From NCBI GenBank assembly GCA_951406725.2, contig OX597834.1:41478001-41542000 (forward strand): a stretch of 64,000 nt of DNA, read 5' to 3'. The position numbers and the translations under genes were made by a program. Below the pieces are notes generated by a model. That model was not told the DNA's origin. It did not search any database and saw only the letters and a list, made by a program, of their open reading frames with translations. Below, piece after piece: positions 1-64,000 of this stretch. Position 1 is the first letter of the stretch; each line of letters begins with the position of its first letter. This stretch comes from Octopus vulgaris. Its lineage: Eukaryota.

Positions 1-866
1 CGCACCACTTCTCTAACTTGAGTCGTATGTAATTAAGCCACCAGCACCTAGTCGAACAAACACTTCCGCGCATGTGTAATACAATAATGGTGATGTTCTA
101 AATTGTTATATGGGAATGTAAATATGCTTGCAAATTGTTTTTGAGTAGCATTCAGTGATGGATAATCTTATAAGGATGGGCGTATATCAGCTGAAGACCA
201 TGCATGGATGTGTTAGTACAAATCACCAGGATGATAGAAACGTTGATCACCAGTTTATCATCCACCAACAACTGGATTACTACCTTCCACTTTGAAGGGC
301 GTGCGTTTGCAATCTAAGAACAAGATATACCAACCGAATGCCTGATGCACAAAAGTGACAGAAACGCAGTAAAGGCAGCAAAATGTGATAACCGATGCTG
401 ACATTGTGGAGTTAACACCGAAGATATCACCCACATCATAAGCAGTTATCCGAAAATGTCATCAAGTTATTATCTAGAGATGAGATAAGCTATTGTAGCT
501 GGGAGATTGTTGTTTAATGAGATCCGTCGGAAGGATAAGCCCAAGTTAAAAAAAAAAAAGAAAGAACCTACAGTATAGTAGAAGCCATAATCACTCATAA
601 TGAAAAGTAATACTGGTGGAGTGTCCTAGTGAAAGCCTCAATAAAATGTAAACACAATAGATATATTATAAGGATTTGGGATAGGATAAGAAATTGTGTA
701 CAGTTCCTGAAATCAGCTGAGAGTTCTGTCAAAAGTTTGTGTTATTATTTTCAATGCTCCAAAAGTATAAGTTTTCTAAAAATGTTTCGCATATTAAATA
801 GAGAGATAATTAATTGTTGTGACGTAGATTCTCTCTTTCTAATTGTCGTAACTTAGAATTCATATT

Positions 867-1280
867 TACTCTTTTACTCTTTTACTTGTTTCAGTCATTT
901 GACTGCGGCCATGCTGGAGCACCGCCTTTAATCGAGCAACTCGACCCCGGGACTTATTCTTTTGTGAGCCCAGTACTTATTCTATCGGTCTCTTCTTCCG
1001 AACCGCTAAGTAACAGGGACATAAACACACCAGCATCGGTTGTCAAGCAATGCCAGGGGGACAAACACAGACGCACAAACACACACACGCATATGTATAT
1101 ATATATACATATATACGACGGGCTTCTTTCAGTTTCCGTCTACCAAATCCACTCACAAGGCATTGGTCGGCCCGAGGCTATAGTAGAATACACTTGCCCA
1201 AGGTGCCACGCAGTGGGACTGAACCCGGAACCATGTGGTTGGTAAACAAGCTACTTACCACACAGCCACTCCTGCGCCTA
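867..1280 (-). mobile_element. tRNA-derived SINE, family A (internal CA/TA microsatellite)
   Basis: Head taggcgcaggagtggctgtgtggtaag...ggttcagtccc with A/B-box-like motifs, (aagagta)n tail; more than 12 similar copies in the window. Confidence 0.88.
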
Positions 1281-1649
1281 TATATTTATTTTATTCTTCC
1301 GCAATCCACTGACGTCACCTGAAGGTGAATACTAAATTAGCTTTTCTTAGAATATCATATATTTTTCATCTTGACGTTCCTTTTGTATGCGTTTACCTAC
1401 TGGAAATATTTTCTTAGTTCACTTTGAAGTCAACAAATTTTGAATCGACTTGAGAACATTGTGTTAACATGTATTTTCGGATACATTAATTTGAATTTTT
1501 TTTTGTCTAAATATGTTAATGCAGCAGAAACGATCGCCATGACACTTTTATCACAATTAAAGATGTGATTTTTCTCTCTCCCTATTTTTGCTCTGAATTT
1601 CATGAAATTCTAAATGATATTTGGACCTACTTGTCATACATCAGGAATT

Positions 1650-2030
1650 GAAGGCGCAATGGCCCAGTGGTTAGGGCAGCGGACTCGCGGTCATAGGATC
1701 GCGGTTTCGATTCCCAGACCGGGTGTTGTGAGTGTTTATTGACCAAAAACACATAAAAGCTTCACGAGGCTCCGGCAAGGGATGGTGGTGATCCCTGCTG
1801 TACTCTTTCACCACAACTTTCTCTCACTCTTACTTCCTGTATCTGTTGTACCTGTATTTCAAAGGGCCGGCCTTGTCCCTCTCTGTGTCACGCTGAATAT
1901 CCCCGATAACTACGTTAAGGGTACACGTGCCTGTGGAGTGCTCGGCCACTTACACGTTAATTTCACGAGCAGGCTGTTCCGTTGATTCGGATCAACCGGA
2001 ACCCTCGTCGTCGTAACTGACGGAGTGCTT
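1650..2030 (+). mobile_element. tRNA-derived SINE, family B
   Basis: Head ggcgcaatggcccagtggttaggg...ggtttcgattccc; near-identical inverted copies at 27349 and 42294. Confidence 0.85.
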
Positions 2031-2507
2031 CCTTACACCAGGAATTATTTTGGATGTTTATTCTACTTGCATTTATTGGTGTCTGTCCGTTTCTTTGGTA
2101 GAGTTAAGCAAAATCGTTTAAAACTGAATGCTTTATTATTGTTACCTGCCTTATTTTCTTTTTTATCCCTTCTTTTCTTCTTACATAAAATATATATTTA
2201 TCATATAAAATATACATATAGGCGCAGGAGCGGCTGTGTGGTAAGTAATTTGCTTACTAACCACGTGGTTCCGGGTTCAATGAAAGACAATGAAACAGCT
2301 GTAATCGATTCTAGAAGATTATCGGGTGCTAATCAAGGGTGCCTAACAAAAATTTGAGAGAAGTTAAAACCCAATCTGTTTATGTATTCATCAAATTCGA
2401 TAGCTACAGATAACTGGAGCTACTAATTTGCATAACGTATTTTAAGCTTTATTCAGTCTGAGATACCTGTCAACGAGGATCTCAGTTAAGGTTTGGTATA
2501 ATATATA

Positions 2508-3009
2508 TCTATATATATAAAACTGTAGTTGTGTGAGTGTCGGTCCCCTTCGATTTAGATTCCCACATTTTGCGGTGCAGTTTAACCAAATTCGGGTATC
2601 ATATAGTTGTGATTCATATCGAGCCCGTCTGAGTATTAGCGCGCGTCTACGATGAGTCTACGATTTTAAAAATAATTTAACATCATTTTCTATTCCATTT
2701 TAATGCATAATTTTTCGTGTGTCGATGGCGGCGGAGTTGGCGTCCATGGTCATACTTGCACCTGTTTGCTTCTCCCCTCCTTCCCTCCCTCGTGAAGCTG
2801 TGGGGAAGGGAGTGTAAGGAAATCAACGTCGTAAAGCGTTGTCAAGGAGACCAGCGTTCTTTTAGAACAACGACTTCATGGCTTGAAGACGCCAAAACAG
2901 AAATGGCTAAGAAAGCCCGAATTGGCATATATAAGGGAAGTAACTCCTTAAAAATGCTTATATAGTTATTTCCCTTACAAACCCGAGCAACGCCGGGCGA
3001 AACTGCTAG
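2508..3009 (+). mobile_element. Non-autonomous Helitron-like element
   Basis: 5' TC, 3' hairpin cccg..cggg then CTAG, inserted between A and T; shares ends with copies at 11150 and 23276. Confidence 0.8.
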
Positions 3010-3397
3010 TTACCTATACAGTAGATATCGACTGTTTGTGGACAGCCTGACGAGGGATATTGTTCGTTGTTAGTGTTTTAAAACTTCTAAAACAGACTGA
3101 ACTGTCTGTTAATGCAAAGCATCACCCCCTACGACACGCCATACTTTTCAAAGTATGGAATCAAACCTATTTGGCATGATGGGCCGCTGGAAATGAAAGA
3201 AACTTTCGATAAGTGCCTAAAAATGAAATGGTCATAAAATCTAACTAGTTACAGCTACGGAGTTAGGATATTGAGAAGTAAATCGTTTCATGGATTGTAA
3301 CAAATGGTATAAATTTGGTAAAAATCTAGAACATTCACAACGGAGCCTTGTTGGATTTCATTGGAATAACCCATATGTGTGTGTGTTTATGTGTGTA

Positions 3398-3457
<60 letters not shown>

Positions 3458-3960
3458 GTAATGAATGGCAAGACAAATATATGCATGTGTGTCTCTGTCA
3501 ATGTGATTAGAAAGTGTTGACTTTTGTTGACTGGCAACAAATCTTCTGGTTGTTCTCTGCCTTCAAAGACGAGGGATATAAAAATTCATATTCCTTGCAT
3601 GCAAAAGAGCAAATGAACTAAAGGTTAACAGCAAGCAGAACATTCGACTTTTAAGCAAATCCTCAGTAAATATACAGACGTGCCATCATGAAAAATTCTT
3701 CAAAGGCAAAATCGCAAATTATTACGAAAGCTTCTTTTAGAAGCCAAGGACCACTGCAGCAGATTGCAATTCACTTTACTATCTTAAACATGGCATGCAT
3801 CAAAATTTACTGCACCTTTTTGTGCTACTAGGAAGTTTTTTCTTTTTTAATAACAAGGAAGCAAGTAGGCTTTTTGCTACACGTAACATAATGCAGCCTG
3901 ACCAATGGTCGCGCTGTCCTTTATTAAACAAATACATAGCCATATCACAATTAATATGCA

Positions 3961-4691
3961 TAATCATAGTGTAAGATCTATTTTTTGAGCAAATGAAATC
4001 TTAGCCTTTTGTTTACATAGATCAATAGTGTGTATTAGAGTTACAGAGATCAATTTCAATTATCCCATAAGTGATACCATACATACATAGTACCTGCAAC
4101 AAAACACGTGTCACTAAAGAATATTACAGTCAATATTTCTCAATCTTGAGAAATTAGGCTTCTCAAAACCAGAAAGGAGACAGCTGATTCGAAGTCTACA
4201 GATCCAAGCCATCAATGGAACTGTAAAAATCTGTAAAACTTTCCAGAAGTTTATCATTTAGATAAATATGAGTATGTCTAGATATGCAACTACATGCATG
4301 GGAATACTTCCTTCTTGCCATGGCACCTACTCCTCTCTTCACTCCTACCCACCTTCTACCTTCGTCTTTACCCCCTCCATCCACGACCCACCGTTACACA
4401 CCCCAACCCCGCCATCAAAATTCATCCCTATTAAATTTACTACACTTACTTCTGCGACAAGGAAGTTTTGTTTCTGTACAACAAAATATTTTCCAACAAA
4501 TGCATACATATACATACAGTGTGATAAATAGAGAAGTAGATACACACGTATATCTACCTTTACAGGTCAATACACACAAACATACTTACGTGAAAATTGA
4601 AATTGATCTCTGTAACTCTAATACTGTTGATCTATGTAAACAAAAGGCTAAGAGTCCATTTGCTCAAAAAATAGATCTTACACTATAATTA
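3961..4691. mobile_element. Element bounded by ~97-100 bp inverted repeats
   Basis: 3961-4061 is the imperfect reverse complement of 4595-4691. Confidence 0.7.
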
Positions 4692-4774
4692 TACCCTTTA
4701 CATGTCTTCCCCTCTCTTTCTCTGTCACTCATTCCATTTATCTTTCTCGGACCTTCACTACAACACTTCCTTGT

Positions 4775-4813
4775 TATATATAAGAAGATACAACGTCTTA
4801 GACTCGATCATTT
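4775..4813 (+). promoter_or_regulatory. Core promoter of IF gene 1 (TATA box + Inr-like TCATTT)
   Basis: TATATATAAG at 4775-4784 and TCATTT at 4808-4813, about 150 nt before ATG 4962; the same arrangement occurs upstream of gene 2. Confidence 0.7.
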
Positions 4814-4961
4814 GGCATCGCAAGTAAACCACAGCAGGTCGTAAAACGTTTTGTAGAATCTTTTTCCGAGCGCAATTCGTTCTCCAAGCAGTGAGTCGTT
4901 TCTTATTACATTCCCACATTTCTCTTTAACACAAAATCTTTGAATAACAACAATAAAAAAA

Positions 4962-5398
4962 ATGGATCGAGAAGAAATAAAAGCAAGAAAACCAGTGGGA
5001 CATGTGAGACGAAGAAGACCTTTCAGGAATGGCATTCGTATACCAGCTCCCATACAGCCAGCTCCAGTGTTCTTTCCCAAAGGAGTGATAGCAGAACATG
5101 GCCAAAAACAGGTTGCTGAAATGAAAAATAAGGGCGAAAAAGAAAAGAAAGAGATGCAAGCTTTAAATAGAAAACTTACCTCCTTTCTTCAAAATATACG
5201 TTACTTAGAAGCTGAAAACAAACATCTGAAAAATAACTTGAGTGCTGAGAAGGACTTTAAATGTGATAAAATCAAGATCTTATACGAAGATCGACTGAAG
5301 GAGTTGGAAAGACTTCTAAAAGACAAAGATGTGGAACTTGCAGCTACAAAGTCCAAAAATGAATCGCTTGAAGAAGAAGTTGAAGATTTGAAAGAACA
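4962..5398 (+). CDS. IF gene 1 exon 1: head, coil 1a, start of coil 1b
   Basis: MDREE...EKEKKEMQALNRKLTSFLQNIRYLEAENKHL (IF helix-initiation-like); donor CA|gtaagt, phase 2; paralogous to 32789-33240. Confidence 0.92.
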
Positions 5399-7117
5399 GT
5401 AAGTGAAATTTGTTCTTAATATATCCTTTATTGTGTGCTCTTAATTATATCCTTTCTACGCATCATAAACGTCCATCTTTAAGGTGAGGTCAATTTCTCT
5501 TAATTAGATTAATTCAATTTCCTTTTAATTTTCTTTCTCTACATTCTACCTATAGTGAATTTTCGCATTCTAGTTAGGCATCCAGCTCTTGAAATTTTAA
5601 AATTTGCAACACTTAAGATATCAATATTAAGCGTAGAAACTCTGCTTGGTCTGTTTGTTGCAGAACAAAACTCTTAGGTTCAATTCTTATATTCTATGTA
5701 AAAAAAAAAAAAAGTCAGCTTGGCGAGTTGTTCATTTTTAAAAAGAATCTTGATATAGCTCGACATTCAGACAATACATAAATATCAAAAGGATTCAGCT
5801 AAATTTGCAATATCTAGATGAATAGCATTCGAGCTGTTAGGTCAGGCATACCTTTCGGTTTAAGTCTATATACATTTCTGATGAAACGAAATTCCTATCC
5901 ACCCTAGTGTAAGTCCGTGTAAGCTGATTTCTTTATTTGATCAGTTCCCTGTGATTGTTTTGAGTATTATGGCACATTTCTAGTCTATGTCAAGCTATGA
6001 TGGAAGTGAAGGCCCCATGAAATTTAACTAAGCTTTCAATAACCCGACTTACTTTTTTGACTTAATCAAAGTCATTCTCTCTTCACCTTTCGTGTTTCTT
6101 TTGTCAATACATCAAAATGACTTTGAACGTTTGTAATCACGATAACGATACTATCTGAATAAATTAACATGCTCCGTGAGTTTAAAAGACGAAACTGTAC
6201 TTTCTCGAACGAGTTGATTGTGAGAAAAATTAGTAAAAACTCAAGAGCGGGGGTAGGGTGGGGGGTAATCTTTAAAAATTGGGGGAATCGGAAAATTGTG
6301 TCGAACAAGAATGAAGCTTTTGTAGTGTAGTTCAGTGAAGACACTAAGGAAACCATTCATACGAGCCACAGTTGACACCATTGAAAGACTTTGAGGGAAT
6401 TGAACTGATCGGAGATCCATCCAATCCAATTCCAAGATGTTTTATGAAATATTATTGGAGGTGATGCCTTGCTTTTATAGATGTAAAAAAGAATTCAGTC
6501 CGTTTTAGAGGTTTCAGAACACTTACAACGAACAATATCAATATTTTTGCTAACATTGGGCTGTTACCCATGGATATACTCACTAGAATTGTGAACTAAA
6601 TAATATTTGCAATAATTTTATTGGAGTAGCATGACTTAAACGCGGGGTCTCAATTCTCAGATACTCTTTCACATTCGTAGTATCGCAACGTCCAATCGAA
6701 TTTCAATAATTTATACTGCGTCATATCGTAAAGATAAGCTTCCTGGTCCACTTCAACCAACCAATCAACGCCGCCGCCTAACATGATTGATTGGTACAGC
6801 ACTTTCGTAATTAACCAGGATGTTAATTAATGCTCAGATAATGTTACCGATTATTTCTTTTTTTTTTTTTTTTACTTGCTTCGGTCATTGAACTGCGGCT
6901 ATACTGGGGTACCACCTGGAAAGATTTAGTCGAATAAATCGACCCTACAACCGATGTCTGCTACATAGTCTAATTGGTTCTTTGGCTAAACCCTTAACTA
7001 CGGAAAGTAAATTGTGAACATTCTCCGTCTTCATTTACACTTTAATTATTAACCTAATTAGCAGTCTGATAGCCTGATCTCTATCACTTAAATATTGGAA
7101 ACTCTCTCTCTTTTTTT

Positions 7118-7506
7118 TACTTGTTTCAGTCATTTGACTGCGGCCATATTGGAGCACCGCCTTTAGTCGAGCAACTCGACCCCGGGACTTATTCTTTGTA
7201 AGCCCAGTACTTATTCTATCGGCCTCTTTTGCCGAACCGCTAAGAGGACGGGGACATAAACACACCAGCATCGGTTGTCAAGCAATGCTAGGGGGACAAA
7301 CACAAACATACATGCACACACATATATACATATATACACATATATACGACAGGCTTCTTTCAGTTTCCGTCTACCAAATCCACTCACAAGGCTTTGGTCG
7401 GCCCGAGGCTATAGCAGAAGACACTTGCCCAAGGTGCCACGCAGTGGGACTGAACCCGGAACCATGTGGTTGGTAAACAAGCTACTTACCACACATCCAC
7501 TCCTGC
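7118..7506 (-). mobile_element. SINE family A
   Basis: Aligns to 867-1280. Confidence 0.85.
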
Positions 7507-7983
7507 TATTTAAGCTTTTATAAGAACAGCCATAGTTAATTGCAAAAGTCCATAAACACTACCTTCACAGTTCTAAGATAACACTCCAAACCACTCCTAG
7601 CTATTTTATGCAGATACGTTTGGTATCTATAAAAATACTTGGTTGCTCGAACTCTAAATTTTGATACGAAAGCGATCAAAATTGCTGATCGTATGTAAAT
7701 CCCGGATAACCAATACCTTTTACTCGAATTCCCGAAATAGCTCTGGCAGATAATTGGTACAAAACTCTCTTTCGTACGTTCACTTATCCGACCTTAAGTA
7801 TTTACAAAAATTAGACTTTACAAATATAAAATTTGTAATTAATCCAGATGTGCATTTCAATTACTTTGTGTGGTGTATAATATAATTGGCAATTTTCCTA
7901 ATCTGTCCGTTTAAAAGACACCACATGATTTCGCTGTTTTTCTGGACCAGCCACAATCATCATACTCTTCCTCTCTCTCTTTT

Positions 7984-8381
7984 ACTCTTTTACTCTTTTA
8001 CTTGTTTCAGTCATTTGACTGCGGCCATGCTGGAGCACCGCCTTTAGTCGAGCAAATCGACCCCGGGACTTATTCTTTGTAAGCCCAGTACTTATTCTAT
8101 CGGTCTCTTTTGCCGAACCGCTAAGTGACGGGGACGTAAACACACCAGCATCGGTTGTCAAGCAATGCTAGGGGGACAAACACAGACACACAAACTTATA
8201 TTTATATACATATATACGACAGGCTTCTTTCAGTTTCCGTCTACCAAATCCACTCACAAGGCATTGGTCGGCCCGGGGCTATAGCAGAAGACACTTGCCC
8301 AAGGTGCCACGCAGTGGGACTGAACCCGGAACCATGTGGTTGGTTAGCAAGCTACTTACCACACAGCCACTCCTGCGCCTA
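7984..8381 (-). mobile_element. SINE family A
   Basis: Aligns to 867-1280. Confidence 0.88.
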
Positions 8382-8640
8382 TAATGAAGCTTATCAATGA
8401 TAAACATCTTTGTTTAATAACAGATATTGTCATCGATGACTTGAATGAAGCACCATTTGTATTTCTAACGAAACATCTTAGACGGATTTGTTTTGCCCTA
8501 GCTCAGTTCCTGATAATTAAAGGCGTTCCATTTATGACAATTCCATCTTCTTTGTGACACATTTGAGTGCGATTTGTGTTATAAATGGACGACCATGAAG
8601 AATCTCCTTCTCGTTGGCTCAATCCCAATTTTCTTTTATC

Positions 8641-8917
8641 CTTTTATTCTTTTACTTGTTTCAGTCATTTGACTGCGGCCTTGCTGGAGCACCGCCTTTA
8701 GTCGAGCAAATCGACCCCAGGGCTTATTCTTTGTAAGCCTCGTACTTATTCTATCGGTCTCTTTTGCCGAATCGCTAAGTTACGGGGACATAAACACACC
8801 AGCATCGGTTGTCAAGCGATGTTGGTGTGGTGTGTGTGTGTGTGTGTGGGGGGGGGGGCAAACACAGACACAAACACACATATATATACATATACAAGAC
8901 AGGCTTCTTTCAGTTTC
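8641..8917 (-). mobile_element. SINE family A, truncated
   Basis: Tail half only. Confidence 0.8.
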
Positions 8918-8992
8918 TTACAGAAACCCCATTTTTTTTTTACTGCAGAGATTCCGAATCTGCAAAAAAATCAGCATTTCAAAAGTTTAGTC

Positions 8993-9204
8993 ACCACACC
9001 CCACACCCCCTACCACACCCCTACCACATCCCCACCCCCCTACCACATCCCCACCCCCCTGCCACACCTCACCCTACCACACCACTCCCACCACACCCCA
9101 CCCACCCCGCCCCATACCCCACCCACCCCACCCCCACCCACCCCACCCCGCCCCTACCCCACCCCACCCTGCCACCCCACCCCACCCCTGCCACCCCACC
9201 CCAC
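8993..9204. repeat. C-rich (CCCCA/CCACA)n low-complexity tract
   Basis: About 210 nt almost entirely C/A; G-runs on the minus strand. Confidence 0.9.
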
Positions 9205-9747
9205 AGTTTTTTTTTACTTTTTTAGAACTTTTTTTAGCGAAATACGCAGAAAAATACAGAGATTATGATTCTGAAAAAACAAAAATGTTTTTGTAAAATT
9301 TTAATTTTCCAAAAATAAATAAATAAACACCCTTCCCCTCCCCCAGCGTATCTGTGACAGAAAGTGAACATGTGGCGGTTGAGGGTCTTTTGGAATTAAG
9401 GGAGATATGTAAAAATGAGTTTTTTTGCACGCGTCGCGCACACACACGACAACAGCAACAAAATGACATTAAAAATTTTTTTGCTCTTTTGTATTTCGTA
9501 TTAAGAAAGTGGATCTCCGGTTTTGTTGTTGTCGTTGGAGCGTTCTTTAAAAATTGAAGATTTTCAAAAACACCAAAGACACGTTTTCAAAATTTTTATT
9601 TTCCCCCTCTCCATCCCTCTGGCAAAAAAAAAAGAAGAGGGTGTAGGATATTAAAATTTTGAAAACGCTATTCGTCGTTTAGCTGCTGTTTCTAGCACGT
9701 CAAGTTTTAATTTCTTAGCAAAACCATTTTGACTATTTCTCTGTCAG

Positions 9748-9934
9748 ATTAACACAAGTAAAGGACGAGAAAGACAGAGTGCAAGCGGAAATCGATGGAT
9801 TACACGATGAAGTTGCCCAACGCATTGCAGAGAGCGAAAACAACAGAAGGAGGGCAAGCGAACTTCAGAAGCAAGTTGATGACTTGAAGGCCAGAAATGG
9901 CATAGTGGTGAATCAACTGAGTAAACTTAGAGAG
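9748..9934 (+). CDS. IF gene 1 exon 2 (187 nt, long coil 1b)
   Basis: ctgtcag|A TTA ACA...; LTQVKDEKDRVQAEIDGLHDEVAQRIAESE...KLRE; GAG|gtacgt; same size and phase as 38790-38976. Confidence 0.92.
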
Positions 9935-10439
9935 GTACGTTGCAATGCTTTGAAGTAATCTCACACATATACACACACACGCACACACATACACCTCCTA
10001 CACGCACGCACACGCACGCACACACACACACACACACTCACACACACACACATACATATATACGACGGGCTTCTTTCAGTACTATATGTGGTACTGGTGT
10101 ATTTCTATCTTCTACGTCTATTTCCTAATTAGTACGGCTAATGCTTCGTTTATGAGGAGATACTCTTGTATTTTTCTAAGTGATGGGTCCACCGGGTGCT
10201 TTGACAAAATGTGGATGTCAATTCGGCCCAGTGTGCCACAATGTTGGTGTCTGGGATGTTGATAGAGTATGGAGGACTGTTTCTTGTCACTGTATTCTCT
10301 CCCGTGCTCGTTTAGTCTTTCCGCTATACACCAAGAAGTCTCCCATTTTATGCAGTGTTTCTGTCCTTACATGCCACGCAGTTCTCCAGTCGCACCTTCA
10401 TCGGCGGGATGGTTGAACCCAATGTAGTCCGTGAACTGG

Positions 10440-10690
10440 GGTCAGCTCTCGCCTATTGGACTGTTGAAGGAATAATCCTTTTCCCATACGAAGGAGTTAA
10501 ATCCCTAATCTGGGACACGGCGGCCCGCGATATTTTCCCCTCCTCCAGCCTTGTCGCATCGACTGCAAATCTGTATTTCGCCCTCCTTAAAGAAGAGGAG
10601 AGGAAGTTAAACAAATACTAGAGCTTAAATGAACTCTATCTCTTTTTGCCGGTCGCCGTCGAGATCTCAGGTGTTTTTTGAACCCCGCAC
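10440..10690 (+). mobile_element. Degenerate non-LTR retrotransposon fragment (CRE-like restriction-endonuclease domain)
   Basis: EGIILFPYEGVKSLIWDT...EERKLNKY*..FLPVAVEISG resembles the PDG..P..G..LxWD..E..K..KY..FxPxAxETxG motif; internal stop. Confidence 0.55.
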
Positions 10691-10971
10691 TGCTCTAAAG
10701 AATAACGCATTGTCGCCTATCATATTATGAATAGTCTCCTTGCAAAGTGCCCTAACCCTAAAACGTCGGTTATTAAAGTACTGCATAAACTTCTAATAAC
10801 AGTGTGTGCGTATGGGGGTGGAGGGTAGGGGCAACACCAAAATAGTTCCTATGCGAACCGATTTCACTTTTCTTATTTTTGTACTTCATCTTCCGTCCAG
10901 GATTAATTATTGATGTAAAGCGTACTTTTCGAAAAATAAAGATGAAAGTATTTTTTAAATCTTTTCTGTAG

Positions 10972-11067
10972 GAACTAGAAATGGAAACTAGTGAGAGATT
11001 GGAATTAGCAGACTGTGCCGCGATGCTGGAAGACGAACTCTCTTTCAATTATGATATCCATGATGCC
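10972..11067 (+). CDS. IF gene 1 exon 3 (96 nt)
   Basis: tgtag|GAA; ELEMETSERLELADCAAMLEDELSFNYDIHDA; GCC|gtaatg; paralog 42839-42934. Confidence 0.9.
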
Positions 11068-11149
11068 GTAATGTTGCTCTTATTTTTTCCCTTTCGTGTT
11101 ATTTTCTTTTTTTTTTTGCACGGGAATTGCCATGTAGTTTTTAGTTATA

Positions 11150-11545
11150 TCTTTATATACAAAAGTGAGGTTGTGTGTTGTCTGTCTCCTACGATTTAGA
11201 TTCCTAACTACTCCCACATTTTGCGGTGCAGTTTAACCAAAACCGGGTATCTTATAGTCGTGATTCATATCGAGCCCTTCTGGGTATTAGCGCGCGTCTA
11301 CGATGAGTCTACGATTTAAAAAAAAATTACCATCAATTTTTCCCATTTTTAATGCTTTTTTGGCATATATAAGGGAAGTAAATCTCTAAAAATTTATTAT
11401 TAAATGTCAGAACGTAAAAAGCTACAGTAACCCCCCCCCCTTTGTGGTTAGCCGTATTGAGATGGCTATTATACTTTACATCTCTAAAAATGCTTATATA
11501 GTTATTTCCCTTACAAACCCGAGCAATGCCGGGCGATACTGCTAG
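11150..11545 (+). mobile_element. Non-autonomous Helitron-like element in gene 1 intron 3
   Basis: TC...hairpin...CTAG at an A|T site; the paralogous gene 2 intron 3 (around 43005) lacks it. Confidence 0.85.
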
Positions 11546-11754
11546 TTCTTTTATAAATTCCTCACGGTGTTTACAACTTCCTGGAATCAGGTTGCGTCAA
11601 TTTCGCAATCAAAGGATCAATACTTTTCAAGAGATAAGTTACAACTATCTCAGTAAGCTGATAGTTAGGAAACGTTCAAGAAAACCAGTTAGATCTGCCT
11701 GAAATAATATCAGATTTTCCAGTGATTTCATGAGCCTGGTAAGATTTGATCGTG

Positions 11755-12045
11755 AGGGCGCGTGGCTTAGTGGTTAGGGCATTCGGCTCATGATCGTAAG
11801 GTTGTGAGTTCGATTCCCGGCGACGCGTTGTGTCCTTGAGCAAGACACTTTATTTCACGATGAGTTGTACTTGTATTTCAAAGGGTCAGCCTTGTCACTC
11901 TCTGTGTCACGCTGATTATCCCCGAGAACTACGTTAAGGGTACACATGTCTGTGGAATGCTCAGCCATTTGCACGTTAATTTCACGAGCAAGCTGTTCCG
12001 TTGATCGTATCAGCTGGGACCCTCGTCGTCGTAACCGGCGGAGTC
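11755..12045 (+). mobile_element. tRNA-derived SINE (family B-related)
   Basis: ggcgcgtggcttagtggttaggg head; tail shared with family B. Confidence 0.8.
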
Positions 12046-12195
12046 TTTTTAAAGATTTTGATCAGGTTCCAAAAGACGAGGTGCCCGCCAAGCAGAAACT
12101 TTCGTCGGTGCCTCCTATCCCGATACCGAATCTGCAGTCACTTATGGCTTGATCACTTCTCTATAGCTAGAATACTTATCTCTCAAAATGACACA

Positions 12196-12620
12196 TAGGC
12201 GCAGGAGTGGCTGTGTGGTAAGTAGCTTGTTTACCAACCACATGATTCCGGGTTCAGTCCCACTGCGTGGCACCTTGGGCAGGTGTCTTCTACTATAGCC
12301 TCGGGCCGACCAAAGCCTTGTGAGTGGATTTGGTAGACGGAAACTGAAAGAAGCCCATCGTATATATGTATATATATATATATATATATATGCGTGTGTG
12401 TGTTTGTGTGAGTGTGTTTGTCCCCCTAGCATTGCTTGACAACCGATGCTGGTGTGTTTATGTCCCCGTTACTTAGCGGTTCGGAAGAAGAGACCGATAG
12501 AATAAGTACTGGGCTTACAAAAGAATAAGTCCCGGGGTCGAGTTGCTCGACTAAAGGCGGTGCTCCAGCATGGCCGCAGTCAAATGACTGAAACAAGTAA
12601 AAGAGTAAAAGAGTAAGAGT
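12196..12620 (+). mobile_element. SINE family A
   Basis: Full head to tail; absent at the aligned gene 2 site (around 43600). Confidence 0.88.
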
Positions 12621-13280
12621 ATTACACATATCTGATTATAGATAACAACGGACAGACATCGCTAATCGCTCAGAGAAGGATTAGTATTGCTTTCATTAAT
12701 TTATTCTATCGAGTATCACTTCCTCTCAACAATTTTCGGAGTTTGGTGGGAGAATTTACTTTGATTCGACGAAGAAAGGGTTCAGTGTTGACAGCATATC
12801 TGCCCTGGCCCCGAAAAAGATGTATACCAGCAATTTGCCATAGCATTATGTTTTAAATCTACGAAATCTCAATAAAACCTAATATTAGCTTCTTAAAGTG
12901 CATCGAAATGGCAGAATCTTTACCACACCGGTTTAGCGTCAATGTAATCGGCTTAGGCCCCTACATCCAAACAATTGCTGGCCTTTTGCGAACATTTGAA
13001 ACCAATATTGGCATTCTAACAAAGGCGGAATTGTTAGGAACCAAATAAAATGCTTAGCAGCATTTCGTTCAAATTTACGATGAGAGGTCACACTCCGCCG
13101 AGATGGACATTGCCTTTAATCCTCCCAGGGTCGATAAAATAAGAACCAGCTGAGTATTGAAATCAATTTAATCGACTTACCACACCACCGAATTTGCTGA
13201 CTTCGTGTCAAAATTTGAAACCAATAGTTGCCTTCTAATCTCCGTTTTTCCAATTGTTTTGTTTTAAATACTATTTGCAG

Positions 13281-13445
13281 GAGGTCAAGGAATTGAAGGC
13301 GATGATATCAAAATTGAAGAAGATACCCGATTTCGATGAAACACGGAAGACCGAAATTGGAAATTTAGTTGCTGATTTAAGCGCTCAGTATGAGGACAAG
13401 TTGAGAAAAGCTACTGCTGATATGGAAAGAAGATACGCGAAACAG
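13281..13445 (+). CDS. IF gene 1 exon 4 (165 nt, L12/coil 2 start)
   Basis: ttgcag|GAG; EVKELKAMISK...LSAQYEDK...RRYAKQ; CAG|gtaaag; paralog 43946-44110. Confidence 0.92.
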
Positions 13446-13475
13446 GTAAAGAAATATATAGTAAGATCAAATATG

Positions 13476-13887
13476 CGCGGGAGTGGCTGTGTGGTAAGTA
13501 GCTTGCTAACCAACCACATGGTTCCGGGTTCAGTCCCACTGCGTGGCATCTTGGGCAAGTGTCTTCTGCTATAGCCCCGGGCCGACCAATGCCTTGTGAG
13601 TGGATTTGGTAGACGGAAACTGAAAGAAGCCTGTCGTATATATGTATATATATGTGTATATATGTATGTATGTGTTTGTGTGTGTGTGTTTGTCTCCCTA
13701 GCATTGCTTGACAACCGATGCTGGTGTGTTTACGTCCCCGTCACTTAGCGGTTCGGCAAAAGAGACCGATAGAATAAGTACTGGGCTTACAAAAGAATAG
13801 GTCCCGGGGTCGAGTTGCTCGATTAAAGGCGGTGCTCCAGCATGGCCGCAGTCAAATGACTGAAACAAGTAAAAGAGTAAAGAGAGT
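13476..13887 (+). mobile_element. SINE family A
   Basis: Aligns to other copies; begins 30 nt after the exon 4 donor. Confidence 0.87.
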
Positions 13888-14087
13888 ATGCTTTAAACAG
13901 TTGGAAAATTAACCTTATAAAATCTGTTTGTTCTCCTGGTACTTCAGATAATATCAGCCACATTGTTGAGAATGTTTATATGCATTGTACAAAAGAACAA
14001 ATACAGTTGGATGCTTTGAAACAGTTGGAAAACTAACCGTATATATTGTTTGTTCTTCTGATGTTTTGTCGTTTTGTAATCCGCAAA

Positions 14088-14518
14088 TCTCTCTCTGTAT
14101 AAACGGCAGTTTGTCTGTCTGTGTGTCTGTGTGTCTGTCAGGTTGTACCCTCACCCTGACCACGGCTTTCAACCGATTCTGATGAAACTTGACACACACA
14201 TAGCCCAATCTCATAATTCAAAACTAACGCAGCGAAAATTTTGAAAAGCTCCCCCAGTTCTGAAAAAAATCGATAAATTCGACATGGGGTCGAGAATCTA
14301 AGCTTTTTACATTTTCTGTCTAGGGGACACAACTCGACCTTTTTATCGCCCAAAGGGACAGCTAGGAATATCGTATACACAGAAGTATTCGAGTGAAGAG
14401 AAAACATTGCAACCTACACATGCGCCTTCGTTCCCTAGAGGGAAACGACTAGATTGGGATTAGTCGTTGCCTACTAGCGGCTCTTACATACCCAGGCAAC
14501 GCCGGGCTATGCTGCTAG
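14088..14518 (+). mobile_element. Helitron-like element, second family
   Basis: TC start; cccaggcaacgccggg hairpin + CTAG|T end. Confidence 0.7.
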
Positions 14519-14717
14519 TCTTCTATAAATCCACGGAAAATGGCTTTCAATTGAAACATTTGAAGAGCCTTACTTACCATACTTTAGTATACTGTAGTAT
14601 AGTTACAGGAAGAACGTAGACACATTTCACCTTATTTCAGATAGTATGAGCCACGTTGCTGAGAAGTTTTATGCGCATTGCTATTTTCGATACCAAATTT
14701 ATATTCAATGTGCATTG

Positions 14718-15240
14718 TACGAGGGCGGGGAGAAGATTTCATACGTGGATTATGAAGGGGAGATGCTGGAACTGTGAAATCTAGTATGCATTAATTTCAG
14801 CTCGTCTTATAAATAACATCATTGTTTCATTCCAGGTAATATGATATCTGACTGTTCAAAGAAGACTTCAAAAGTAGCTACTAGCGACTGCTCTCGAAAA
14901 TGGACAAAATTTGGCATCGTAGTGTTATTATGGACCTGCAGGAAAAGGTTTCGCCGCCCCCTTCCCGCAAGGACGTTCATTGTGGCATGGTTGCTACATT
15001 ATGAAATGGCGCTCCAGCTTTATGAACGGTGCAAAAGTAGGCAGCTGAATTTAGGAGGGGAATGGAGTGTCTTGAAGATAACCCAAATTCTAGCTGTCCT
15101 GCAATTGCTACCTCCGAGGAAAACATCGACTGTGATCACCACATGGTGATGGACGACAGGCGATTGACTATAAGCCAAATAGCCAACGGTATTAGCATAT
15201 CCAGTGAGAGAGTTGAGAATATGCTGTACATCAGGGCATA
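14718..15240 (+). mobile_element. Degenerate mariner transposon fragment
   Basis: TA|CGAGG start; frameshifted HTH remnant EENID..MVMDDRRLTISQIANGISISSERVENML. Confidence 0.75.
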
Positions 15241-15708
15241 TCCATCACGCTTGCAGAACGATGAAAGAGTTCTGCATAACACATGTTTAGTGCCCAGAAT
15301 TGCTAAGTTGTAGAAAGAGTTATGTTGCGTAGCTGTACTTATGTGAGTAACGGACTTGGTTATCAGCAGAGTCCATCGTGTAAATCAAATTGTAGCCTTC
15401 TTTCCGGGTGGAAAAGGCAATCAGTTTTATTTCGATCGCTAGGAGAAAATACAGGTTGTATACACAACGGACAGATTTGAATGGAAGAGGGCTCAGGCAA
15501 GCCCCCTTCACTTTTTTCAGGTCATTTGTAGAAGGAAAAGGAGTCCAGCAACCGTTTATGTTAATTTTACCTATTTTTGACTATTTTTTCACAATCAGTT
15601 CTGAACAACAATCCAACTATTTGTAACTTTTCCTTGTAATATCGCTTTAGCTACTGCAATTTGGAAGACAAATAAAACATAAAAATTATAATTTTATTAT
15701 CTCCATAG

Positions 15709-15804
15709 TTACAGTTAGAGAAGGCAAAAGCCAAGACCAAAGAAGATTTTATAGACCCAAGGAAGAGAAGAGATTTGGGTAAAATAAGCGAACTTGAAAC
15801 TCAG
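15709..15804 (+). CDS. IF gene 1 exon 5 (96 nt, divergent)
   Basis: ccatag|TTA; LQLEKAKAKTKEDFIDPRKRRDLGKISELETQ; CAG|gtaagg; flanks (ataattttattat upstream; gtaaggaa...tcaatc and (tcta)n downstream) match those of gene 2 exon 5. A second in-frame acceptor (acag, 6 nt downstream) is also possible. Confidence 0.8.
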
Positions 15805-15855
15805 GTAAGGAACGTTACATCAATCAACTAACCAACTAATCAGTCAATCCCTCAG

Positions 15856-15949
<94 letters not shown>

Positions 15950-16465
15950 ATCCATCCATCCATCCATCCATCTCTCTCTCTCTCTCTCTCTCTCTATGTA
16001 TCTATCTACATCTATACCAGTATACAAACCTGCGCGTATACACACACGCACACCCACACACAAATATATAAGTGTGTGTGTATGTGCGTGTGTGTGTGTG
16101 TGCGCGTGTCTGTGTGTGTGCGTTTGTGCGTTTGTGTGTGTGTGTGTGAAAGATTGAATTATATTTCGTCCTTTAATTTGGAGGATTCCCAAATCCACTT
16201 TCTACAATAGATTCTTCATCTTTTGCTGGTAGCCTAGTGGCGTAAGTTTGCGAAAATGCAAAATAATACTTGTATATGGTGTGTTATGGGAATTTATGGG
16301 AAGGCATCCCATAAAACTCAATAAATTTGTTTAAAATGGAGAAGAGAAAATATTAAAATTTAAGGGATTTTTAATTCATGCATACGATATAACTGTAAAT
16401 GTAATTTGTGACAATTATTTGGTAGCCATCGGAAAAATATGAAGCCATTTTTTCCGATGGCCAGA

Positions 16466-16522
16466 TAACTGAAGAGATGGAGGCGTGGATTTCCACCTCG
16501 GCATCCGAAACTCGGAGTTTTA
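16466..16522 (+). ncRNA. Hammerhead-ribozyme-like motif
   Basis: taa-CTGAAGA-gatg..catc-c-GAAA-ctc-g-gag-TT-tta, enclosed by a 37-bp stem (16393-16429/16525-16561). Confidence 0.55.
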
Positions 16523-16789
16523 GCATGGCTACCGAATAATTGTCACATATTACATTTACAGATAAATTCCTCGATTTACATAAAATCGAGGTCTCTTTCT
16601 GTCTTTTGTGGTCTTACCATTTTTATCAATATATATATATAATCAGTTAAGGGCTAGTTTCACCTAATAAGAATAATAATAAGAATACGGGATGTTTTGG
16701 ATACATTTCACAGTTTGCATAAAAGCAGAAGAAAATGTAATTTCCCATCGATAACTAAAAATTATTCTAAAAAATCAAAATGTTTCAAC

Positions 16790-17200
16790 TATATCATATA
16801 ATTAAAGCGATAACAATAATACTTGAAGTAGCCGCGCTCAGCTTCTGCTAAGGCCTCAAAACGGCCCCAGAACCTGCAGGTAGAACGCTAGGTGTTGCAG
16901 GTAGAACGCTTGGTGTTGCAGGTAGAACGCTTGGTGTTGCAGGTAGAACGCTTGTTGTCTCTCTCAACCGCGCCCGACGCAGTGTGATCTATGAAATTAC
17001 AATTGGGAGAATTAGAAAGACTAGAAACGGATTTTGTGAAGTCATAGAAATTCTCGAACATCCACAACAGGACCTTTCCGAAGGTCTGGCAAGGACCCCA
17101 ATCCTGCTTCCACACACATACTGCCTTCCAACAGCGACCCTCACCAGCTAGATGTTGACCAGTCTGCAGCAGCCTGACGTAGCTGTTTCAATTGAGCCTA
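16790..17200 (-). mobile_element. Degenerate Tc1/mariner-like fragment with 21-bp tandem repeat
   Basis: Minus-strand remnant PNSPNCNFID..GAVER..CNTK; an inverted partial copy lies at 17739-17909. Confidence 0.6.
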
Positions 17201-17477
17201 AGGCCCTGTTCAAAAGGGTTGGACAGCATTAAAATATTTGACTGGTTTCCAGTTCTCCATATCAGTTAACTTTTTCTAAACTTCACATTCCAACGTCTCT
17301 GATTGTTCACCAATGTAGGAAAGCATTTCTGTAAGAAAGGGAAAAATTTGTCAAATTTAGCCTAATACCCTGTAAAAAAATTGTCTCAACAGTTTTATGG
17401 TAATTAATAATTGTATAATAATTAATAATTATATATTATTTTACAATTAATAATTGCATTATTTATTGTCTTTACAG

Positions 17478-17698
17478 ATAGCAGATATGAAACGTAAAAT
17501 TACTGAACTGGAATTTCAACGGGATGAGGCCGAAAACGGACGAGAATCCGACGCTGCGAGTTACGAGGACGAGATTGCTCGCTTGCGTAGAGACTTCGAG
17601 AATGTGTTCAAGGACTTCGAAGAGCTGGCAAATGCTAAGAACTTCGCAGGGATGAAGGTGGCATCAATGCTTGCACTACTTAAAGACGTAGATAGCAG
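17478..17698 (+). CDS. IF gene 1 exon 6 (221 nt, end of coil 2, degenerate termination motif)
   Basis: ttacag|ATA; IADMKRKITELEFQ...AKNFAGMKVASMLALLKDVDS; AG|gtaaat; same size and phase as 50000-50220 and 62272-62492. Confidence 0.92.
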
Positions 17699-18254
17699 GT
17701 AAATATTAAATAAATCAGAAATATTAAATTTCTAAATATCGGGCGCGGTTGAGAGAGACACCAAGCGCTCTACCTGCAACACCAAGGCCGAAATGGTGAC
17801 CAAGATCAGGGAGGTGTTTCAAATCTTCGCAAAGATGCACTGAAGAATGCATGCGCCAGTTTTTGGGGCCGTTTTGAGGCCTTAGCAGAAGCTGAGCGCG
17901 GCTACTTCACCACTACGGTGGTGGGGCGATAGAATGGTTGTATACTGTCAATTTAACGTGACAGTAGGGGATTACACCACCGCTGTTTAGCCCTAGGAAG
18001 CATCGACGCTTCCTGATGGCTTCGACACATTTTTTTTCCTGTGTCCTTATATATTTACGAAGGGGAGACAAATACCCCCAGCAGGCAGGCCTGCATCTAG
18101 AGACACGCATGTTTCAGGATCTTTGTCCATCATCGGTCTAGAGTAGCAGACGCCTGCCAGCTGCAGATATCCGTCTCGACTTCGTAAATATATATATATC
18201 TAATATATATATATAATATAATCCCAAGATTCTGAGTTCGATTCTAGGCAGTGA

Positions 18255-18285
<31 letters not shown>

Positions 18286-18801
18286 GATAATAATAATAAC
18301 AACAACATCGAAAAATACCTTAAGAATGAGAACCCAGGTTCGGAAGGCTGGAGAGTATATCAGCCGAACCGTTATGTTAACAACAAACAAGATGAAAATA
18401 AAGTTCCATAAATAATGTACATAATTCCTCATCTCTTAAATATAGAAGTGTATTAAACATTAATGTATTTCATTTCACTCAACCCAAGCAGTCGGTGAGT
18501 GGGGAGCGAAACCACCGTCTGCTAGGTTTGCTAGGAAAAGCAGCCAGACGTAAACCTGTTCACCCGCTACACTACAATGCAACACATGTAAATTCAACGA
18601 TTTGAACGGATACGCAAAAATGACGAGATCAGCCTCGCCATAATAGACTTTTGGTGTCTAGGCTAAAATGAGAGGTTGAACGTCATCAAAGCCACATACA
18701 CGTTCAGCAATAACGAATAATAAACACTCTTCTTTCATTGAATTCACGTATTAACCTACAATATTTGTTGAGATTACATTAAATGTATCTTAATTTTGCA
18801 G

Positions 18802-19049
18802 TGAGAGTTCGAAACCGGTTGATGGACCTCAAACAGAAGGTGAGTCGGCACCTGGACCTCAAACAGAGGGTGAGTCGGCACCTGGACCTCAAACAAAAGG
18901 TGAGTCGGCACCTGGACATCAAACAGAAGGTGAGTCGGCACCTGGACCTCAAACAGAGGGTGAGTCGGCACCTGGACCTAAAACAGAAGGTGAGTCGGCA
19001 CCTGGACCTCAAACAAAAGTTGAGTCGGCACCTGGACATCAAACAAAAG
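18802..19049 (+). CDS. IF gene 1 exon 7 with in-frame GPQTEGESAP repeats; 3' end variable (18839+30k up to 19049, or GC donor after 19081)
   Basis: tttgcag|T GAG AGT; ESSKPVD(GPQTEGESAP)x8 VNALAA; homologous to gene 2 [14 protein letters not shown] and gene 3 GLQTESESAL. Confidence 0.78.
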
Positions 19050-19063
19050 GTGAGTCGGCACCT
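18824..19063 (+). repeat. Coding minisatellite, 8 x 30 bp (ggacctcaaacagaaggtgagtcggcacct)
   Basis: Eight contiguous units with 0-2 substitutions each, read directly. Confidence 0.97.
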
Positions 19064-19506
19064 GTGAACGCATTAGCAGCAGCGAGTTGCATTTGTCTTC
19101 ATCACTTCCTTCATAAAAGAATGCAACATATATACATACATACATACATACATACATACATACATACATACATACATACATACATACGTACGTACATACA
19201 TACATACATACATACGTACATACATACATACATACATACATACGTACATACATACATACATACATACATACATACATACATACGTACGTACATACATACA
19301 TACATACATACATACGTACATACATACATACATACATACATACGTACATACATACATACATACACACATACAAACATACATATAATACAAATAAGAAAAT
19401 GGAGAAACAAATTTGGTTTGTTCATCAACTTACGGATATTATATTGCTGGATTATTTATTCATGATATCTCATAGTGGGTTACACCCATAACCCCTACCT
19501 TACTTT

Positions 19507-19633
<127 letters not shown>

Positions 19634-19811
19634 GTATGTGTATATACACACAAACACACATATATACATATATATATAAATGTGTGTATTTCTCTTTCTC
19701 TCTCTCTCTCTCTCTCCCTATATATATATATGTGTGTGTATATATATATATATGTATGTGTATATACACACAAACACACATATATACATATATATATATA
19801 AATGTGTGTAT

Positions 19812-19894
<83 letters not shown>

Positions 19895-20095
19895 CATACA
19901 TATATACGTAAGTATGTGTATGTAAGTGAATGTGGTGTGCTTGAATGTGCTTGTATGTGCGTGTTATGTACCTTGGGCTATTAAATCATTGGTAAAATGG
20001 CAAGAATGATATCGTGACACAGCGTACAGGTACACAACAAGCTCATCCAGATTCAGATCCGAACATAATGAGCGAAACAGAGAAGAGAGAGAGAG

Positions 20096-20130
<35 letters not shown>

Positions 20131-20177
20131 CGAAAGATAGGAATGCAAGAGAGAAGTGAGAGAGAAAGACAGAGACA

Positions 20178-20208
<31 letters not shown>

Positions 20209-20551
20209 TGTGTGTGTGTACAATCTATTCTATTAGTATAGTAGTTCCTCAGTTATTGACACCAATAGATCGGAAGGCAAGGCCGACCCCAGGAATTTAA
20301 TCTCAGAGGGTTACAATTAGCATAAGGGAGCCTCCATAATTCTGAGGTTATTTTATTGTGTTTGTGTATACCGAGAAATCCCGGGTTCTTGCCAATAAAG
20401 AAGCGGTTTCTAGCCTAGATCCAAGGCTCCTTTATTGGAATTTCAACATCAGACATCAACAACAGGGTAAGGAACTCTTGAGAGTCAACGGCCATCCAAT
20501 AAATGTGTAATTATATATATATCTTTACTATATATCTGCCTTTTTTATATA

Positions 20552-20591
<40 letters not shown>

Positions 20592-21121
20592 ACTCCTTAT
20601 ATCAATCTTATCCAGCTTAAGGGTGTATCATGCGCGGGGACATAGAAATAATCGGACTGAATACCCGATCGCGCGGTTAAACCATTGGGAGTGAAGGACT
20701 CCTAGCCTTTGTTAGGGCATCCTTCTATGAGAAGGTAACTCAGGTAACTGGGATGACTCCGACATAAAACGTGCGGCTCAGTGGTTACCGATGATGTTGA
20801 CTTGTTCTTCTTTTCGGATCATGGCTGCTGTTGCTTAGTGAGTGGGATTGACTCAGTGCTCAGCCTTTCCTCACTTTAAAAAAAAACTCTTCTTGCACAG
20901 GCATTGCACGATAACGAGTTAAGCTTCGTGCAATGGTCATACTCGATAACGAGGGGGCAGCTACCATGTATGTTTGTTTGTATGTATGTATGTATGTATG
21001 TTTGTATGTATGTATGTGTGTGTGTGTGTGTCTGTGTATGTATATATGTACATACGTACGTAGTATGTATATATTTGACTAAGTAGGTAGCTATCAATCT
21101 ATCTACTTATCTATCAATATC

Positions 21122-21155
<34 letters not shown>

Positions 21156-21347
21156 TGTGCATGCGCGTGTGTGTGTCTATATATATATATATATATACCT
21201 GTAAATTCATATAGAAATATCTATATATATATACATGTGTGTATCTTTGTACACACACACACAAGTACATACACACACAAGCACACACACACACGTGTTT
21301 ATATATGTACAGTTTATAATATTCATACCTCTGGACATTTTCTTCAG

Positions 21348-21451
21348 AGAAAGAGACCATGAGCCGCCCTACAGAAGACTCTGTGAAAATCCTTGAAGTA
21401 GGACCCGATGGAAAATACATTCAACTTGAAGACCTTGCTGAGTTCCCAAAG
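21348..21451 (+). CDS. IF gene 1 exon 8 (104 nt, lamin-tail-like domain start)
   Basis: ttcag|AG AAA GAG; KETMSRPTEDSVKILEVGPDGKYIQLEDLAEFPK; AAG|gtaagt; paralog 54985-55088. Confidence 0.9.
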
Positions 21452-21750
21452 GTAAGTGTGCATATCGTTCTGTTCGTTTCTAAGTGTTCCTGATGACAGA
21501 TGCAATTCTGTCCTTTCATACCATTTTCTCATTCATACACTTTCACAGCCAGTTTAACGGTCATTAATACTCATCTTTGACCGCTTTCTCTTTATTTGTG
21601 TACGTAACAACGACGTTATTGTTCAGCCCCACCTTTGCTGTTTGTTCCTTCTCGAGCCATGCCTGGTTTCCTGGTTTCATTAGCGTATAGGTTCCCCAAC
21701 TGGATGGGGCGCCGGTCCGTCGCAGCTCAATGCCACTGCTTTATACAAAA

Positions 21751-22165
21751 CGGCGAGCTGGCAGAATCGTTACCACGACGGGTGAAATGCATAGCGGTAT
21801 TTTGTCTGCTGCTACGTTCTGAGTTCTAATTCCGCCGAGGTCGAATTTGCCTTTCATCCTTTCGGGGTCGATAAATTAAGTACCAGTTACGCACTGGGGT
21901 CGATGTAATCGACTTAATCACTCTGTCTGTCCTTATTTGTCCTCTCTGTGTTTTGCCCCTTGTAGGTAGTAAAGAAATAGGTATTTCGACTGTCGTTACG
22001 TTCTGAGTTCATATTCCGCCGTGGTCGACTTTGCCTTTCATCCTTTCGGGGTCGATTAAATAAGTACCAGTTATGCACCGTGTTCGATGTAATCGACTTA
22101 ATCCGTTTGTCTGTCCTTGTTTGTCCCCTCTGTGTTTACCCCCTTGAGGGCAATAAAGAAATAGG
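21751..22165 (+). mobile_element. SINE family C, tandem dimer
   Basis: cggcgagctggcagaatcgtta...gagttc(t)aattcc head; body repeated twice. Confidence 0.85.
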
Positions 22166-22188
22166 AAACCGCAGCAAATCTTCACCCG

Positions 22189-22237
<49 letters not shown>

Positions 22238-22383
22238 ACATACACACATACACATGCACGCACGCAAACATGGAAATCTATTTTACCTCTGTAATATTCA
22301 ATGATACTTTGCCAACCCGCATAATTCATCATTATCAATATTCCTTTTCTACTGTCTAATGCATATGCTCTTTCTAATCGTAG

Positions 22384-22494
22384 GGTGCAACAAACATGAA
22401 GAACTGGACATTGACGCAAACCCTTGACAATGGCAAGAGCCGCACCCATATATTTACCAATGGTAACGTGTTTGGTGCTAGCAAAATTGTCAAA
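22384..22494 (+). CDS. IF gene 1 exon 9 (111 nt, tail domain)
   Basis: cgtag|GGT; GATNMKNWTLTQTLDNGKSRTHIFTNGNVFGASKIVK; AAA|gtaagt. Confidence 0.9.
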
Positions 22495-22512
22495 GTAAGT
22501 ATGTGTTATTTT

Positions 22513-22612
22513 TAATGTTTATTATCTTTATGTTTATTATTTTTATGTTTATTATTTTTATGTTTATTATTTTTATGTTTATTATTTTTATGTTTATTAT
22601 TTTTATGTTTAT
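22513..22612. repeat. 15-bp tandem repeat (atgtttattattttt) x ~6-7
   Basis: Read directly. Confidence 0.9.
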
Positions 22613-22721
22613 TACTATGTCGATAATAGAGAAGGCGACCTAGTGACAGGAATGGAATACCGTGTGTATCGACTACTGGGAGCATGCATGCCCTGTAACA
22701 ATATAGAGTAATATTAGTTCT

Positions 22722-23128
22722 TGTTTCTTTATTGCCCACAAGGGGCTAAACATTGAGGAGAGAAACAAGGACAAACAAAGGGGTTAAGTCGATTATATCG
22801 ACCCCAGCGCGTAACTGGTACTTAATTTATCGACCCCGAAAGGATGAAAGGCAAAGTCGATCTCGGCGGAATTTGAACTCAGAACGTAGCGGCAGACGAA
22901 ATACCCATTTCTTCACTACCCACGAGGGGCTAAACACAGAAAGGACAAACAAGGGCAGACAAACGTATTAAGTCGATTACATCGACCCCAGTGCGTAACT
23001 GGTACTTATTTAATCGACCCCGAAAGGATGAAAGGCAAATTCGACTTCGGCGGAATTTGAACTCAGAAAGTAAGGGCAGACAAAATACCGCAAAGCATTT
23101 CGTCCGACGTGCTAACGGTTCTACCAGT
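22722..23128 (-). mobile_element. SINE family C, tandem dimer (inverted relative to 21751)
   Basis: Reverse complement of family C. Confidence 0.85.
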
Positions 23129-23275
23129 AATAGTCTATTGTTTCTGATAGGTTAACAGTAATATTTCTTCTTTCATTCCGTTGATCCATGATGAGAATGA
23201 AATGTAAGGGGAATAAGAGGAGAAGGAGGAAATAATTCATTTGCTTTCTACTTGTGTTGCTAAACCTGTGTGTAA

Positions 23276-23670
23276 TCTTTATATACAAAAGTGAGGTTGT
23301 GTGCTGTCTGTCTCCTACGATTTAGATTCCTAACTATTCCCACATTTTGCGGTGCAGTTTAACCAAAACTGGGTATCTTATAGTCGTGATTCATATCGAG
23401 CCCTTCTAGGTATTAGTGCGCGTCTACAATGAGTCTACGATTTAAAAAAAAATGACCATAATTTTTCCCATTTTTAATGCATTTTTGGCATATATAAGGG
23501 AAGTAACTCTCTAAAAATTTATTACTAAATCTCAGAACGTAAAAAGCTACAGTAACACCCCCCCCTTTGTGGTTAGCCATATTGAGATGGCTATTATACT
23601 TTACATCTCTAAAAATGCTTATATAGTTATTTACCTTACAAACCCGAGCAACGCCGGGCGATACTGCTAG
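23276..23670 (+). mobile_element. Non-autonomous Helitron-like element
   Basis: Near-identical to 11150-11545. Confidence 0.85.
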
Positions 23671-24175
23671 TCTATGTCTATATTAGTTGTATTAAAATCA
23701 TGAACAGTTAATTCAAAATGGATGCTACCTCTCTGACCTCTGCAGTAAACACGGACAAAAAACAGTTGCTAATCATTCTGTGAACAGTCAAAATTGTAAG
23801 AGTATCGGACACAATGCCTAGTGTTATTCATTCCACCTCTTCTTAGTTCAAATTCTGCTAAGATCGAATTTACTTTTCAGCCGTCTGAGGTTGATTAATC
23901 TTCTAAACTTTTTGCCTTGGCAGAATCGTTAAAGTATCCGAAAAATACGCTTTGACATTTATTTCCGGCTTTTTATTCGCATTTTGAAGTCATGAAGTAG
24001 TCAACTGTTCCGTCTCCCACTTCGATTTTATCAAATAAAATTACTAGTGAAGAACTGGAGTCCATGTAATCGACTAAAACTCTGTTTCATAGTTCTTACA
24101 TTGTGTCTCAGAAGAAATATGACTTTCGTTGGTGATGCTGTTACTATAATCACATTTTTTTGTTTTCATTTTTAG

Positions 24176-24283
24176 ATTTGGGGATCAAAACACGGTGCTG
24201 GGCAAGATGGAATCACATCTTCTGAGGTCACTGAATGGGATACATCAAAATCGACAATTTCTTTGAAAGACAACGAAAATATG
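24176..24283 (+). CDS. IF gene 1 exon 10 (108 nt, tail domain)
   Basis: tttag|ATT TGG; IWGSKHGAGQDGITSSEVTEWDTSKSTISLKDNENM; ATG|gtaaga. Confidence 0.9.
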
Positions 24284-24615
24284 GTAAGATTTCTTAATTT
24301 AGTGCTTTAACACCCAACATTTTCTCTCAGACTTTTCTCACTAGATCTTCAGTACATTACTCTAAGTTCGAGAGTTGATCTATGTAGTCATCCGGGTCTC
24401 CGTGTGGATATCATATTCTCTTTAACCTGTTTCAGTCATTTGACTGTGGCCATGCAGGAGCACCACCTTTAGCCGACCAAATCGACACCAGGACTTATTC
24501 TTTGTAAGCCTAGTACTTATTCTATCGGTCTCTTTTGCCGAACCGCTAGATTACGGGGGAGTAAACACACCAGCGTTGGTTGCCAAGCGATGTTTGGGTG
24601 ACAAACACAAACACA

Positions 24616-24669
<54 letters not shown>

Positions 24670-24686
24670 CATATATATATACATGC

Positions 24687-24746
<60 letters not shown>

Positions 24747-24834
24747 AAGGGTGAAAAGGAACACACGAGCTGATATATATGAAAAAACAAGTCAAAAAAT
24801 AGAAAATGCTAAAATAATTTTATAGTGAACATTT

Positions 24835-24872
24835 CAGTACCGGTTTCGGTCATTTTGAGACCTTTTCAACTG
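24835..24872 (-). ncRNA. Minimal hammerhead ribozyme (U3-A8 variant) in the Penelope terminal repeat
   Basis: Reverse complement of 26930-26967. Confidence 0.7.
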
Positions 24873-26929
24873 TAACGATTAAATAATTAAATTTAGAAAA
24901 ATTAGAAGAAAAGTTTTTTTAAAGGAATATTTCTATAGTAGTGTTCAGATATAAGTGGCATTCTGCCTTTCTCTGACTCCCTTGTTTGCACTTGTGTGTT
25001 GGAGGTCGTTGTGAGTTCTTGGTAGGGTAGTAGAAGAAGAAGGCTGATGAGGAAAGGGGGTGGGAAAATCTGGGAGTGCCCTGATGGTCGTATTTTGAAT
25101 GGTCAGTGGCGGCTAGCAGTCGCAGTTCAATTCAGGAGAATATTTCTATTGAAAGGCTTGTTTATGGAATTTGCGTAGGTGTTATACTAAAAAACATTTG
25201 TGACAAAGTTAAGGGGTAGAAGGTGGAGAAGTAGAAGAAGAAGAAGAAGAAGAAGAAGAAGAAGAAGAAGAAGATGATGATGATGATGATGGTGGTGATG
25301 ATGATGAAGAAGAAGAAGAAAAAGGAGGAGAAGATGATGATGATGATGATGGTGGTGATGATGATGACGACGATGATGATGATAATGATGATGATGAAGA
25401 AGAAGAAAAAAACAGAGAAGGGAGAATATGAATGGGTGAAAGTAGTGAGGTGTTGTATGACTTGAAGTTGGCATGTTATGGAGTATAGCTGTGATTGGGG
25501 CTGATTAGTAATGGATTCTTTGGAATGTAATATTTGTGTGTGTATATTTCTTTTATTCTAAAGTTGAGGTATATTAATTGTTTGTCGTAGACCCGTTAAG
25601 AAGTGGCCTGTATTTTGTAATAAAGAGAGTTTCTTTACTTATTCGTTGTCTCGAGGTTGTATCGTCCCTAAATTGGTAGAGGGGAAAATCCTGAAGCTTG
25701 GTGTTTTTTTGTTGGCGCAAGTATCTATGTATTGGCTAAAAGCTATTTTTCTGTTTTGGGGAATTTTTATCTGGGATCTGTGCGGGGCCATTCGTTTACG
25801 CAAACTATTTTTTGTTTGGCCTATGTACTGCTCTTGACACCCGGAGCAAGTTAGTGAGTATATTAGGTTCTCCGAAGCACATGTGAAGTTGCTTTTCACT
25901 GTAAACCGTTGTCCCTGTTTGAAGGAGAACTCTGATCCCTCAATTAGATAGTCGCATATCCCGCAATTGGGTCTTCCACATTTTTTTACTGTCGGCTTCT
26001 GTGTTGAAGAGTGAATTCGGGCTTGTGTTAGGAGACTTTTCATGGATTTAGGCTGTCTCTTGCTTTTTATGATCGTGTGTGTTTGGAGGATTGTGTTCAT
26101 TCTGTGGTCTTTTTTTAGGAGGGGTATGTTGTGGAGGATGGTGCCGAAGGCTTCGTTATTGAGAGGGTTGTGTGTGGAGATGTATGGTAAGGCTTTTGGT
26201 TGTAAGTTTTTCTTTGATTTGGGATGTCTCAGTTCCTTGATGTTAAGTTGAAGGGCACGTTGAATGCACTTGTCAATAAGTGAAGGTGGATAGTTCCTGG
26301 CGATTAGGGTATCTTTTAGTTCTTGTAGTCGTGTGTCTCTGGTGTTTGCGTTAGAGACTATAGTGCATATCCTTTTTGCTAGATTGAAGGGGATATTCAT
26401 CCTGGTGTGTCTGGGGTGGCATGAATTGAATGGAAGATATTGCTTAGAGTCTGTAGGCTTATAATATATGTCTGTTTCTATTATATTATTAGCTTTCTTC
26501 TTCATCATCATCATCATCAACATCGTCATCATCTTCTTCTTCTTCTTCTTCTTCTTCTTCTTCTTCTTCTACTTCTCCACCTTCTACCCCTTAACTTTGT
26601 CACAAATGTTTTTTAGTATAACACCTACGCAAATTCCATAAACAAGCCTTTCAATAGAAATATTCTCCTGAATTGAACTGCGACTGCTAGCCGCCACTGA
26701 CCATTCAAAATACGACCATCAGGGCACTCCCAGATTTTCCCACCCCTTTCCTCATCAGCCTTCTTCTTCTACTACCCTACCAAGAACTCACAACGACCTC
26801 CAACACACAAGTGCAAACAAGGGAGTCAGAGAAAGGCAGAATGCCACTTATATCTGAACACTACTATAGAAATATTCCTTTAAAAAAACTTTTCTTCTAA
26901 TTTTTCTAAATTTAATTATTTAATCGTTA

Positions 26930-26967
26930 CAGTTGAAAAGGTCTCAAAATGACCGAAACCGGTACTG
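26930..26967 (+). ncRNA. Minimal hammerhead ribozyme (U3-A8 variant) in the Penelope terminal repeat
   Basis: cag-TTGAAAA-ggtc-tcaaaat-gacc-GAAA-ccgg-TA-ctg: stems I and II pair, stem III is the palindrome ACCGGT. Confidence 0.7.
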
Positions 26968-27016
26968 AAATGTTCACTATAAAATTATTTTAGCATTTTC
27001 TATTTTTGACTTGTTT

Positions 27017-27086
<70 letters not shown>

Positions 27087-27348
27087 GACGGGCTTCTTTC
27101 AGTTTCCGTCTACCAAATCCACTCACAAGGCTTTGGTTGGCCCGAAGCTATAGTAGGTGCCACGCAGTGGGACTGAACCTGGAACCATGTGGTTGGTAAG
27201 CAAGCTACTTACCACACAGCCACTCCTGCGCCTATGAAAAAGGTACTATATAAAATGTACAAACATTATTTATGAAGAAAAGAGCGCAACCAAATCTCTA
27301 ACTGAAGCATCAGTTCCATATGCCTTTGTCGAACAATCTTAATTTTAG

Positions 27349-27733
27349 TGGAAGCACTCCGTCGGTTACGACGATGAGGGTTCCGGTTGATCCGAATCAA
27401 CGGAACAGCCTGCTCGTGAAATTAACGTGTAAGTGGCTGAACACTCCACAGACACGTGCACCCTTAACGTAGTTCTCGGGGATATTCAGCGTGACACAGA
27501 GAGTGACAAGGCCGGCCCCTTGAAATACAGGTACAACAGAAACAGGAAGTAAGAGTGAGAGAAAGTTGTGGTGAAAGAGTACAGCAGGGATCACCACCAT
27601 CCCCTGCCGGAGCGTCGTGGAGCTTTTAGGTGTTTTTGCTCAATAAACACTCAGAACGCCCGGTCTGGGAATCGAAACCGCGATCCTATGACCGCGAGTC
27701 CGCTGCCCTAACCACTGGGCCATTGCGCCTCCA
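27349..27733 (-). mobile_element. SINE family B
   Basis: Reverse complement of 1650-2030; gaacaatcttaa occurs on both flanks (TSD-like). Confidence 0.87.
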
Positions 27734-28206
27734 CGAACAATCTTAAGACTCAGGGCAGTCAGTAGTATGTAATAAGACTGATACAGTTCACTGCTTTAAG
27801 TAGGAACGTGACTTTAATACTGACAATTAATGGGAATATTTCATGAACTTGCTGCAAAAGCAATGATTTTAATACTTTTTATCATAGTGATGTGTTTTTG
27901 TTTTAGCACACAATAAACATACAAGTCTCATATGAAACATCGTAAATCCGCTAAACAGAACGTATTCTGATTCTAATGTGAAAGAAATAATATGTAGTTA
28001 AAATAGCTTATAAAGTAATTAAGTCTAGCTTGCTAGCGCAAAGATCAGATTCAAAATATTCTAATTACGAGTCAATACTTAAAAGTTCTGTGTATATTTT
28101 CGAGGCAAGGGCTAGAATGAATCTCCGGAGTACACTGTTTAATTCCTTAATAGATCATGAATCTCCCTCTTTATTCATTGGTTTCTTAATTTTTTCCACT
28201 TTTCAG

Positions 28207-28230
28207 GAACATGATGTCCTTGTTAAATAA
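28207..28230 (+). CDS. IF gene 1 exon 11 coding part (EHDVLVK*)
   Basis: ttttcag|GAA; intron end and downstream UTR align with gene 2 58726 onward; no CaaX. Confidence 0.82.
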   Translation, partial: EHDVLVK

Positions 28231-28475
28231 TCGCATGAAAAACGTGAAAATGTCTCAGCAGAGAAAATCCATTTTTGTTGCAGTTAGCACCAATTTTCAG
28301 AAAGTTTCCTTTTTGACCATTATAGTAACAATTTCGGTAATAATTTCAGTTAAAATACTAATTCTAAAGTAAGCCTTTTCTGTTTTTAATGTCTTTTTAT
28401 GATTCGCTAACATTTAAGATGATTATAAGAAATGAGAGTAAATCCATTTTGTAATACAATATATTTTACAACATT

Positions 28476-28904
28476 GGGATCTTTTCGGTTTGACCGGCAG
28501 TTTTTTCTAGCGGGGTCATATGAAATTGTCACCCATAATTATGACCCTAGTATCGATCTATTGCATTTCAATCTGTTTTAGGGTTAGTTAGGGTTAGGGT
28601 TAGGGGTGGGAGGAAGGGTATCTTTTTTTCTTCAGAAATGTAAATAAACCCAATCTGTTTCTTAAACGAGGGACATATTCATACGGCACAGAATGTTTCC
28701 ACCTCAATAGACGTCATTGATTAGTTGAAATTGCAGAAATAGAAGAAAAAAACAACAAATATCTTACAAACCACAGAATTTTCTCAAGAAAGCCAAGAGA
28801 AAAAGATGTTTTATGTTACATATTCTACCAGTATACGAAGTTTAAAAGTATTTAGTTACGTGGAAATTATTTTTAAAAACTGCCGGTCAAACCGAAAAGA
28901 TCTC
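28476..28904. mobile_element. MITE in gene 1 3' UTR
   Basis: TIR gggatcttttcggtttgaccggcagtttt / aaaactgccggtcaaaccgaaaagatctc; 6-bp TSD aacatt (28470-28475, 28905-28910); absent from the gene 2 UTR. Confidence 0.88.
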
Positions 28905-29247
28905 AACATTGTTAAACAATTATCAAATATTAACAAACGCTTCCACTTGATACCTTTTGTTGACGTGATTTCAAAAAAGATTGCTATACTACATTTTACC
29001 TAGATAATACAACATCATTGTACGGTGTATTTTGCTGCCAAATGCTTTGTACTTAATAGAATTTCACTGTATAAAAACGCAGAATTTATGCAATCGAGGT
29101 AATAAGTAACACTATCTTATGAAAAGATTAAACTTTTCTCGAATTACAGAGCACTATTTCTTATTTTATTAACAACCGTACCCTTTGTAATTCAATTTCG
29201 AGGATCCTTTCGTGAAATTGTATGAAAAAAAAAGGGAAAAAAATGGC

Positions 29248-29253
29248 AATAAA
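29248..29253 (+). terminator. Polyadenylation signal, gene 1
   Basis: AATAAA in context (tgtatgaaaaa..ggcAATAAAa.gtta) conserved with gene 2 at 59265. Confidence 0.65.
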
Positions 29254-29552
29254 ACGTTATTAATATATTTATATTGTCGTATGATTTTTTTTCATCACCA
29301 TTAAATAGTCTTTTTTCTCGTTTTAATATTTTATAAGAACAGAATAATTCAGAATCGACAGAATCGATTGGAGTTTCGTTGTATTTAGTTTATAATATCA
29401 TCTTTTGTTCCAGTTTAAATCTTACTGAGTTAAATGTTGGCTTTTGTCCTGCATGTGTCGATACAGTAAAGAAACAGTCAAGAGGTTCGAACGCACTTCA
29501 CAGCAACTAGAGAGCAAGAGTGTTCCAAATTATTCTTGTGTTGACGTATATA

Positions 29553-29782
29553 TTTCTTTATTGCCCACAAGGGGCTAAACACAGAGGGGACAAACAAGGA
29601 CAGACAAACGGATTAAGTCGATTACATCGAACCCAGTGCGCAACTGGTACTTAATTTATCGACCCCGAAAGGATGAAAGGCAAAGTCGACCTCGGTGGAA
29701 TTTGAACTCAGAACGTGACGGCAGACGAAATGTCACTAAGCATTTCGCCCGGTGCGCTAACGTTTCTGCCAGCTCGCCGCCT
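29553..29782 (-). mobile_element. SINE family C
   Basis: Aligns to family C; tcttgtgttgacgtata repeated on both flanks (TSD). Confidence 0.87.
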
Positions 29783-30028
29783 TATCTTGTGTTGACGTAT
29801 AGTTTATGCATAGGGGTTTGGCCAACAGCTGGGTGGAAGGATGTTTTGTGAATTTAGACACTAACGCACACATACACATACACATTCACAAACATCCACA
29901 CACACACACACATACACACATCTTTGGAATGTATTTATTCCGGCCTTCAAAAGTTTGATATATCCTTAATAAAGAAGTAAAACTCTTTCGTTTGAGTCAA
30001 GACATCTTGCAAAGCTTTGTGAATTGGT

Positions 30029-30061
<33 letters not shown>

Positions 30062-30255
30062 AGTATATTCTACAAGTACGAGTGAGTGTAGGCATGTTTT
30101 GATCCACGTACCTTAAAATATAATGTCCCTGCTATTTTGTATGAATTTTCAGCAATTCCCTAATCGATAGTGTTTGTATCATGTGAATAAGTTCTTGGAG
30201 GACTCCGGCATTACAAGAATTTCCATGAAATCTGATATTCAAAGCCCAGTGCTAA

Positions 30256-30612
30256 GGAGGCGAGCTAGCAGAATCTTTAACGCGCCGGGCGAAATCCTTA
30301 GCGATATTTCGTCTGTCTTTACGCTCTGAGTTCAAATCCCGCCGAGGTCAACTTTGCCTTTCATCATTTCGGGGTCGATTAAATAAGTACCAGTTACGCA
30401 CTGTGGTCGATATAATCGACTTAATCCGTTTGTCTGTCCTTGTTTGTCCCCTCTGTGTTTAGCCCTTTGTGGGTAGTAAAGAAATAGGTATTTCGTCTCT
30501 CTTTACATTCTGAGTTCAAATTCCGCCGAGGTCGACTTTGCCTTTCATCCTTTCGGGTTCGATAATCGACTAGCCCCCCACCACAAATTTCGGGCCTTGT
30601 GCCTAGAGTAGA
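30256..30612 (+). mobile_element. SINE family C (partial dimer)
   Basis: Aligns to family C. Confidence 0.83.
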
Positions 30613-30995
30613 AAAGATTCAAAGCCCAGAGCATTTATAGTAATAGATAGGTGAAAATCAATATCCTGTTCTACGCGCGCGTACTCACAATGGAAGCTTT
30701 TGGTTATTGTGGAGAAAAATAGTCGCCTGTAGTAAAAGGTGTAGACACTGTTAAACAGCTCAAAGCTATGAACGAAAATTTTTTCTCCAAGTTCAACTGC
30801 TGTGAAATTGCCTTCAGAATTTGAAATATATGTCAAACCTATTTGAAGTAACCTAGAATTTCGTTTGTTTTCCATCACTATCATTTCTCGCAGTTACCTA
30901 TGTTTTTGATCAGATCGGGTGGTCGTCTACGAGCGCATATCAGTAACTCGATGATCAAATGTGAAGGTGCAATAGAGAAATGAACGAACACATGC

Positions 30996-31037
<42 letters not shown>

Positions 31038-31342
31038 TAATTGAAATATGTGTGCTTGTGCGTGTGCTTTCGTGCGTGAGTGTAAATGACGTGAATATTT
31101 TGTGGGAGACCAACTGATATCATGATTAAAACTGACCTAATTTATAAGAACTACTTAACTGGCCTTCATTGTGGAGACCTACCAAGGCAATAAAGTTAAA
31201 TCTCATACACAAATCGTAATCTATTTATTGAGCTATGAGAAATTAAATGTCCGCTGACATTCGCACTCAACTTATCCAAATGCTGTGAATCGTTTTCTCG
31301 TGTCTGGCGAATCATTTTTCTATTCATTCACTCTTTTTTTTA

Positions 31343-31647
31343 GCCCTTTTCAAGCCTAGCCAGTCTCATGGGCCCGGTTTCCCAGTTTCTTTGACGTATG
31401 TGTTCCCCACCAGTTGGACGAGACGCCAGTCCATCGCAGTGTTACTCAAGAAAGAGGAAGAGAGGGAGTGAGAGAAAGTTGGGGCGAAAGAGTACAACAG
31501 GGGTCGCCACCACCCCCTGCCGGAGCCTCGTGGAGCTTTTAGGTGTTTTCGCTCAATAAACACACACAGTGCCCGGTCTGGGAATCGAAACCGCGATCCT
31601 CCGACCGTGAATCCGCTGCCCTAACCGCTGGGCTATTGCGCTTCCAC
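31343..31647 (-). mobile_element. SINE with family B head and a different tail
   Basis: Shares head with family B; same subtype at 35810-36105 and 56971-57249. Confidence 0.8.
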
Positions 31648-32611
31648 ATTTATTCACTGCTTATAGCAAAATCATTAAGTAAAAATTTTGCATTATGCAG
31701 CTTATTATTCTCTTTAAGTGAACATTTTTCTGGTTGAAATACACCGAAAAATGGCGACACAGCAGTAAAAAAATCGTAAAAAATAGGGATTTTCATAGGA
31801 AAAAAGCACCTTTGTGATGTAAATAATTTTTGGTCTTAACATGGACCGATTTGAATTTTTTCTTCTATGGAATGAAGAGCAAGCCTTCTTCTATCATACT
31901 CTCAATTTTGGTCAACTTGCGCCTGCAGGGTCTAGGAGGAGATAGTGTTAGTTGAAGGCCACCAAACGTGCCAGACAGAGACAACTTCAGCTTTATATAT
32001 AGAGAGATTTTATCAATCCCAAAAGGATGAAAGACAAAGGAAATATCGGTGGGATTTGAACTCAGAACATAGCGACCTAACCAAATATAACTAGACATTA
32101 TGTTGTTGTTCTAACGTTTGCCAATCGCTTTTGACAAAATATTTCATCGGAGAAATTGAGCAAGAAGAAAAAATAATTTTTGAGAAAGTAACTCTTGATT
32201 GTTTACAAGAGAAACTAAGCACGAAATATGTTTTCTATGACGGCAAGCATATCCATCATCATGTGAAGGTAGCTGTGTGGCTGTCCAAGAGTGTTTTAAG
32301 ATTATGCTCAGTGCTAACTGAAACGTAAAGGTGTACTACTTTCGTTACATTTCTTTCATTAATTATCTTTTTATTACGTTTTGCGAACCGTGTATACTCA
32401 AAGAAGTGTAACGGACTTTTAAGGAGAACGAATGAAAGCTAAAATAATGAGAACAATTTATTTTTTTGTTTTGGTGCATACCCCATAGCCTGGATCTCCC
32501 ACTATTACTATATTCTGACATTTCTTCGCTTTAATTTCTCTCTCTATTTTTATCTGCATTTCTCTCTCTTTCTTACCTTCTTCGTGCATTCTCACTACAT
32601 TTCTTCTCTGG

Positions 32612-32650
32612 TATATATAAGGCAATAGCAGGGCTTAGACTTGGTCACTT
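32612..32650 (+). promoter_or_regulatory. Core promoter of IF gene 2 (TATA + Inr TCACTT)
   Basis: TATATATAAG at 32612-32621 and TCACTT at 32645-32650; aligns with the gene 1 promoter. Confidence 0.7.
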
Positions 32651-32788
32651 AGCTGTGTCGGAAAGCAAGCTGTAAATCGCTCTGCAAAAGATTTTCTGTG
32701 TCCCGTTCGTTCCCCAGATAGTGAACAGTTTCTCATTCTATTTTAATATTTTTCTTGAACAAAAAATATTTGAGTAACAACAACAAAA

Positions 32789-33240
32789 ATGTCTGAAGCA
32801 AAACCACCAACAACAACATCAACAGTACCAAGACGAAAAGTTAGGAGGAACAGTATTCGTGTTCCATCTGGAGCTTCTATGGCAGCGTTTAATCAAAGAC
32901 CTCCATTAGTCTTGGCCGGAGGAGTCGCAGCATCAAGTTCTCAAAAACATGTTGCTGATATGAAAAACAGCAGAGAAAAAGAGAAGAAGGCAATGCAAGG
33001 TTTGAATTCAAAGCTTGCCAACCACCTTGAAACAAAACGTATGTTGGAGGCCGAAAACAAACATCTTAAGGAACTCTTAAATAAATCTAGGGTTGAGTTT
33101 AATATTGATAAAGTCAAGACCTCATACGAAGATCAGCTGCATGAAATGAAAGCACTCCTAGAAGACAAGGATAAGGAACTGGCAACTGTAAAGTCCCAAA
33201 ACGAATCGCTTGAAGAAGAAGTTGAAGATTTGAGCGAACA
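32789..33240 (+). CDS. IF gene 2 exon 1
   Basis: MSEAK...EKEKKAMQGLNSKLANHLETKRMLEAENKHL; CA|gtaagt, phase 2. Confidence 0.93.
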
Positions 33241-33608
33241 GTAAGTACAATTTGTTGTTAATGTTTGATTTTTGTTCTTCTTCATGTCGTTTAAAGCTTC
33301 TGCACATCATTAACATCCATCTTAAAAGTTTGGTCAATTCTCTCAATTAGACTACTATAATTACTTCTAATCCTTTTTCCTCACATTCTACGTAAAGTGA
33401 ATTTTCATATTCTAGTCAGGCATCAGATCTTAAAATTTTACGATTTGCAATACTTGAGATATAATTTTAGGCACGTAAATTTTGTTAGGTCTGTTTGTTT
33501 CAGAACAAATTTTCTTGGTCCATTTTCACATTATGTAAAAGAAAAGGCGATCTGGGGAGTTTTTCATTTTTGAAAATAATTTTGGTATAACTTGACATCT
33601 AGAGAATA

Positions 33609-35073
33609 CACTGAACCGTAAAAGAAACGCGATGTTTTCAAATGTTATTTTTATATGGTAAATTATGAAAATTCACTTCGGAGATGTAAGCGTAAATATT
33701 CCAAATATGGTAGTTTGTCGCTAAGACCCAAATTACAGGTAAACTTTCAATTTTCCCTGATACGAGAGGCCAAAGCGCAGCTGCGTTGAATACTGTAGAT
33801 CGCCGTCGCAAACAATTGTCATGGAAACCGAAATGCACCTGCATCTCGTGGAGTTTATGGTCATAAAAATTCAAATTGAACTGCGTTCCTGGCTTTCGTA
33901 ATTTGGACGCATCAGGAATGACCAGATTGTCAGAAGCGCAGAGAGAACAAGCTATCGGCCGATTGGAAGCAGGGCCGCATGCCCTGGTCCTTGCGAAAGC
34001 TTACAATATCCATGTCAGCACCGTCTATCGCCTGCACCAGCGATACAACAACAACACCAACGGCACTGCAGATCGTGCCCGCAGAGGGCGCCTCCAGGTG
34101 ACCACGCCCAGGCAGGACCACTTCGTCCAGCTGCAACATCTCCCTGATCGCGTCAGACCGGCCAGCATGACAGCACATGAGACCATAGGCACTGGACAGC
34201 GACCCATCAGCGAAGACACGGTAGGACGTCGAATGACTGCCAATAAACTGCGTGGCCGTCGTCCTGCTTGAGGGCCTGTCCTCACCGCCCGCGACCATCT
34301 GGCACGACTACAGTGAGCTACACAGCACCGATATTAGCGGCATCAACAATGGAGGTCGGTAGTCTTCTCTGACGAGTTCCTGTACTGCGTTTCCACCTCG
34401 GATGGCAGAGTGAGAGCGAGGCGTAGAAGGGGCGAACGCTATACAGACGCATATGTCATGGAAAGAGGCGCGTAGGGTGGGGATGCTATAAGCCTAAATC
34501 AGAGAATTGGGCCCCATGTGTTCCAAAATGTTGGTGTAGGCAGAGGGAATGGCCTCACAACGCAGCTCTTCGCTGACCAGATCCTAAGACCTTACATAGT
34601 GTCCTTCTACGTGCATCATCATAGCCACGTATCTCAGAAGGACAATGCTCCCTCCAATATGGCCAGGGTCACCATGGACGTCTTGCAGCAGAACCATGCC
34701 GTGGCCGGCTCTCAGCCCGGATTTGAGCCCAATTGAAGATCTGTGGGATGTAATTCAGAGATGGCTGTACCAGGTGGTCCCAAGGCCGACAGCTTGTATG
34801 GAACTGGAGGCAGCTTTCCTCAGGGTGTAGATACAGGTGCCAAAGGCTTTTGTGAACCGCCGCATGCACTTCATGTACCGACGGTGTATTGCCATTTTGA
34901 ATAACCAGGGAGGGCATACATGGTCTTGATCATGTCACACCCTACAATCTCAATGTGGTGGATCCGCCCACTACCAGAACACATGACCTAATCAGATTTA
35001 TCAAAACTTATCTCTGACATAATGAAATTAAAACATATTTCACAGTCACACACGTCTCTTTTGCGGCTCACTG
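33609..35073 (+). mobile_element. Tc1-like DNA transposon, near full length, with stops and frameshifts
   Basis: HTH MTRLSEAQREQAIGRLEAG..., WRSVVFSDE, QKDNAP, WPALSPDLSPIEDLW; imperfect TIR cactgaaccgtaaaagaaacg / cgtctcttttgcggctcactg with TA duplication; absent from gene 1 intron 1. Confidence 0.92.
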
Positions 35074-35528
35074 TATAGTTTCTTTGCGGTTCACTGCATA
35101 GTTGAGAGATACCCCACAAGGAAATATAAATAGGATTCAGCTAAATTGGCAATATCTAGATGAATAGTATCTGAGCTGTTAGGTCAGATATGCTTATCGA
35201 TACGGTTTAAGTTTAAATATGTTTATGATGCAATGACGTTTCTAGCCACCCTAGCTTTCATGTTCAGTACAAGTTTTGTGTAAACTGATTTCTTTATCAT
35301 GGGTCATTTCTTGTCAATGTGAAGCTATGATGGGAACCTAAGGTCCCATTAAATTTAGCTAAGCTTTCATTAACGCGACTTACTATTTTGACTTTCCAAA
35401 TTATTATCTCTACACTAATCCATTTCAGACATTAAAGAATTCAGTCTGTTTTAGATGCTTTAAATAATCTAACAACGAACTATGGTTGCTAATACTGTCC
35501 GCTAACAGTTGATATCTACTGCATAGGT

Positions 35529-35602
<74 letters not shown>

Positions 35603-36192
35603 TATATATATATATATTATTATTATTATGAGTTCAAATTCCGCTGAGGTCGACTTTGCCTTTCATCCTTTCGGGGTCGATAAATAAAGTACCAGTTACG
35701 CACTGAGGTCGATCTAATCGACTTAATCCCTTTGTCTGTCTTTGTTTGTCCCCTCTATGTTTAGCCCCTTGCGGGCAATAAAGAAATATATATTATTATT
35801 ATTATTTATGCGCCCTTTTCAAGCCAAGCCAAGCTCATGGGCCCAGTTTCCCAGTTTCTGTGGCTTATGCGTTCCTCGAGACGCCAGTACATCGCAGCGT
35901 TACCCCCACCCAAAACAGGAAGAAAGAGTGAGAGAAAGTTGGGGAGAAAGAATGCAACAGGGGCCGCCACCACCCCCTGCCGGAGCCTCATGTAGTTTTA
36001 GGTGTTTTCACTCAATAAACACACACAACGCCCGGTCTAGGAATCGAAACCGCGTTCCTCCGACTGCGAGTCCGCTGCCCTCACCACTGGGCCATTGCGC
36101 CTCCACAGTTTAATTAATATGAGATGTAAATTAAGATGAAGAACGCTCACCCAAAAGTAGAGGATCATCAAGGATTATACTATATTGTGTTT

Positions 36193-36523
36193 ACTATTTT
36201 ACTGTTTTACTTGTTTCAGTCATTTGACTGCGGCCATGCTGGAGCACCGCCTTTAGTCGAACAAATCGACCCCGGGACTTATTCTTTGTAAGCCCAGTAC
36301 TTATTCTATCGGTCTCTTTTGCCGAACCGCTAAGTAACTGGGACGTAAACACACCAGCAATGCTAGGGGGTCAAACACAGACACATAAACATACACACAC
36401 ATACATACATATATATATACATATATACAATGGGCTTCTTTCAGTTTCCGTCTACCAAATCCACTCACAAGGCTTTGGTCGGCCCGAGGCTATAGCAGAA
36501 GACACTTGCCCAAGATGCCACGC
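36193..36523 (-). mobile_element. SINE family A, head-truncated
   Basis: Aligns to family A. Confidence 0.82.
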
Positions 36524-37020
36524 AACCGACGGAGTGCTCCTATCTACTATTATGAGTATTTCCTCAACGGCTTGCCAGCATATATTTTTCTTTCCATATA
36601 TAAGATCATAAAAAATACTATGTTGACAACTCCAGTAGAAAGCACACATAGCTTTAATCCCCCTTCTTAACGTAAAATATCTGTTTAAAGTTAAGAGTGC
36701 TGCGTACAGGATGATTGCAGAAAAGGTGAAACAGAATTAGAATCTATGGCGTTCCGGTTGGTACTTTTCTGTGTAATTTTAATAATAGAATACCGAATAC
36801 TGTTATTAACTTTGGCGGTTGATACATGAAAGTACGCACGTAAATCGTTTTTTTTTTCTGCCTTTAACCCTCCAACTCGGAGTACAGGCCACTTATAATT
36901 GAATTCCATGTCGCATAATTTTTCGCTTCTGTACTTATACTCTGCCACGAATGTCCCCCTTTCTCCAGTTCCTTCTGTGTTGATCTACGCCATGAGTTCT
37001 TAAGCCTACCTCTCATTCTA

Positions 37021-37440
37021 TACTCCTTTACTCTTTACTCTTTTACTTGTTCCAGTCATTTGACTGCGGCCATGCTGGAGCACCACCTTTAATCGAGCAA
37101 ATCGACCCCGGGACTTATTCTTTGTAAGCCCAGTACTTATTCAATCGGGCTCTTTTGCCGAACCGCTAAGTGACGGGGACGTAAACACACCAGCATCGGT
37201 TGTCAAGCAATGCTAGGGGGACAAACACAGACACACAAACATATACACACACACTTATATATATATATATATACATACATATATACGACAGGCTTCTTTC
37301 AGTTTCCGTCTACCAAATCCACTCACAAGGCATTGGTCGGCCCGAGGCTATAGCAGAAGACACTTGCCCAAGATGCCACGCAGTGGGACTGAACCCGGAA
37401 CCATGTGGTTGGTTAGCAAGCTACTTACCACACAGCCACT
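37021..37440 (-). mobile_element. SINE family A
   Basis: Aligns to family A. Confidence 0.87.
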
Positions 37441-38191
37441 TCTATATCCATCCGGTTTCCACTTTAAAGCACTTTTCGCTACTTTTCTAATTGTGCTACC
37501 AATCCACTTTCACTTTTTCTTAAATATTTGCCCCTAATTTAAACTTGGTTTGTTCTTTGCCATAGCTCCATATTGCTTATGTGTTGGGGCCATCTAATTT
37601 TAAGTATACTACGCAAGCATCTGTTGATGAATGATTGTATTTGCTTATTTGACTTAACTGTTGTTCGCCATGTCTCAGCCCCTTACAATAACACACATAG
37701 CACACGAATATCGTTTGTTATGGGCGATGGAATTCCTATATCATCTGATTTCAGTCTACTGGATCTCATCGGGGGCAAGCGTCCGGTTTTGTGTCTGAGA
37801 AGATGCCGATATTCTATATTTCATGGCAATGAGATTTGACCGATATGCATTCACCGGACCCCTCCCACTGACGTAGTCTAGCAGGCTGAAATCACGTGAT
37901 ATGGCATTCTGTCGCCCATACAAACAATCTTCGTCTGCTACGATTTATATGTGTGCTTTTATGCACCAAGCGTCTATATGAGAGAATTTCTCAAGACTGG
38001 TAACTCAGCATTCGGTGTTCTGACAAGATACCCACATTAAGTTGGATATATAGATTGCCTTTTCGTACCAATACTGCTACTGTTCTAATGATTACTTTTT
38101 AGTAAGCCTGCTGGCTATTTGCAACATCACTGTATAAAGAAACGCTGATATTGTGCATAACGTGGTCACGGTATATGACTGGTATGCGGTC

Positions 38192-38428
38192 AAAGGTGGG
38201 GAGCTGGCAGAACCATTAACGTGCTGGGCGAAATGTTTAGTGGTATTTCGTCTGCCGCTACGTTCTGAGTTCAAATTCCGCCAAGGTCGACTTTGCCTTT
38301 CATCCTTTCAGGGTCGATAAATTAAGTACCAGTTACGCACTGGGGTCGATGTAATCGACTTAATCCCTTTGTCTGTCCTTGTTTATCTCCTCTGTGTCTA
38401 GCCCCTTGTGAGTAGTAAAGAAATAGGT
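38192..38428 (+). mobile_element. SINE family C
   Basis: Aligns to family C; ggtatg(c/t)ggtcaa repeated on the flanks. Confidence 0.85.
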
Positions 38429-38789
38429 ATGTGGTCAACGGACGCCGCCTGCAGACTAAATTCTTGTGGTATGAGAGTTCCAGCGCCCATAATAGGCGTT
38501 TTAGGTTTGCTATGATTTATGCGTATACTTTTATGCACCAAGAACTTATATGAGAGGATCTGTCAAAGCTAATAACGCAGTATTCGGTGTTTTAACAAAC
38601 CATCCACGTTAAGTTGGTTATAAAAATTGCTTCTGTTGCTAACAATTAATGTATAATATTGGTATATTGTAGTTAATATTTTGTTAACACATACATGTTT
38701 CAGTATTACCGTGGTTGCCAACCATACCAGTCCATACCGAACAAAAATAAATATTCTTTGGCAAAACAATTTCATTATTTTTCTGTTAG

Positions 38790-38976
38790 GTTGCGCCAAG
38801 TGCAGGACGAAAGAGACAGACTGCAAGCGGAAATCGATGGATTACACGATGAAGTTGCCCGCCGCATTGCAGACAGCGAAACCAGCAGAAGGAGGACAAG
38901 CGAATTGGAGAAGCAACTTGCTGACTGGAAGAAGAGATATGGCATTCTTGATGGTCAAATGGCCGAACTTAGAACG
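38790..38976 (+). CDS. IF gene 2 exon 2 (187 nt)
   Basis: gttag|G TTG; LRQVQDERDRLQAEIDGLHDEVARRIAD...ELRT; ACG|gtatgt. Confidence 0.93.
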
Positions 38977-39806
38977 GTATGTTGCACTACTTTGAATTCG
39001 TAATCTCTATCCTGCTCTCTTCTCTCTCTCTCTCTCTCTCTCTCTCCCGATTCTCTATAAACGCTCACATTCAAATATGGCACGCAAATACGTACATATA
39101 CAAATTCATGCACACACACACACACATACACAGTCACACCCACACCCACACACACACACGCACACACACACACACGCACACACACACACACGCACACATA
39201 TATATATATATACATATATGTGTGTGTATGCATGTTTGTAGGTATGTATATATGGATGGATAGATGAATGGATGACTGGAATACATCTATAACACTTGCG
39301 TTTGAAAAGCTCTAAATGGCGAAAGTGCTTACACACAATAAGAAAACTTCCTTTCAACATGTTCGTATCATTCTGCTTTTCTTTTCTAAGAATACATTTG
39401 CTTATATAAAATATATTCTTAATTTAACATGGTATTTCAACTAGTGGTGTGACTGTATCAAGAGCCCCTACCAATTTATATATATATATATATATCACGT
39501 CACGTGATATACATGTGACCGACCAGACCATCAGATGTTGCTACACATCGTTGGTCACAATGCGTTCGCATTGTTTTAGCCTTCAAATGACGCCACCCCG
39601 CTGGCTAAGCGAGCAGGCCAACAGAAGAAAGAGTGAGAGAAGGAGTGGTGAAAGAGTACAGTAGGGATCACCACCCCCTGCCGGAGCGTCATGGGGCTTT
39701 TAGGTGTTTTCGCTCAATAAACACACACAACGCCCGGTCTGGGAATCGAAACCGCGATCCTACGACCTCGAGTCCGCTGCCCTAACCACTGGGCCATTTC
39801 GCCTCC

Positions 39807-39871
<65 letters not shown>

Positions 39872-39888
39872 GTATGTTTGTATGTGTA

Positions 39889-39945
<57 letters not shown>

Positions 39946-41333
39946 GTATGTGTATATATGTATATATATACATACGTAAAAATTTAAATAAATGTGAAGG
40001 TGCCGGGGTTAGCGGTTAGGATATTCGGCTCACGATCGTAAGGTCGTGAGTTCAATTCCTGACGTTCTGATATTGAAGAAGGTACTTTATTTCACGTTGC
40101 TTCCGTTCAATCATCTGAGAAAAATGAGGTGTACATGAAATTGAAAAGACCAGAGTCGTCACATTCTTTTTGCGCTGAATCTCTCTGTGAACTACTTTAA
40201 GGGCAGGAGTGTTTGTCGAGTGATCAGCCACTTGACCGTTAATTTCACGAGCAGACCGTTCCTTTGATCAGATCAACTGGAACATACGTCGTTGTAACTG
40301 ATAGCATGCAAGCTATTTTGATCGATCACAAGGAAAATGGATGATATGACAGGTCTTGGGATCGTCTCGAGAAACTCAAAATTTGATCCCTCCAACGCTG
40401 CCTCGAGTGCCGTATCATTTCTTTGTGAGTATGTGGAAATAATTTCAAGAGCATTGCCCAAATGATGTTGGCATCAACATTAAAATTCACCCAGGGTTTG
40501 TTCCCCGTGCCATCCGTCCTCGACAAAAACCATGCTCACTCTACGTCACATCACTAAAGCAGAACAAGTGGCTCTGTTCTCTTTAAGATCATGCCAAGAA
40601 ACATCAGAGAAGAGAAAGATCTCATAACATTCAAATGACTCCTGAATGAATATCACCAACAAATTCCAGGTAAACCACCTACATCCAGATATATCTGTGC
40701 ACACAATAATATTTTACTCTGATGGGCTATCGTACCACGTTAATGGCTGTAATATGAAAAATCATTAAATGGCTTTTCCAGGTGGTGTCATTAAGTTAGG
40801 CATGGCCTGTGTCAATTCCAGAGCGAATTGTGTCACCTGGTGTATGACCCTCGGGTGTTCTTTAACAGTCAGTGTTATGTAGGGTACCTTCCCCAGATGC
40901 TATTCGGCAGCAAATTTGGCGTAACAACACAAGACGCATAATCTGTGTTTGTGCAATCGCTAGATATAAATATATATGCAAACACACACACTCACTCACT
41001 CTCTAACTCTCTTTCTCTCTCACACACACACATGCACACACACATGCGCGCACGCTCAAACACGCGTATGCATACATACTGCATGCACGCACACACACGC
41101 ACACACTCATGCACACACAAGCACACACGCGTTCACGTTTCTGTTTTACAAAGTGATGGGTCGATGGGATGAATATATTTTACAGAACACTAGTTAAATA
41201 AAAATGACACAAACAACAATGGCTAACATTCCTCGTCTTCTCTACGAGTGTAAACGTTGTGAATCACATAACAGATATGTTTTTAGGTCATACTAGCATC
41301 CCATTTTAAATTTCGTTTCTCACAGGTTGTTCG

Positions 41334-41570
41334 TTTCTTATTCCTTTATTGCCCACAAGGGGCTAAACATAGAGGGACAAACAAGGACAGACAAATGGAT
41401 TAAATCGATTATATCGACCCCAGTGCGTAACTGGTACATATTTAGTCGACCCCGAAAGGATGAAAGGCAAAGTCGACCTCGGCGGAATTTGAACTCAGGA
41501 CGTAACAGCAGACGAAATACCGCTAAGAATTTCACCCGGCGTGCTAACGTTTCTGCCAGCTCACCGCCTT
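41334..41570 (-). mobile_element. SINE family C
   Basis: Aligns to family C. Confidence 0.85.
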
Positions 41571-41649
41571 ATATATATATATAAAAAACCCTCTGTCACA
41601 AACTGTGCAGGAAAATAAATATGTTAGGAAAATGTGAAATCATTTTATT

Positions 41650-42062
41650 TCTTTCAGTCATTTGACTGTGGCCATGCTGGAGCACCGCCTATAGTCGAGC
41701 AAATCGACCCCAGAACTTATGCGTTGTAAGCCTACTATTTATTCTACCGGTCTCTTTTGCCGAACCGCTAAGTCACGAGGACGTAAACACACCAGCATAG
41801 GTTGTTAAGCGATGTCAAAAAAACAAACACAGACACACAAATATATACACATACATACATACATACATACATACATACATACATACATACATACATACGA
41901 CGGGCTCCTTTGAGTTTCCGTCTGCAAAATCCACTCACAAGGCCTTGGACGGCCCGAGACTATAGCAGAAGACACTTGCCCAAGGTGCCACGCAGTGGGA
42001 CTGAACCCGGAACCATATGGTTCGTAAGCAAGCTACTTACCACACAGCCACTCCTGCGCCTA
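41650..42062 (-). mobile_element. SINE family A
   Basis: Aligns to family A. Confidence 0.85.
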
Positions 42063-42293
42063 TATACTGAAACTAATGCGCAAATATACATACCACTATT
42101 GAAAAGTAAAATAACAACGCTTGGAGAATATATCAAACATACTATTCTCCCAATATTGTCAATATTCACATTGATAAATTAGGAAAAATTCTGAAAACCT
42201 TATTGCCATCTATTATAATCATTGTGTAATTAAACTCTGGCGATACTAAAACGTAGGTTTCAAAGGAATGCATAATCCTCTGGCAATGGATAG

Positions 42294-42676
42294 AAGCACT
42301 CCGTCGGTTTCGACGATGAGGGTTCCGGTTGATCCGAATCAACGGAACAGCCCGCTCGTGAAATTAACGTGTAAGTGGCTGAGTACTCCACAGACACGTG
42401 TACCCTTAACGTAGTTCTCGGGGATATTCAGCGTGACACAGACAGTGACAAGGCCGGCCCCTTGAAATACAGGTACAACAGAAACAGGAAGTAAGAGTGA
42501 GAGAAAGTTGTGGTGAAAGAGTACAGCAGGGATCACCACCATCCCCTGCCGGAGCCCCGTGGAGCTTTGTAGGTGTTTTCGCTCAATAAACACTCACAAC
42601 GCCCGGTCTGGGAATCGAAACCGCGATCCTATGATCGCGAGTCCGCTGCCTTAACCACTGGGCAATTGCGCCTCCA
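42294..42676 (-). mobile_element. SINE family B
   Basis: Aligns to family B; tcctctggcaat on both flanks. Confidence 0.87.
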
Positions 42677-42838
42677 CTCCTCTGGCAATATCGTGTGTGA
42701 GACGACGGAAAAGTTTTTTCTGAACGAAATTCACTTCCCTTATTTTCATACTTTATCTTCCATCTTGGACCAATCAGTGGTGTTTATCTAAAAACATATT
42801 TTATTTAAATAATCTATAACATTATTTTTTTTCTCAAG

Positions 42839-42934
42839 AACTTACGAACCGAAACTTCTCAAAGACTGGAATTAGAAAACCGTCTGGCGATGCTGGAAGA
42901 AGAACTTGCTTTCCTCAACGACGTCCATAGTGCC
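42839..42934 (+). CDS. IF gene 2 exon 3 (96 nt)
   Basis: ctcaag|AAC; NLRTETSQRLELENRLAMLEEELAFLNDVHSA (typical IF LxEELxF); GCC|gtaatg. Confidence 0.92.
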
Positions 42935-43228
42935 GTAATGTTGCTTTTATTTTTTTTTTTTCTGATATATTTTCTTTTGCAGGGGAATTGCCATGTCGTT
43001 TTTAGTTATTTTCTCTAATAAATTCTTCATGATGTTTTAAGTCTTTTTTTTAAGTCTTTCTTACATCAGGTAGATTCACTTTGGCAATTACAGGTAAAGA
43101 ATTACCTGTCAAGTGATCAATTTCAGTTATCTTACTAAGTTCGTAGACTACGAACCACAGTATCGGTCGCTCCTAACCCGACTTTGAATCTGCAGTCATC
43201 TAAGGCTTTAGTAACTTATCTATAACTT

Positions 43229-43562
43229 GAAGGCGCATGGCTCAGTGGTTAGAGCGTCGAGCTTACGATCGTGAGGTTGTGAGCTCGAATCCTGGACCGG
43301 GCTGCGTGTTGTGTTCTTGAGCAAGACACTTTATTTCACGTTGCTCCAGTTCACTCAGCTGGAGAAATGAGTTGCGACGTCACAGGTGCCAAGTTGTATC
43401 GGCCCTTTTACCTTTCCCTTGGATAAGACTGGTGGCATGGAGAAGGGAGGCTGGTATGCATGGGCGACTGCTGGTCTTCCATAAAACAACCTCGCCCGGA
43501 CTTGTGACTAGGAGGGTAACTTTCTAGGTGCAATCCCATGGTCAGTGTCGTGACCGAAGGGG
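43229..43562 (+). mobile_element. tRNA-derived SINE, family D
   Basis: gaaggcgcatggctcagtggttagagc...gagctcgaatcc head; second copy at 48934-49279. Confidence 0.85.
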
Positions 43563-43945
43563 ATCCCGGATAACTAGAATACTTATCTGTCAAATGACCC
43601 ATTGCACATATCTCTTCTTCTATAACAATGGACAGACATCACTAATCGCTCTAAGAAGCAATGGTACTACTTTCACTAATTTATTGTGCCGAGTTTAACT
43701 TCCTCCGAACACTGTTCGGAACTTGGCGGGAGAATATACTTTGTTGATGGCAGTCTGCGCTGGTGTCGATAGAATATATACCTGCAATTTACTATCACCA
43801 ATTCTTTATGCACATTTGTCCATTTCTCGTTTTAAAAGCTATGGCATTTCTTTGTTTAAAAGCTATGACATCTTGTCAATTAAAACTAATATTAGCTTCC
43901 GTACTTTCATTTTACTTACCGGTTTGTTTTAATTTCTAATTGCAG

Positions 43946-44110
43946 GAGATCAAAGAATATAAGGCAATTGTATCAAAAACACAGAAGTTACCTGACTTCC
44001 AAGATTCCTGGAAGGCTGAAGTTGGAAATATAGTTTCTGATTTAAGTGCCGAATATGAGTCTCAGTTGCAGACAATTACTGCTGCGATGGAAAGCCGACA
44101 TGCGGATGAG
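43946..44110 (+). CDS. IF gene 2 exon 4 (165 nt)
   Basis: ttgcag|GAG; EIKEYKAIVSK...DLSAEYESQ...RHADE; GAG|gtaaac. Confidence 0.92.
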
Positions 44111-44308
44111 GTAAACAATTACCTAGAAAAAAACCCCAAAACACAGAAACAAATTTATTTGCATGCTTTAAAATTGGTGGAAAATTAACCTCATAAATTG
44201 TGTTTGTTCTGTTGCTAGATTAGTCGTTCGAAAATATGATCTCATCGAAGATGTAATCGATCTTACATTCTATTGTCGCGTTGAGTAGTTACAGTCAGAC
44301 TATACATA

Positions 44309-44524
44309 TACTCTTTTACTCTTTTACTTGTTTCAGTCATTTGACTGCGGCCATGCTGGAGCACCGCCTTTAGTCGAGCAAATCGACCCCGGGACTTATT
44401 CTTTTTTGTAAGCCCAGTACTTATTCTATCGGTTCCTCTTTTGCCGAACCGCTAAGTGACGGGGACGTAAACACACCAGCATCGGGTGTCAAGCAATGCT
44501 AGGGGGACAAACACAGACACACAA

Positions 44525-44575
<51 letters not shown>

Positions 44576-44723
44576 TACGACGGGCTTCTTACAGTTTCCG
44601 TCTACCAAATCCACTCACAAGGCATTGGTCGGCCCGGGGCTATAGCAGAAGACACTTGCCCACGATGTCACGCAGTGGGACTGAACCCTGAACCATGTGG
44701 TTGGTTAGCAAGCTACTTACCAC
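44309..44723 (-). mobile_element. SINE family A
   Basis: Aligns to family A. Confidence 0.86.
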
Positions 44724-44989
44724 ATGTTTATATACATTTTCAAATAACATCAATCACGTTGTTGAGAGGTCATATGCTTAGCAATTAAGATTCGATTTGT
44801 TTTGAAGTGTGACTTGTGATTTCCCTCTTATTTTTTTTATTTATGTATTCATTATTTTACGGTTTGCCCTCATTATTTTTACATAAAAATTTAAAAAAAA
44901 AAAATATGGTTCTTTATTTAGAAAATACTAGATTATTTTAGCAATTTCTCTTCTCGAATGCCAGAAGCATGATACTTGAAATTTGTTTA

Positions 44990-45387
44990 TACTCTTTTAC
45001 TTACTTGTTTCAGTCATTTTGACTGCGGCCATGCTGGAGCACCGCCTTTAGTCGAGCAACTCGACCCCGGGACTTATTCTTTGTAAGCCCAGTACTTATT
45101 CTATCGGTCTCTTTTGCCGAACCGCTAAGTGACGGGGACGTAAACACACCAGCATCGGTTGTCAAGCAATGATAGGGGGACAAACACAGACACACAAACA
45201 CATACATATACATATATATATACGACAGGCTTCTTTCAGTTTCCGTCTACCAAATCCACTCACAAGGCATTGGTCGGCCCGGGGCTATAGCAGAAGACAC
45301 TTGCCCAAGATGCCACGCAGTGGGACTGAACCCGGAACCATGTGGTTGGTTAGCAAGCTACTTACCACACAGCCACTCCTGCGCCTA
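44990..45387 (-). mobile_element. SINE family A
   Basis: Aligns to family A. Confidence 0.88.
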
Positions 45388-45771
45388 TGGTTCACTTTCT
45401 CGATTAAATCAAAAAAGCAAGTTTTCTATAATCTATTACCATCTAAAAAAAAAGGCCCAGAACACCATTTTATAGTCATCGATATGCAATGAATTTCATC
45501 CAGCAGCGGCGAAATAAAATGTAGCTTGGTTCAAAAGTTATGTATACCATCTCCCATCCAGTCAGAAATATATCACAGTCATATGATGAAAACGAGTTCG
45601 ATCCCACCTATGATACATTAGGCCACTCTCTTTTACCATGGGTTCGATTTAACCACCGCTTTGTGAGTAGAATTTACTAGGTGGAAATTTTTACGAAAGC
45701 CTGTCAAATAAGTACAGGCAGAAATACGTACGTTCCTATGTATAGACGTAGGTAGTAATTCCGTGCATATG

Positions 45772-46315
45772 TACGAGGTCTGATCAATAACTATCAGGAT
45801 TGTTGCCATAGTAACGAAGCTAAAGGACGCAGAGTAAAGCCCGCTTGGCACAGGTTGACCTTATTCTCTGTTGAGCATAAGTACGAAGTTTTAACGTTCT
45901 AGCTCACATCCTTTGTTTACGGCAGTGCTTGGTAGGAAGATGTGTAGTGTGTGATTGTCGCATTGACCATGGCAGAGAAAGTTGTCATGGAGATACCTGG
46001 TCAGAGACACTCGTAAAGTTGCACAAAATGTATGGAGCGGAGTGGTTCAGACATTTCCAGGAGGGCCTTAAAACACCGGAGATGTGTGTGCAGCCGTGGG
46101 CGGAAAACTTCGAAACACCATCCGTGAGTTATTAGATGTGCATATCTGTTACGGTTCAGTCCATTATTACTGAAGATTTAGGTATGACGCATGTGTCTGT
46201 CAAGTTTGTACCAAAACTGCTTTCAGCTGACCAAAAAGATACTGGGGTTTCAGTTGCACAAGTTCTCCTTGATTGTATCCAGAGCGATGAAAACCTTTTG
46301 AAAACATTGTAACAG
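45772..46315 (+). mobile_element. Degenerate mariner fragment
   Basis: TA|CGAGGTCTGATCAATAA start; remnant ITEDLGMTHVSVKFVPKLLSADQK. Confidence 0.7.
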
Positions 46316-46695
46316 CGTAATCAAAAAACAGGATAGCCATGTCTTCAGGTGTGTACATAATGCTTCAGTTTCCCCCCGGCAAGGTGTGTGCATTACACGT
46401 CAATTGAATACACGTAAATGTGTTAAGATGCGCTAATTATCAGTGGAATCCATTGTGTAGATCACACTGTAGCCCTCCTTTCGGCTGGGATGGACGAGCA
46501 GTTTCACTTTGGTCGCTAGGGTAAAAGAAGTTGTATATAGAGCGGAGAAAGAGAGGCCAGTTTTAATGCCAAGGTTTTAATGATCGGTTCTGTGAACAAC
46601 GCAGCGATTTCTAATTTTTTCCCATATGATGTCCTCTCAGCATTGGAATTTGAGCAAAGAAAATTTAATAATAATAATTCTTATTATATCAACAG

Positions 46696-46827
46696 ATACA
46701 GAAATTGAAAGCAGGCGTGAGGACCATCCCAGGTGGAGCATCTCCAGCTGGCAGGGTCGGTGTAAGTGGAGGATTGGATATGCGTTCACGTACGGACGTA
46801 AGCGCTATGAGGGAATATGAATCTACG
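46696..46827 (+). CDS. IF gene 2 exon 5 (132 nt, Gly/Pro-rich)
   Basis: caacag|ATA; IQKLKAGVRTIPGGASPAGRVGVSGGLDMRSRTDVSAMREYEST; ACG|gtaagg; phase 0/0 fits exons 4 and 6. Confidence 0.82.
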
Positions 46828-46869
46828 GTAAGGAATATTACATAAATTATTCAATCAATCAATCAGTCA

Positions 46870-46940
<71 letters not shown>

Positions 46941-46960
46941 CCCCCCCTCTATCTCTCTCT

Positions 46961-47004
<44 letters not shown>

Positions 47005-47124
47005 CTTGCGTCTAACGTCTGATCTCTGACTTCTGGCCAAAATCAGACCGCCATGTTGAATCGTTAGCTCCTGCACGCACTTTTTTTTTTCTCCTTGTTT
47101 CTCTCCGTGTTTCTTTTCTGTGTA

Positions 47125-47162
47125 TCTTTCTGTCGAAGAGCGTAGGCTCGAAACGTAAAAGA
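47125..47162 (+). ncRNA. Minimal hammerhead-like motif
   Basis: tcttt-CTGTCGAA-gagc-gtag-gctc-GAAA-cg-TA-aaaga; related copies at 60551-60585(-) and 62860-62895(-). Confidence 0.5.
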
Positions 47163-47459
47163 CTTGTTTTATTTCTATTCCTGAGCGCCATACTAATACA
47201 ATTGTTTGTTTGTACTCCACCTGCCTTCGTCTTTTGTTTATTTTCGTAAAGCTTCCCGTTATATATATATGTGTGTGTGTATAATATATCAACCTATCTA
47301 TAAAATGGAATGTATTTTAGTTTTTACGAATGTGTGAATATGTAGGGTGTGTAAGATATTTGAGAACAGATTTATGTTTATAAAAAAACCCCAGATATAT
47401 AATAACAGAGGATAACTTAATTTATCAAAAAATTGTATGATGATAAAAATAAACCGTGT

Positions 47460-47910
47460 TTTCTATAATGTTATTCAATAAAGCCACCTTCAGCTTCAAC
47501 AACTGCTTTTATATGAGAACTAATCATCTACATGCTCGAAACAAGTGGTCCTGGTTCATTTTGGACATTAATCCAGCAATGCCATCCTTCAAAGTGTCTT
47601 TGGTGTTATGGGCGTGTTCATCAACCTATCTCTCAACAACGCTCCACAAGTAATAATCCAATAGATTGAAATCTGGGGAATTAGGAGGACAAATGTTAGG
47701 GGTTATGTGATCAAGAAAATTTTCATCCACCCATTCCTATGGTGGTAGAGCCATGTGTGATAGTGCAGAGTCTTACTGAAACACGTATGGTCTTCTATTG
47801 CGTACACTGTCTATCGAGGGCTTAGTTATTTCCAGGACTTCAATGTGGGCGGCAGAGTTAACTTTAAGGCATTGTGGAAAGAAGTAAGGAGGCATCACAT
47901 GTCCTTCATG
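47460..47910 (-). mobile_element. Degenerate Tc1/mariner-superfamily transposase fragment
   Basis: Minus strand reads CPPNSPDFNLLDY. Confidence 0.65.
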
Positions 47911-48247
47911 TCCATGAGGTCAATTGCTCTACGAATGATAGCATAAGGGGCTGATCCTTACCTAGTTCAGATACCAGGAAACCCCAGAATGGAAGAAATT
48001 CAAAAGACAGTGTTCATGGGAACTGCCCATATCCTACATAAAATACTGCCTATGTAATCTCAAATTTTAAAACAAACTCATCATGTTCTTAAGTTTTGTT
48101 AAACATTCTTTAGAACTATACTTTGTGCAGAACCAAATATATAACACCCTAAGCATAACACCAACATAAATGTCTAACTTGCTATCGCTTGAGGTCTCTG
48201 GGTAATACTTGGGGCCAACTTGTATAAATACAAAGTTAAATTCAAAC

Positions 48248-48282
<35 letters not shown>

Positions 48283-48933
48283 GTTTCAAATTTTTCCACA
48301 AGGGCTACAGTTTTGAGGAAGGGGTGAATCGATTACATCGACCCCAGTGTTCAACTGGTACTTATTTTATCGACCACGAAAAGATGAATGGCAATGTCGA
48401 CCCCGGCGGAATTTGAACTCGGAACGTAGCGACGTCCAGCGCGCTTACAATAGCACACCGCCTTAATTATAATAATTATAATAAATAATGCCCTGATGCA
48501 GTACCAGGCAGTGGTTGTCATGGCTTCTGATCTTAACTGATTGGAAGTGTTAGCATGTACATTGTTTTGTCTTGATATAAAAGATGGGCTATAGCAAATA
48601 TTCTGCTCAATACCACAGATTCGCTTGTCAGTTGTTTGACCTTAACCAGTTGAGCATGTCCCTTAGTGGCTGACGATATGTACAGAAGTAGCGGGGGAGC
48701 ATCATAGCCATGTGTTGAGAGAAAATGATAAACCACACATAGCAATGAAAGACAAAGAAAAGCGAAATTGCTTACTGATTGATCCGTTTTGTACATTTTA
48801 TTCCAGGATTGTAAAGAAAGCAGAGAAAAAATTACAATCCCTTAAAAATTCAAATTGCAAGAATTTGCAGAATGAAAGTTGTAAAGTTTGTTCCATTAAT
48901 AATTTTAGTATTAGTAACTGTAAACAGTGAATG

Positions 48934-49279
48934 TGAAGGCGCATGGCTCAGTGGTTAGAGCGTCGAGCTTACGATCGTGAGGTTGTGAGCTCGAATCCCG
49001 GACCGGGCTGCGTGTTGTGTTCTTGAGCAAAGCACTTTATTTCACGTTGCTCCAGTTCACTCAGCTGTAGAAATGAGTTGCGACGTCACTGGTGCCAAGC
49101 TGTAACGGCCCCTTTGCCTTTCCCTTGGATAACATTGGTGGTGGGGAGAGGGGAGGCTGGTATGCATGGGCGACTGCTGGTCTTCCATAAAACAACCTTG
49201 CCCGGACTTGTGTCTAGGAGGGTAACTTTCTAGGTGCAATCCCATGGTCATTCATGACCGAAGGGGGTCTTTACCCTTT
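48934..49279 (+). mobile_element. SINE family D
   Basis: Aligns to 43229-43562; taaacagtga on both flanks. Confidence 0.85.
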
Positions 49280-49538
49280 AAACAGTGATATAGAGAAATG
49301 GTTGAAGGGGACTGGAATAGAATGCCCTGTAGAGCTTCTACAGAGCGAGACTAAAGAGATTATGAGAAAGGTGCTGAGCACTAGAAACTATTGAAAGTTT
49401 GTGTATGTCTAAGGTAACAGCTAGTAACAAGCTAAGCACACAAATTTTATCTGGAATAAGAATGATGAAGGTGTTGTTGATGATGATGATGATGATAGTA
49501 TATAGGATTAAGATTTATGTTTTGATACTTTTTTTTAA

Positions 49539-49750
49539 TACTCTTTTTTACTTGTTTCAGTCATTTGACTGCGGCCATGCTGGAGCACCGCCTTTTTTTT
49601 TTAGTCGAGCAAATCGACCCCGGGACTTATTCTTTGTAAGCCCAGTACTTATTCTATCGGTCTCTTTTGCCGAACCGCTAAGTGACGGGGACGTAAACAC
49701 ACCAGCATCGGTTGTCAAGCAATGCTAGGGGGACAAACACACATACACAA

Positions 49751-49793
<43 letters not shown>

Positions 49794-49960
49794 TACGACA
49801 GGCTTCCTTCAGTTTCCGTCTACCAAATCCACTCACAAGGCATTGGTCGGCCCGGGGCTATAGTAGAAGACACTTGCCCAAGATGCCACGCAGTGGGACT
49901 GAACCCGGAACCATGTGGTTGGTTAGCAAGCTACTTACCACACAGCCACTCCTGCGCCTA
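49539..49960 (-). mobile_element. SINE family A
   Basis: Aligns to family A; ends 40 nt before exon 6. Confidence 0.88.
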
Positions 49961-49999
49961 TAATATTTAATAATTGTATTTTTTATCTTGTCTTTATAG

Positions 50000-50220
50000 A
50001 TATCAAGTCTGAAAAGTAAAATAAGGGATCTAGAATTTCAATTGCAAGAGTCCCTAAAAAACAACGCATCTGAAGATGCGGCGCACAGAGCCGAAATTGA
50101 TCAGTTACGTGCGGAAATGGAATCAATGTTGAAGGAATTACACGACCTTATGGATGCTAAACTCTCACTGGAATTGGAAATTGCCGCCTATCGCAAACTC
50201 CTTGACGGAGAAGAGAACAG
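50000..50220 (+). CDS. IF gene 2 exon 6 (221 nt, IF helix-termination motif)
   Basis: ttatag|ATA; ...LMDAKLSLELEIAAYRKLLDGEENR; AG|gtaaat. Confidence 0.96.
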
Positions 50221-50279
50221 GTAAATAATAGATGTTTCACTTAAAATAACATTGTAAATTCTTTCCGTCTTTTTATATA

Positions 50280-50509
50280 TTTCTTTACTACCCACAAGGG
50301 GCTAAACACAGAGAGGATAAACAAGGACAGACAAAGGGATTAAGACGATTACATCAATCCCAGTGCGAAACTGGTACTTTATTTATCGACCCTGAAAGGA
50401 TGAAAGGCAAAGTCGACCTCGGCGGAATTTGAACTCAGAACATAACGACAGACGATATACCGCTAAGCATTTCGCCCGGCGCGCTAACGTTTCTGCCAGC
50501 TCGCCGCCT
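50280..50509 (-). mobile_element. SINE family C
   Basis: Aligns to family C; tttccgtctttttata on both flanks. Confidence 0.86.
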
Positions 50510-50966
50510 TTTTCCGTCTTTTTATAGGTTCTCATCTGCTAATCTGGAGTCGCAGAGACACTGTTGGGACATTCGGCATAAGGAATGTGGAAGAATTGGT
50601 GCTCCAGCTCCAAACACAGATGAAAGAAAAGAGAGAAAGGATGAGAGAAGGAGAGAATGTGTGAGAGGAAGAAGGGGAGATAATAAAGTAGCGGTGATCC
50701 CAAAACGAAGGTGTGCGTGTGTTTGTATAAGAGAGTATGTATGTGCGTGTGGAAGAGGGCTGGTGACCTTGACGTGTGCGTGTGTGCATGTGTAGGTGTG
50801 TGGATGAGGGGCTTGGAAGTGGTAAGCGCTAGTGTGTGCGTGGTGGTGTGATGTGGTGTGGTGTTGTGTGGTATAGTGGTGTGTTGGGTATATATGTTAT
50901 ATTGTATATATATATGTATATGTATGTGTATATGTATATATATATGTATATATATATATATGTATA

Positions 50967-51028
<62 letters not shown>

Positions 51029-51179
51029 GTATATATATATATGTATATATATATATGTATATATATATATGTATATATATATGTATATATATATGTATAT
51101 ATATGTATGTATATGTATATATATATATGTGTATATATATATATGTATATATATATGTATATATATGTATATATATGTT

Positions 51180-51274
<95 letters not shown>

Positions 51275-51409
51275 AAGCGCAATGGTCCAATGGTTAGGAC
51301 AGCGGTCTCGCGGTTTCGATTCTAAGACCGGGCGTTGTGTTTTCATTATATTTTCCTATTCATCTACAATGTTTATTAACATTTTATTAAATATATTCTA
51401 CTTTTACAG

Positions 51410-51492
51410 AATTAGTTCAGCTCTTAGCAGCTTTGGTGGATTTCAAACAGAGGGTGAGTCTGCTCTCGCGAACGCACTATCTCTACCTGGAA
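51410..51492 (+). CDS. IF gene 2 exon 7 (83 nt; alternative in-frame donor after 51453)
   Basis: ttacag|A ATT; [27 protein letters not shown]; GGA A|gtgagt, phase 1; paralog 63884-63963. Confidence 0.85.
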
Positions 51493-51551
51493 GTGAGTGG
51501 CATTTGGTTTCTTCAGCACTTTTTTCATCAAAAATTAAAACAGATATTCTC

Positions 51552-51679
<128 letters not shown>

Positions 51680-51921
51680 TCCATCCACCCCAACACACAT
51701 GTTCTTTTATTCTTTTACTTGTTTAAGTCATTTGGTTGCGGCCATGCCAGAGCAACGTCTTAAAGGCTTTTAGTTGAACAAATTGGCTGCAGGACTAATC
51801 TTTTAAGCCTCATACTCATTTTATCAATTCTCCTTGCCGAACCGCTAGATTACTTGGATGTAATTACATCAACACCTATTGTCAGGCGGTGATGATGGGA
51901 GAACAAACAGACACAAACACA

Positions 51922-51978
<57 letters not shown>

Positions 51979-52329
51979 GCACACACACATACAATCACAT
52001 ACACACATGTACATACGACGGGTCTTCTAATTTCCGTCTAGCAAATTCATTCAAAAGGCTTTGGTCGGCCCAAAGCTACAGTAGAAGGCATTTGCCCAAG
52101 ATGCCTCGGAACGATGTGGCTGAGAAGCAAGTCTTTAGTCACACAGCCATATATTTGTTAAGATATTTTGGACAAAAGCCTCGTAACACGCGTTTAAAGG
52201 CTTCCATAACTCCGGTCTGTTACCACATGTTAATTATATCCTGGAGTAACTCAGGGTATGGGTCTACATGGAAAATTCCTTTCTAATTAAGGTTTATAAT
52301 AATAATAATAATAATAATAATTGAGGAGG

Positions 52330-54245
52330 TGTGGTACTAAAAGTCTGTGCATGGACACTATATACTTCGAAGTCGAAATGCTGATGTAGACCAAGCAAAA
52401 GGCCATCAGTGGCTGAGGCGTTCACGACTGAAAGTTTCATATTGGCAGCACAAGATCAAAGCTTGCTTACCAAAAACTAAGAAGCTAACGTTCTTCAAAA
52501 TTGTTCTGACCCTAAAGGCAGATTCTGCGACACATTTGACGAAACAATAGGGTTAGGGTCTCGGGATGTCTTGCGTTGACATCGAACGAGTACAAAAATC
52601 GTCACGACACGGTAGGAGAGTATTTACATTGGAAAATATGTAAGCTCTACAAAATCAGCGCTCCTGATTACTGGTGGTAAAAATGATATGATTCCACATT
52701 CGTGGGTCATCAAGTGCTTAGATCTGTTTGGAATTGCGAGGAACGTAACGTATTTCCTGAAGATATGTATGGCTGGATGGAAAACTGGACTGACATCTTA
52801 CGGAAAAAAAACTTTTTTACCTTGGGTATCGGGGGAGGGATTCTTCAAGGTGATTGCCCCTCTCCGTTGCTTTTTCTTCTCTGCTTGATACTCCTACCTT
52901 GGTACTCCGGAAAATGAACCTGGGTACCAACTAAAGGTAAAATCTCAAACAATCAACCACCTCCTCTTTATGGATGATTTGAAACTGTATGGCAAAGATG
53001 AGACACAAGTGAGTTCCTTGATGAACACGGTCAACTGTTTTAGTACTGAAATTAGAATAGAAATTGGACAGCAGGAGTGTGGAATAATCTACCTAAAAAG
53101 AGGTAAGGTACAGTCTCTAGAATTATCTAATTACCTAAAAAGAGGTAAGGTACAGTCTCTAGAATTATCTAATTAAACAAATTGAAACGGAAAGACACAA
53201 ATAACTTTGTGTACAAGAGTTCAACGAGATAATGGAATAGGATATAAAAGAGCAAGGGAGGATGGAGTATTTTCGAAGAGGTTGGCATTGCACTCAAAAT
53301 TGACTGGATTCCAAGCAGTTAATACGTGGGCGATAGCATCACTTCAGTATGGAGCAGTAATTATAAAATGGCAAAATGGATACCAGTGAAGAAAATGGAT
53401 ACCAAGACCAGAAAAATGCTGACAGTACCCAGAGCCTTCCACCCTAAGAGTAACACCGATTGGATATACTTGCCCAGACGAAAGGGTGGGAGAGGTTTAA
53501 TTAGTTGCCAGACTGAATCGAAGTAGAGGAAAACAGCCTAGGGTGGTATATAAAAAATACTGTGGAGCCAGTGTTGAAACACTCGAAGAAGGCCGGCGTC
53601 ATCAACTAATTGAAACAAGAAATGAATAAAAAAAAACCAAAAGAAAGAGCATGGAAGGAAAAGAAAATGTTCGGTCAGTTTACAAGAGATGTGAACGCCA
53701 AGACATACAGAGAGGACCGGTGGCTATGGATGAGGAAGAGTGACATGAGGATAGAGACAGAAGCACTCATATGCGCAGCTCAGAAACAAACGTTAAGGGC
53801 CAATTGTATGAAGGGTAGAATAGACAATACTACCGATAGTGACAAAAGCAGAATGTGTGGTGAGAGGGGTGAAACGGGATGGCACATAAGGCGGCGAGCT
53901 GGCAGAAACGTTAGCACGAAATGCTTAGTGGTACGTTCTGAGTTCAAATTCCGCCGAGGTCGACTTTGTCTTTCATCCTTTCGGGATCGATAAATTAAGT
54001 ACCAGTTAAGCACTGGGGTTGATATAATCGACTTAAACCGTTTGTCTGTCCTTGTTTGTCCCTTCTGTGTTTAGCCCCTTGTGGGTAGTAAAGAAATAGG
54101 TATGGCACATCGCTAGCGAATGCCCGAGTTGGCACAATGCGAATACAAATGACGCCGTGACAATGTGTCAAGAATGATCCATTGGGAGCTCTGTGGATAT
54201 CACGGCCTACAAAGAGCAAAGACGTGGTATGAGAAAACTCCACAA
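52330..54245 (+). mobile_element. Degenerate R4/Dong-like non-LTR retrotransposon fragments
   Basis: RT remnants GILQGDCPSPLLF, INHLLFMDDLKLYGK, IYLPRRKGGRGL; C-terminal ETEALICAAQ..RMCGERGET.WHI; many stops and frameshifts; interrupted by a SINE C at 53889-54101 with TSD atggcacat. Confidence 0.8.
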
Positions 54246-54529
54246 GGATTCTGCTAAACAAGGCACTAATATTCGGTAAGATCAATTCCACCCTAACTTG
54301 GGAAGAAATCGATATTTTATATTTTTCTTGTCTCCGTCTCTTGACTGCGACCATGCTGAGGCACCACATCGAAATTTTAGTCGAGTGTATCGAGCCCGGA
54401 ACTAATTTCTTAAACCCTGGTACTACTTACTCTAGCGTTCACCATCGCCAAACAGCTAAGTTGCGGGTATGTAAACACACTAGCACCAGTTGTCAAGCAG
54501 TGATGAGTGACAAATAGAGACACGGTGAT

Positions 54530-54590
<61 letters not shown>

Positions 54591-54984
54591 TACACACACA
54601 CACACAGAGACAGACACACGCACACACACACACACACACACGCATAAACAGCGAACTTTCAGTTTCCGTCTGCAAAATCACAACGTTTCAGTCTGCCCGA
54701 GGCTATAGTAGAAGACACTTGCCCAAGGTGCAACGCAGTGGGACTGAACCCGGAACCCTGTGGCTGGGCAGCAAGCTTCTTACCACACACACGCTTGCGC
54801 CTCCATTTATATATACATTTACGTACATATGTATGCACACTGACACACACACACACACACGCATTCACATGCCTATATGAATACAGTTTTAAAAACTACT
54901 TTTCATATGTATACACACATATATTCATATACATTTATACATACATTGATAAATAGTTATATTTCTGAGCGTTTTCTTCATCAG

Positions 54985-55088
54985 ATAAAATGACTATGAG
55001 TCGCTCTACAAATGGAACTGTGGCCATCGTAGAATTGGAATCCGAGGGAAGATACATCGAAATTGAGGACCATGCTAAGTTTCCAAAG
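54985..55088 (+). CDS. IF gene 2 exon 8 (104 nt)
   Basis: catcag|AT AAA; KMTMSRSTNGTVAIVELESEGRYIEIEDHAKFPK (LTD-like); AAG|gtaagt. Confidence 0.92.
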
Positions 55089-55667
55089 GTAAGTGTTTTT
55101 AAATTTGGTGTGTTTCTTTCTATTTTTTTTTCTGACGCACCTTTCCTGAAAACAGGTCCAGTTCCACATTTATACCGTTTTCTCATCGATTCGTTAAGAC
55201 GACCAACATCCACTTGTATTTTTGTCTGCTCCTTTAGTGTACATAATGGTAATAGCGTGTGCATATGTAACACCTCGGTGCCACCGCCTTATAGAAACCG
55301 CAGCAAATCTTCATTACCCCACCTCACACACACACATATATAGCTGGACACTGAGGTCGAATTGCCTTCATCATTTCACCACTTGGCCTTCTGTTCTGGC
55401 AAGCTGTCCTCGTCTCATCAACATCAAAGTACATTTTGATAGTCCAAACTCCATCTTAATATCACTGGAGAAAATCCGCACAGATATATACACACACAAA
55501 CGTATATACACAAACATAGACGTACAAATGCATTTACTCACAGACATAGAGATCTATTTTCCGTCAGTTATATTCATTGATACACTCGCTATCCCTGTGA
55601 TTCCTGGTCATCAAGAAATCTTAACCCTTCTCTATTGTTTAATGTATATATTTTTTTCTAATCTTAG

Positions 55668-55778
55668 GGGGCAACAACCTTAAAGAACTGGACATTGACC
55701 CAAACCACAGAAAATGGAAAGAGCTACACCCATACATTTACCGATGGTAACGTGTTTAGTTCTGGTAAAATGATCAAG
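55668..55778 (+). CDS. IF gene 2 exon 9 (111 nt)
   Basis: cttag|GGG; GATTLKNWTLTQTTENGKSYTHTFTDGNVFSSGKMIK; AAG|gtaagt. Confidence 0.92.
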
Positions 55779-56210
55779 GTAAGTTTGTGTCGTTTTAAGA
55801 AATGTCTACTAGTCTTATAATGTGACTAAATATCAGATTTTATAAGAACCACTTGAAGTCGACAAAAAGTGACCCAGTGCCCAGAATGGAATCTCGTATC
55901 GATTGCTGGAAGTCACAATTCGCCACGAAACATTACAACAATGTTAGTTATATTGTTTCTCATATGTTAACCGTAATATTTTTGTCTATTACGTCTGCCC
56001 ACGAGGATGAGGAAGAGTAGAGGGGGATAAGAGAAAAAGAAGTTACTTGTCTCTAATCTGTATTTATATTAATAATATTAATGCCTTATCAATTAACACA
56101 CTCACCGGTTCATTTTCCACTCGTTTACTTTTTCTTTTCTAAAATTTTCGTTGCATCTTGAGGTATAGTAATATGCTTTGTTATATTTCTGCTGCTTTTA
56201 AATAAAGTAA

Positions 56211-56262
<52 letters not shown>

Positions 56263-56731
56263 CATTATATAAAGGGCTTAGTAAAATAAATTACTTTGCC
56301 ACATACTGAACTCATTAGAAATAGCAGCCCAAAAAGTTTTTTAGCTATTTCTAATACTTAAAGAAAATTTCTCTCAGATAGTGTTTACTCAAAATAACCC
56401 ACGAAGGTATGGGGGTAAAAACATTAAAAAATCACAAGTGCAAAGATTATTTGAGAACGTTACGTTTCTAGATCAGCCAAATAAAATTCGACATTTCTTT
56501 CGTCAGCCCAAAACTTCTTAATTTGGATTTGGAAACACTGAAAAGTAGGAACATACCCTTTTGGCGACTTATCACCTCAGACGACCCGTTCAAACTGACA
56601 GTGCCAACAAATTCAAAATATGCAAGCGAAGAATTCCTGCTCTCCCCTTCCACCCACGTGGGCTAAACTAGCAAACACCATATTTTAGCAGTGAAAACCG
56701 AGGCAATAAACAGAGAGAAATGAATTATAAT

Positions 56732-56933
56732 TTCAACAATTGAGGGTAAAATTAATTAGTTATTAATCAATTTCACCAAGTATTCAGTATGTAAAGGGAC
56801 CATTTAAGGCGAATTCAAAATATATAATGTAATATAATGTAATATTTTGAATTCGCCTTAAATGGTCCCTTTACATACTGAATACTTGGTGAAATTGATT
56901 AATAACTAATTAATTTTACCCTCAATTGTTGAA
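56732..56933. repeat. Perfect 92-bp inverted repeat with 18-nt spacer
   Basis: 56732-56823 is the exact reverse complement of 56842-56933. Confidence 0.95.
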
Positions 56934-57245
56934 TATATATATATATATTTATATATATATATATATATATGCGCCCTTTTCGAGCCTAGCCAGGCTCATG
57001 GGCCTGGTTTCCCGGTTTCTATGGCGTATGTGTTTCCCCCCAGCTGGATGGGACAGCAGTCCATCGCAGCGTTACTCAAGAAACAGGAGGAAAGAGTGAG
57101 AGAAAGTTGGGACGAAAGAGTACAACAGGGGTCGCCGCTACCCCTTGCCGGAGCCTCGTGGAGCTTTAGGAATTTTCGCTCAATAAACACACACAACGTC
57201 CGGTTTGAGAATTGAAACCACGATTCTCCGAACACGAGCCCGCTG

Positions 57246-57283
<38 letters not shown>

Positions 57284-57468
57284 GTTTAAATATTTGTTGT
57301 GCAAGATTTTTTATGTGAAGTCGTGTGTTGAAACAGATATTGTTGTATTTAGGAATGGTCATTTTGCCAGTTTAATGTAAAAAATAAATAACACTGAAGC
57401 AAAATAACACCAAATATATAGTGCGTGTGTTTTTATTGGCTAAACTGGCAAAATGACCATTCCTAAAT

Positions 57469-57502
<34 letters not shown>

Positions 57503-58092
57503 AGGAATCTTACAAACCAAATACAAAAACGACATAATAATATTAAATTCAGTCGTTAACTGAAATTTAATGCCTCCTCTCTGACTATTGTAGTAACCAC
57601 GGACAGCCAGAGGGTTGGTAAGCATTCTATGAATAGCCAAAATTCTTAGAACAGCGGAAAAATGCCTTGTGTTATTTGTTCTAACTTTCCATCTTCTTAA
57701 TTCAAATCCCATTGATGTTAGTTTTGTCTTTCAAACTCTGAGATCAATAAATTAAATAAAGTGATAATCACGTACACAGGTTGATATCATCGACAAACAG
57801 ATATCTTCACTAAAATATAAAACTGTGCTTTGCAGAAATCGTTAGGACATCCGAAAAACATACGCTTCGATATTTGTTTTCGGCCTTTTACGTTCTTCGT
57901 TCAAATCCTGCCACATTCAATTTCTCCCATCCACTATTTTGGGTCTATAAAATAAGAATACCAGTGAAAAAGTGCGGTTTGTGTAATCGACTAAACCTCC
58001 CTCTCCTAATGCTCCCCTTGTGTCTAAGTTACACACAAATATCACTTTTGTTGATGATGTTACTATTCTTAATTCTCTTTTTCCAATTTTAG

Positions 58093-58206
58093 ATTTGGGG
58101 ATCGAAATTCGGTGCTGGCCAACAAGGCATCACATCTTCTTCTGTCGAACACTGGGGTTCATTGTCGGCGCCGTCGACAATTACTTTGAAAGACGACAAA
58201 AATAAG
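58093..58206 (+). CDS. IF gene 2 exon 10 (114 nt)
   Basis: tttag|ATT TGG; IWGSKFGAGQQGITSSSVEHWGSLSAPSTITLKDDKNK; AAG|gtaaga. Confidence 0.92.
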
Positions 58207-58725
58207 GTAAGATCTCGTTTATTTCTGTAACATTTTGTCTCCCACTTCTCTCACCTCGTTCTTAAATACAATTATACTTCTAACTCCGTGCATTTTGTGA
58301 GTCGATGAGAGGACAGCGACGTAGTCATTCGATGGGACCAGCTCCCAACAGTAACCAGATCTTCGTGATCTATCATCCTGTATAAAATAAACAACATTTA
58401 TTTATGGAAAACAATTTATAACCACATCTGTAATCGAACCATGCTTTGTCCAAATCACATAATATTTAAAGGATTTGGGATATTTGGTGTCGAGGAGAAA
58501 TCTTGTGCAGTTTAATGAAATGTTTCATTTAAATTTGCTAGTGTAAAAATCGAATACTAAATATTCTGACCATTGGTCAACACCGACGTCCCAATGTATT
58601 GATTCATGACACAGGCCAAAATGACTATCCTATGTACTTTACATGAAAATGTTTACTCTGTTGGTGCATTAACACCTTAATCTCCCTCTGTATTCATTGG
58701 TTTCTCAATCTTTTTTACTTTTCAG

Positions 58726-58761
58726 GAAAGTGCTGTCCTTGTTATCAAAATAAACGTTTGA
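58726..58761 (+). CDS. IF gene 2 exon 11 coding part (ESAVLVIKINV*)
   Basis: ttttcag|GAA; stop TGA at 58759-58761; summed exons give 1701 nt = 566 aa. Confidence 0.85.
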   Translation, partial: ESAVLVIKINV

Positions 58762-59264
58762 AGAACGTAATTTATCTCAGCTGAGAAAAGAATCGTTTTT
58801 GTTGCAGTCAGCACGAAGTTTCAGAAAGTCTCTGGTTTTCCATTATAATACTAATTTCAATAAAATGATAAGCACTTGCAGTATTTTCTGTTTTAAATTT
58901 TTTACACGATCCTCTTGAATTTAAGATAATTGTAGAAAACGAGTAAATTCATTTTGCAACATTTCTACATACTTATCAAATATCAAACGGACATTTCAGC
59001 TTGATAACTTTTGTAATCAGGTTTGGTTAGTCTAGTTACCGAGGTAATATGACAAGCAATGTGCCGTCTGTTTTGTCCCCAAATCTTTTCTACTTAATGG
59101 TATTTCACACTAAAAACGCAAAATTTACACTATTCAAACAAAGCTACAATATCTGAAAATATGATTAAATTTCCTGCCAGATTAGATATTTGTTATTCTA
59201 TTAACAATCTTGTACTTTGTAATTTGATTTTGAGGATTTTTTGTTAAATTGTATGAAAAAGGGC

Positions 59265-59270
59265 AATAAA
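59265..59270 (+). terminator. Polyadenylation signal, gene 2
   Basis: AATAAA in context conserved with gene 1. Confidence 0.65.
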
Positions 59271-59596
59271 ATGTTACTAAAATTTATATTCTCGTATGCT
59301 TTTTTAATCAACATTAATCTCATCATTTGATTATTTTATAAGGACAAAATAATACAAATTCGATAAAATCGCATAGAGTTTCGTTCTTCCTCGTGGAGCT
59401 TTAGGTGTTTTCGCTCAATAGACAATCACAACACCCGCTCTGAGAGTCGAAACCGCGATATCCTATGACCGCGAGTCCGCTACCACTGGGACACTGCCCT
59501 TCCATATATATATATATGAGGTCCTTAGATAGTAATGCACCGAGGTCGTGTCAAAGAAATCGCTATCGTGTACAGAACAAAATTAGAGGAACAGAT

Positions 59597-59904
59597 ATAT
59601 GCATACCAAAATAAAGACAGATTTATATTCCTGTTGCATGTACGATCACAAACGCCCGACTGTTGAAAACTGTTATTTTTACATGTATACATGTCTACAT
59701 ATATAAATATATTTTGTATTTGATGTATTGAATATGATTAATACATTTGATAGTGTTTAACTCATTACATCCGTTTCAGGCGTGATTTTTATTGATGAGT
59801 ATTATTATTTTATTAAGCGTAAAAATAACAGTTTTCAACAGTCGGACGCTTGTGATCGTACATGCAACAGGAATATAAATATGTCTTTATTTTGGTATGT
59901 ATAT
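59597..59904. repeat. ~86-bp imperfect inverted repeat (MITE-like)
   Basis: 59597-59682 vs 59819-59904. Confidence 0.8.
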
Positions 59905-60147
59905 ATAGTATATATATATATATATATATATATAAATCAAATTCCTCGCTTATCAAAGCCAAACTTTCACCAAAGTGACATCTACCTCGATGTATATTGT
60001 AATTATACATACACATACATACTCATATATATATATGTGTGTATAGAAATATATATATATATGTGTGTGTGTGTCTATGCATATATACACATATATATAT
60101 ACATATATATATATATACATACGTATATATGTATATACATATACGTA

Positions 60148-60247
60148 NNNNNNNNNNNNNNNNNNNNNNNNNNNNNNNNNNNNNNNNNNNNNNNNNNNNN
60201 NNNNNNNNNNNNNNNNNNNNNNNNNNNNNNNNNNNNNNNNNNNNNNN
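60148..60247. other. Assembly gap (100 N)
   Basis: Run of exactly 100 n; probably a placeholder of unknown size. Confidence 0.99.
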
Positions 60248-60424
60248 TCACCAGAAAGGCTCGACACCGTCGAGCCTTTCTGGTGACGTCGATGTTCGCC
60301 TGGGGCTAAATGCAACAGTAACACCCCCACCACCCTGCCCTGTCCCTAGCCATATTCAGATGGCTTTAGTCCCTTATGTTATCGAGCAGTTACTGTCTAT
60401 ATCTCTTTTAGAGAATTATTATTG

Positions 60425-60463
<39 letters not shown>

Positions 60464-60652
60464 TAATCCAAACAAGAAAGCACAAAAAAACACAAAACGT
60501 GAGGACGTGGAACAAATATAGTATTATTGGACGCTCAGGAAAGAAGGAGGGTTTAACGTTTCGAGCGGAGCTCTTCGTCGGAAACATAGAAGAAGGAAAG
60601 ATCCAGAGAAGGGAAGACAGAGCAAAAAAATCGCCAACGGTACACACGAGGT

Positions 60653-60730
<78 letters not shown>

Positions 60731-60777
60731 TACATATATACATACATATATATACATATATATACATACATATATAT

Positions 60778-60901
<124 letters not shown>

Positions 60902-61439
60902 GTGTATATTTAAACACAAACGAGGCAAGCCGTAACAGGTTGCCTAACATACTAGAAAGAATAGTCAAAAAGTCCAAACCACAGTTAATAGCAATTTCGA
61001 AGGGAATGAAAATTAAAATCAGTTACCATATTTTACAGCTGGACCGCGGTTCTCGAACTGTAATTTGCATATAAAATAATTTGCAAGGCGAAGTTCTCAT
61101 CAGCGGATACGCTAAAACATTAACATATAAATAAAAGACCAAATAACACGTGTCTCATCCTTCTATATTATAATTCTTCAAATCCTCCGCGCAAGCGCAG
61201 ATTCAATGGGCAGCAGGTGAAAATTCCGATTGAACATCAGAAATTGCTAAAATCATTTCTTGAGATGAAAACAGGGTACGAAAAATTATGGAAATTCCTG
61301 GAAATTATGGTATTTTTGTCGATGTCATTATTATTCTTCAGGTTACTGCCTAGAATCGAACTCGGAATCAGTAATCCGCCCTCTTAACCACAACGCCATA
61401 TGCCCGTGTGAAGTTTAGGGCTTAAAAATCTAACATTTT

Positions 61440-61845
61440 CCTATCCTTCCTTCATACCGGTTCCCATATGCTGCTCATATCTGCACTCAGTCTGCTTAGG
61501 AAGTTGTTGTGTCTTAGCATATGTGCTGCTTCTTTTAGTTTTCGTATTTTCCAGTGGTGTTCTCTGTCTATTATTTTAACTTCATCTCACAAGGGGAGGT
61601 GGTTTCCATTCTTCCATACATGATCAGCTACACTCGATTTATCAATATCTCCTGGTGTCACAACTTTGCGATATTCGTCTACTCTTATTTTGAGGGGGCG
61701 GCATGTTTCACCTTTGTATAACCTACCACAGCTGCATGGGATTGAGTATACGCAGGCTTTGGTCATATTCTCTTCTATTGGTGGTTTTACTCGAAGGAGA
61801 TATTTGCGAAGTGTTGTATTACCGCTGAATACTGGAGTATTACTC
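61440..61845 (-). mobile_element. Penelope-like GIY-YIG fragment
   Basis: CVYSIPCSCGRLYKGETCRPLKIRVDEYRK..KSSVADHVW. Confidence 0.8.
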
Positions 61846-61880
61846 CTGGATTTGGTAGACGGAACTTGAAAGAAGCCTGT

Positions 61881-61937
<57 letters not shown>

Positions 61938-62271
61938 ATATATGTGTGTGTGTGTGTATATATGTGTGTGTGTGTGTGTATATATGTGTGTGTGTGTGTA
62001 TATATGTGTGTGTGTGTGTGTATATATGTGTGTGTGTGTGTATATATGTGTGTGTGTGTATATATATGTGTGTGTGTGTGTGTATATATGTGTGTGTGTG
62101 TGTATATATGTGTGTGTGTGTGTATATATATATATGTGTGTGTGTGTGTGTATATATATATGCATGTATAGAGAGAGAGGGGGAGAGAGAGACTTAATAA
62201 TAATATAAGATTAAGAATTGTGTTTTGATAGTTTTTCGTTAATAATTGCATTATTTATCTTGTCTTTATAG

Positions 62272-62492
62272 ATATCAAGTTTGAAAAGTAGAATAAGGGG
62301 TCTAGAAATGGAATTGGAGGAAGCCCTTAACGGACGGGCAACTGATGCCGCGAATTACAATCTCGAGATTAATACGTTGCGTTCAGAGTTGCAGGAAATG
62401 TTGAAGGAATTACAAGACTTGATGGATACTAAACTGTCCCTGGAATTGGAGATTGCAGCGTACCGCAAACTCCTTGAAGGAGAAGAGGGCAG
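62272..62492 (+). CDS. IF gene 3 exon 6 (partial gene)
   Basis: ttatag|ATA; ...LMDTKLSLELEIAAYRKLLEGEEGR; AG|gtaaat; 221 nt. Confidence 0.95.
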
Positions 62493-62675
62493 GTAAATAA
62501 TAAATATCTAGCTTTAAACAAGAATATTCTGGAAGTCTTTCCGTTCTTCCGTGGGTTTCACCTTCCGATGGAATCGTAGACACACTTTTGAGACACGCGA
62601 TGAAATTAAATTCGTCTTTTAGATTTCATATGAGAGAAAGAAGGAAACAGAGAGAGGGGGAGAGGGAGAGAGAGT

Positions 62676-62765
<90 letters not shown>

Positions 62766-63883
62766 ATTTACAAAACAATAAACAAAACAAAAGACGAAGA
62801 AGACAGGTGTGTAAGCACCAAACAGCTGTATTAGTTTAACGCTCGGGAAGTGAGAAAGACTTTTACGTTTCGAGCCGACGCTCTTCACCAGAAAGGAACA
62901 GAATGGGATGAGATATTCTCAGATAGTTCAAAAGTAGAGCGATCAGGTAACTGACATTGAATAACATGAAGATTCTCGCCGTTTTGCTTGCACCTCAAGA
63001 ATGATCGCGTTTGGCACATGTCATCAGTAAATATATTGTTCTGCATATACCTTGTGAAACATTAGATAACAACAGAACTGGATAGTTGAAATGCCATTGA
63101 CTGGGATTCGCGTGGGGCCATCACATTTGTAACAAAGCAGAATCTACAATGATACAGCTCAAAACTTCATCTTCTGCTCTACACCTTATTGTCACAACTG
63201 CATAGCAAACAACATCCACGTTTCTTTCCCTCCACCTCCCTATTCTCACCGTAATACACTTACACATAACGAACAAATGGAAATCACTCGCATATACTTC
63301 AAAAAGAGATTCAACATTAAAAATCATCAACAAAAGTGCAGCATATTATTCTACAACACTACAAATCACACCACAATATCACTAATAACCAATATGAACA
63401 TGGGAAACATGTCCATTAACACGTACGCACACACACACATACACACACGCTCTCACACACACACTCACACGCACAAGAATACTCACACCAAAACACACAA
63501 AATAGCGACTGAATTTTTTTACCGTTCTGAGTCACTGACATCTTTAATTTCGCATATCACAATTACCCGGTTTGTAAAATCATGGTTTGCTAGATCTGAT
63601 AGAAAAGGCAGCCAGATTTCAATATGTTCCCGCGCTACACTTTTGTGCAAGAAACGCAAATTGAACGATATATACCGACAAAGAATACGACGGGATTACC
63701 TTTTCCCAACACGAGCCTTTTCTGTCTCGGCTAAACTAAAGTTGAAACTCAACAAACCATGCCCACCTCCAACGACAGCAAATACGAAACAAACTTCATC
63801 TTGTTGGAGACGATGATTCGTTATATGTACATAGCCATTCATATCATTTGTGCCATTACATGAAATGTATTTTTCTTTTGCAG

Positions 63884-63963
63884 GGTGTCTTCAATGATGA
63901 CCAGTTTTAGTGGACTTCAAACAGAATCTGAGTCTGCACTATCAGCTGCACTCCAATCAGCAA
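63884..63963 (+). CDS. IF gene 3 exon 7 (80 nt)
   Basis: ttgcag|G GTG; VSSMMTSFSGLQTESESALSAALQSA; GCA A|gtgagt. Confidence 0.88.
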
Positions 63964-64000
63964 GTGAGTTGCATTTCTCTTCTGTATATTATATACATAT

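Follow-up and report, generated by a model that had tools for sequence, protein, structure and literature searches.

The intermediate filament gene cluster

The window, by which we mean the whole 64,000-nucleotide stretch of Octopus vulgaris DNA that was analysed (G000:C21:41478001-41542000), lies in a tandem cluster of at least eleven intermediate filament (IF) genes; feature positions are counted within the window unless prefixed G000:C21. Examination of 378 kb around the window gave eleven copies of IF exon 6 between 41.358 and 41.738 Mb, designated A, B, Bp, C, gene 1, gene 2, 'gene 3', G, H (on the minus strand), I, and J. The gene of primary interest here, gene 1, comprises eleven open exons on the plus strand, from 4962 to 28230, with AG/GT ends throughout. 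Spliced together, these exons match letter for letter the 598-residue O. vulgaris protein P0010, annotated as '70 kDa neurofilament ifa-1-like', and an earlier reading of the sequence alone was therefore right that all eleven exons are open. The O. sinensis ortholog is P0001, an independent gene model.

Exon 1 (4962..5398) encodes the head, coil 1A, and the start of coil 1B, and is supported by the splice match to P0010 and by the peptide IPAPIQPAPVFFPK. Coil 1B continues in the 187-nt exon 2 (9748..9934) and ends in exon 3 (10972..11067), while exon 4 (13281..13445) contains the linker and the start of coil 2, all three being placed by the same splice match. Exon 5 (15709..15804) encodes 32 residues, versus 42 in the conserved members A, I, and J. 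Exon 6 (17478..17698) encodes coil 2B and is the site of the motif loss, and exon 7 (18802..19049), for which peptides have been found, encodes an acidic, proline-rich spacer of 83 residues. Exons 8 (21348..21451), 9 (22384..22494), and 10 (24176..24283) make up the predicted lamin tail domain, on the basis of the splice match and Foldseek, together with a peptide in the case of exon 10. Exon 11 (28207..28230), again matched to P0010, supplies a coding part and the stop, without a CaaX box. Intronic fragments at 25642-26568 (minus strand) and at approximately 52700-54000 (plus strand) lie among many short dispersed repeat copies; by eye they look GIY-YIG-like and reverse-transcriptase-like, and are presumably retroelement-derived.

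Gene 1 descends from the IF type with a long coil 1B and a lamin tail, and one defining feature of that type is gone. The Pfam Filament family (PF00038) matched residues 60-377 of the protein with 89.7 bits (cut-off 40). The long coil 1B is present, with residues 60-307 aligning with residues 34-286 of lamin A with short gaps only. The coil 1A pattern is LNRKL..L..IR.LE.EN, so that the helix-initiation motif LNxR reads LNRK; the lysine, which replaces the usual arginine here as elsewhere in the subclade, is common to B, C, 2, and G, while A, I, and J have LNER. The tail is predicted to fold as a lamin tail domain, its best Foldseek matches being lamin tail structures (lamin B1 Ig fold, E 6.5e-8); the Pfam LTD family did not reach E 0.1 on P0010. 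Cephalopod lamins have been described with an aromatic C-terminal end of the QQKKGWLFW type (PMC10125929). Neither this end nor a CaaX box, the two nuclear-lamin ends looked for, is present in the gene 1 protein, the C-terminus of which is HDVLVK, and no signal peptide is apparent at its N-terminus. Because the helix-termination motif is missing, gene 1 is treated here as a variant, IF-derived gene and is not classed among the standard filament-forming IFs.

Gene 2 (32789..58761, plus strand) is a complete 11-exon paralog with a canonical motif and with its exon 6 at 50000-50220. The sequence-only reading had taken both gene 2 and 'gene 3' to be canonical. The motif is indeed present in both, but what the window holds of 'gene 3' (62272..63963, plus strand) is exons 6 (62272-62492) and 7 (63884-63963) only, or exons 6-10 when the next locus is included. 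Exons 2-5 were not found before it in the assembly, and a gap of 100 N lies at 60148..60247. The 3' half of 'gene 3' differs from its O. sinensis ortholog, P0006, at 4 of 210 residues, and the exon-5 end seen in the X5 and X9 contigs (see below) had 0 matches in the genome. The gap probably conceals the 5' half of 'gene 3' along with one or more additional paralogs, among them one of the P0005 type, which is represented in the X5 and X9 contigs. The possibility that 'gene 3' is an alternative 3' cassette of gene 2 was discarded, since its O. sinensis ortholog has a 5' half of its own and the contig exon-5 end is missing from the assembly.

The motif is eroded elsewhere in the cluster, in G (11-14/20 residues) and in H (7-9/20), and in Bp the motif region reads SMKLQIAHYRKLLDVGEK in an exon 6 that is shorter by 42 nt. 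Gene Bp (G000:C21:41423889-41437301) is strongly diverged, with exons shortened in frame, an exon 6 minus two heptads, and open tail exons. Its exon 1 was not found; as it has its own exons 2-5, the idea that Bp is an orphan 3' cassette was rejected. Gene H (G000:C21:41590091-41580900, minus strand) is inverted and almost headless, with the eroded motif RIEDEIDRYRSILDRAE. Its six rod exons are each stop-free, and a stop a few codons past exon 6 leaves it apparently tailless; no lamin-tail exons of gene H were found. The O. vulgaris annotation P0004 combines exon 1 of gene B with exons 2-11 of gene C (G000:C21:41394276 and 41453006), through either the merging of near-identical paralogs in the annotation or read-through splicing. 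Exon 5 in the young subclade (window 46696-46827; genes B, C, and 1) encodes 32-44 residues, versus 42, and is Gly/Pro-rich in gene 2. The 'canonical' neighbours are themselves unusual, because the models break coil 2 at exon 5; in addition, Lys replaces the Arg of LNxR in all of them.

In a tree of 16 octopus rod sequences, from which Bp, H, and 'gene 3' were excluded as incomplete, gene 1 was sister to the B/C group (100/99) on a long stem, with about 50% identity to the B/C paralogs. The B/C group includes an O. bimaculoides protein; the gene 1 duplication therefore predates that species split. A search of limited reach found no orthologs beyond O. sinensis (1 of 2424 candidates and 0 of 50 shorter ones), and a second one, likewise of limited reach, gave two matches among 1.84 billion representatives, namely the O. 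sinensis ortholog and one canonical paralog. A structure atlas returned generic Filament clusters only. In the literature covered, which leaves subscription journals mostly outside, no account of gene 1 or of the cluster was found beyond names in proteome lists.

Loss of the rod-end motif

IF proteins carry their most conserved signature in the motif at the end of the rod, which is also a hotspot for mutations that cause human disease. In gene 1, exon 6 has 221 nt, a length common to 10 of the 11 exon-6 copies of the cluster, and is preceded by AG and followed by GT, with phase 0 in and phase 2 out. The exon ends in KNFAGMKVASMLALLKDVDS in gene 1, in KLSLELEIAAYRKLLDGEEN in gene 2, and in KLSLELEIAAYRKLLEGEEG in 'gene 3'. 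In its last 20 codons (codons 54-73, residues 381-400; 17637..17696, plus strand), where the helix-termination motif formerly lay, 4/20 residues are kept, in comparison to 17-20/20 among the seven canonical copies, and the net charge is +1 versus -2. This bears out the proposal, made from the sequence alone, that the motif was lost while exon size, frame, and splice sites were kept. The accompanying hand count of 23/74 identities to gene 2 was also accurate, as 23 of the 73 whole codons are identical and the split codon differs (Ser vs Arg). Taken by itself, the gene 1 exon did not match Pfam Filament at E 0.1, in contrast to the 55-57 bits obtained for the paralog exons. The loss is not a sequencing error, since O. 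sinensis P0001 also lacks the motif.

The further statement that the loss involved no indel or stop holds for net length and for the open frame. However, a gapped alignment (+2, -1, -1) over codons 54-59 (17637..17654, plus strand) outscores the ungapped alignment; if only point changes had occurred, P would be 0.02-0.13 across 18 combinations of scoring, partner, and start. This alignment is suggestive only, and half of the gene 1 motif may have been lost to a short compensated frameshift; the candidate site coincides with a predicted helix break at residues 381-386. Using heptad labels that follow what we take to be the vimentin register, the coil-2B core was found to be hydrophobic at 10 of 11 positions (P 0.008-0.017 under neutral change), or at 11 of 11 when Ala was counted as hydrophobic (P 0.001-0.004). 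Inside the motif itself the retention was 3 of 4 (P 0.25) and not significant, and the notion of a hydrophobic seam preserved there was rejected. The new rod end is not conserved, with 4 of the 23 protein differences between O. vulgaris and O. sinensis falling within these 20 residues (P 0.006).

Splicing, protein evidence, and the exon 7 spacer

The joint of exons 6 and 7 (17698->18802, GT..AG) was found in contigs of X2 and X5 (organism A) and of X9 (organism B), that is, in three studies and 3 of 4 runs, with at least 53 letters on the shorter side. The runs are RNA by guess only, so spliced joints alone were used as evidence; the joint itself is the predicted splice. Over exon 6, the X2 and X5 contigs showed 0 differences from gene 1, and the X9 contig showed 5, all of them residue-changing. 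A contig of X13 (organism C, 1331 nt) matches 17475-17600 with 20 differences and then departs from gene 1; of these, 13 are listed, 7 of them silent, and the other 7 are unlisted. Absent from four records on the canonical exon, this contig gives a weak hint of a third version of the rod end. Canonical exon-6 contigs are present in X5 and X9. Contig depth was 15-33 for gene 1 and up to thousands for canonical copies, values that are unsuitable for ranking genes.

The protein has been detected in O. vulgaris skin mucus, where Table S1 of PMC10138644 lists at least five high-confidence spectra for the accession of the ortholog, all in file F7. The peptides cover the head, coil 1A, the exon 6-7 junction, the repeat, and the tail, with XCorr values of 5.37 for the junction peptide, 6.87 for the repeat peptide, and 5.32 for the tail peptide; one of the five carries the O. 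sinensis residue (PMC10138644). The junction peptide starts with DVDS, the residues standing in for the GEE end. Five further exon-6 peptides of gene 1 were not among the matches listed (1 of 6 terms matched), and neither was a canonical motif peptide (PMC10138644). Both this table and this spectrum file also contain peptides of canonical paralogs (PMC10138644). Accessions were counted at least 10 times for the gene 1 ortholog and at least 68 and at least 94 times for two paralogs, with none among the matches listed for the B ortholog (PMC10138644); because peptides are shared and rows repeat accessions, these counts give no more than a hint that gene 1 has a minor share. The skin-mucus evidence does not show the cell type of the gene 1 protein. 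Actin, tubulin, and canonical IFs are also found in the mucus, so shed cells probably account for its presence there. An 'ifa-1-like' protein, matched to gene 1 by name alone, was reported as more abundant in senescent animals, in two of the four specimens followed (PMC11431876). Splicing and peptides together establish that gene 1 is a live, divergent IF paralog, not a young pseudogene.

The spacer encoded by exon 7 has a net charge of -9; repetition of a 30-bp unit expanded it from about 28 to 83 residues. This unit is present in 8.1 copies (18823-19064), seven of which carry an in-phase GTGAGT donor. The ancestral exon-7 donor (19082..19087, plus strand) reads GT(A/G)AGT in five paralogs and GCGAGT in gene 1, with GC for GT, where it would also lie out of phase. 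The spacers of the three O. sinensis isoforms measure 73, 63, and 33 residues, differ by whole units, and end at donor-bearing units. The exon-7 donors may be used in a regulated way.

Structure predictions

In the monomer model of gene 1, helices extend over residues 43-380 and are followed by the break at 381-386, with pLDDT below 50 at 383-392. The canonical control P0006 was modelled with a single helix (368-414) straight through the motif, a result favoured by its alignment, in which 8 of 10 rows were canonical. A homodimer model of residues 315-404 scored 0.54, versus 0.01 for the best of three controls, with in-register pairing, at least 71% contact agreement between runs, pLDDT of at least 71, and confident contacts at 317-378; solved IF coils may drive this pass, the motif lies at the fragment end, and residues outside the named contacts are to be read as uncertain, not as apart. 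When the dimer score was calibrated on microbes, 21 of 30 solved pairs attained the mark, against 0 of 23 single chains; on eukaryotes, 17 of 29 pairs (7 of 16 in animals) and 0 of 30 single chains did so, as did 1 of 7 eukaryotic pairs without an older solved relative. Coil 2 of gene 1 is thus predicted to pair as a parallel two-chain coil up to about residue 378, and the last 20 residues of the rod are predicted to be frayed. The sequence-only reading had offered an obligate heteropolymer partner as one option for gene 1; at the dimer level such a partner would not be needed, as coil 2 is predicted to pair with itself.

Substitution rates and selection

A three-way count on the gene-1 branch gave a motif dN of 0.78, versus a gene-wide dS of 0.22. 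Gene conversion among paralogs could shrink dS. In our own codon model (six genes, 414 codons), the motif, a region chosen for its visible divergence, had an ω of 4.6 on the gene-1 branch versus 0.18 elsewhere (p 4e-5 against 1), and an ω of 3.4 (p 0.01) with a free local synonymous rate. With codons 54-59 dropped, the corresponding values were 3.6 (p 0.002) and 2.76 (p 0.053). For the same branch, ω came to 2.0 in exon 6 outside the motif, 0.86 over the remainder of the rod, and 0.79 over the tail. For exon 6 as a whole it was 2.5 (p 0.0009), or 1.8 (p 0.07) with the local rate, and outside exon 6 it was 0.88, not different from 1 (p 0.58), versus 0.56 elsewhere. The young subclade has a high background ω overall (0.5-0.8). 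In neutral simulations some 20-codon window reached 16 changes in 3% of runs at a distance of 0.23 and in 43% at 0.335; an open frame was retained in 0 of 2000.

Because ω outside exon 6 is near 1, relaxed constraint is a real rival to selection for a new function. A dN/dS near 1 with no expression had been put forward from the sequence alone as the mark of a young pseudogene; the ω of 0.88 outside exon 6 goes in that direction, but expression is present. What is borne out of that reading is a live, divergent IF paralog with fast change focused on exon 6; its neofunctionalisation is a conjecture, weakened by the same value elsewhere in the gene.

Possible functions of gene 1

The role of the rod-end motif, in lateral packing versus elongation, is known mostly from engineered truncations. 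Keratins cut at R/KLLEGE were reported to elongate but to fail in lateral alignment (PMC2289655), and rod-end mutations of vimentin can perturb assembly (PMC2119649). Point mutants in the GFAP motif disturbed annealing and lateral integrity in a dominant manner (PMC9635275). The likeliest role for gene 1 is that of a minor co-assembling subunit, because the protein keeps coil 1, the greater part of coil 2, and the tail, the rod end is predicted to be frayed, and an acidic spacer has been added. Our tentative preference, which we hold to have close to an even chance of being correct, is that gene 1 is a spliced, translated paralog whose product co-assembles as a minor subunit with its canonical neighbours in skin cells, loosening or widening lateral packing and not stopping growth. 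The protein would still pair through the remaining rod and would join the filaments of the canonical neighbours as a minor share. There, the frayed rod end and the acidic repeat might loosen or widen side-by-side packing, with the repeat acting as a spacer whose length could be set by choice among the seven splice donors. As the GFAP motif mutants act dominantly, such co-assembly could be harmful rather than useful.

A close second, though in our view less likely than not, is that gene 1 is a redundant duplicate under relaxed constraint, expressed via inherited regulatory DNA and tolerated at a low level while its rod end drifts with no new function. The ω of 0.88 outside exon 6 and the subclade background of 0.5-0.8 speak for this reading; a motif region that varies both between and within close species, the possible compensated frameshift, and two other cluster genes with an eroded motif are consistent with it as well. 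However, the frame has stayed open since before organism C and, judging from the tree, O. bimaculoides branched off, an outcome reached in 0 of 2000 simulations under neutrality. The coil-2B core has also been kept, silent changes make up 7 of the 13 differences listed for organism C, ω exceeds 1 in exon 6 (2.5, p 0.0009; 1.8, p 0.07 with the local rate), and the protein is detected.

A more ambitious version of the co-assembling subunit, which we regard as speculative and improbable, would have octopuses, under positive selection, turning several copies of a keratin-like IF cluster into motif-less modifiers. Gene 1 would then be a skin subunit whose splice-tuned acidic spacer softens a deformable skin cytoskeleton, in parallel to the subunits of beaded filaments and to the side-arm subunits of neurofilaments.

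Less probable again is a non-filamentous derivative, in which soluble or shed dimers or tetramers use the tail and acidic repeat for a new interaction and the rod end has been positively selected to escape co-assembly. The focus of ω above 1 on exon 6, the charge reversal at the rod end, the predicted helix break, the new 83-residue spacer, and the presence in mucus can all be read in this way. However, canonical IFs, actin, and tubulin share the mucus, likely through shed cells, no signal peptide is apparent, and the protein keeps coil 1, on which tetramer formation depends in other IFs.

The chain terminator raised in the sequence-only reading fared worst of its three options, and we give it little chance. 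Such a cap would add via the intact coil-1A end, block end-to-end growth, and so set filament length. A coil 1A end that is kept beside a coil 2B end that is lost would suit it. However, the building blocks of IFs are antiparallel and many-chained, and a minor subunit would therefore not close a whole end. Some GFAP motif mutants do block annealing (PMC9635275), but keratins cut at the motif still elongate (PMC2289655). Finally, a pseudogene, or an artefact of sequencing, assembly, or annotation, for which a branch ω near 1 and the assembly gap in the same window might be cited, can be set aside with near certainty in view of spliced contigs from two studies with 0 exon-6 differences, the O. 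sinensis gene model, and the junction peptide.

Comparison with known systems

Gene 1 resembles the protostome cytoplasmic IFs (squid NF60/NF70, Helix IF-A/B type) in having a Filament rod, a coil 1 collinear with that of lamin A, and a lamin-tail fold, without a CaaX box; with its canonical cluster neighbours it shares the 11-exon layout and the phases. It differs from the protostome proteins in that the motif is kept at 4/20 residues, exon 5 is ten residues shorter than in the conserved members, and an 83-residue acidic repeat lies between rod and tail. Gene 1 is a natural, expressed protein without the motif and with the rest kept, encoded beside canonical paralogs of about 50% identity, and so amounts to a ready-made experiment; G, Bp, H, and gene 1 together form a graded series of eroded copies.

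The 'omega-crystallin' AAA16613.1 of Enteroctopus dofleini is presumably the lens-specific IF of Tomarev et al. 1993. Skin-mucus peptides of gene I (G000:C21:41609531-41652829) map to transcripts labelled with this name, which is the best-match label on those transcripts and also on a fragment with the gene 1 tail peptide (PMC10138644). An IF protein has been listed as omega-crystallin (PMC3594755), and the lens IF may belong to this cluster. Gene I, which bears the label, has the canonical motif, in contrast to gene 1, for which no link to the lens was found.

Like gene 1, isomin and the nematode IFC-type proteins are invertebrate IFs with a poorly conserved motif. Isomin, from the springtail gut, was reported to form filaments with a poorly conserved YRKLLEGEE, and IFs without the canonical end sequence were already known (PMC3065449). 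Isomin differs in lacking a lamin tail domain, in its altered coil 1A, and in that its filaments have been shown, whereas gene 1 has the tail domain and is known from sequence and peptides. That IFs with a degraded motif are known already limits the surprise of gene 1, although the loss in gene 1 is more complete than that in filensin.

Another parallel is with the lens beaded filaments of filensin (BFSP1) and phakinin (BFSP2), which are likewise IF proteins with altered end motifs and an extended tail. The motif of filensin reads RYHRIIE(I/N)EG (PMC10626283), and filensin co-assembles with its partner (PMC2199861). Filensin keeps more of the motif than gene 1, which has no Tyr, no basic residue after it, and no EG. 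Gene 1 is not orthologous to BFSP1 or BFSP2, as it nests among octopus paralogs (in an octopus-only tree) and has a lamin tail domain; moreover, BFSP1 and BFSP2 are lens proteins, while the protein evidence for gene 1 comes from skin mucus. The analogy with beaded filaments suggested from the sequence alone therefore holds in kind, but not in tissue or in the extent of motif loss. If the co-assembling subunit is the correct reading, gene 1 would work as filensin does in beaded filaments, though from outside that family.

Follow-up and report, generated by a model that had tools for sequence, protein, structure and literature searches.

Minisatellites that repeat a splice donor from unit to unit have been described in several human genes. 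In the part of PMC1557585 cited here, a monomer holding a donor is reported for the 37-bp VNTR of F7 IVS7, the 31-bp VNTR of CBS IVS13, and the 100-bp and 81-bp repeats of lamin B2 and PDGF, respectively, the most upstream donor alone being used in F7, lamin B2 and PDGF, and the first together with two more in CBS. The intron-2 minisatellite of IFI6 (6-16) has 25 copies, each carrying a donor, and use is made of the authentic donor and of the two that follow it (PMC1557585, same part); three mRNAs encoding different isoforms are mentioned for this gene in the portion of PMC4526556 used here. Following a related track, internal tandem repeats in recently duplicated human genes are stated, in the relevant passages of PMC2812944, to change exon-intron structure, to encode amino acid repeats and to activate cryptic splice sites.

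We report on an array of this kind in Octopus vulgaris. The window, i.e. the whole stretch of DNA analysed, comprises 64,000 nucleotides of the forward strand (assembly GCA_951406725.2, contig OX597834.1, positions 41,478,001 to 41,542,000), and coordinates refer to it unless the contig is named. In exon 7 of a cytoplasmic intermediate filament (IF) gene, gene 1, seven of the eight units of a minisatellite hold a 5' splice site, which places the locus in the donor-reiterating class of F7, CBS, IFI6 and lamin B2. Copy number is variable in F7, CBS, lamin B2 and PDGF and may be so in octopus, the proteins of two sister species showing eight and seven units; lamin B2 is also a gene of the IF family. 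By contrast, the arrays of these four human genes, as far as the cited part describes them, are essentially intronic, whereas that of octopus is mostly exon and is translated; the 5'-to-3' scanning rule proposed for F7 does not describe it, and the outcome appears to be the opposite of the first-donor rule. If several octopus donors are used, the locus would be like IFI6, where donors likewise lie in repeated units. However, IFI6, in the portions cited, uses its first three donors, whereas in octopus translation continues through the first donors, the annotated exon ends lying at units 3, 6 and last; the octopus steps measure 10 aa each and add up to at most 70 aa, and the donor of the ancestral exon, unlike that of IFI6, lay 3' of the array and is lost. 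The cases in the cited passages of PMC2812944 mostly make new introns inside the repeat, whereas octopus presents a ladder of donors facing one distant acceptor. Donor-reiterating minisatellites are already known, then; what is new here is a mostly exonic, translated array, with distal donors favoured and a unit derived from a coding exon. We found no such case in the accessible portion of a catalogue of splicing-linked repeats (PMC10078293), and no earlier description of the octopus repeat in the open-access literature.

A divergent intermediate filament paralog

The gene and the exons that flank the repeat-bearing one are the following.

4962..28230, forward strand: gene 1, 11 coding exons, divergent cytoplasmic IF paralog, 598 aa with the last donor (mapping of CAI9738634.1)
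17478..17698, forward strand: exon 6, end of the rod (protein mapping; joined to exon 7 in RNA-like runs)
21348..21451, forward strand: exon 8, phase-1 acceptor and start of the lamin-type Ig tail (protein mapping, structure match)

The O. vulgaris protein CAI9738634.1 (P0010, 598 aa) matches 11 exons of the window residue for residue, exon 7 ending at the last donor. An IF rod is present (Pfam Filament PF00038, 89.7 bits for a cut-off of 40) and the family profile matches vimentin at 1.8e-31. Residues 485-598 of the predicted model superpose on the Ig domain of lamin B1 (7dtg_A; Z 13.1, rmsd 2.5, 109 aligned residues), while the C-terminus, HDVLVK, has no CaaX: the tail is of the lamin Ig type without the CaaX box. 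Between the two domains, the pLDDT is below 50 over residues 397-493, a stretch containing the repeat in full, in agreement with the proposal of an earlier note on this DNA, made from the letters alone, that the repeat forms a predicted-disordered linker between rod and tail.

The end of the rod departs from that of the family. The motif YRKLL[ED]GE is replaced by MLALLKDVD in gene 1 (17630-17698) and by MLAQLKDVD in its O. sinensis ortholog; YR[KR]LL is kept in the 12 other full-length paralog rows and missing in both gene-1 orthologs. These two also share a long branch (0.59) in a paralog tree built with two partial proteins left out. Judged from these features, gene 1 descends from the IF family as one of its paralogs, but we do not class it as a canonical filament-forming subunit; its assembly may differ from that of a normal IF subunit. 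Compared with the molluscan cytoplasmic IF proteins that databases name NF60/NF70, gene 1 agrees in its IF rod, its lamin-type Ig tail, the lack of CaaX and the position of exon 7, the last being common to the paralogs; it differs by its long branch, by the missing rod-end motif, and by a linker that reaches about 85 residues vs about 30. Our literature search found no account of squid neurofilament splicing. Protein identity with the sister species is lower in exons 6 (92%) and 8 (91%), with 94% and 93% in exons 3 and 4, and 97-100% in exons 1, 2, 5, 9 and 10-11.

The repeat array and its donors

Tandem Repeats Finder (TRF) reports a repeat of period 30 at 18823-19064 (8.1 copies, 93% matches). 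Together with inspection of the sequence, this confirms the array of eight 30-bp units, seven of them with GTGAGT, that had been described at the outset. The GTGAGT words start at 18840, 18870, 18900, 18930, 18960, 18990 and 19050; unit 7 has lost its GT. In the list below a slash marks the exon end.

18823..19064, forward strand: coding minisatellite, 8 x 30 bp (TRF, sequence; peptides)
18802..19049, forward strand: exon 7 in its longest form, ending at the unit 8 donor (protein-to-DNA mapping, RNA contigs)
18837..18845, forward strand: donor 1, AAG/GTGAGT, whose use, of which there is no sign, would leave an exon of 38 nt; read through by the peptide DVDSS...GPQTK
18867..18875, forward strand: donor 2, weaker AGG/GTGAGT, absent from annotated models
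18897..18905, forward strand: donor 3, AAG/GTGAGT, exon 7 end of the O. sinensis 548-aa model
18927..18935, forward strand: donor 4, AAG/GTGAGT, absent from annotated models
18957..18965, forward strand: donor 5, weaker AGG/GTGAGT, absent from annotated models
18987..18995, forward strand: donor 6, AAG/GTGAGT, exon 7 end of the O. sinensis 578-aa model
19017..19025, forward strand: unit 7, donor-less AAG/TTGAGT, missing in the O. sinensis proteins
19047..19055, forward strand: donor 8 (last), where exon 7 ends in the 598-aa model of O. vulgaris and in the 588-aa model of O. sinensis

With respect to the consensus MAG/GTRAGT, as given in the cited part of PMC1557585, five donors read AAG/GTGAGT (9/9) and two AGG/GTGAGT (8/9). 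A matrix derived from 36 sites, about four of them mis-picked and hence a rough guide, gives 10.4 bits to the AAG donors, 7.0 to the AGG donors and 1.6 to a GC site that lies downstream. The units are read as GPQTEGESAP with small changes, the general form being G(P/H)(Q/K)T(E/K)(G/V)ESAP. Four of the five columns that vary among units change an amino acid, and one variant destroys a donor. Unit 3 is identical to the last unit over 11 bases, or 29 with one mismatch; unit 6 shares with it just three exon-side bases. Searched against its own genome, the array returned a single match, the locus itself.

The seven donors had been said to share a phase and to join exon 8 in frame, and this is what we find: each, spliced to 21348, leaves an open frame, of 528, 538, 548, 558, 568, 578 or 598 aa. 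Such an agreement does not require seven coincidences, because a single donor sitting inside a unit of 3n bases brings both the number of donors and their common phase in one event. We also considered skipping of exon 7, which was rejected: it shifts the frame and leads to a stop at residue 416.

Loss of the ancestral donor and proposed origin of the array

The neighbouring paralogs preserve what appears to be the earlier state.

19065..19095, forward strand: remnant of the ancestral exon-7 end, its donor lost with four bases (paralog comparison)
51410..51492, forward strand: gene 2 exon 7, single motif, with a latent AGG/GTGAGT (GT at 51454) 5' of the annotated donor (GT at 51493)
63884..63963, forward strand: 'gene 3' exon 7, one copy of the motif, lacking the latent donor; the ancestral donor lies at 63964

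At each of the five paralog exon-7 ends found nearby, a phase-1 donor is retained, and a conserved intron start follows it. This intron start is also present in gene 1, which is shorter by four bases exactly at the donor. The earlier note had placed the paralog donor at 19082, where gene 1 reads gcgagt, and the site itself stands; a change of GT to GC was considered and rejected, since the site is best read as the paralog donor with a loss of four bases. The GC site is in phase 0: with the acceptor at 21348 it leads to a stop at residue 498, and the frame is kept only by way of a poor acceptor at 21350 (608 aa). As the paralog donor has lost four bases in gene 1, exon 7 must therefore end inside the array. 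That a donor of the array is the working exon end is also borne out by the four annotated ortholog models, all of which end there, and by the inclusion of exon 7 in transcripts.

The repeat had further been taken for an amplified form of a single motif in genes 2 and 3. Single copies are indeed seen in both: that of gene 2 is identical to unit 2 at 24 of 30 nt, and that of gene 3 reads GLQTESESAL. The latent AGG/GTGAGT of gene 2 (51451-51459) lies in frame 39 bases 5' of its donor, and none of the five proteins of its cluster uses it.

The paralogs thus serve as an ancestral state from which the rebuilding of an exon end may be followed: a donor is deleted, a latent coding donor takes over, and its unit is amplified into a protein repeat. 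In the putative sequence of events, the codons for E/K-G-E-S would have held a latent donor, as they do in gene 2, by chance in the old phase. Having that phase, it could replace the deleted donor. The latent site would then have become the exon end, and the surrounding 30-base unit would have been amplified by slippage or unequal crossover, either event possibly coming first.

Transcription and translation of the repeat

The RNA evidence consists of contigs of four runs aligned over 17470-19110, from exon 6 to just past exon 7, exon 8 lying outside. Three runs (X1, X4 and X9) were classed as RNA-like by the spliced joint between exons 6 and 7, not by the run record. This joint (GT..AG) is present in all three, which come from three studies, and in none of the contigs of the single DNA-like run, X17, where a contig continues into the intron and exon 7 is not covered. 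Gene 1 is transcribed and exon 7 is included, as the first proposal presupposed.

Mass spectrometry, suggested as a check of the repeat, gave a positive answer. Among the matches listed for an O. vulgaris skin-mucus proteome (PMC10138644, in part), at least five peptide matches, all from one raw file, are assigned to the ortholog, and two of them cover the array: the first (XCorr 5.37) begins in exon 6 and ends in unit 3, and the second (XCorr 6.87) extends over units 3 to 6. Translation is in the GPQTEGESAP frame. The repeat is protein, and molecules reading through donors 1-5 exist. None of the five matches listed is specific to a junction or an isoform; the junction peptides TEEKETM and EKETMSR are absent from the peptides listed, and this is no evidence, tryptic junction peptides being very short. 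A mucus peptide in the same source, LTTFLQNIR, as in O. sinensis, compares with LTSFLQNIR in the window (exon 1, 5180-5210), which may reflect an allele or a weak match (XCorr 2.24).

These data bear on the possibility that the octopus array behaves as F7 does, its first donor being real and the rest intronic, or else that the GC site at 19082 is joined to 21350. F7, lamin B2 and PDGF all use their first donor as a rule (PMC1557585, as cited), and the GC/21350 join is in frame. However, the most upstream donor is not the main one here: donors 1-5 are crossed by the listed peptides, none of the models has its exon end at donor 1, RNA contigs extend 13-19 bases beyond it in the three RNA-like runs, and one X9 contig spans donors 2 and 3 with at least 31 bases on either side. 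Past the last donor, X1 has a single contig, of depth 11 vs 760 on exon 6, which is a hint only, and the GC site has a low score. As the main product this reading is largely refuted, and we give it hardly any credence.

Probable choice among the donors

The O. vulgaris annotation has one model for gene 1. The ortholog cluster has four proteins, this model and three O. sinensis RefSeq isoforms (XP_029649220-2; 588, 578 and 548 aa) that differ just in the end of exon 7: the last unit, unit 6 and unit 3. All annotated ends fall at units that are AAG-type in the window, none at AGG-type ones. RefSeq isoform variants of this kind rest on introns seen in RNA-seq. The isoforms from 528 to 598 aa in 10-aa steps that the earlier note foresaw are supported in part, by these three predicted models at three units; the full ladder is not, donors 1, 2, 4 and 5 ending exon 7 in no annotated model.

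We think it probable that several donors are used by one allele, mostly the late ones, giving a few proteins whose predicted-disordered linker between rod and tail differs in 10-residue steps. The spliceosome tends to recognise short exons poorly, and among competing donors the one nearest to the intron is often preferred. In octopus the near-identical donors would compete, the strong ones of AAG type being those of unit 3, unit 6 and the last unit; donor 1 would be disfavoured by its 38-nt exon and the AGG donors by their weakness, so that mainly the long form would be expected, with some shorter ones. If so, the length of the repeat varies within one allele, which would mislead RNA-based genotyping of repeats.

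Rather unlikely, though well above the other alternatives, is that each allele uses one donor, the last. The array would then be a coding VNTR of the ordinary sort, and the shorter isoforms in the databases would reflect shorter alleles of the animals sequenced or misplaced reads. Units number eight in O. vulgaris and seven in the O. sinensis proteins, where the donor-less one is missing, and in X1 the contigs end at 18852 and 19021, not where simulation of the window's allele places them. Other repeat alleles exist and could mimic isoforms, and the X1 ends hint at copy-number variation within the species. The form translated in mucus, as far as the listed peptides reach, is long. The 548-aa model may be a misalignment, given the 11 bases (29 with one mismatch) that unit 3 has in common with the last unit. 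On the other hand, unit 6 shares but three, and the 578-aa model therefore cannot come from misplaced reads of the last donor: provided that O. sinensis has the codons of the window, its end needs a non-terminal donor or another allele. A single donor per allele would demand an allele ending in a unit-6-type donor, yet both reference proteins end in the GHQTK unit; four perfect upstream donors would have to stay silent, and every annotated end would happen to fall on a strong unit.

Contig depth was compared with de Bruijn simulations; it cannot rank the parts of a gene, and in it splicing is not separable from heterozygosity. Simulation from the allele of the window reproduces the X4 contig ends (18858; 18870-18948) without any branch at donor 1 or 4. 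In X4 the depth falls along the array, from 0.75 of exon 6 at units 3-4 to about 0.45 at units 7-8 (the latter inferred from a bin). Out of 150 simulations per setting, 1-6 showed a comparable fall when the last donor alone was used and 40-59 when donors 3, 6 and 8 were mixed; this is a weak hint in favour of the mix, and a short allele would give the same. In X1, 40 times deeper than X4, no fall is seen, which speaks for a single donor per allele, the last exon bin standing at 1.66 vs 0.91 simulated for the last donor alone. X9 is uninformative on depth (a 120-base contig without exit). Among the 24 contig loose ends listed, with 251 more beyond these, none lies at a donor, the listed ones being intronic interspersed repeats, and a search for short transcript-derived proteins with junctions gave one match in 7496 candidates, a fragment of a paralog.

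The array is a compact natural test of how the spliceosome chooses among near-identical donors 30 bases apart, and private base changes in each unit make most donors distinguishable in reads. Were the choice regulated, this would be a new way of tuning a cytoskeletal linker. We regard as improbable a donor choice that varies between tissues or states and thereby determines how far the Ig tail extends from the filament. The anatomy permits it, the array is kept in two species, and the protein is listed, in the part of PMC11431876 cited, as more abundant in the mucus of senescent animals, which concerns amount and not isoform. Against it, the unit variants are mostly non-synonymous (4/5 columns) and one kills a donor, the branch is long, the rod-end motif is lost, and the repeat-bearing ortholog appears, in protein searches of limited sensitivity, in two sister species only. 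The possible "splice-tunable" linker of the earlier note is thus unsupported: we see no indication of either regulation or function, human genes already provide examples of the class, and nothing in the variation between units suggests selection on a ladder. Most likely, the mix of isoforms is a tolerated by-product in a fast-evolving paralog, not a regulated device. A broader version, improbable to a very slightly lesser degree, would make the gene a young octopus IF paralog of skin mucus in which donor choice sets the distance from rod to Ig tail in 10-residue steps, varying by tissue or age, with allelic length variation added.

The surrounding locus

Gene 1 is one of some nine NF60/70-like IF paralogs or fragments that lie in tandem within 224 kb (41398001-41622000 of the contig), mostly on the forward strand and one on the reverse; no published account of this cluster was found in the open-access literature. 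A gap of 100 N at 60148-60247 separates gene 2 from 'gene 3', for which no 5' exons turned up in the vicinity. The protein CAI9738635.1 (776 aa) appears to join gene 2 to exons past the gap, and is probably an annotation fusion over collapsed paralogs.

Three open frames, 25639-26568 (reverse strand), 52889-53176 and 53610-53993, gave no Pfam match at E 0.001; by eye, they resemble retroelement remnants. In intron 1 of gene 2, the frame 33867-34271 has helix-turn-helix matches (HTH_23, 25.2 bits for a cut-off of 24.6) and is likely a fragment of a DNA transposase.

Gene 1 itself (4962-28230) looks like a mosaic. Its head is 52% identical to the P0003/P0004 group of paralogs vs 24-35% otherwise, and exons 9-11 are likewise nearer that group; exons 2 and 4 are nearer the P0005/P0007 group (65-66% vs 50-52% for exon 2). 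Gene conversion or unequal crossover is a possible source of this pattern. Finally, exon 9 (22384-22494, 111 nt, phase 0-0) is flanked by two arms of 410 nt, 21758-22167 and 22718-23127. Editing, skipping or circularisation may be envisaged here, since the arms are 87% complementary and could pair in the pre-mRNA as a long duplex around the exon.
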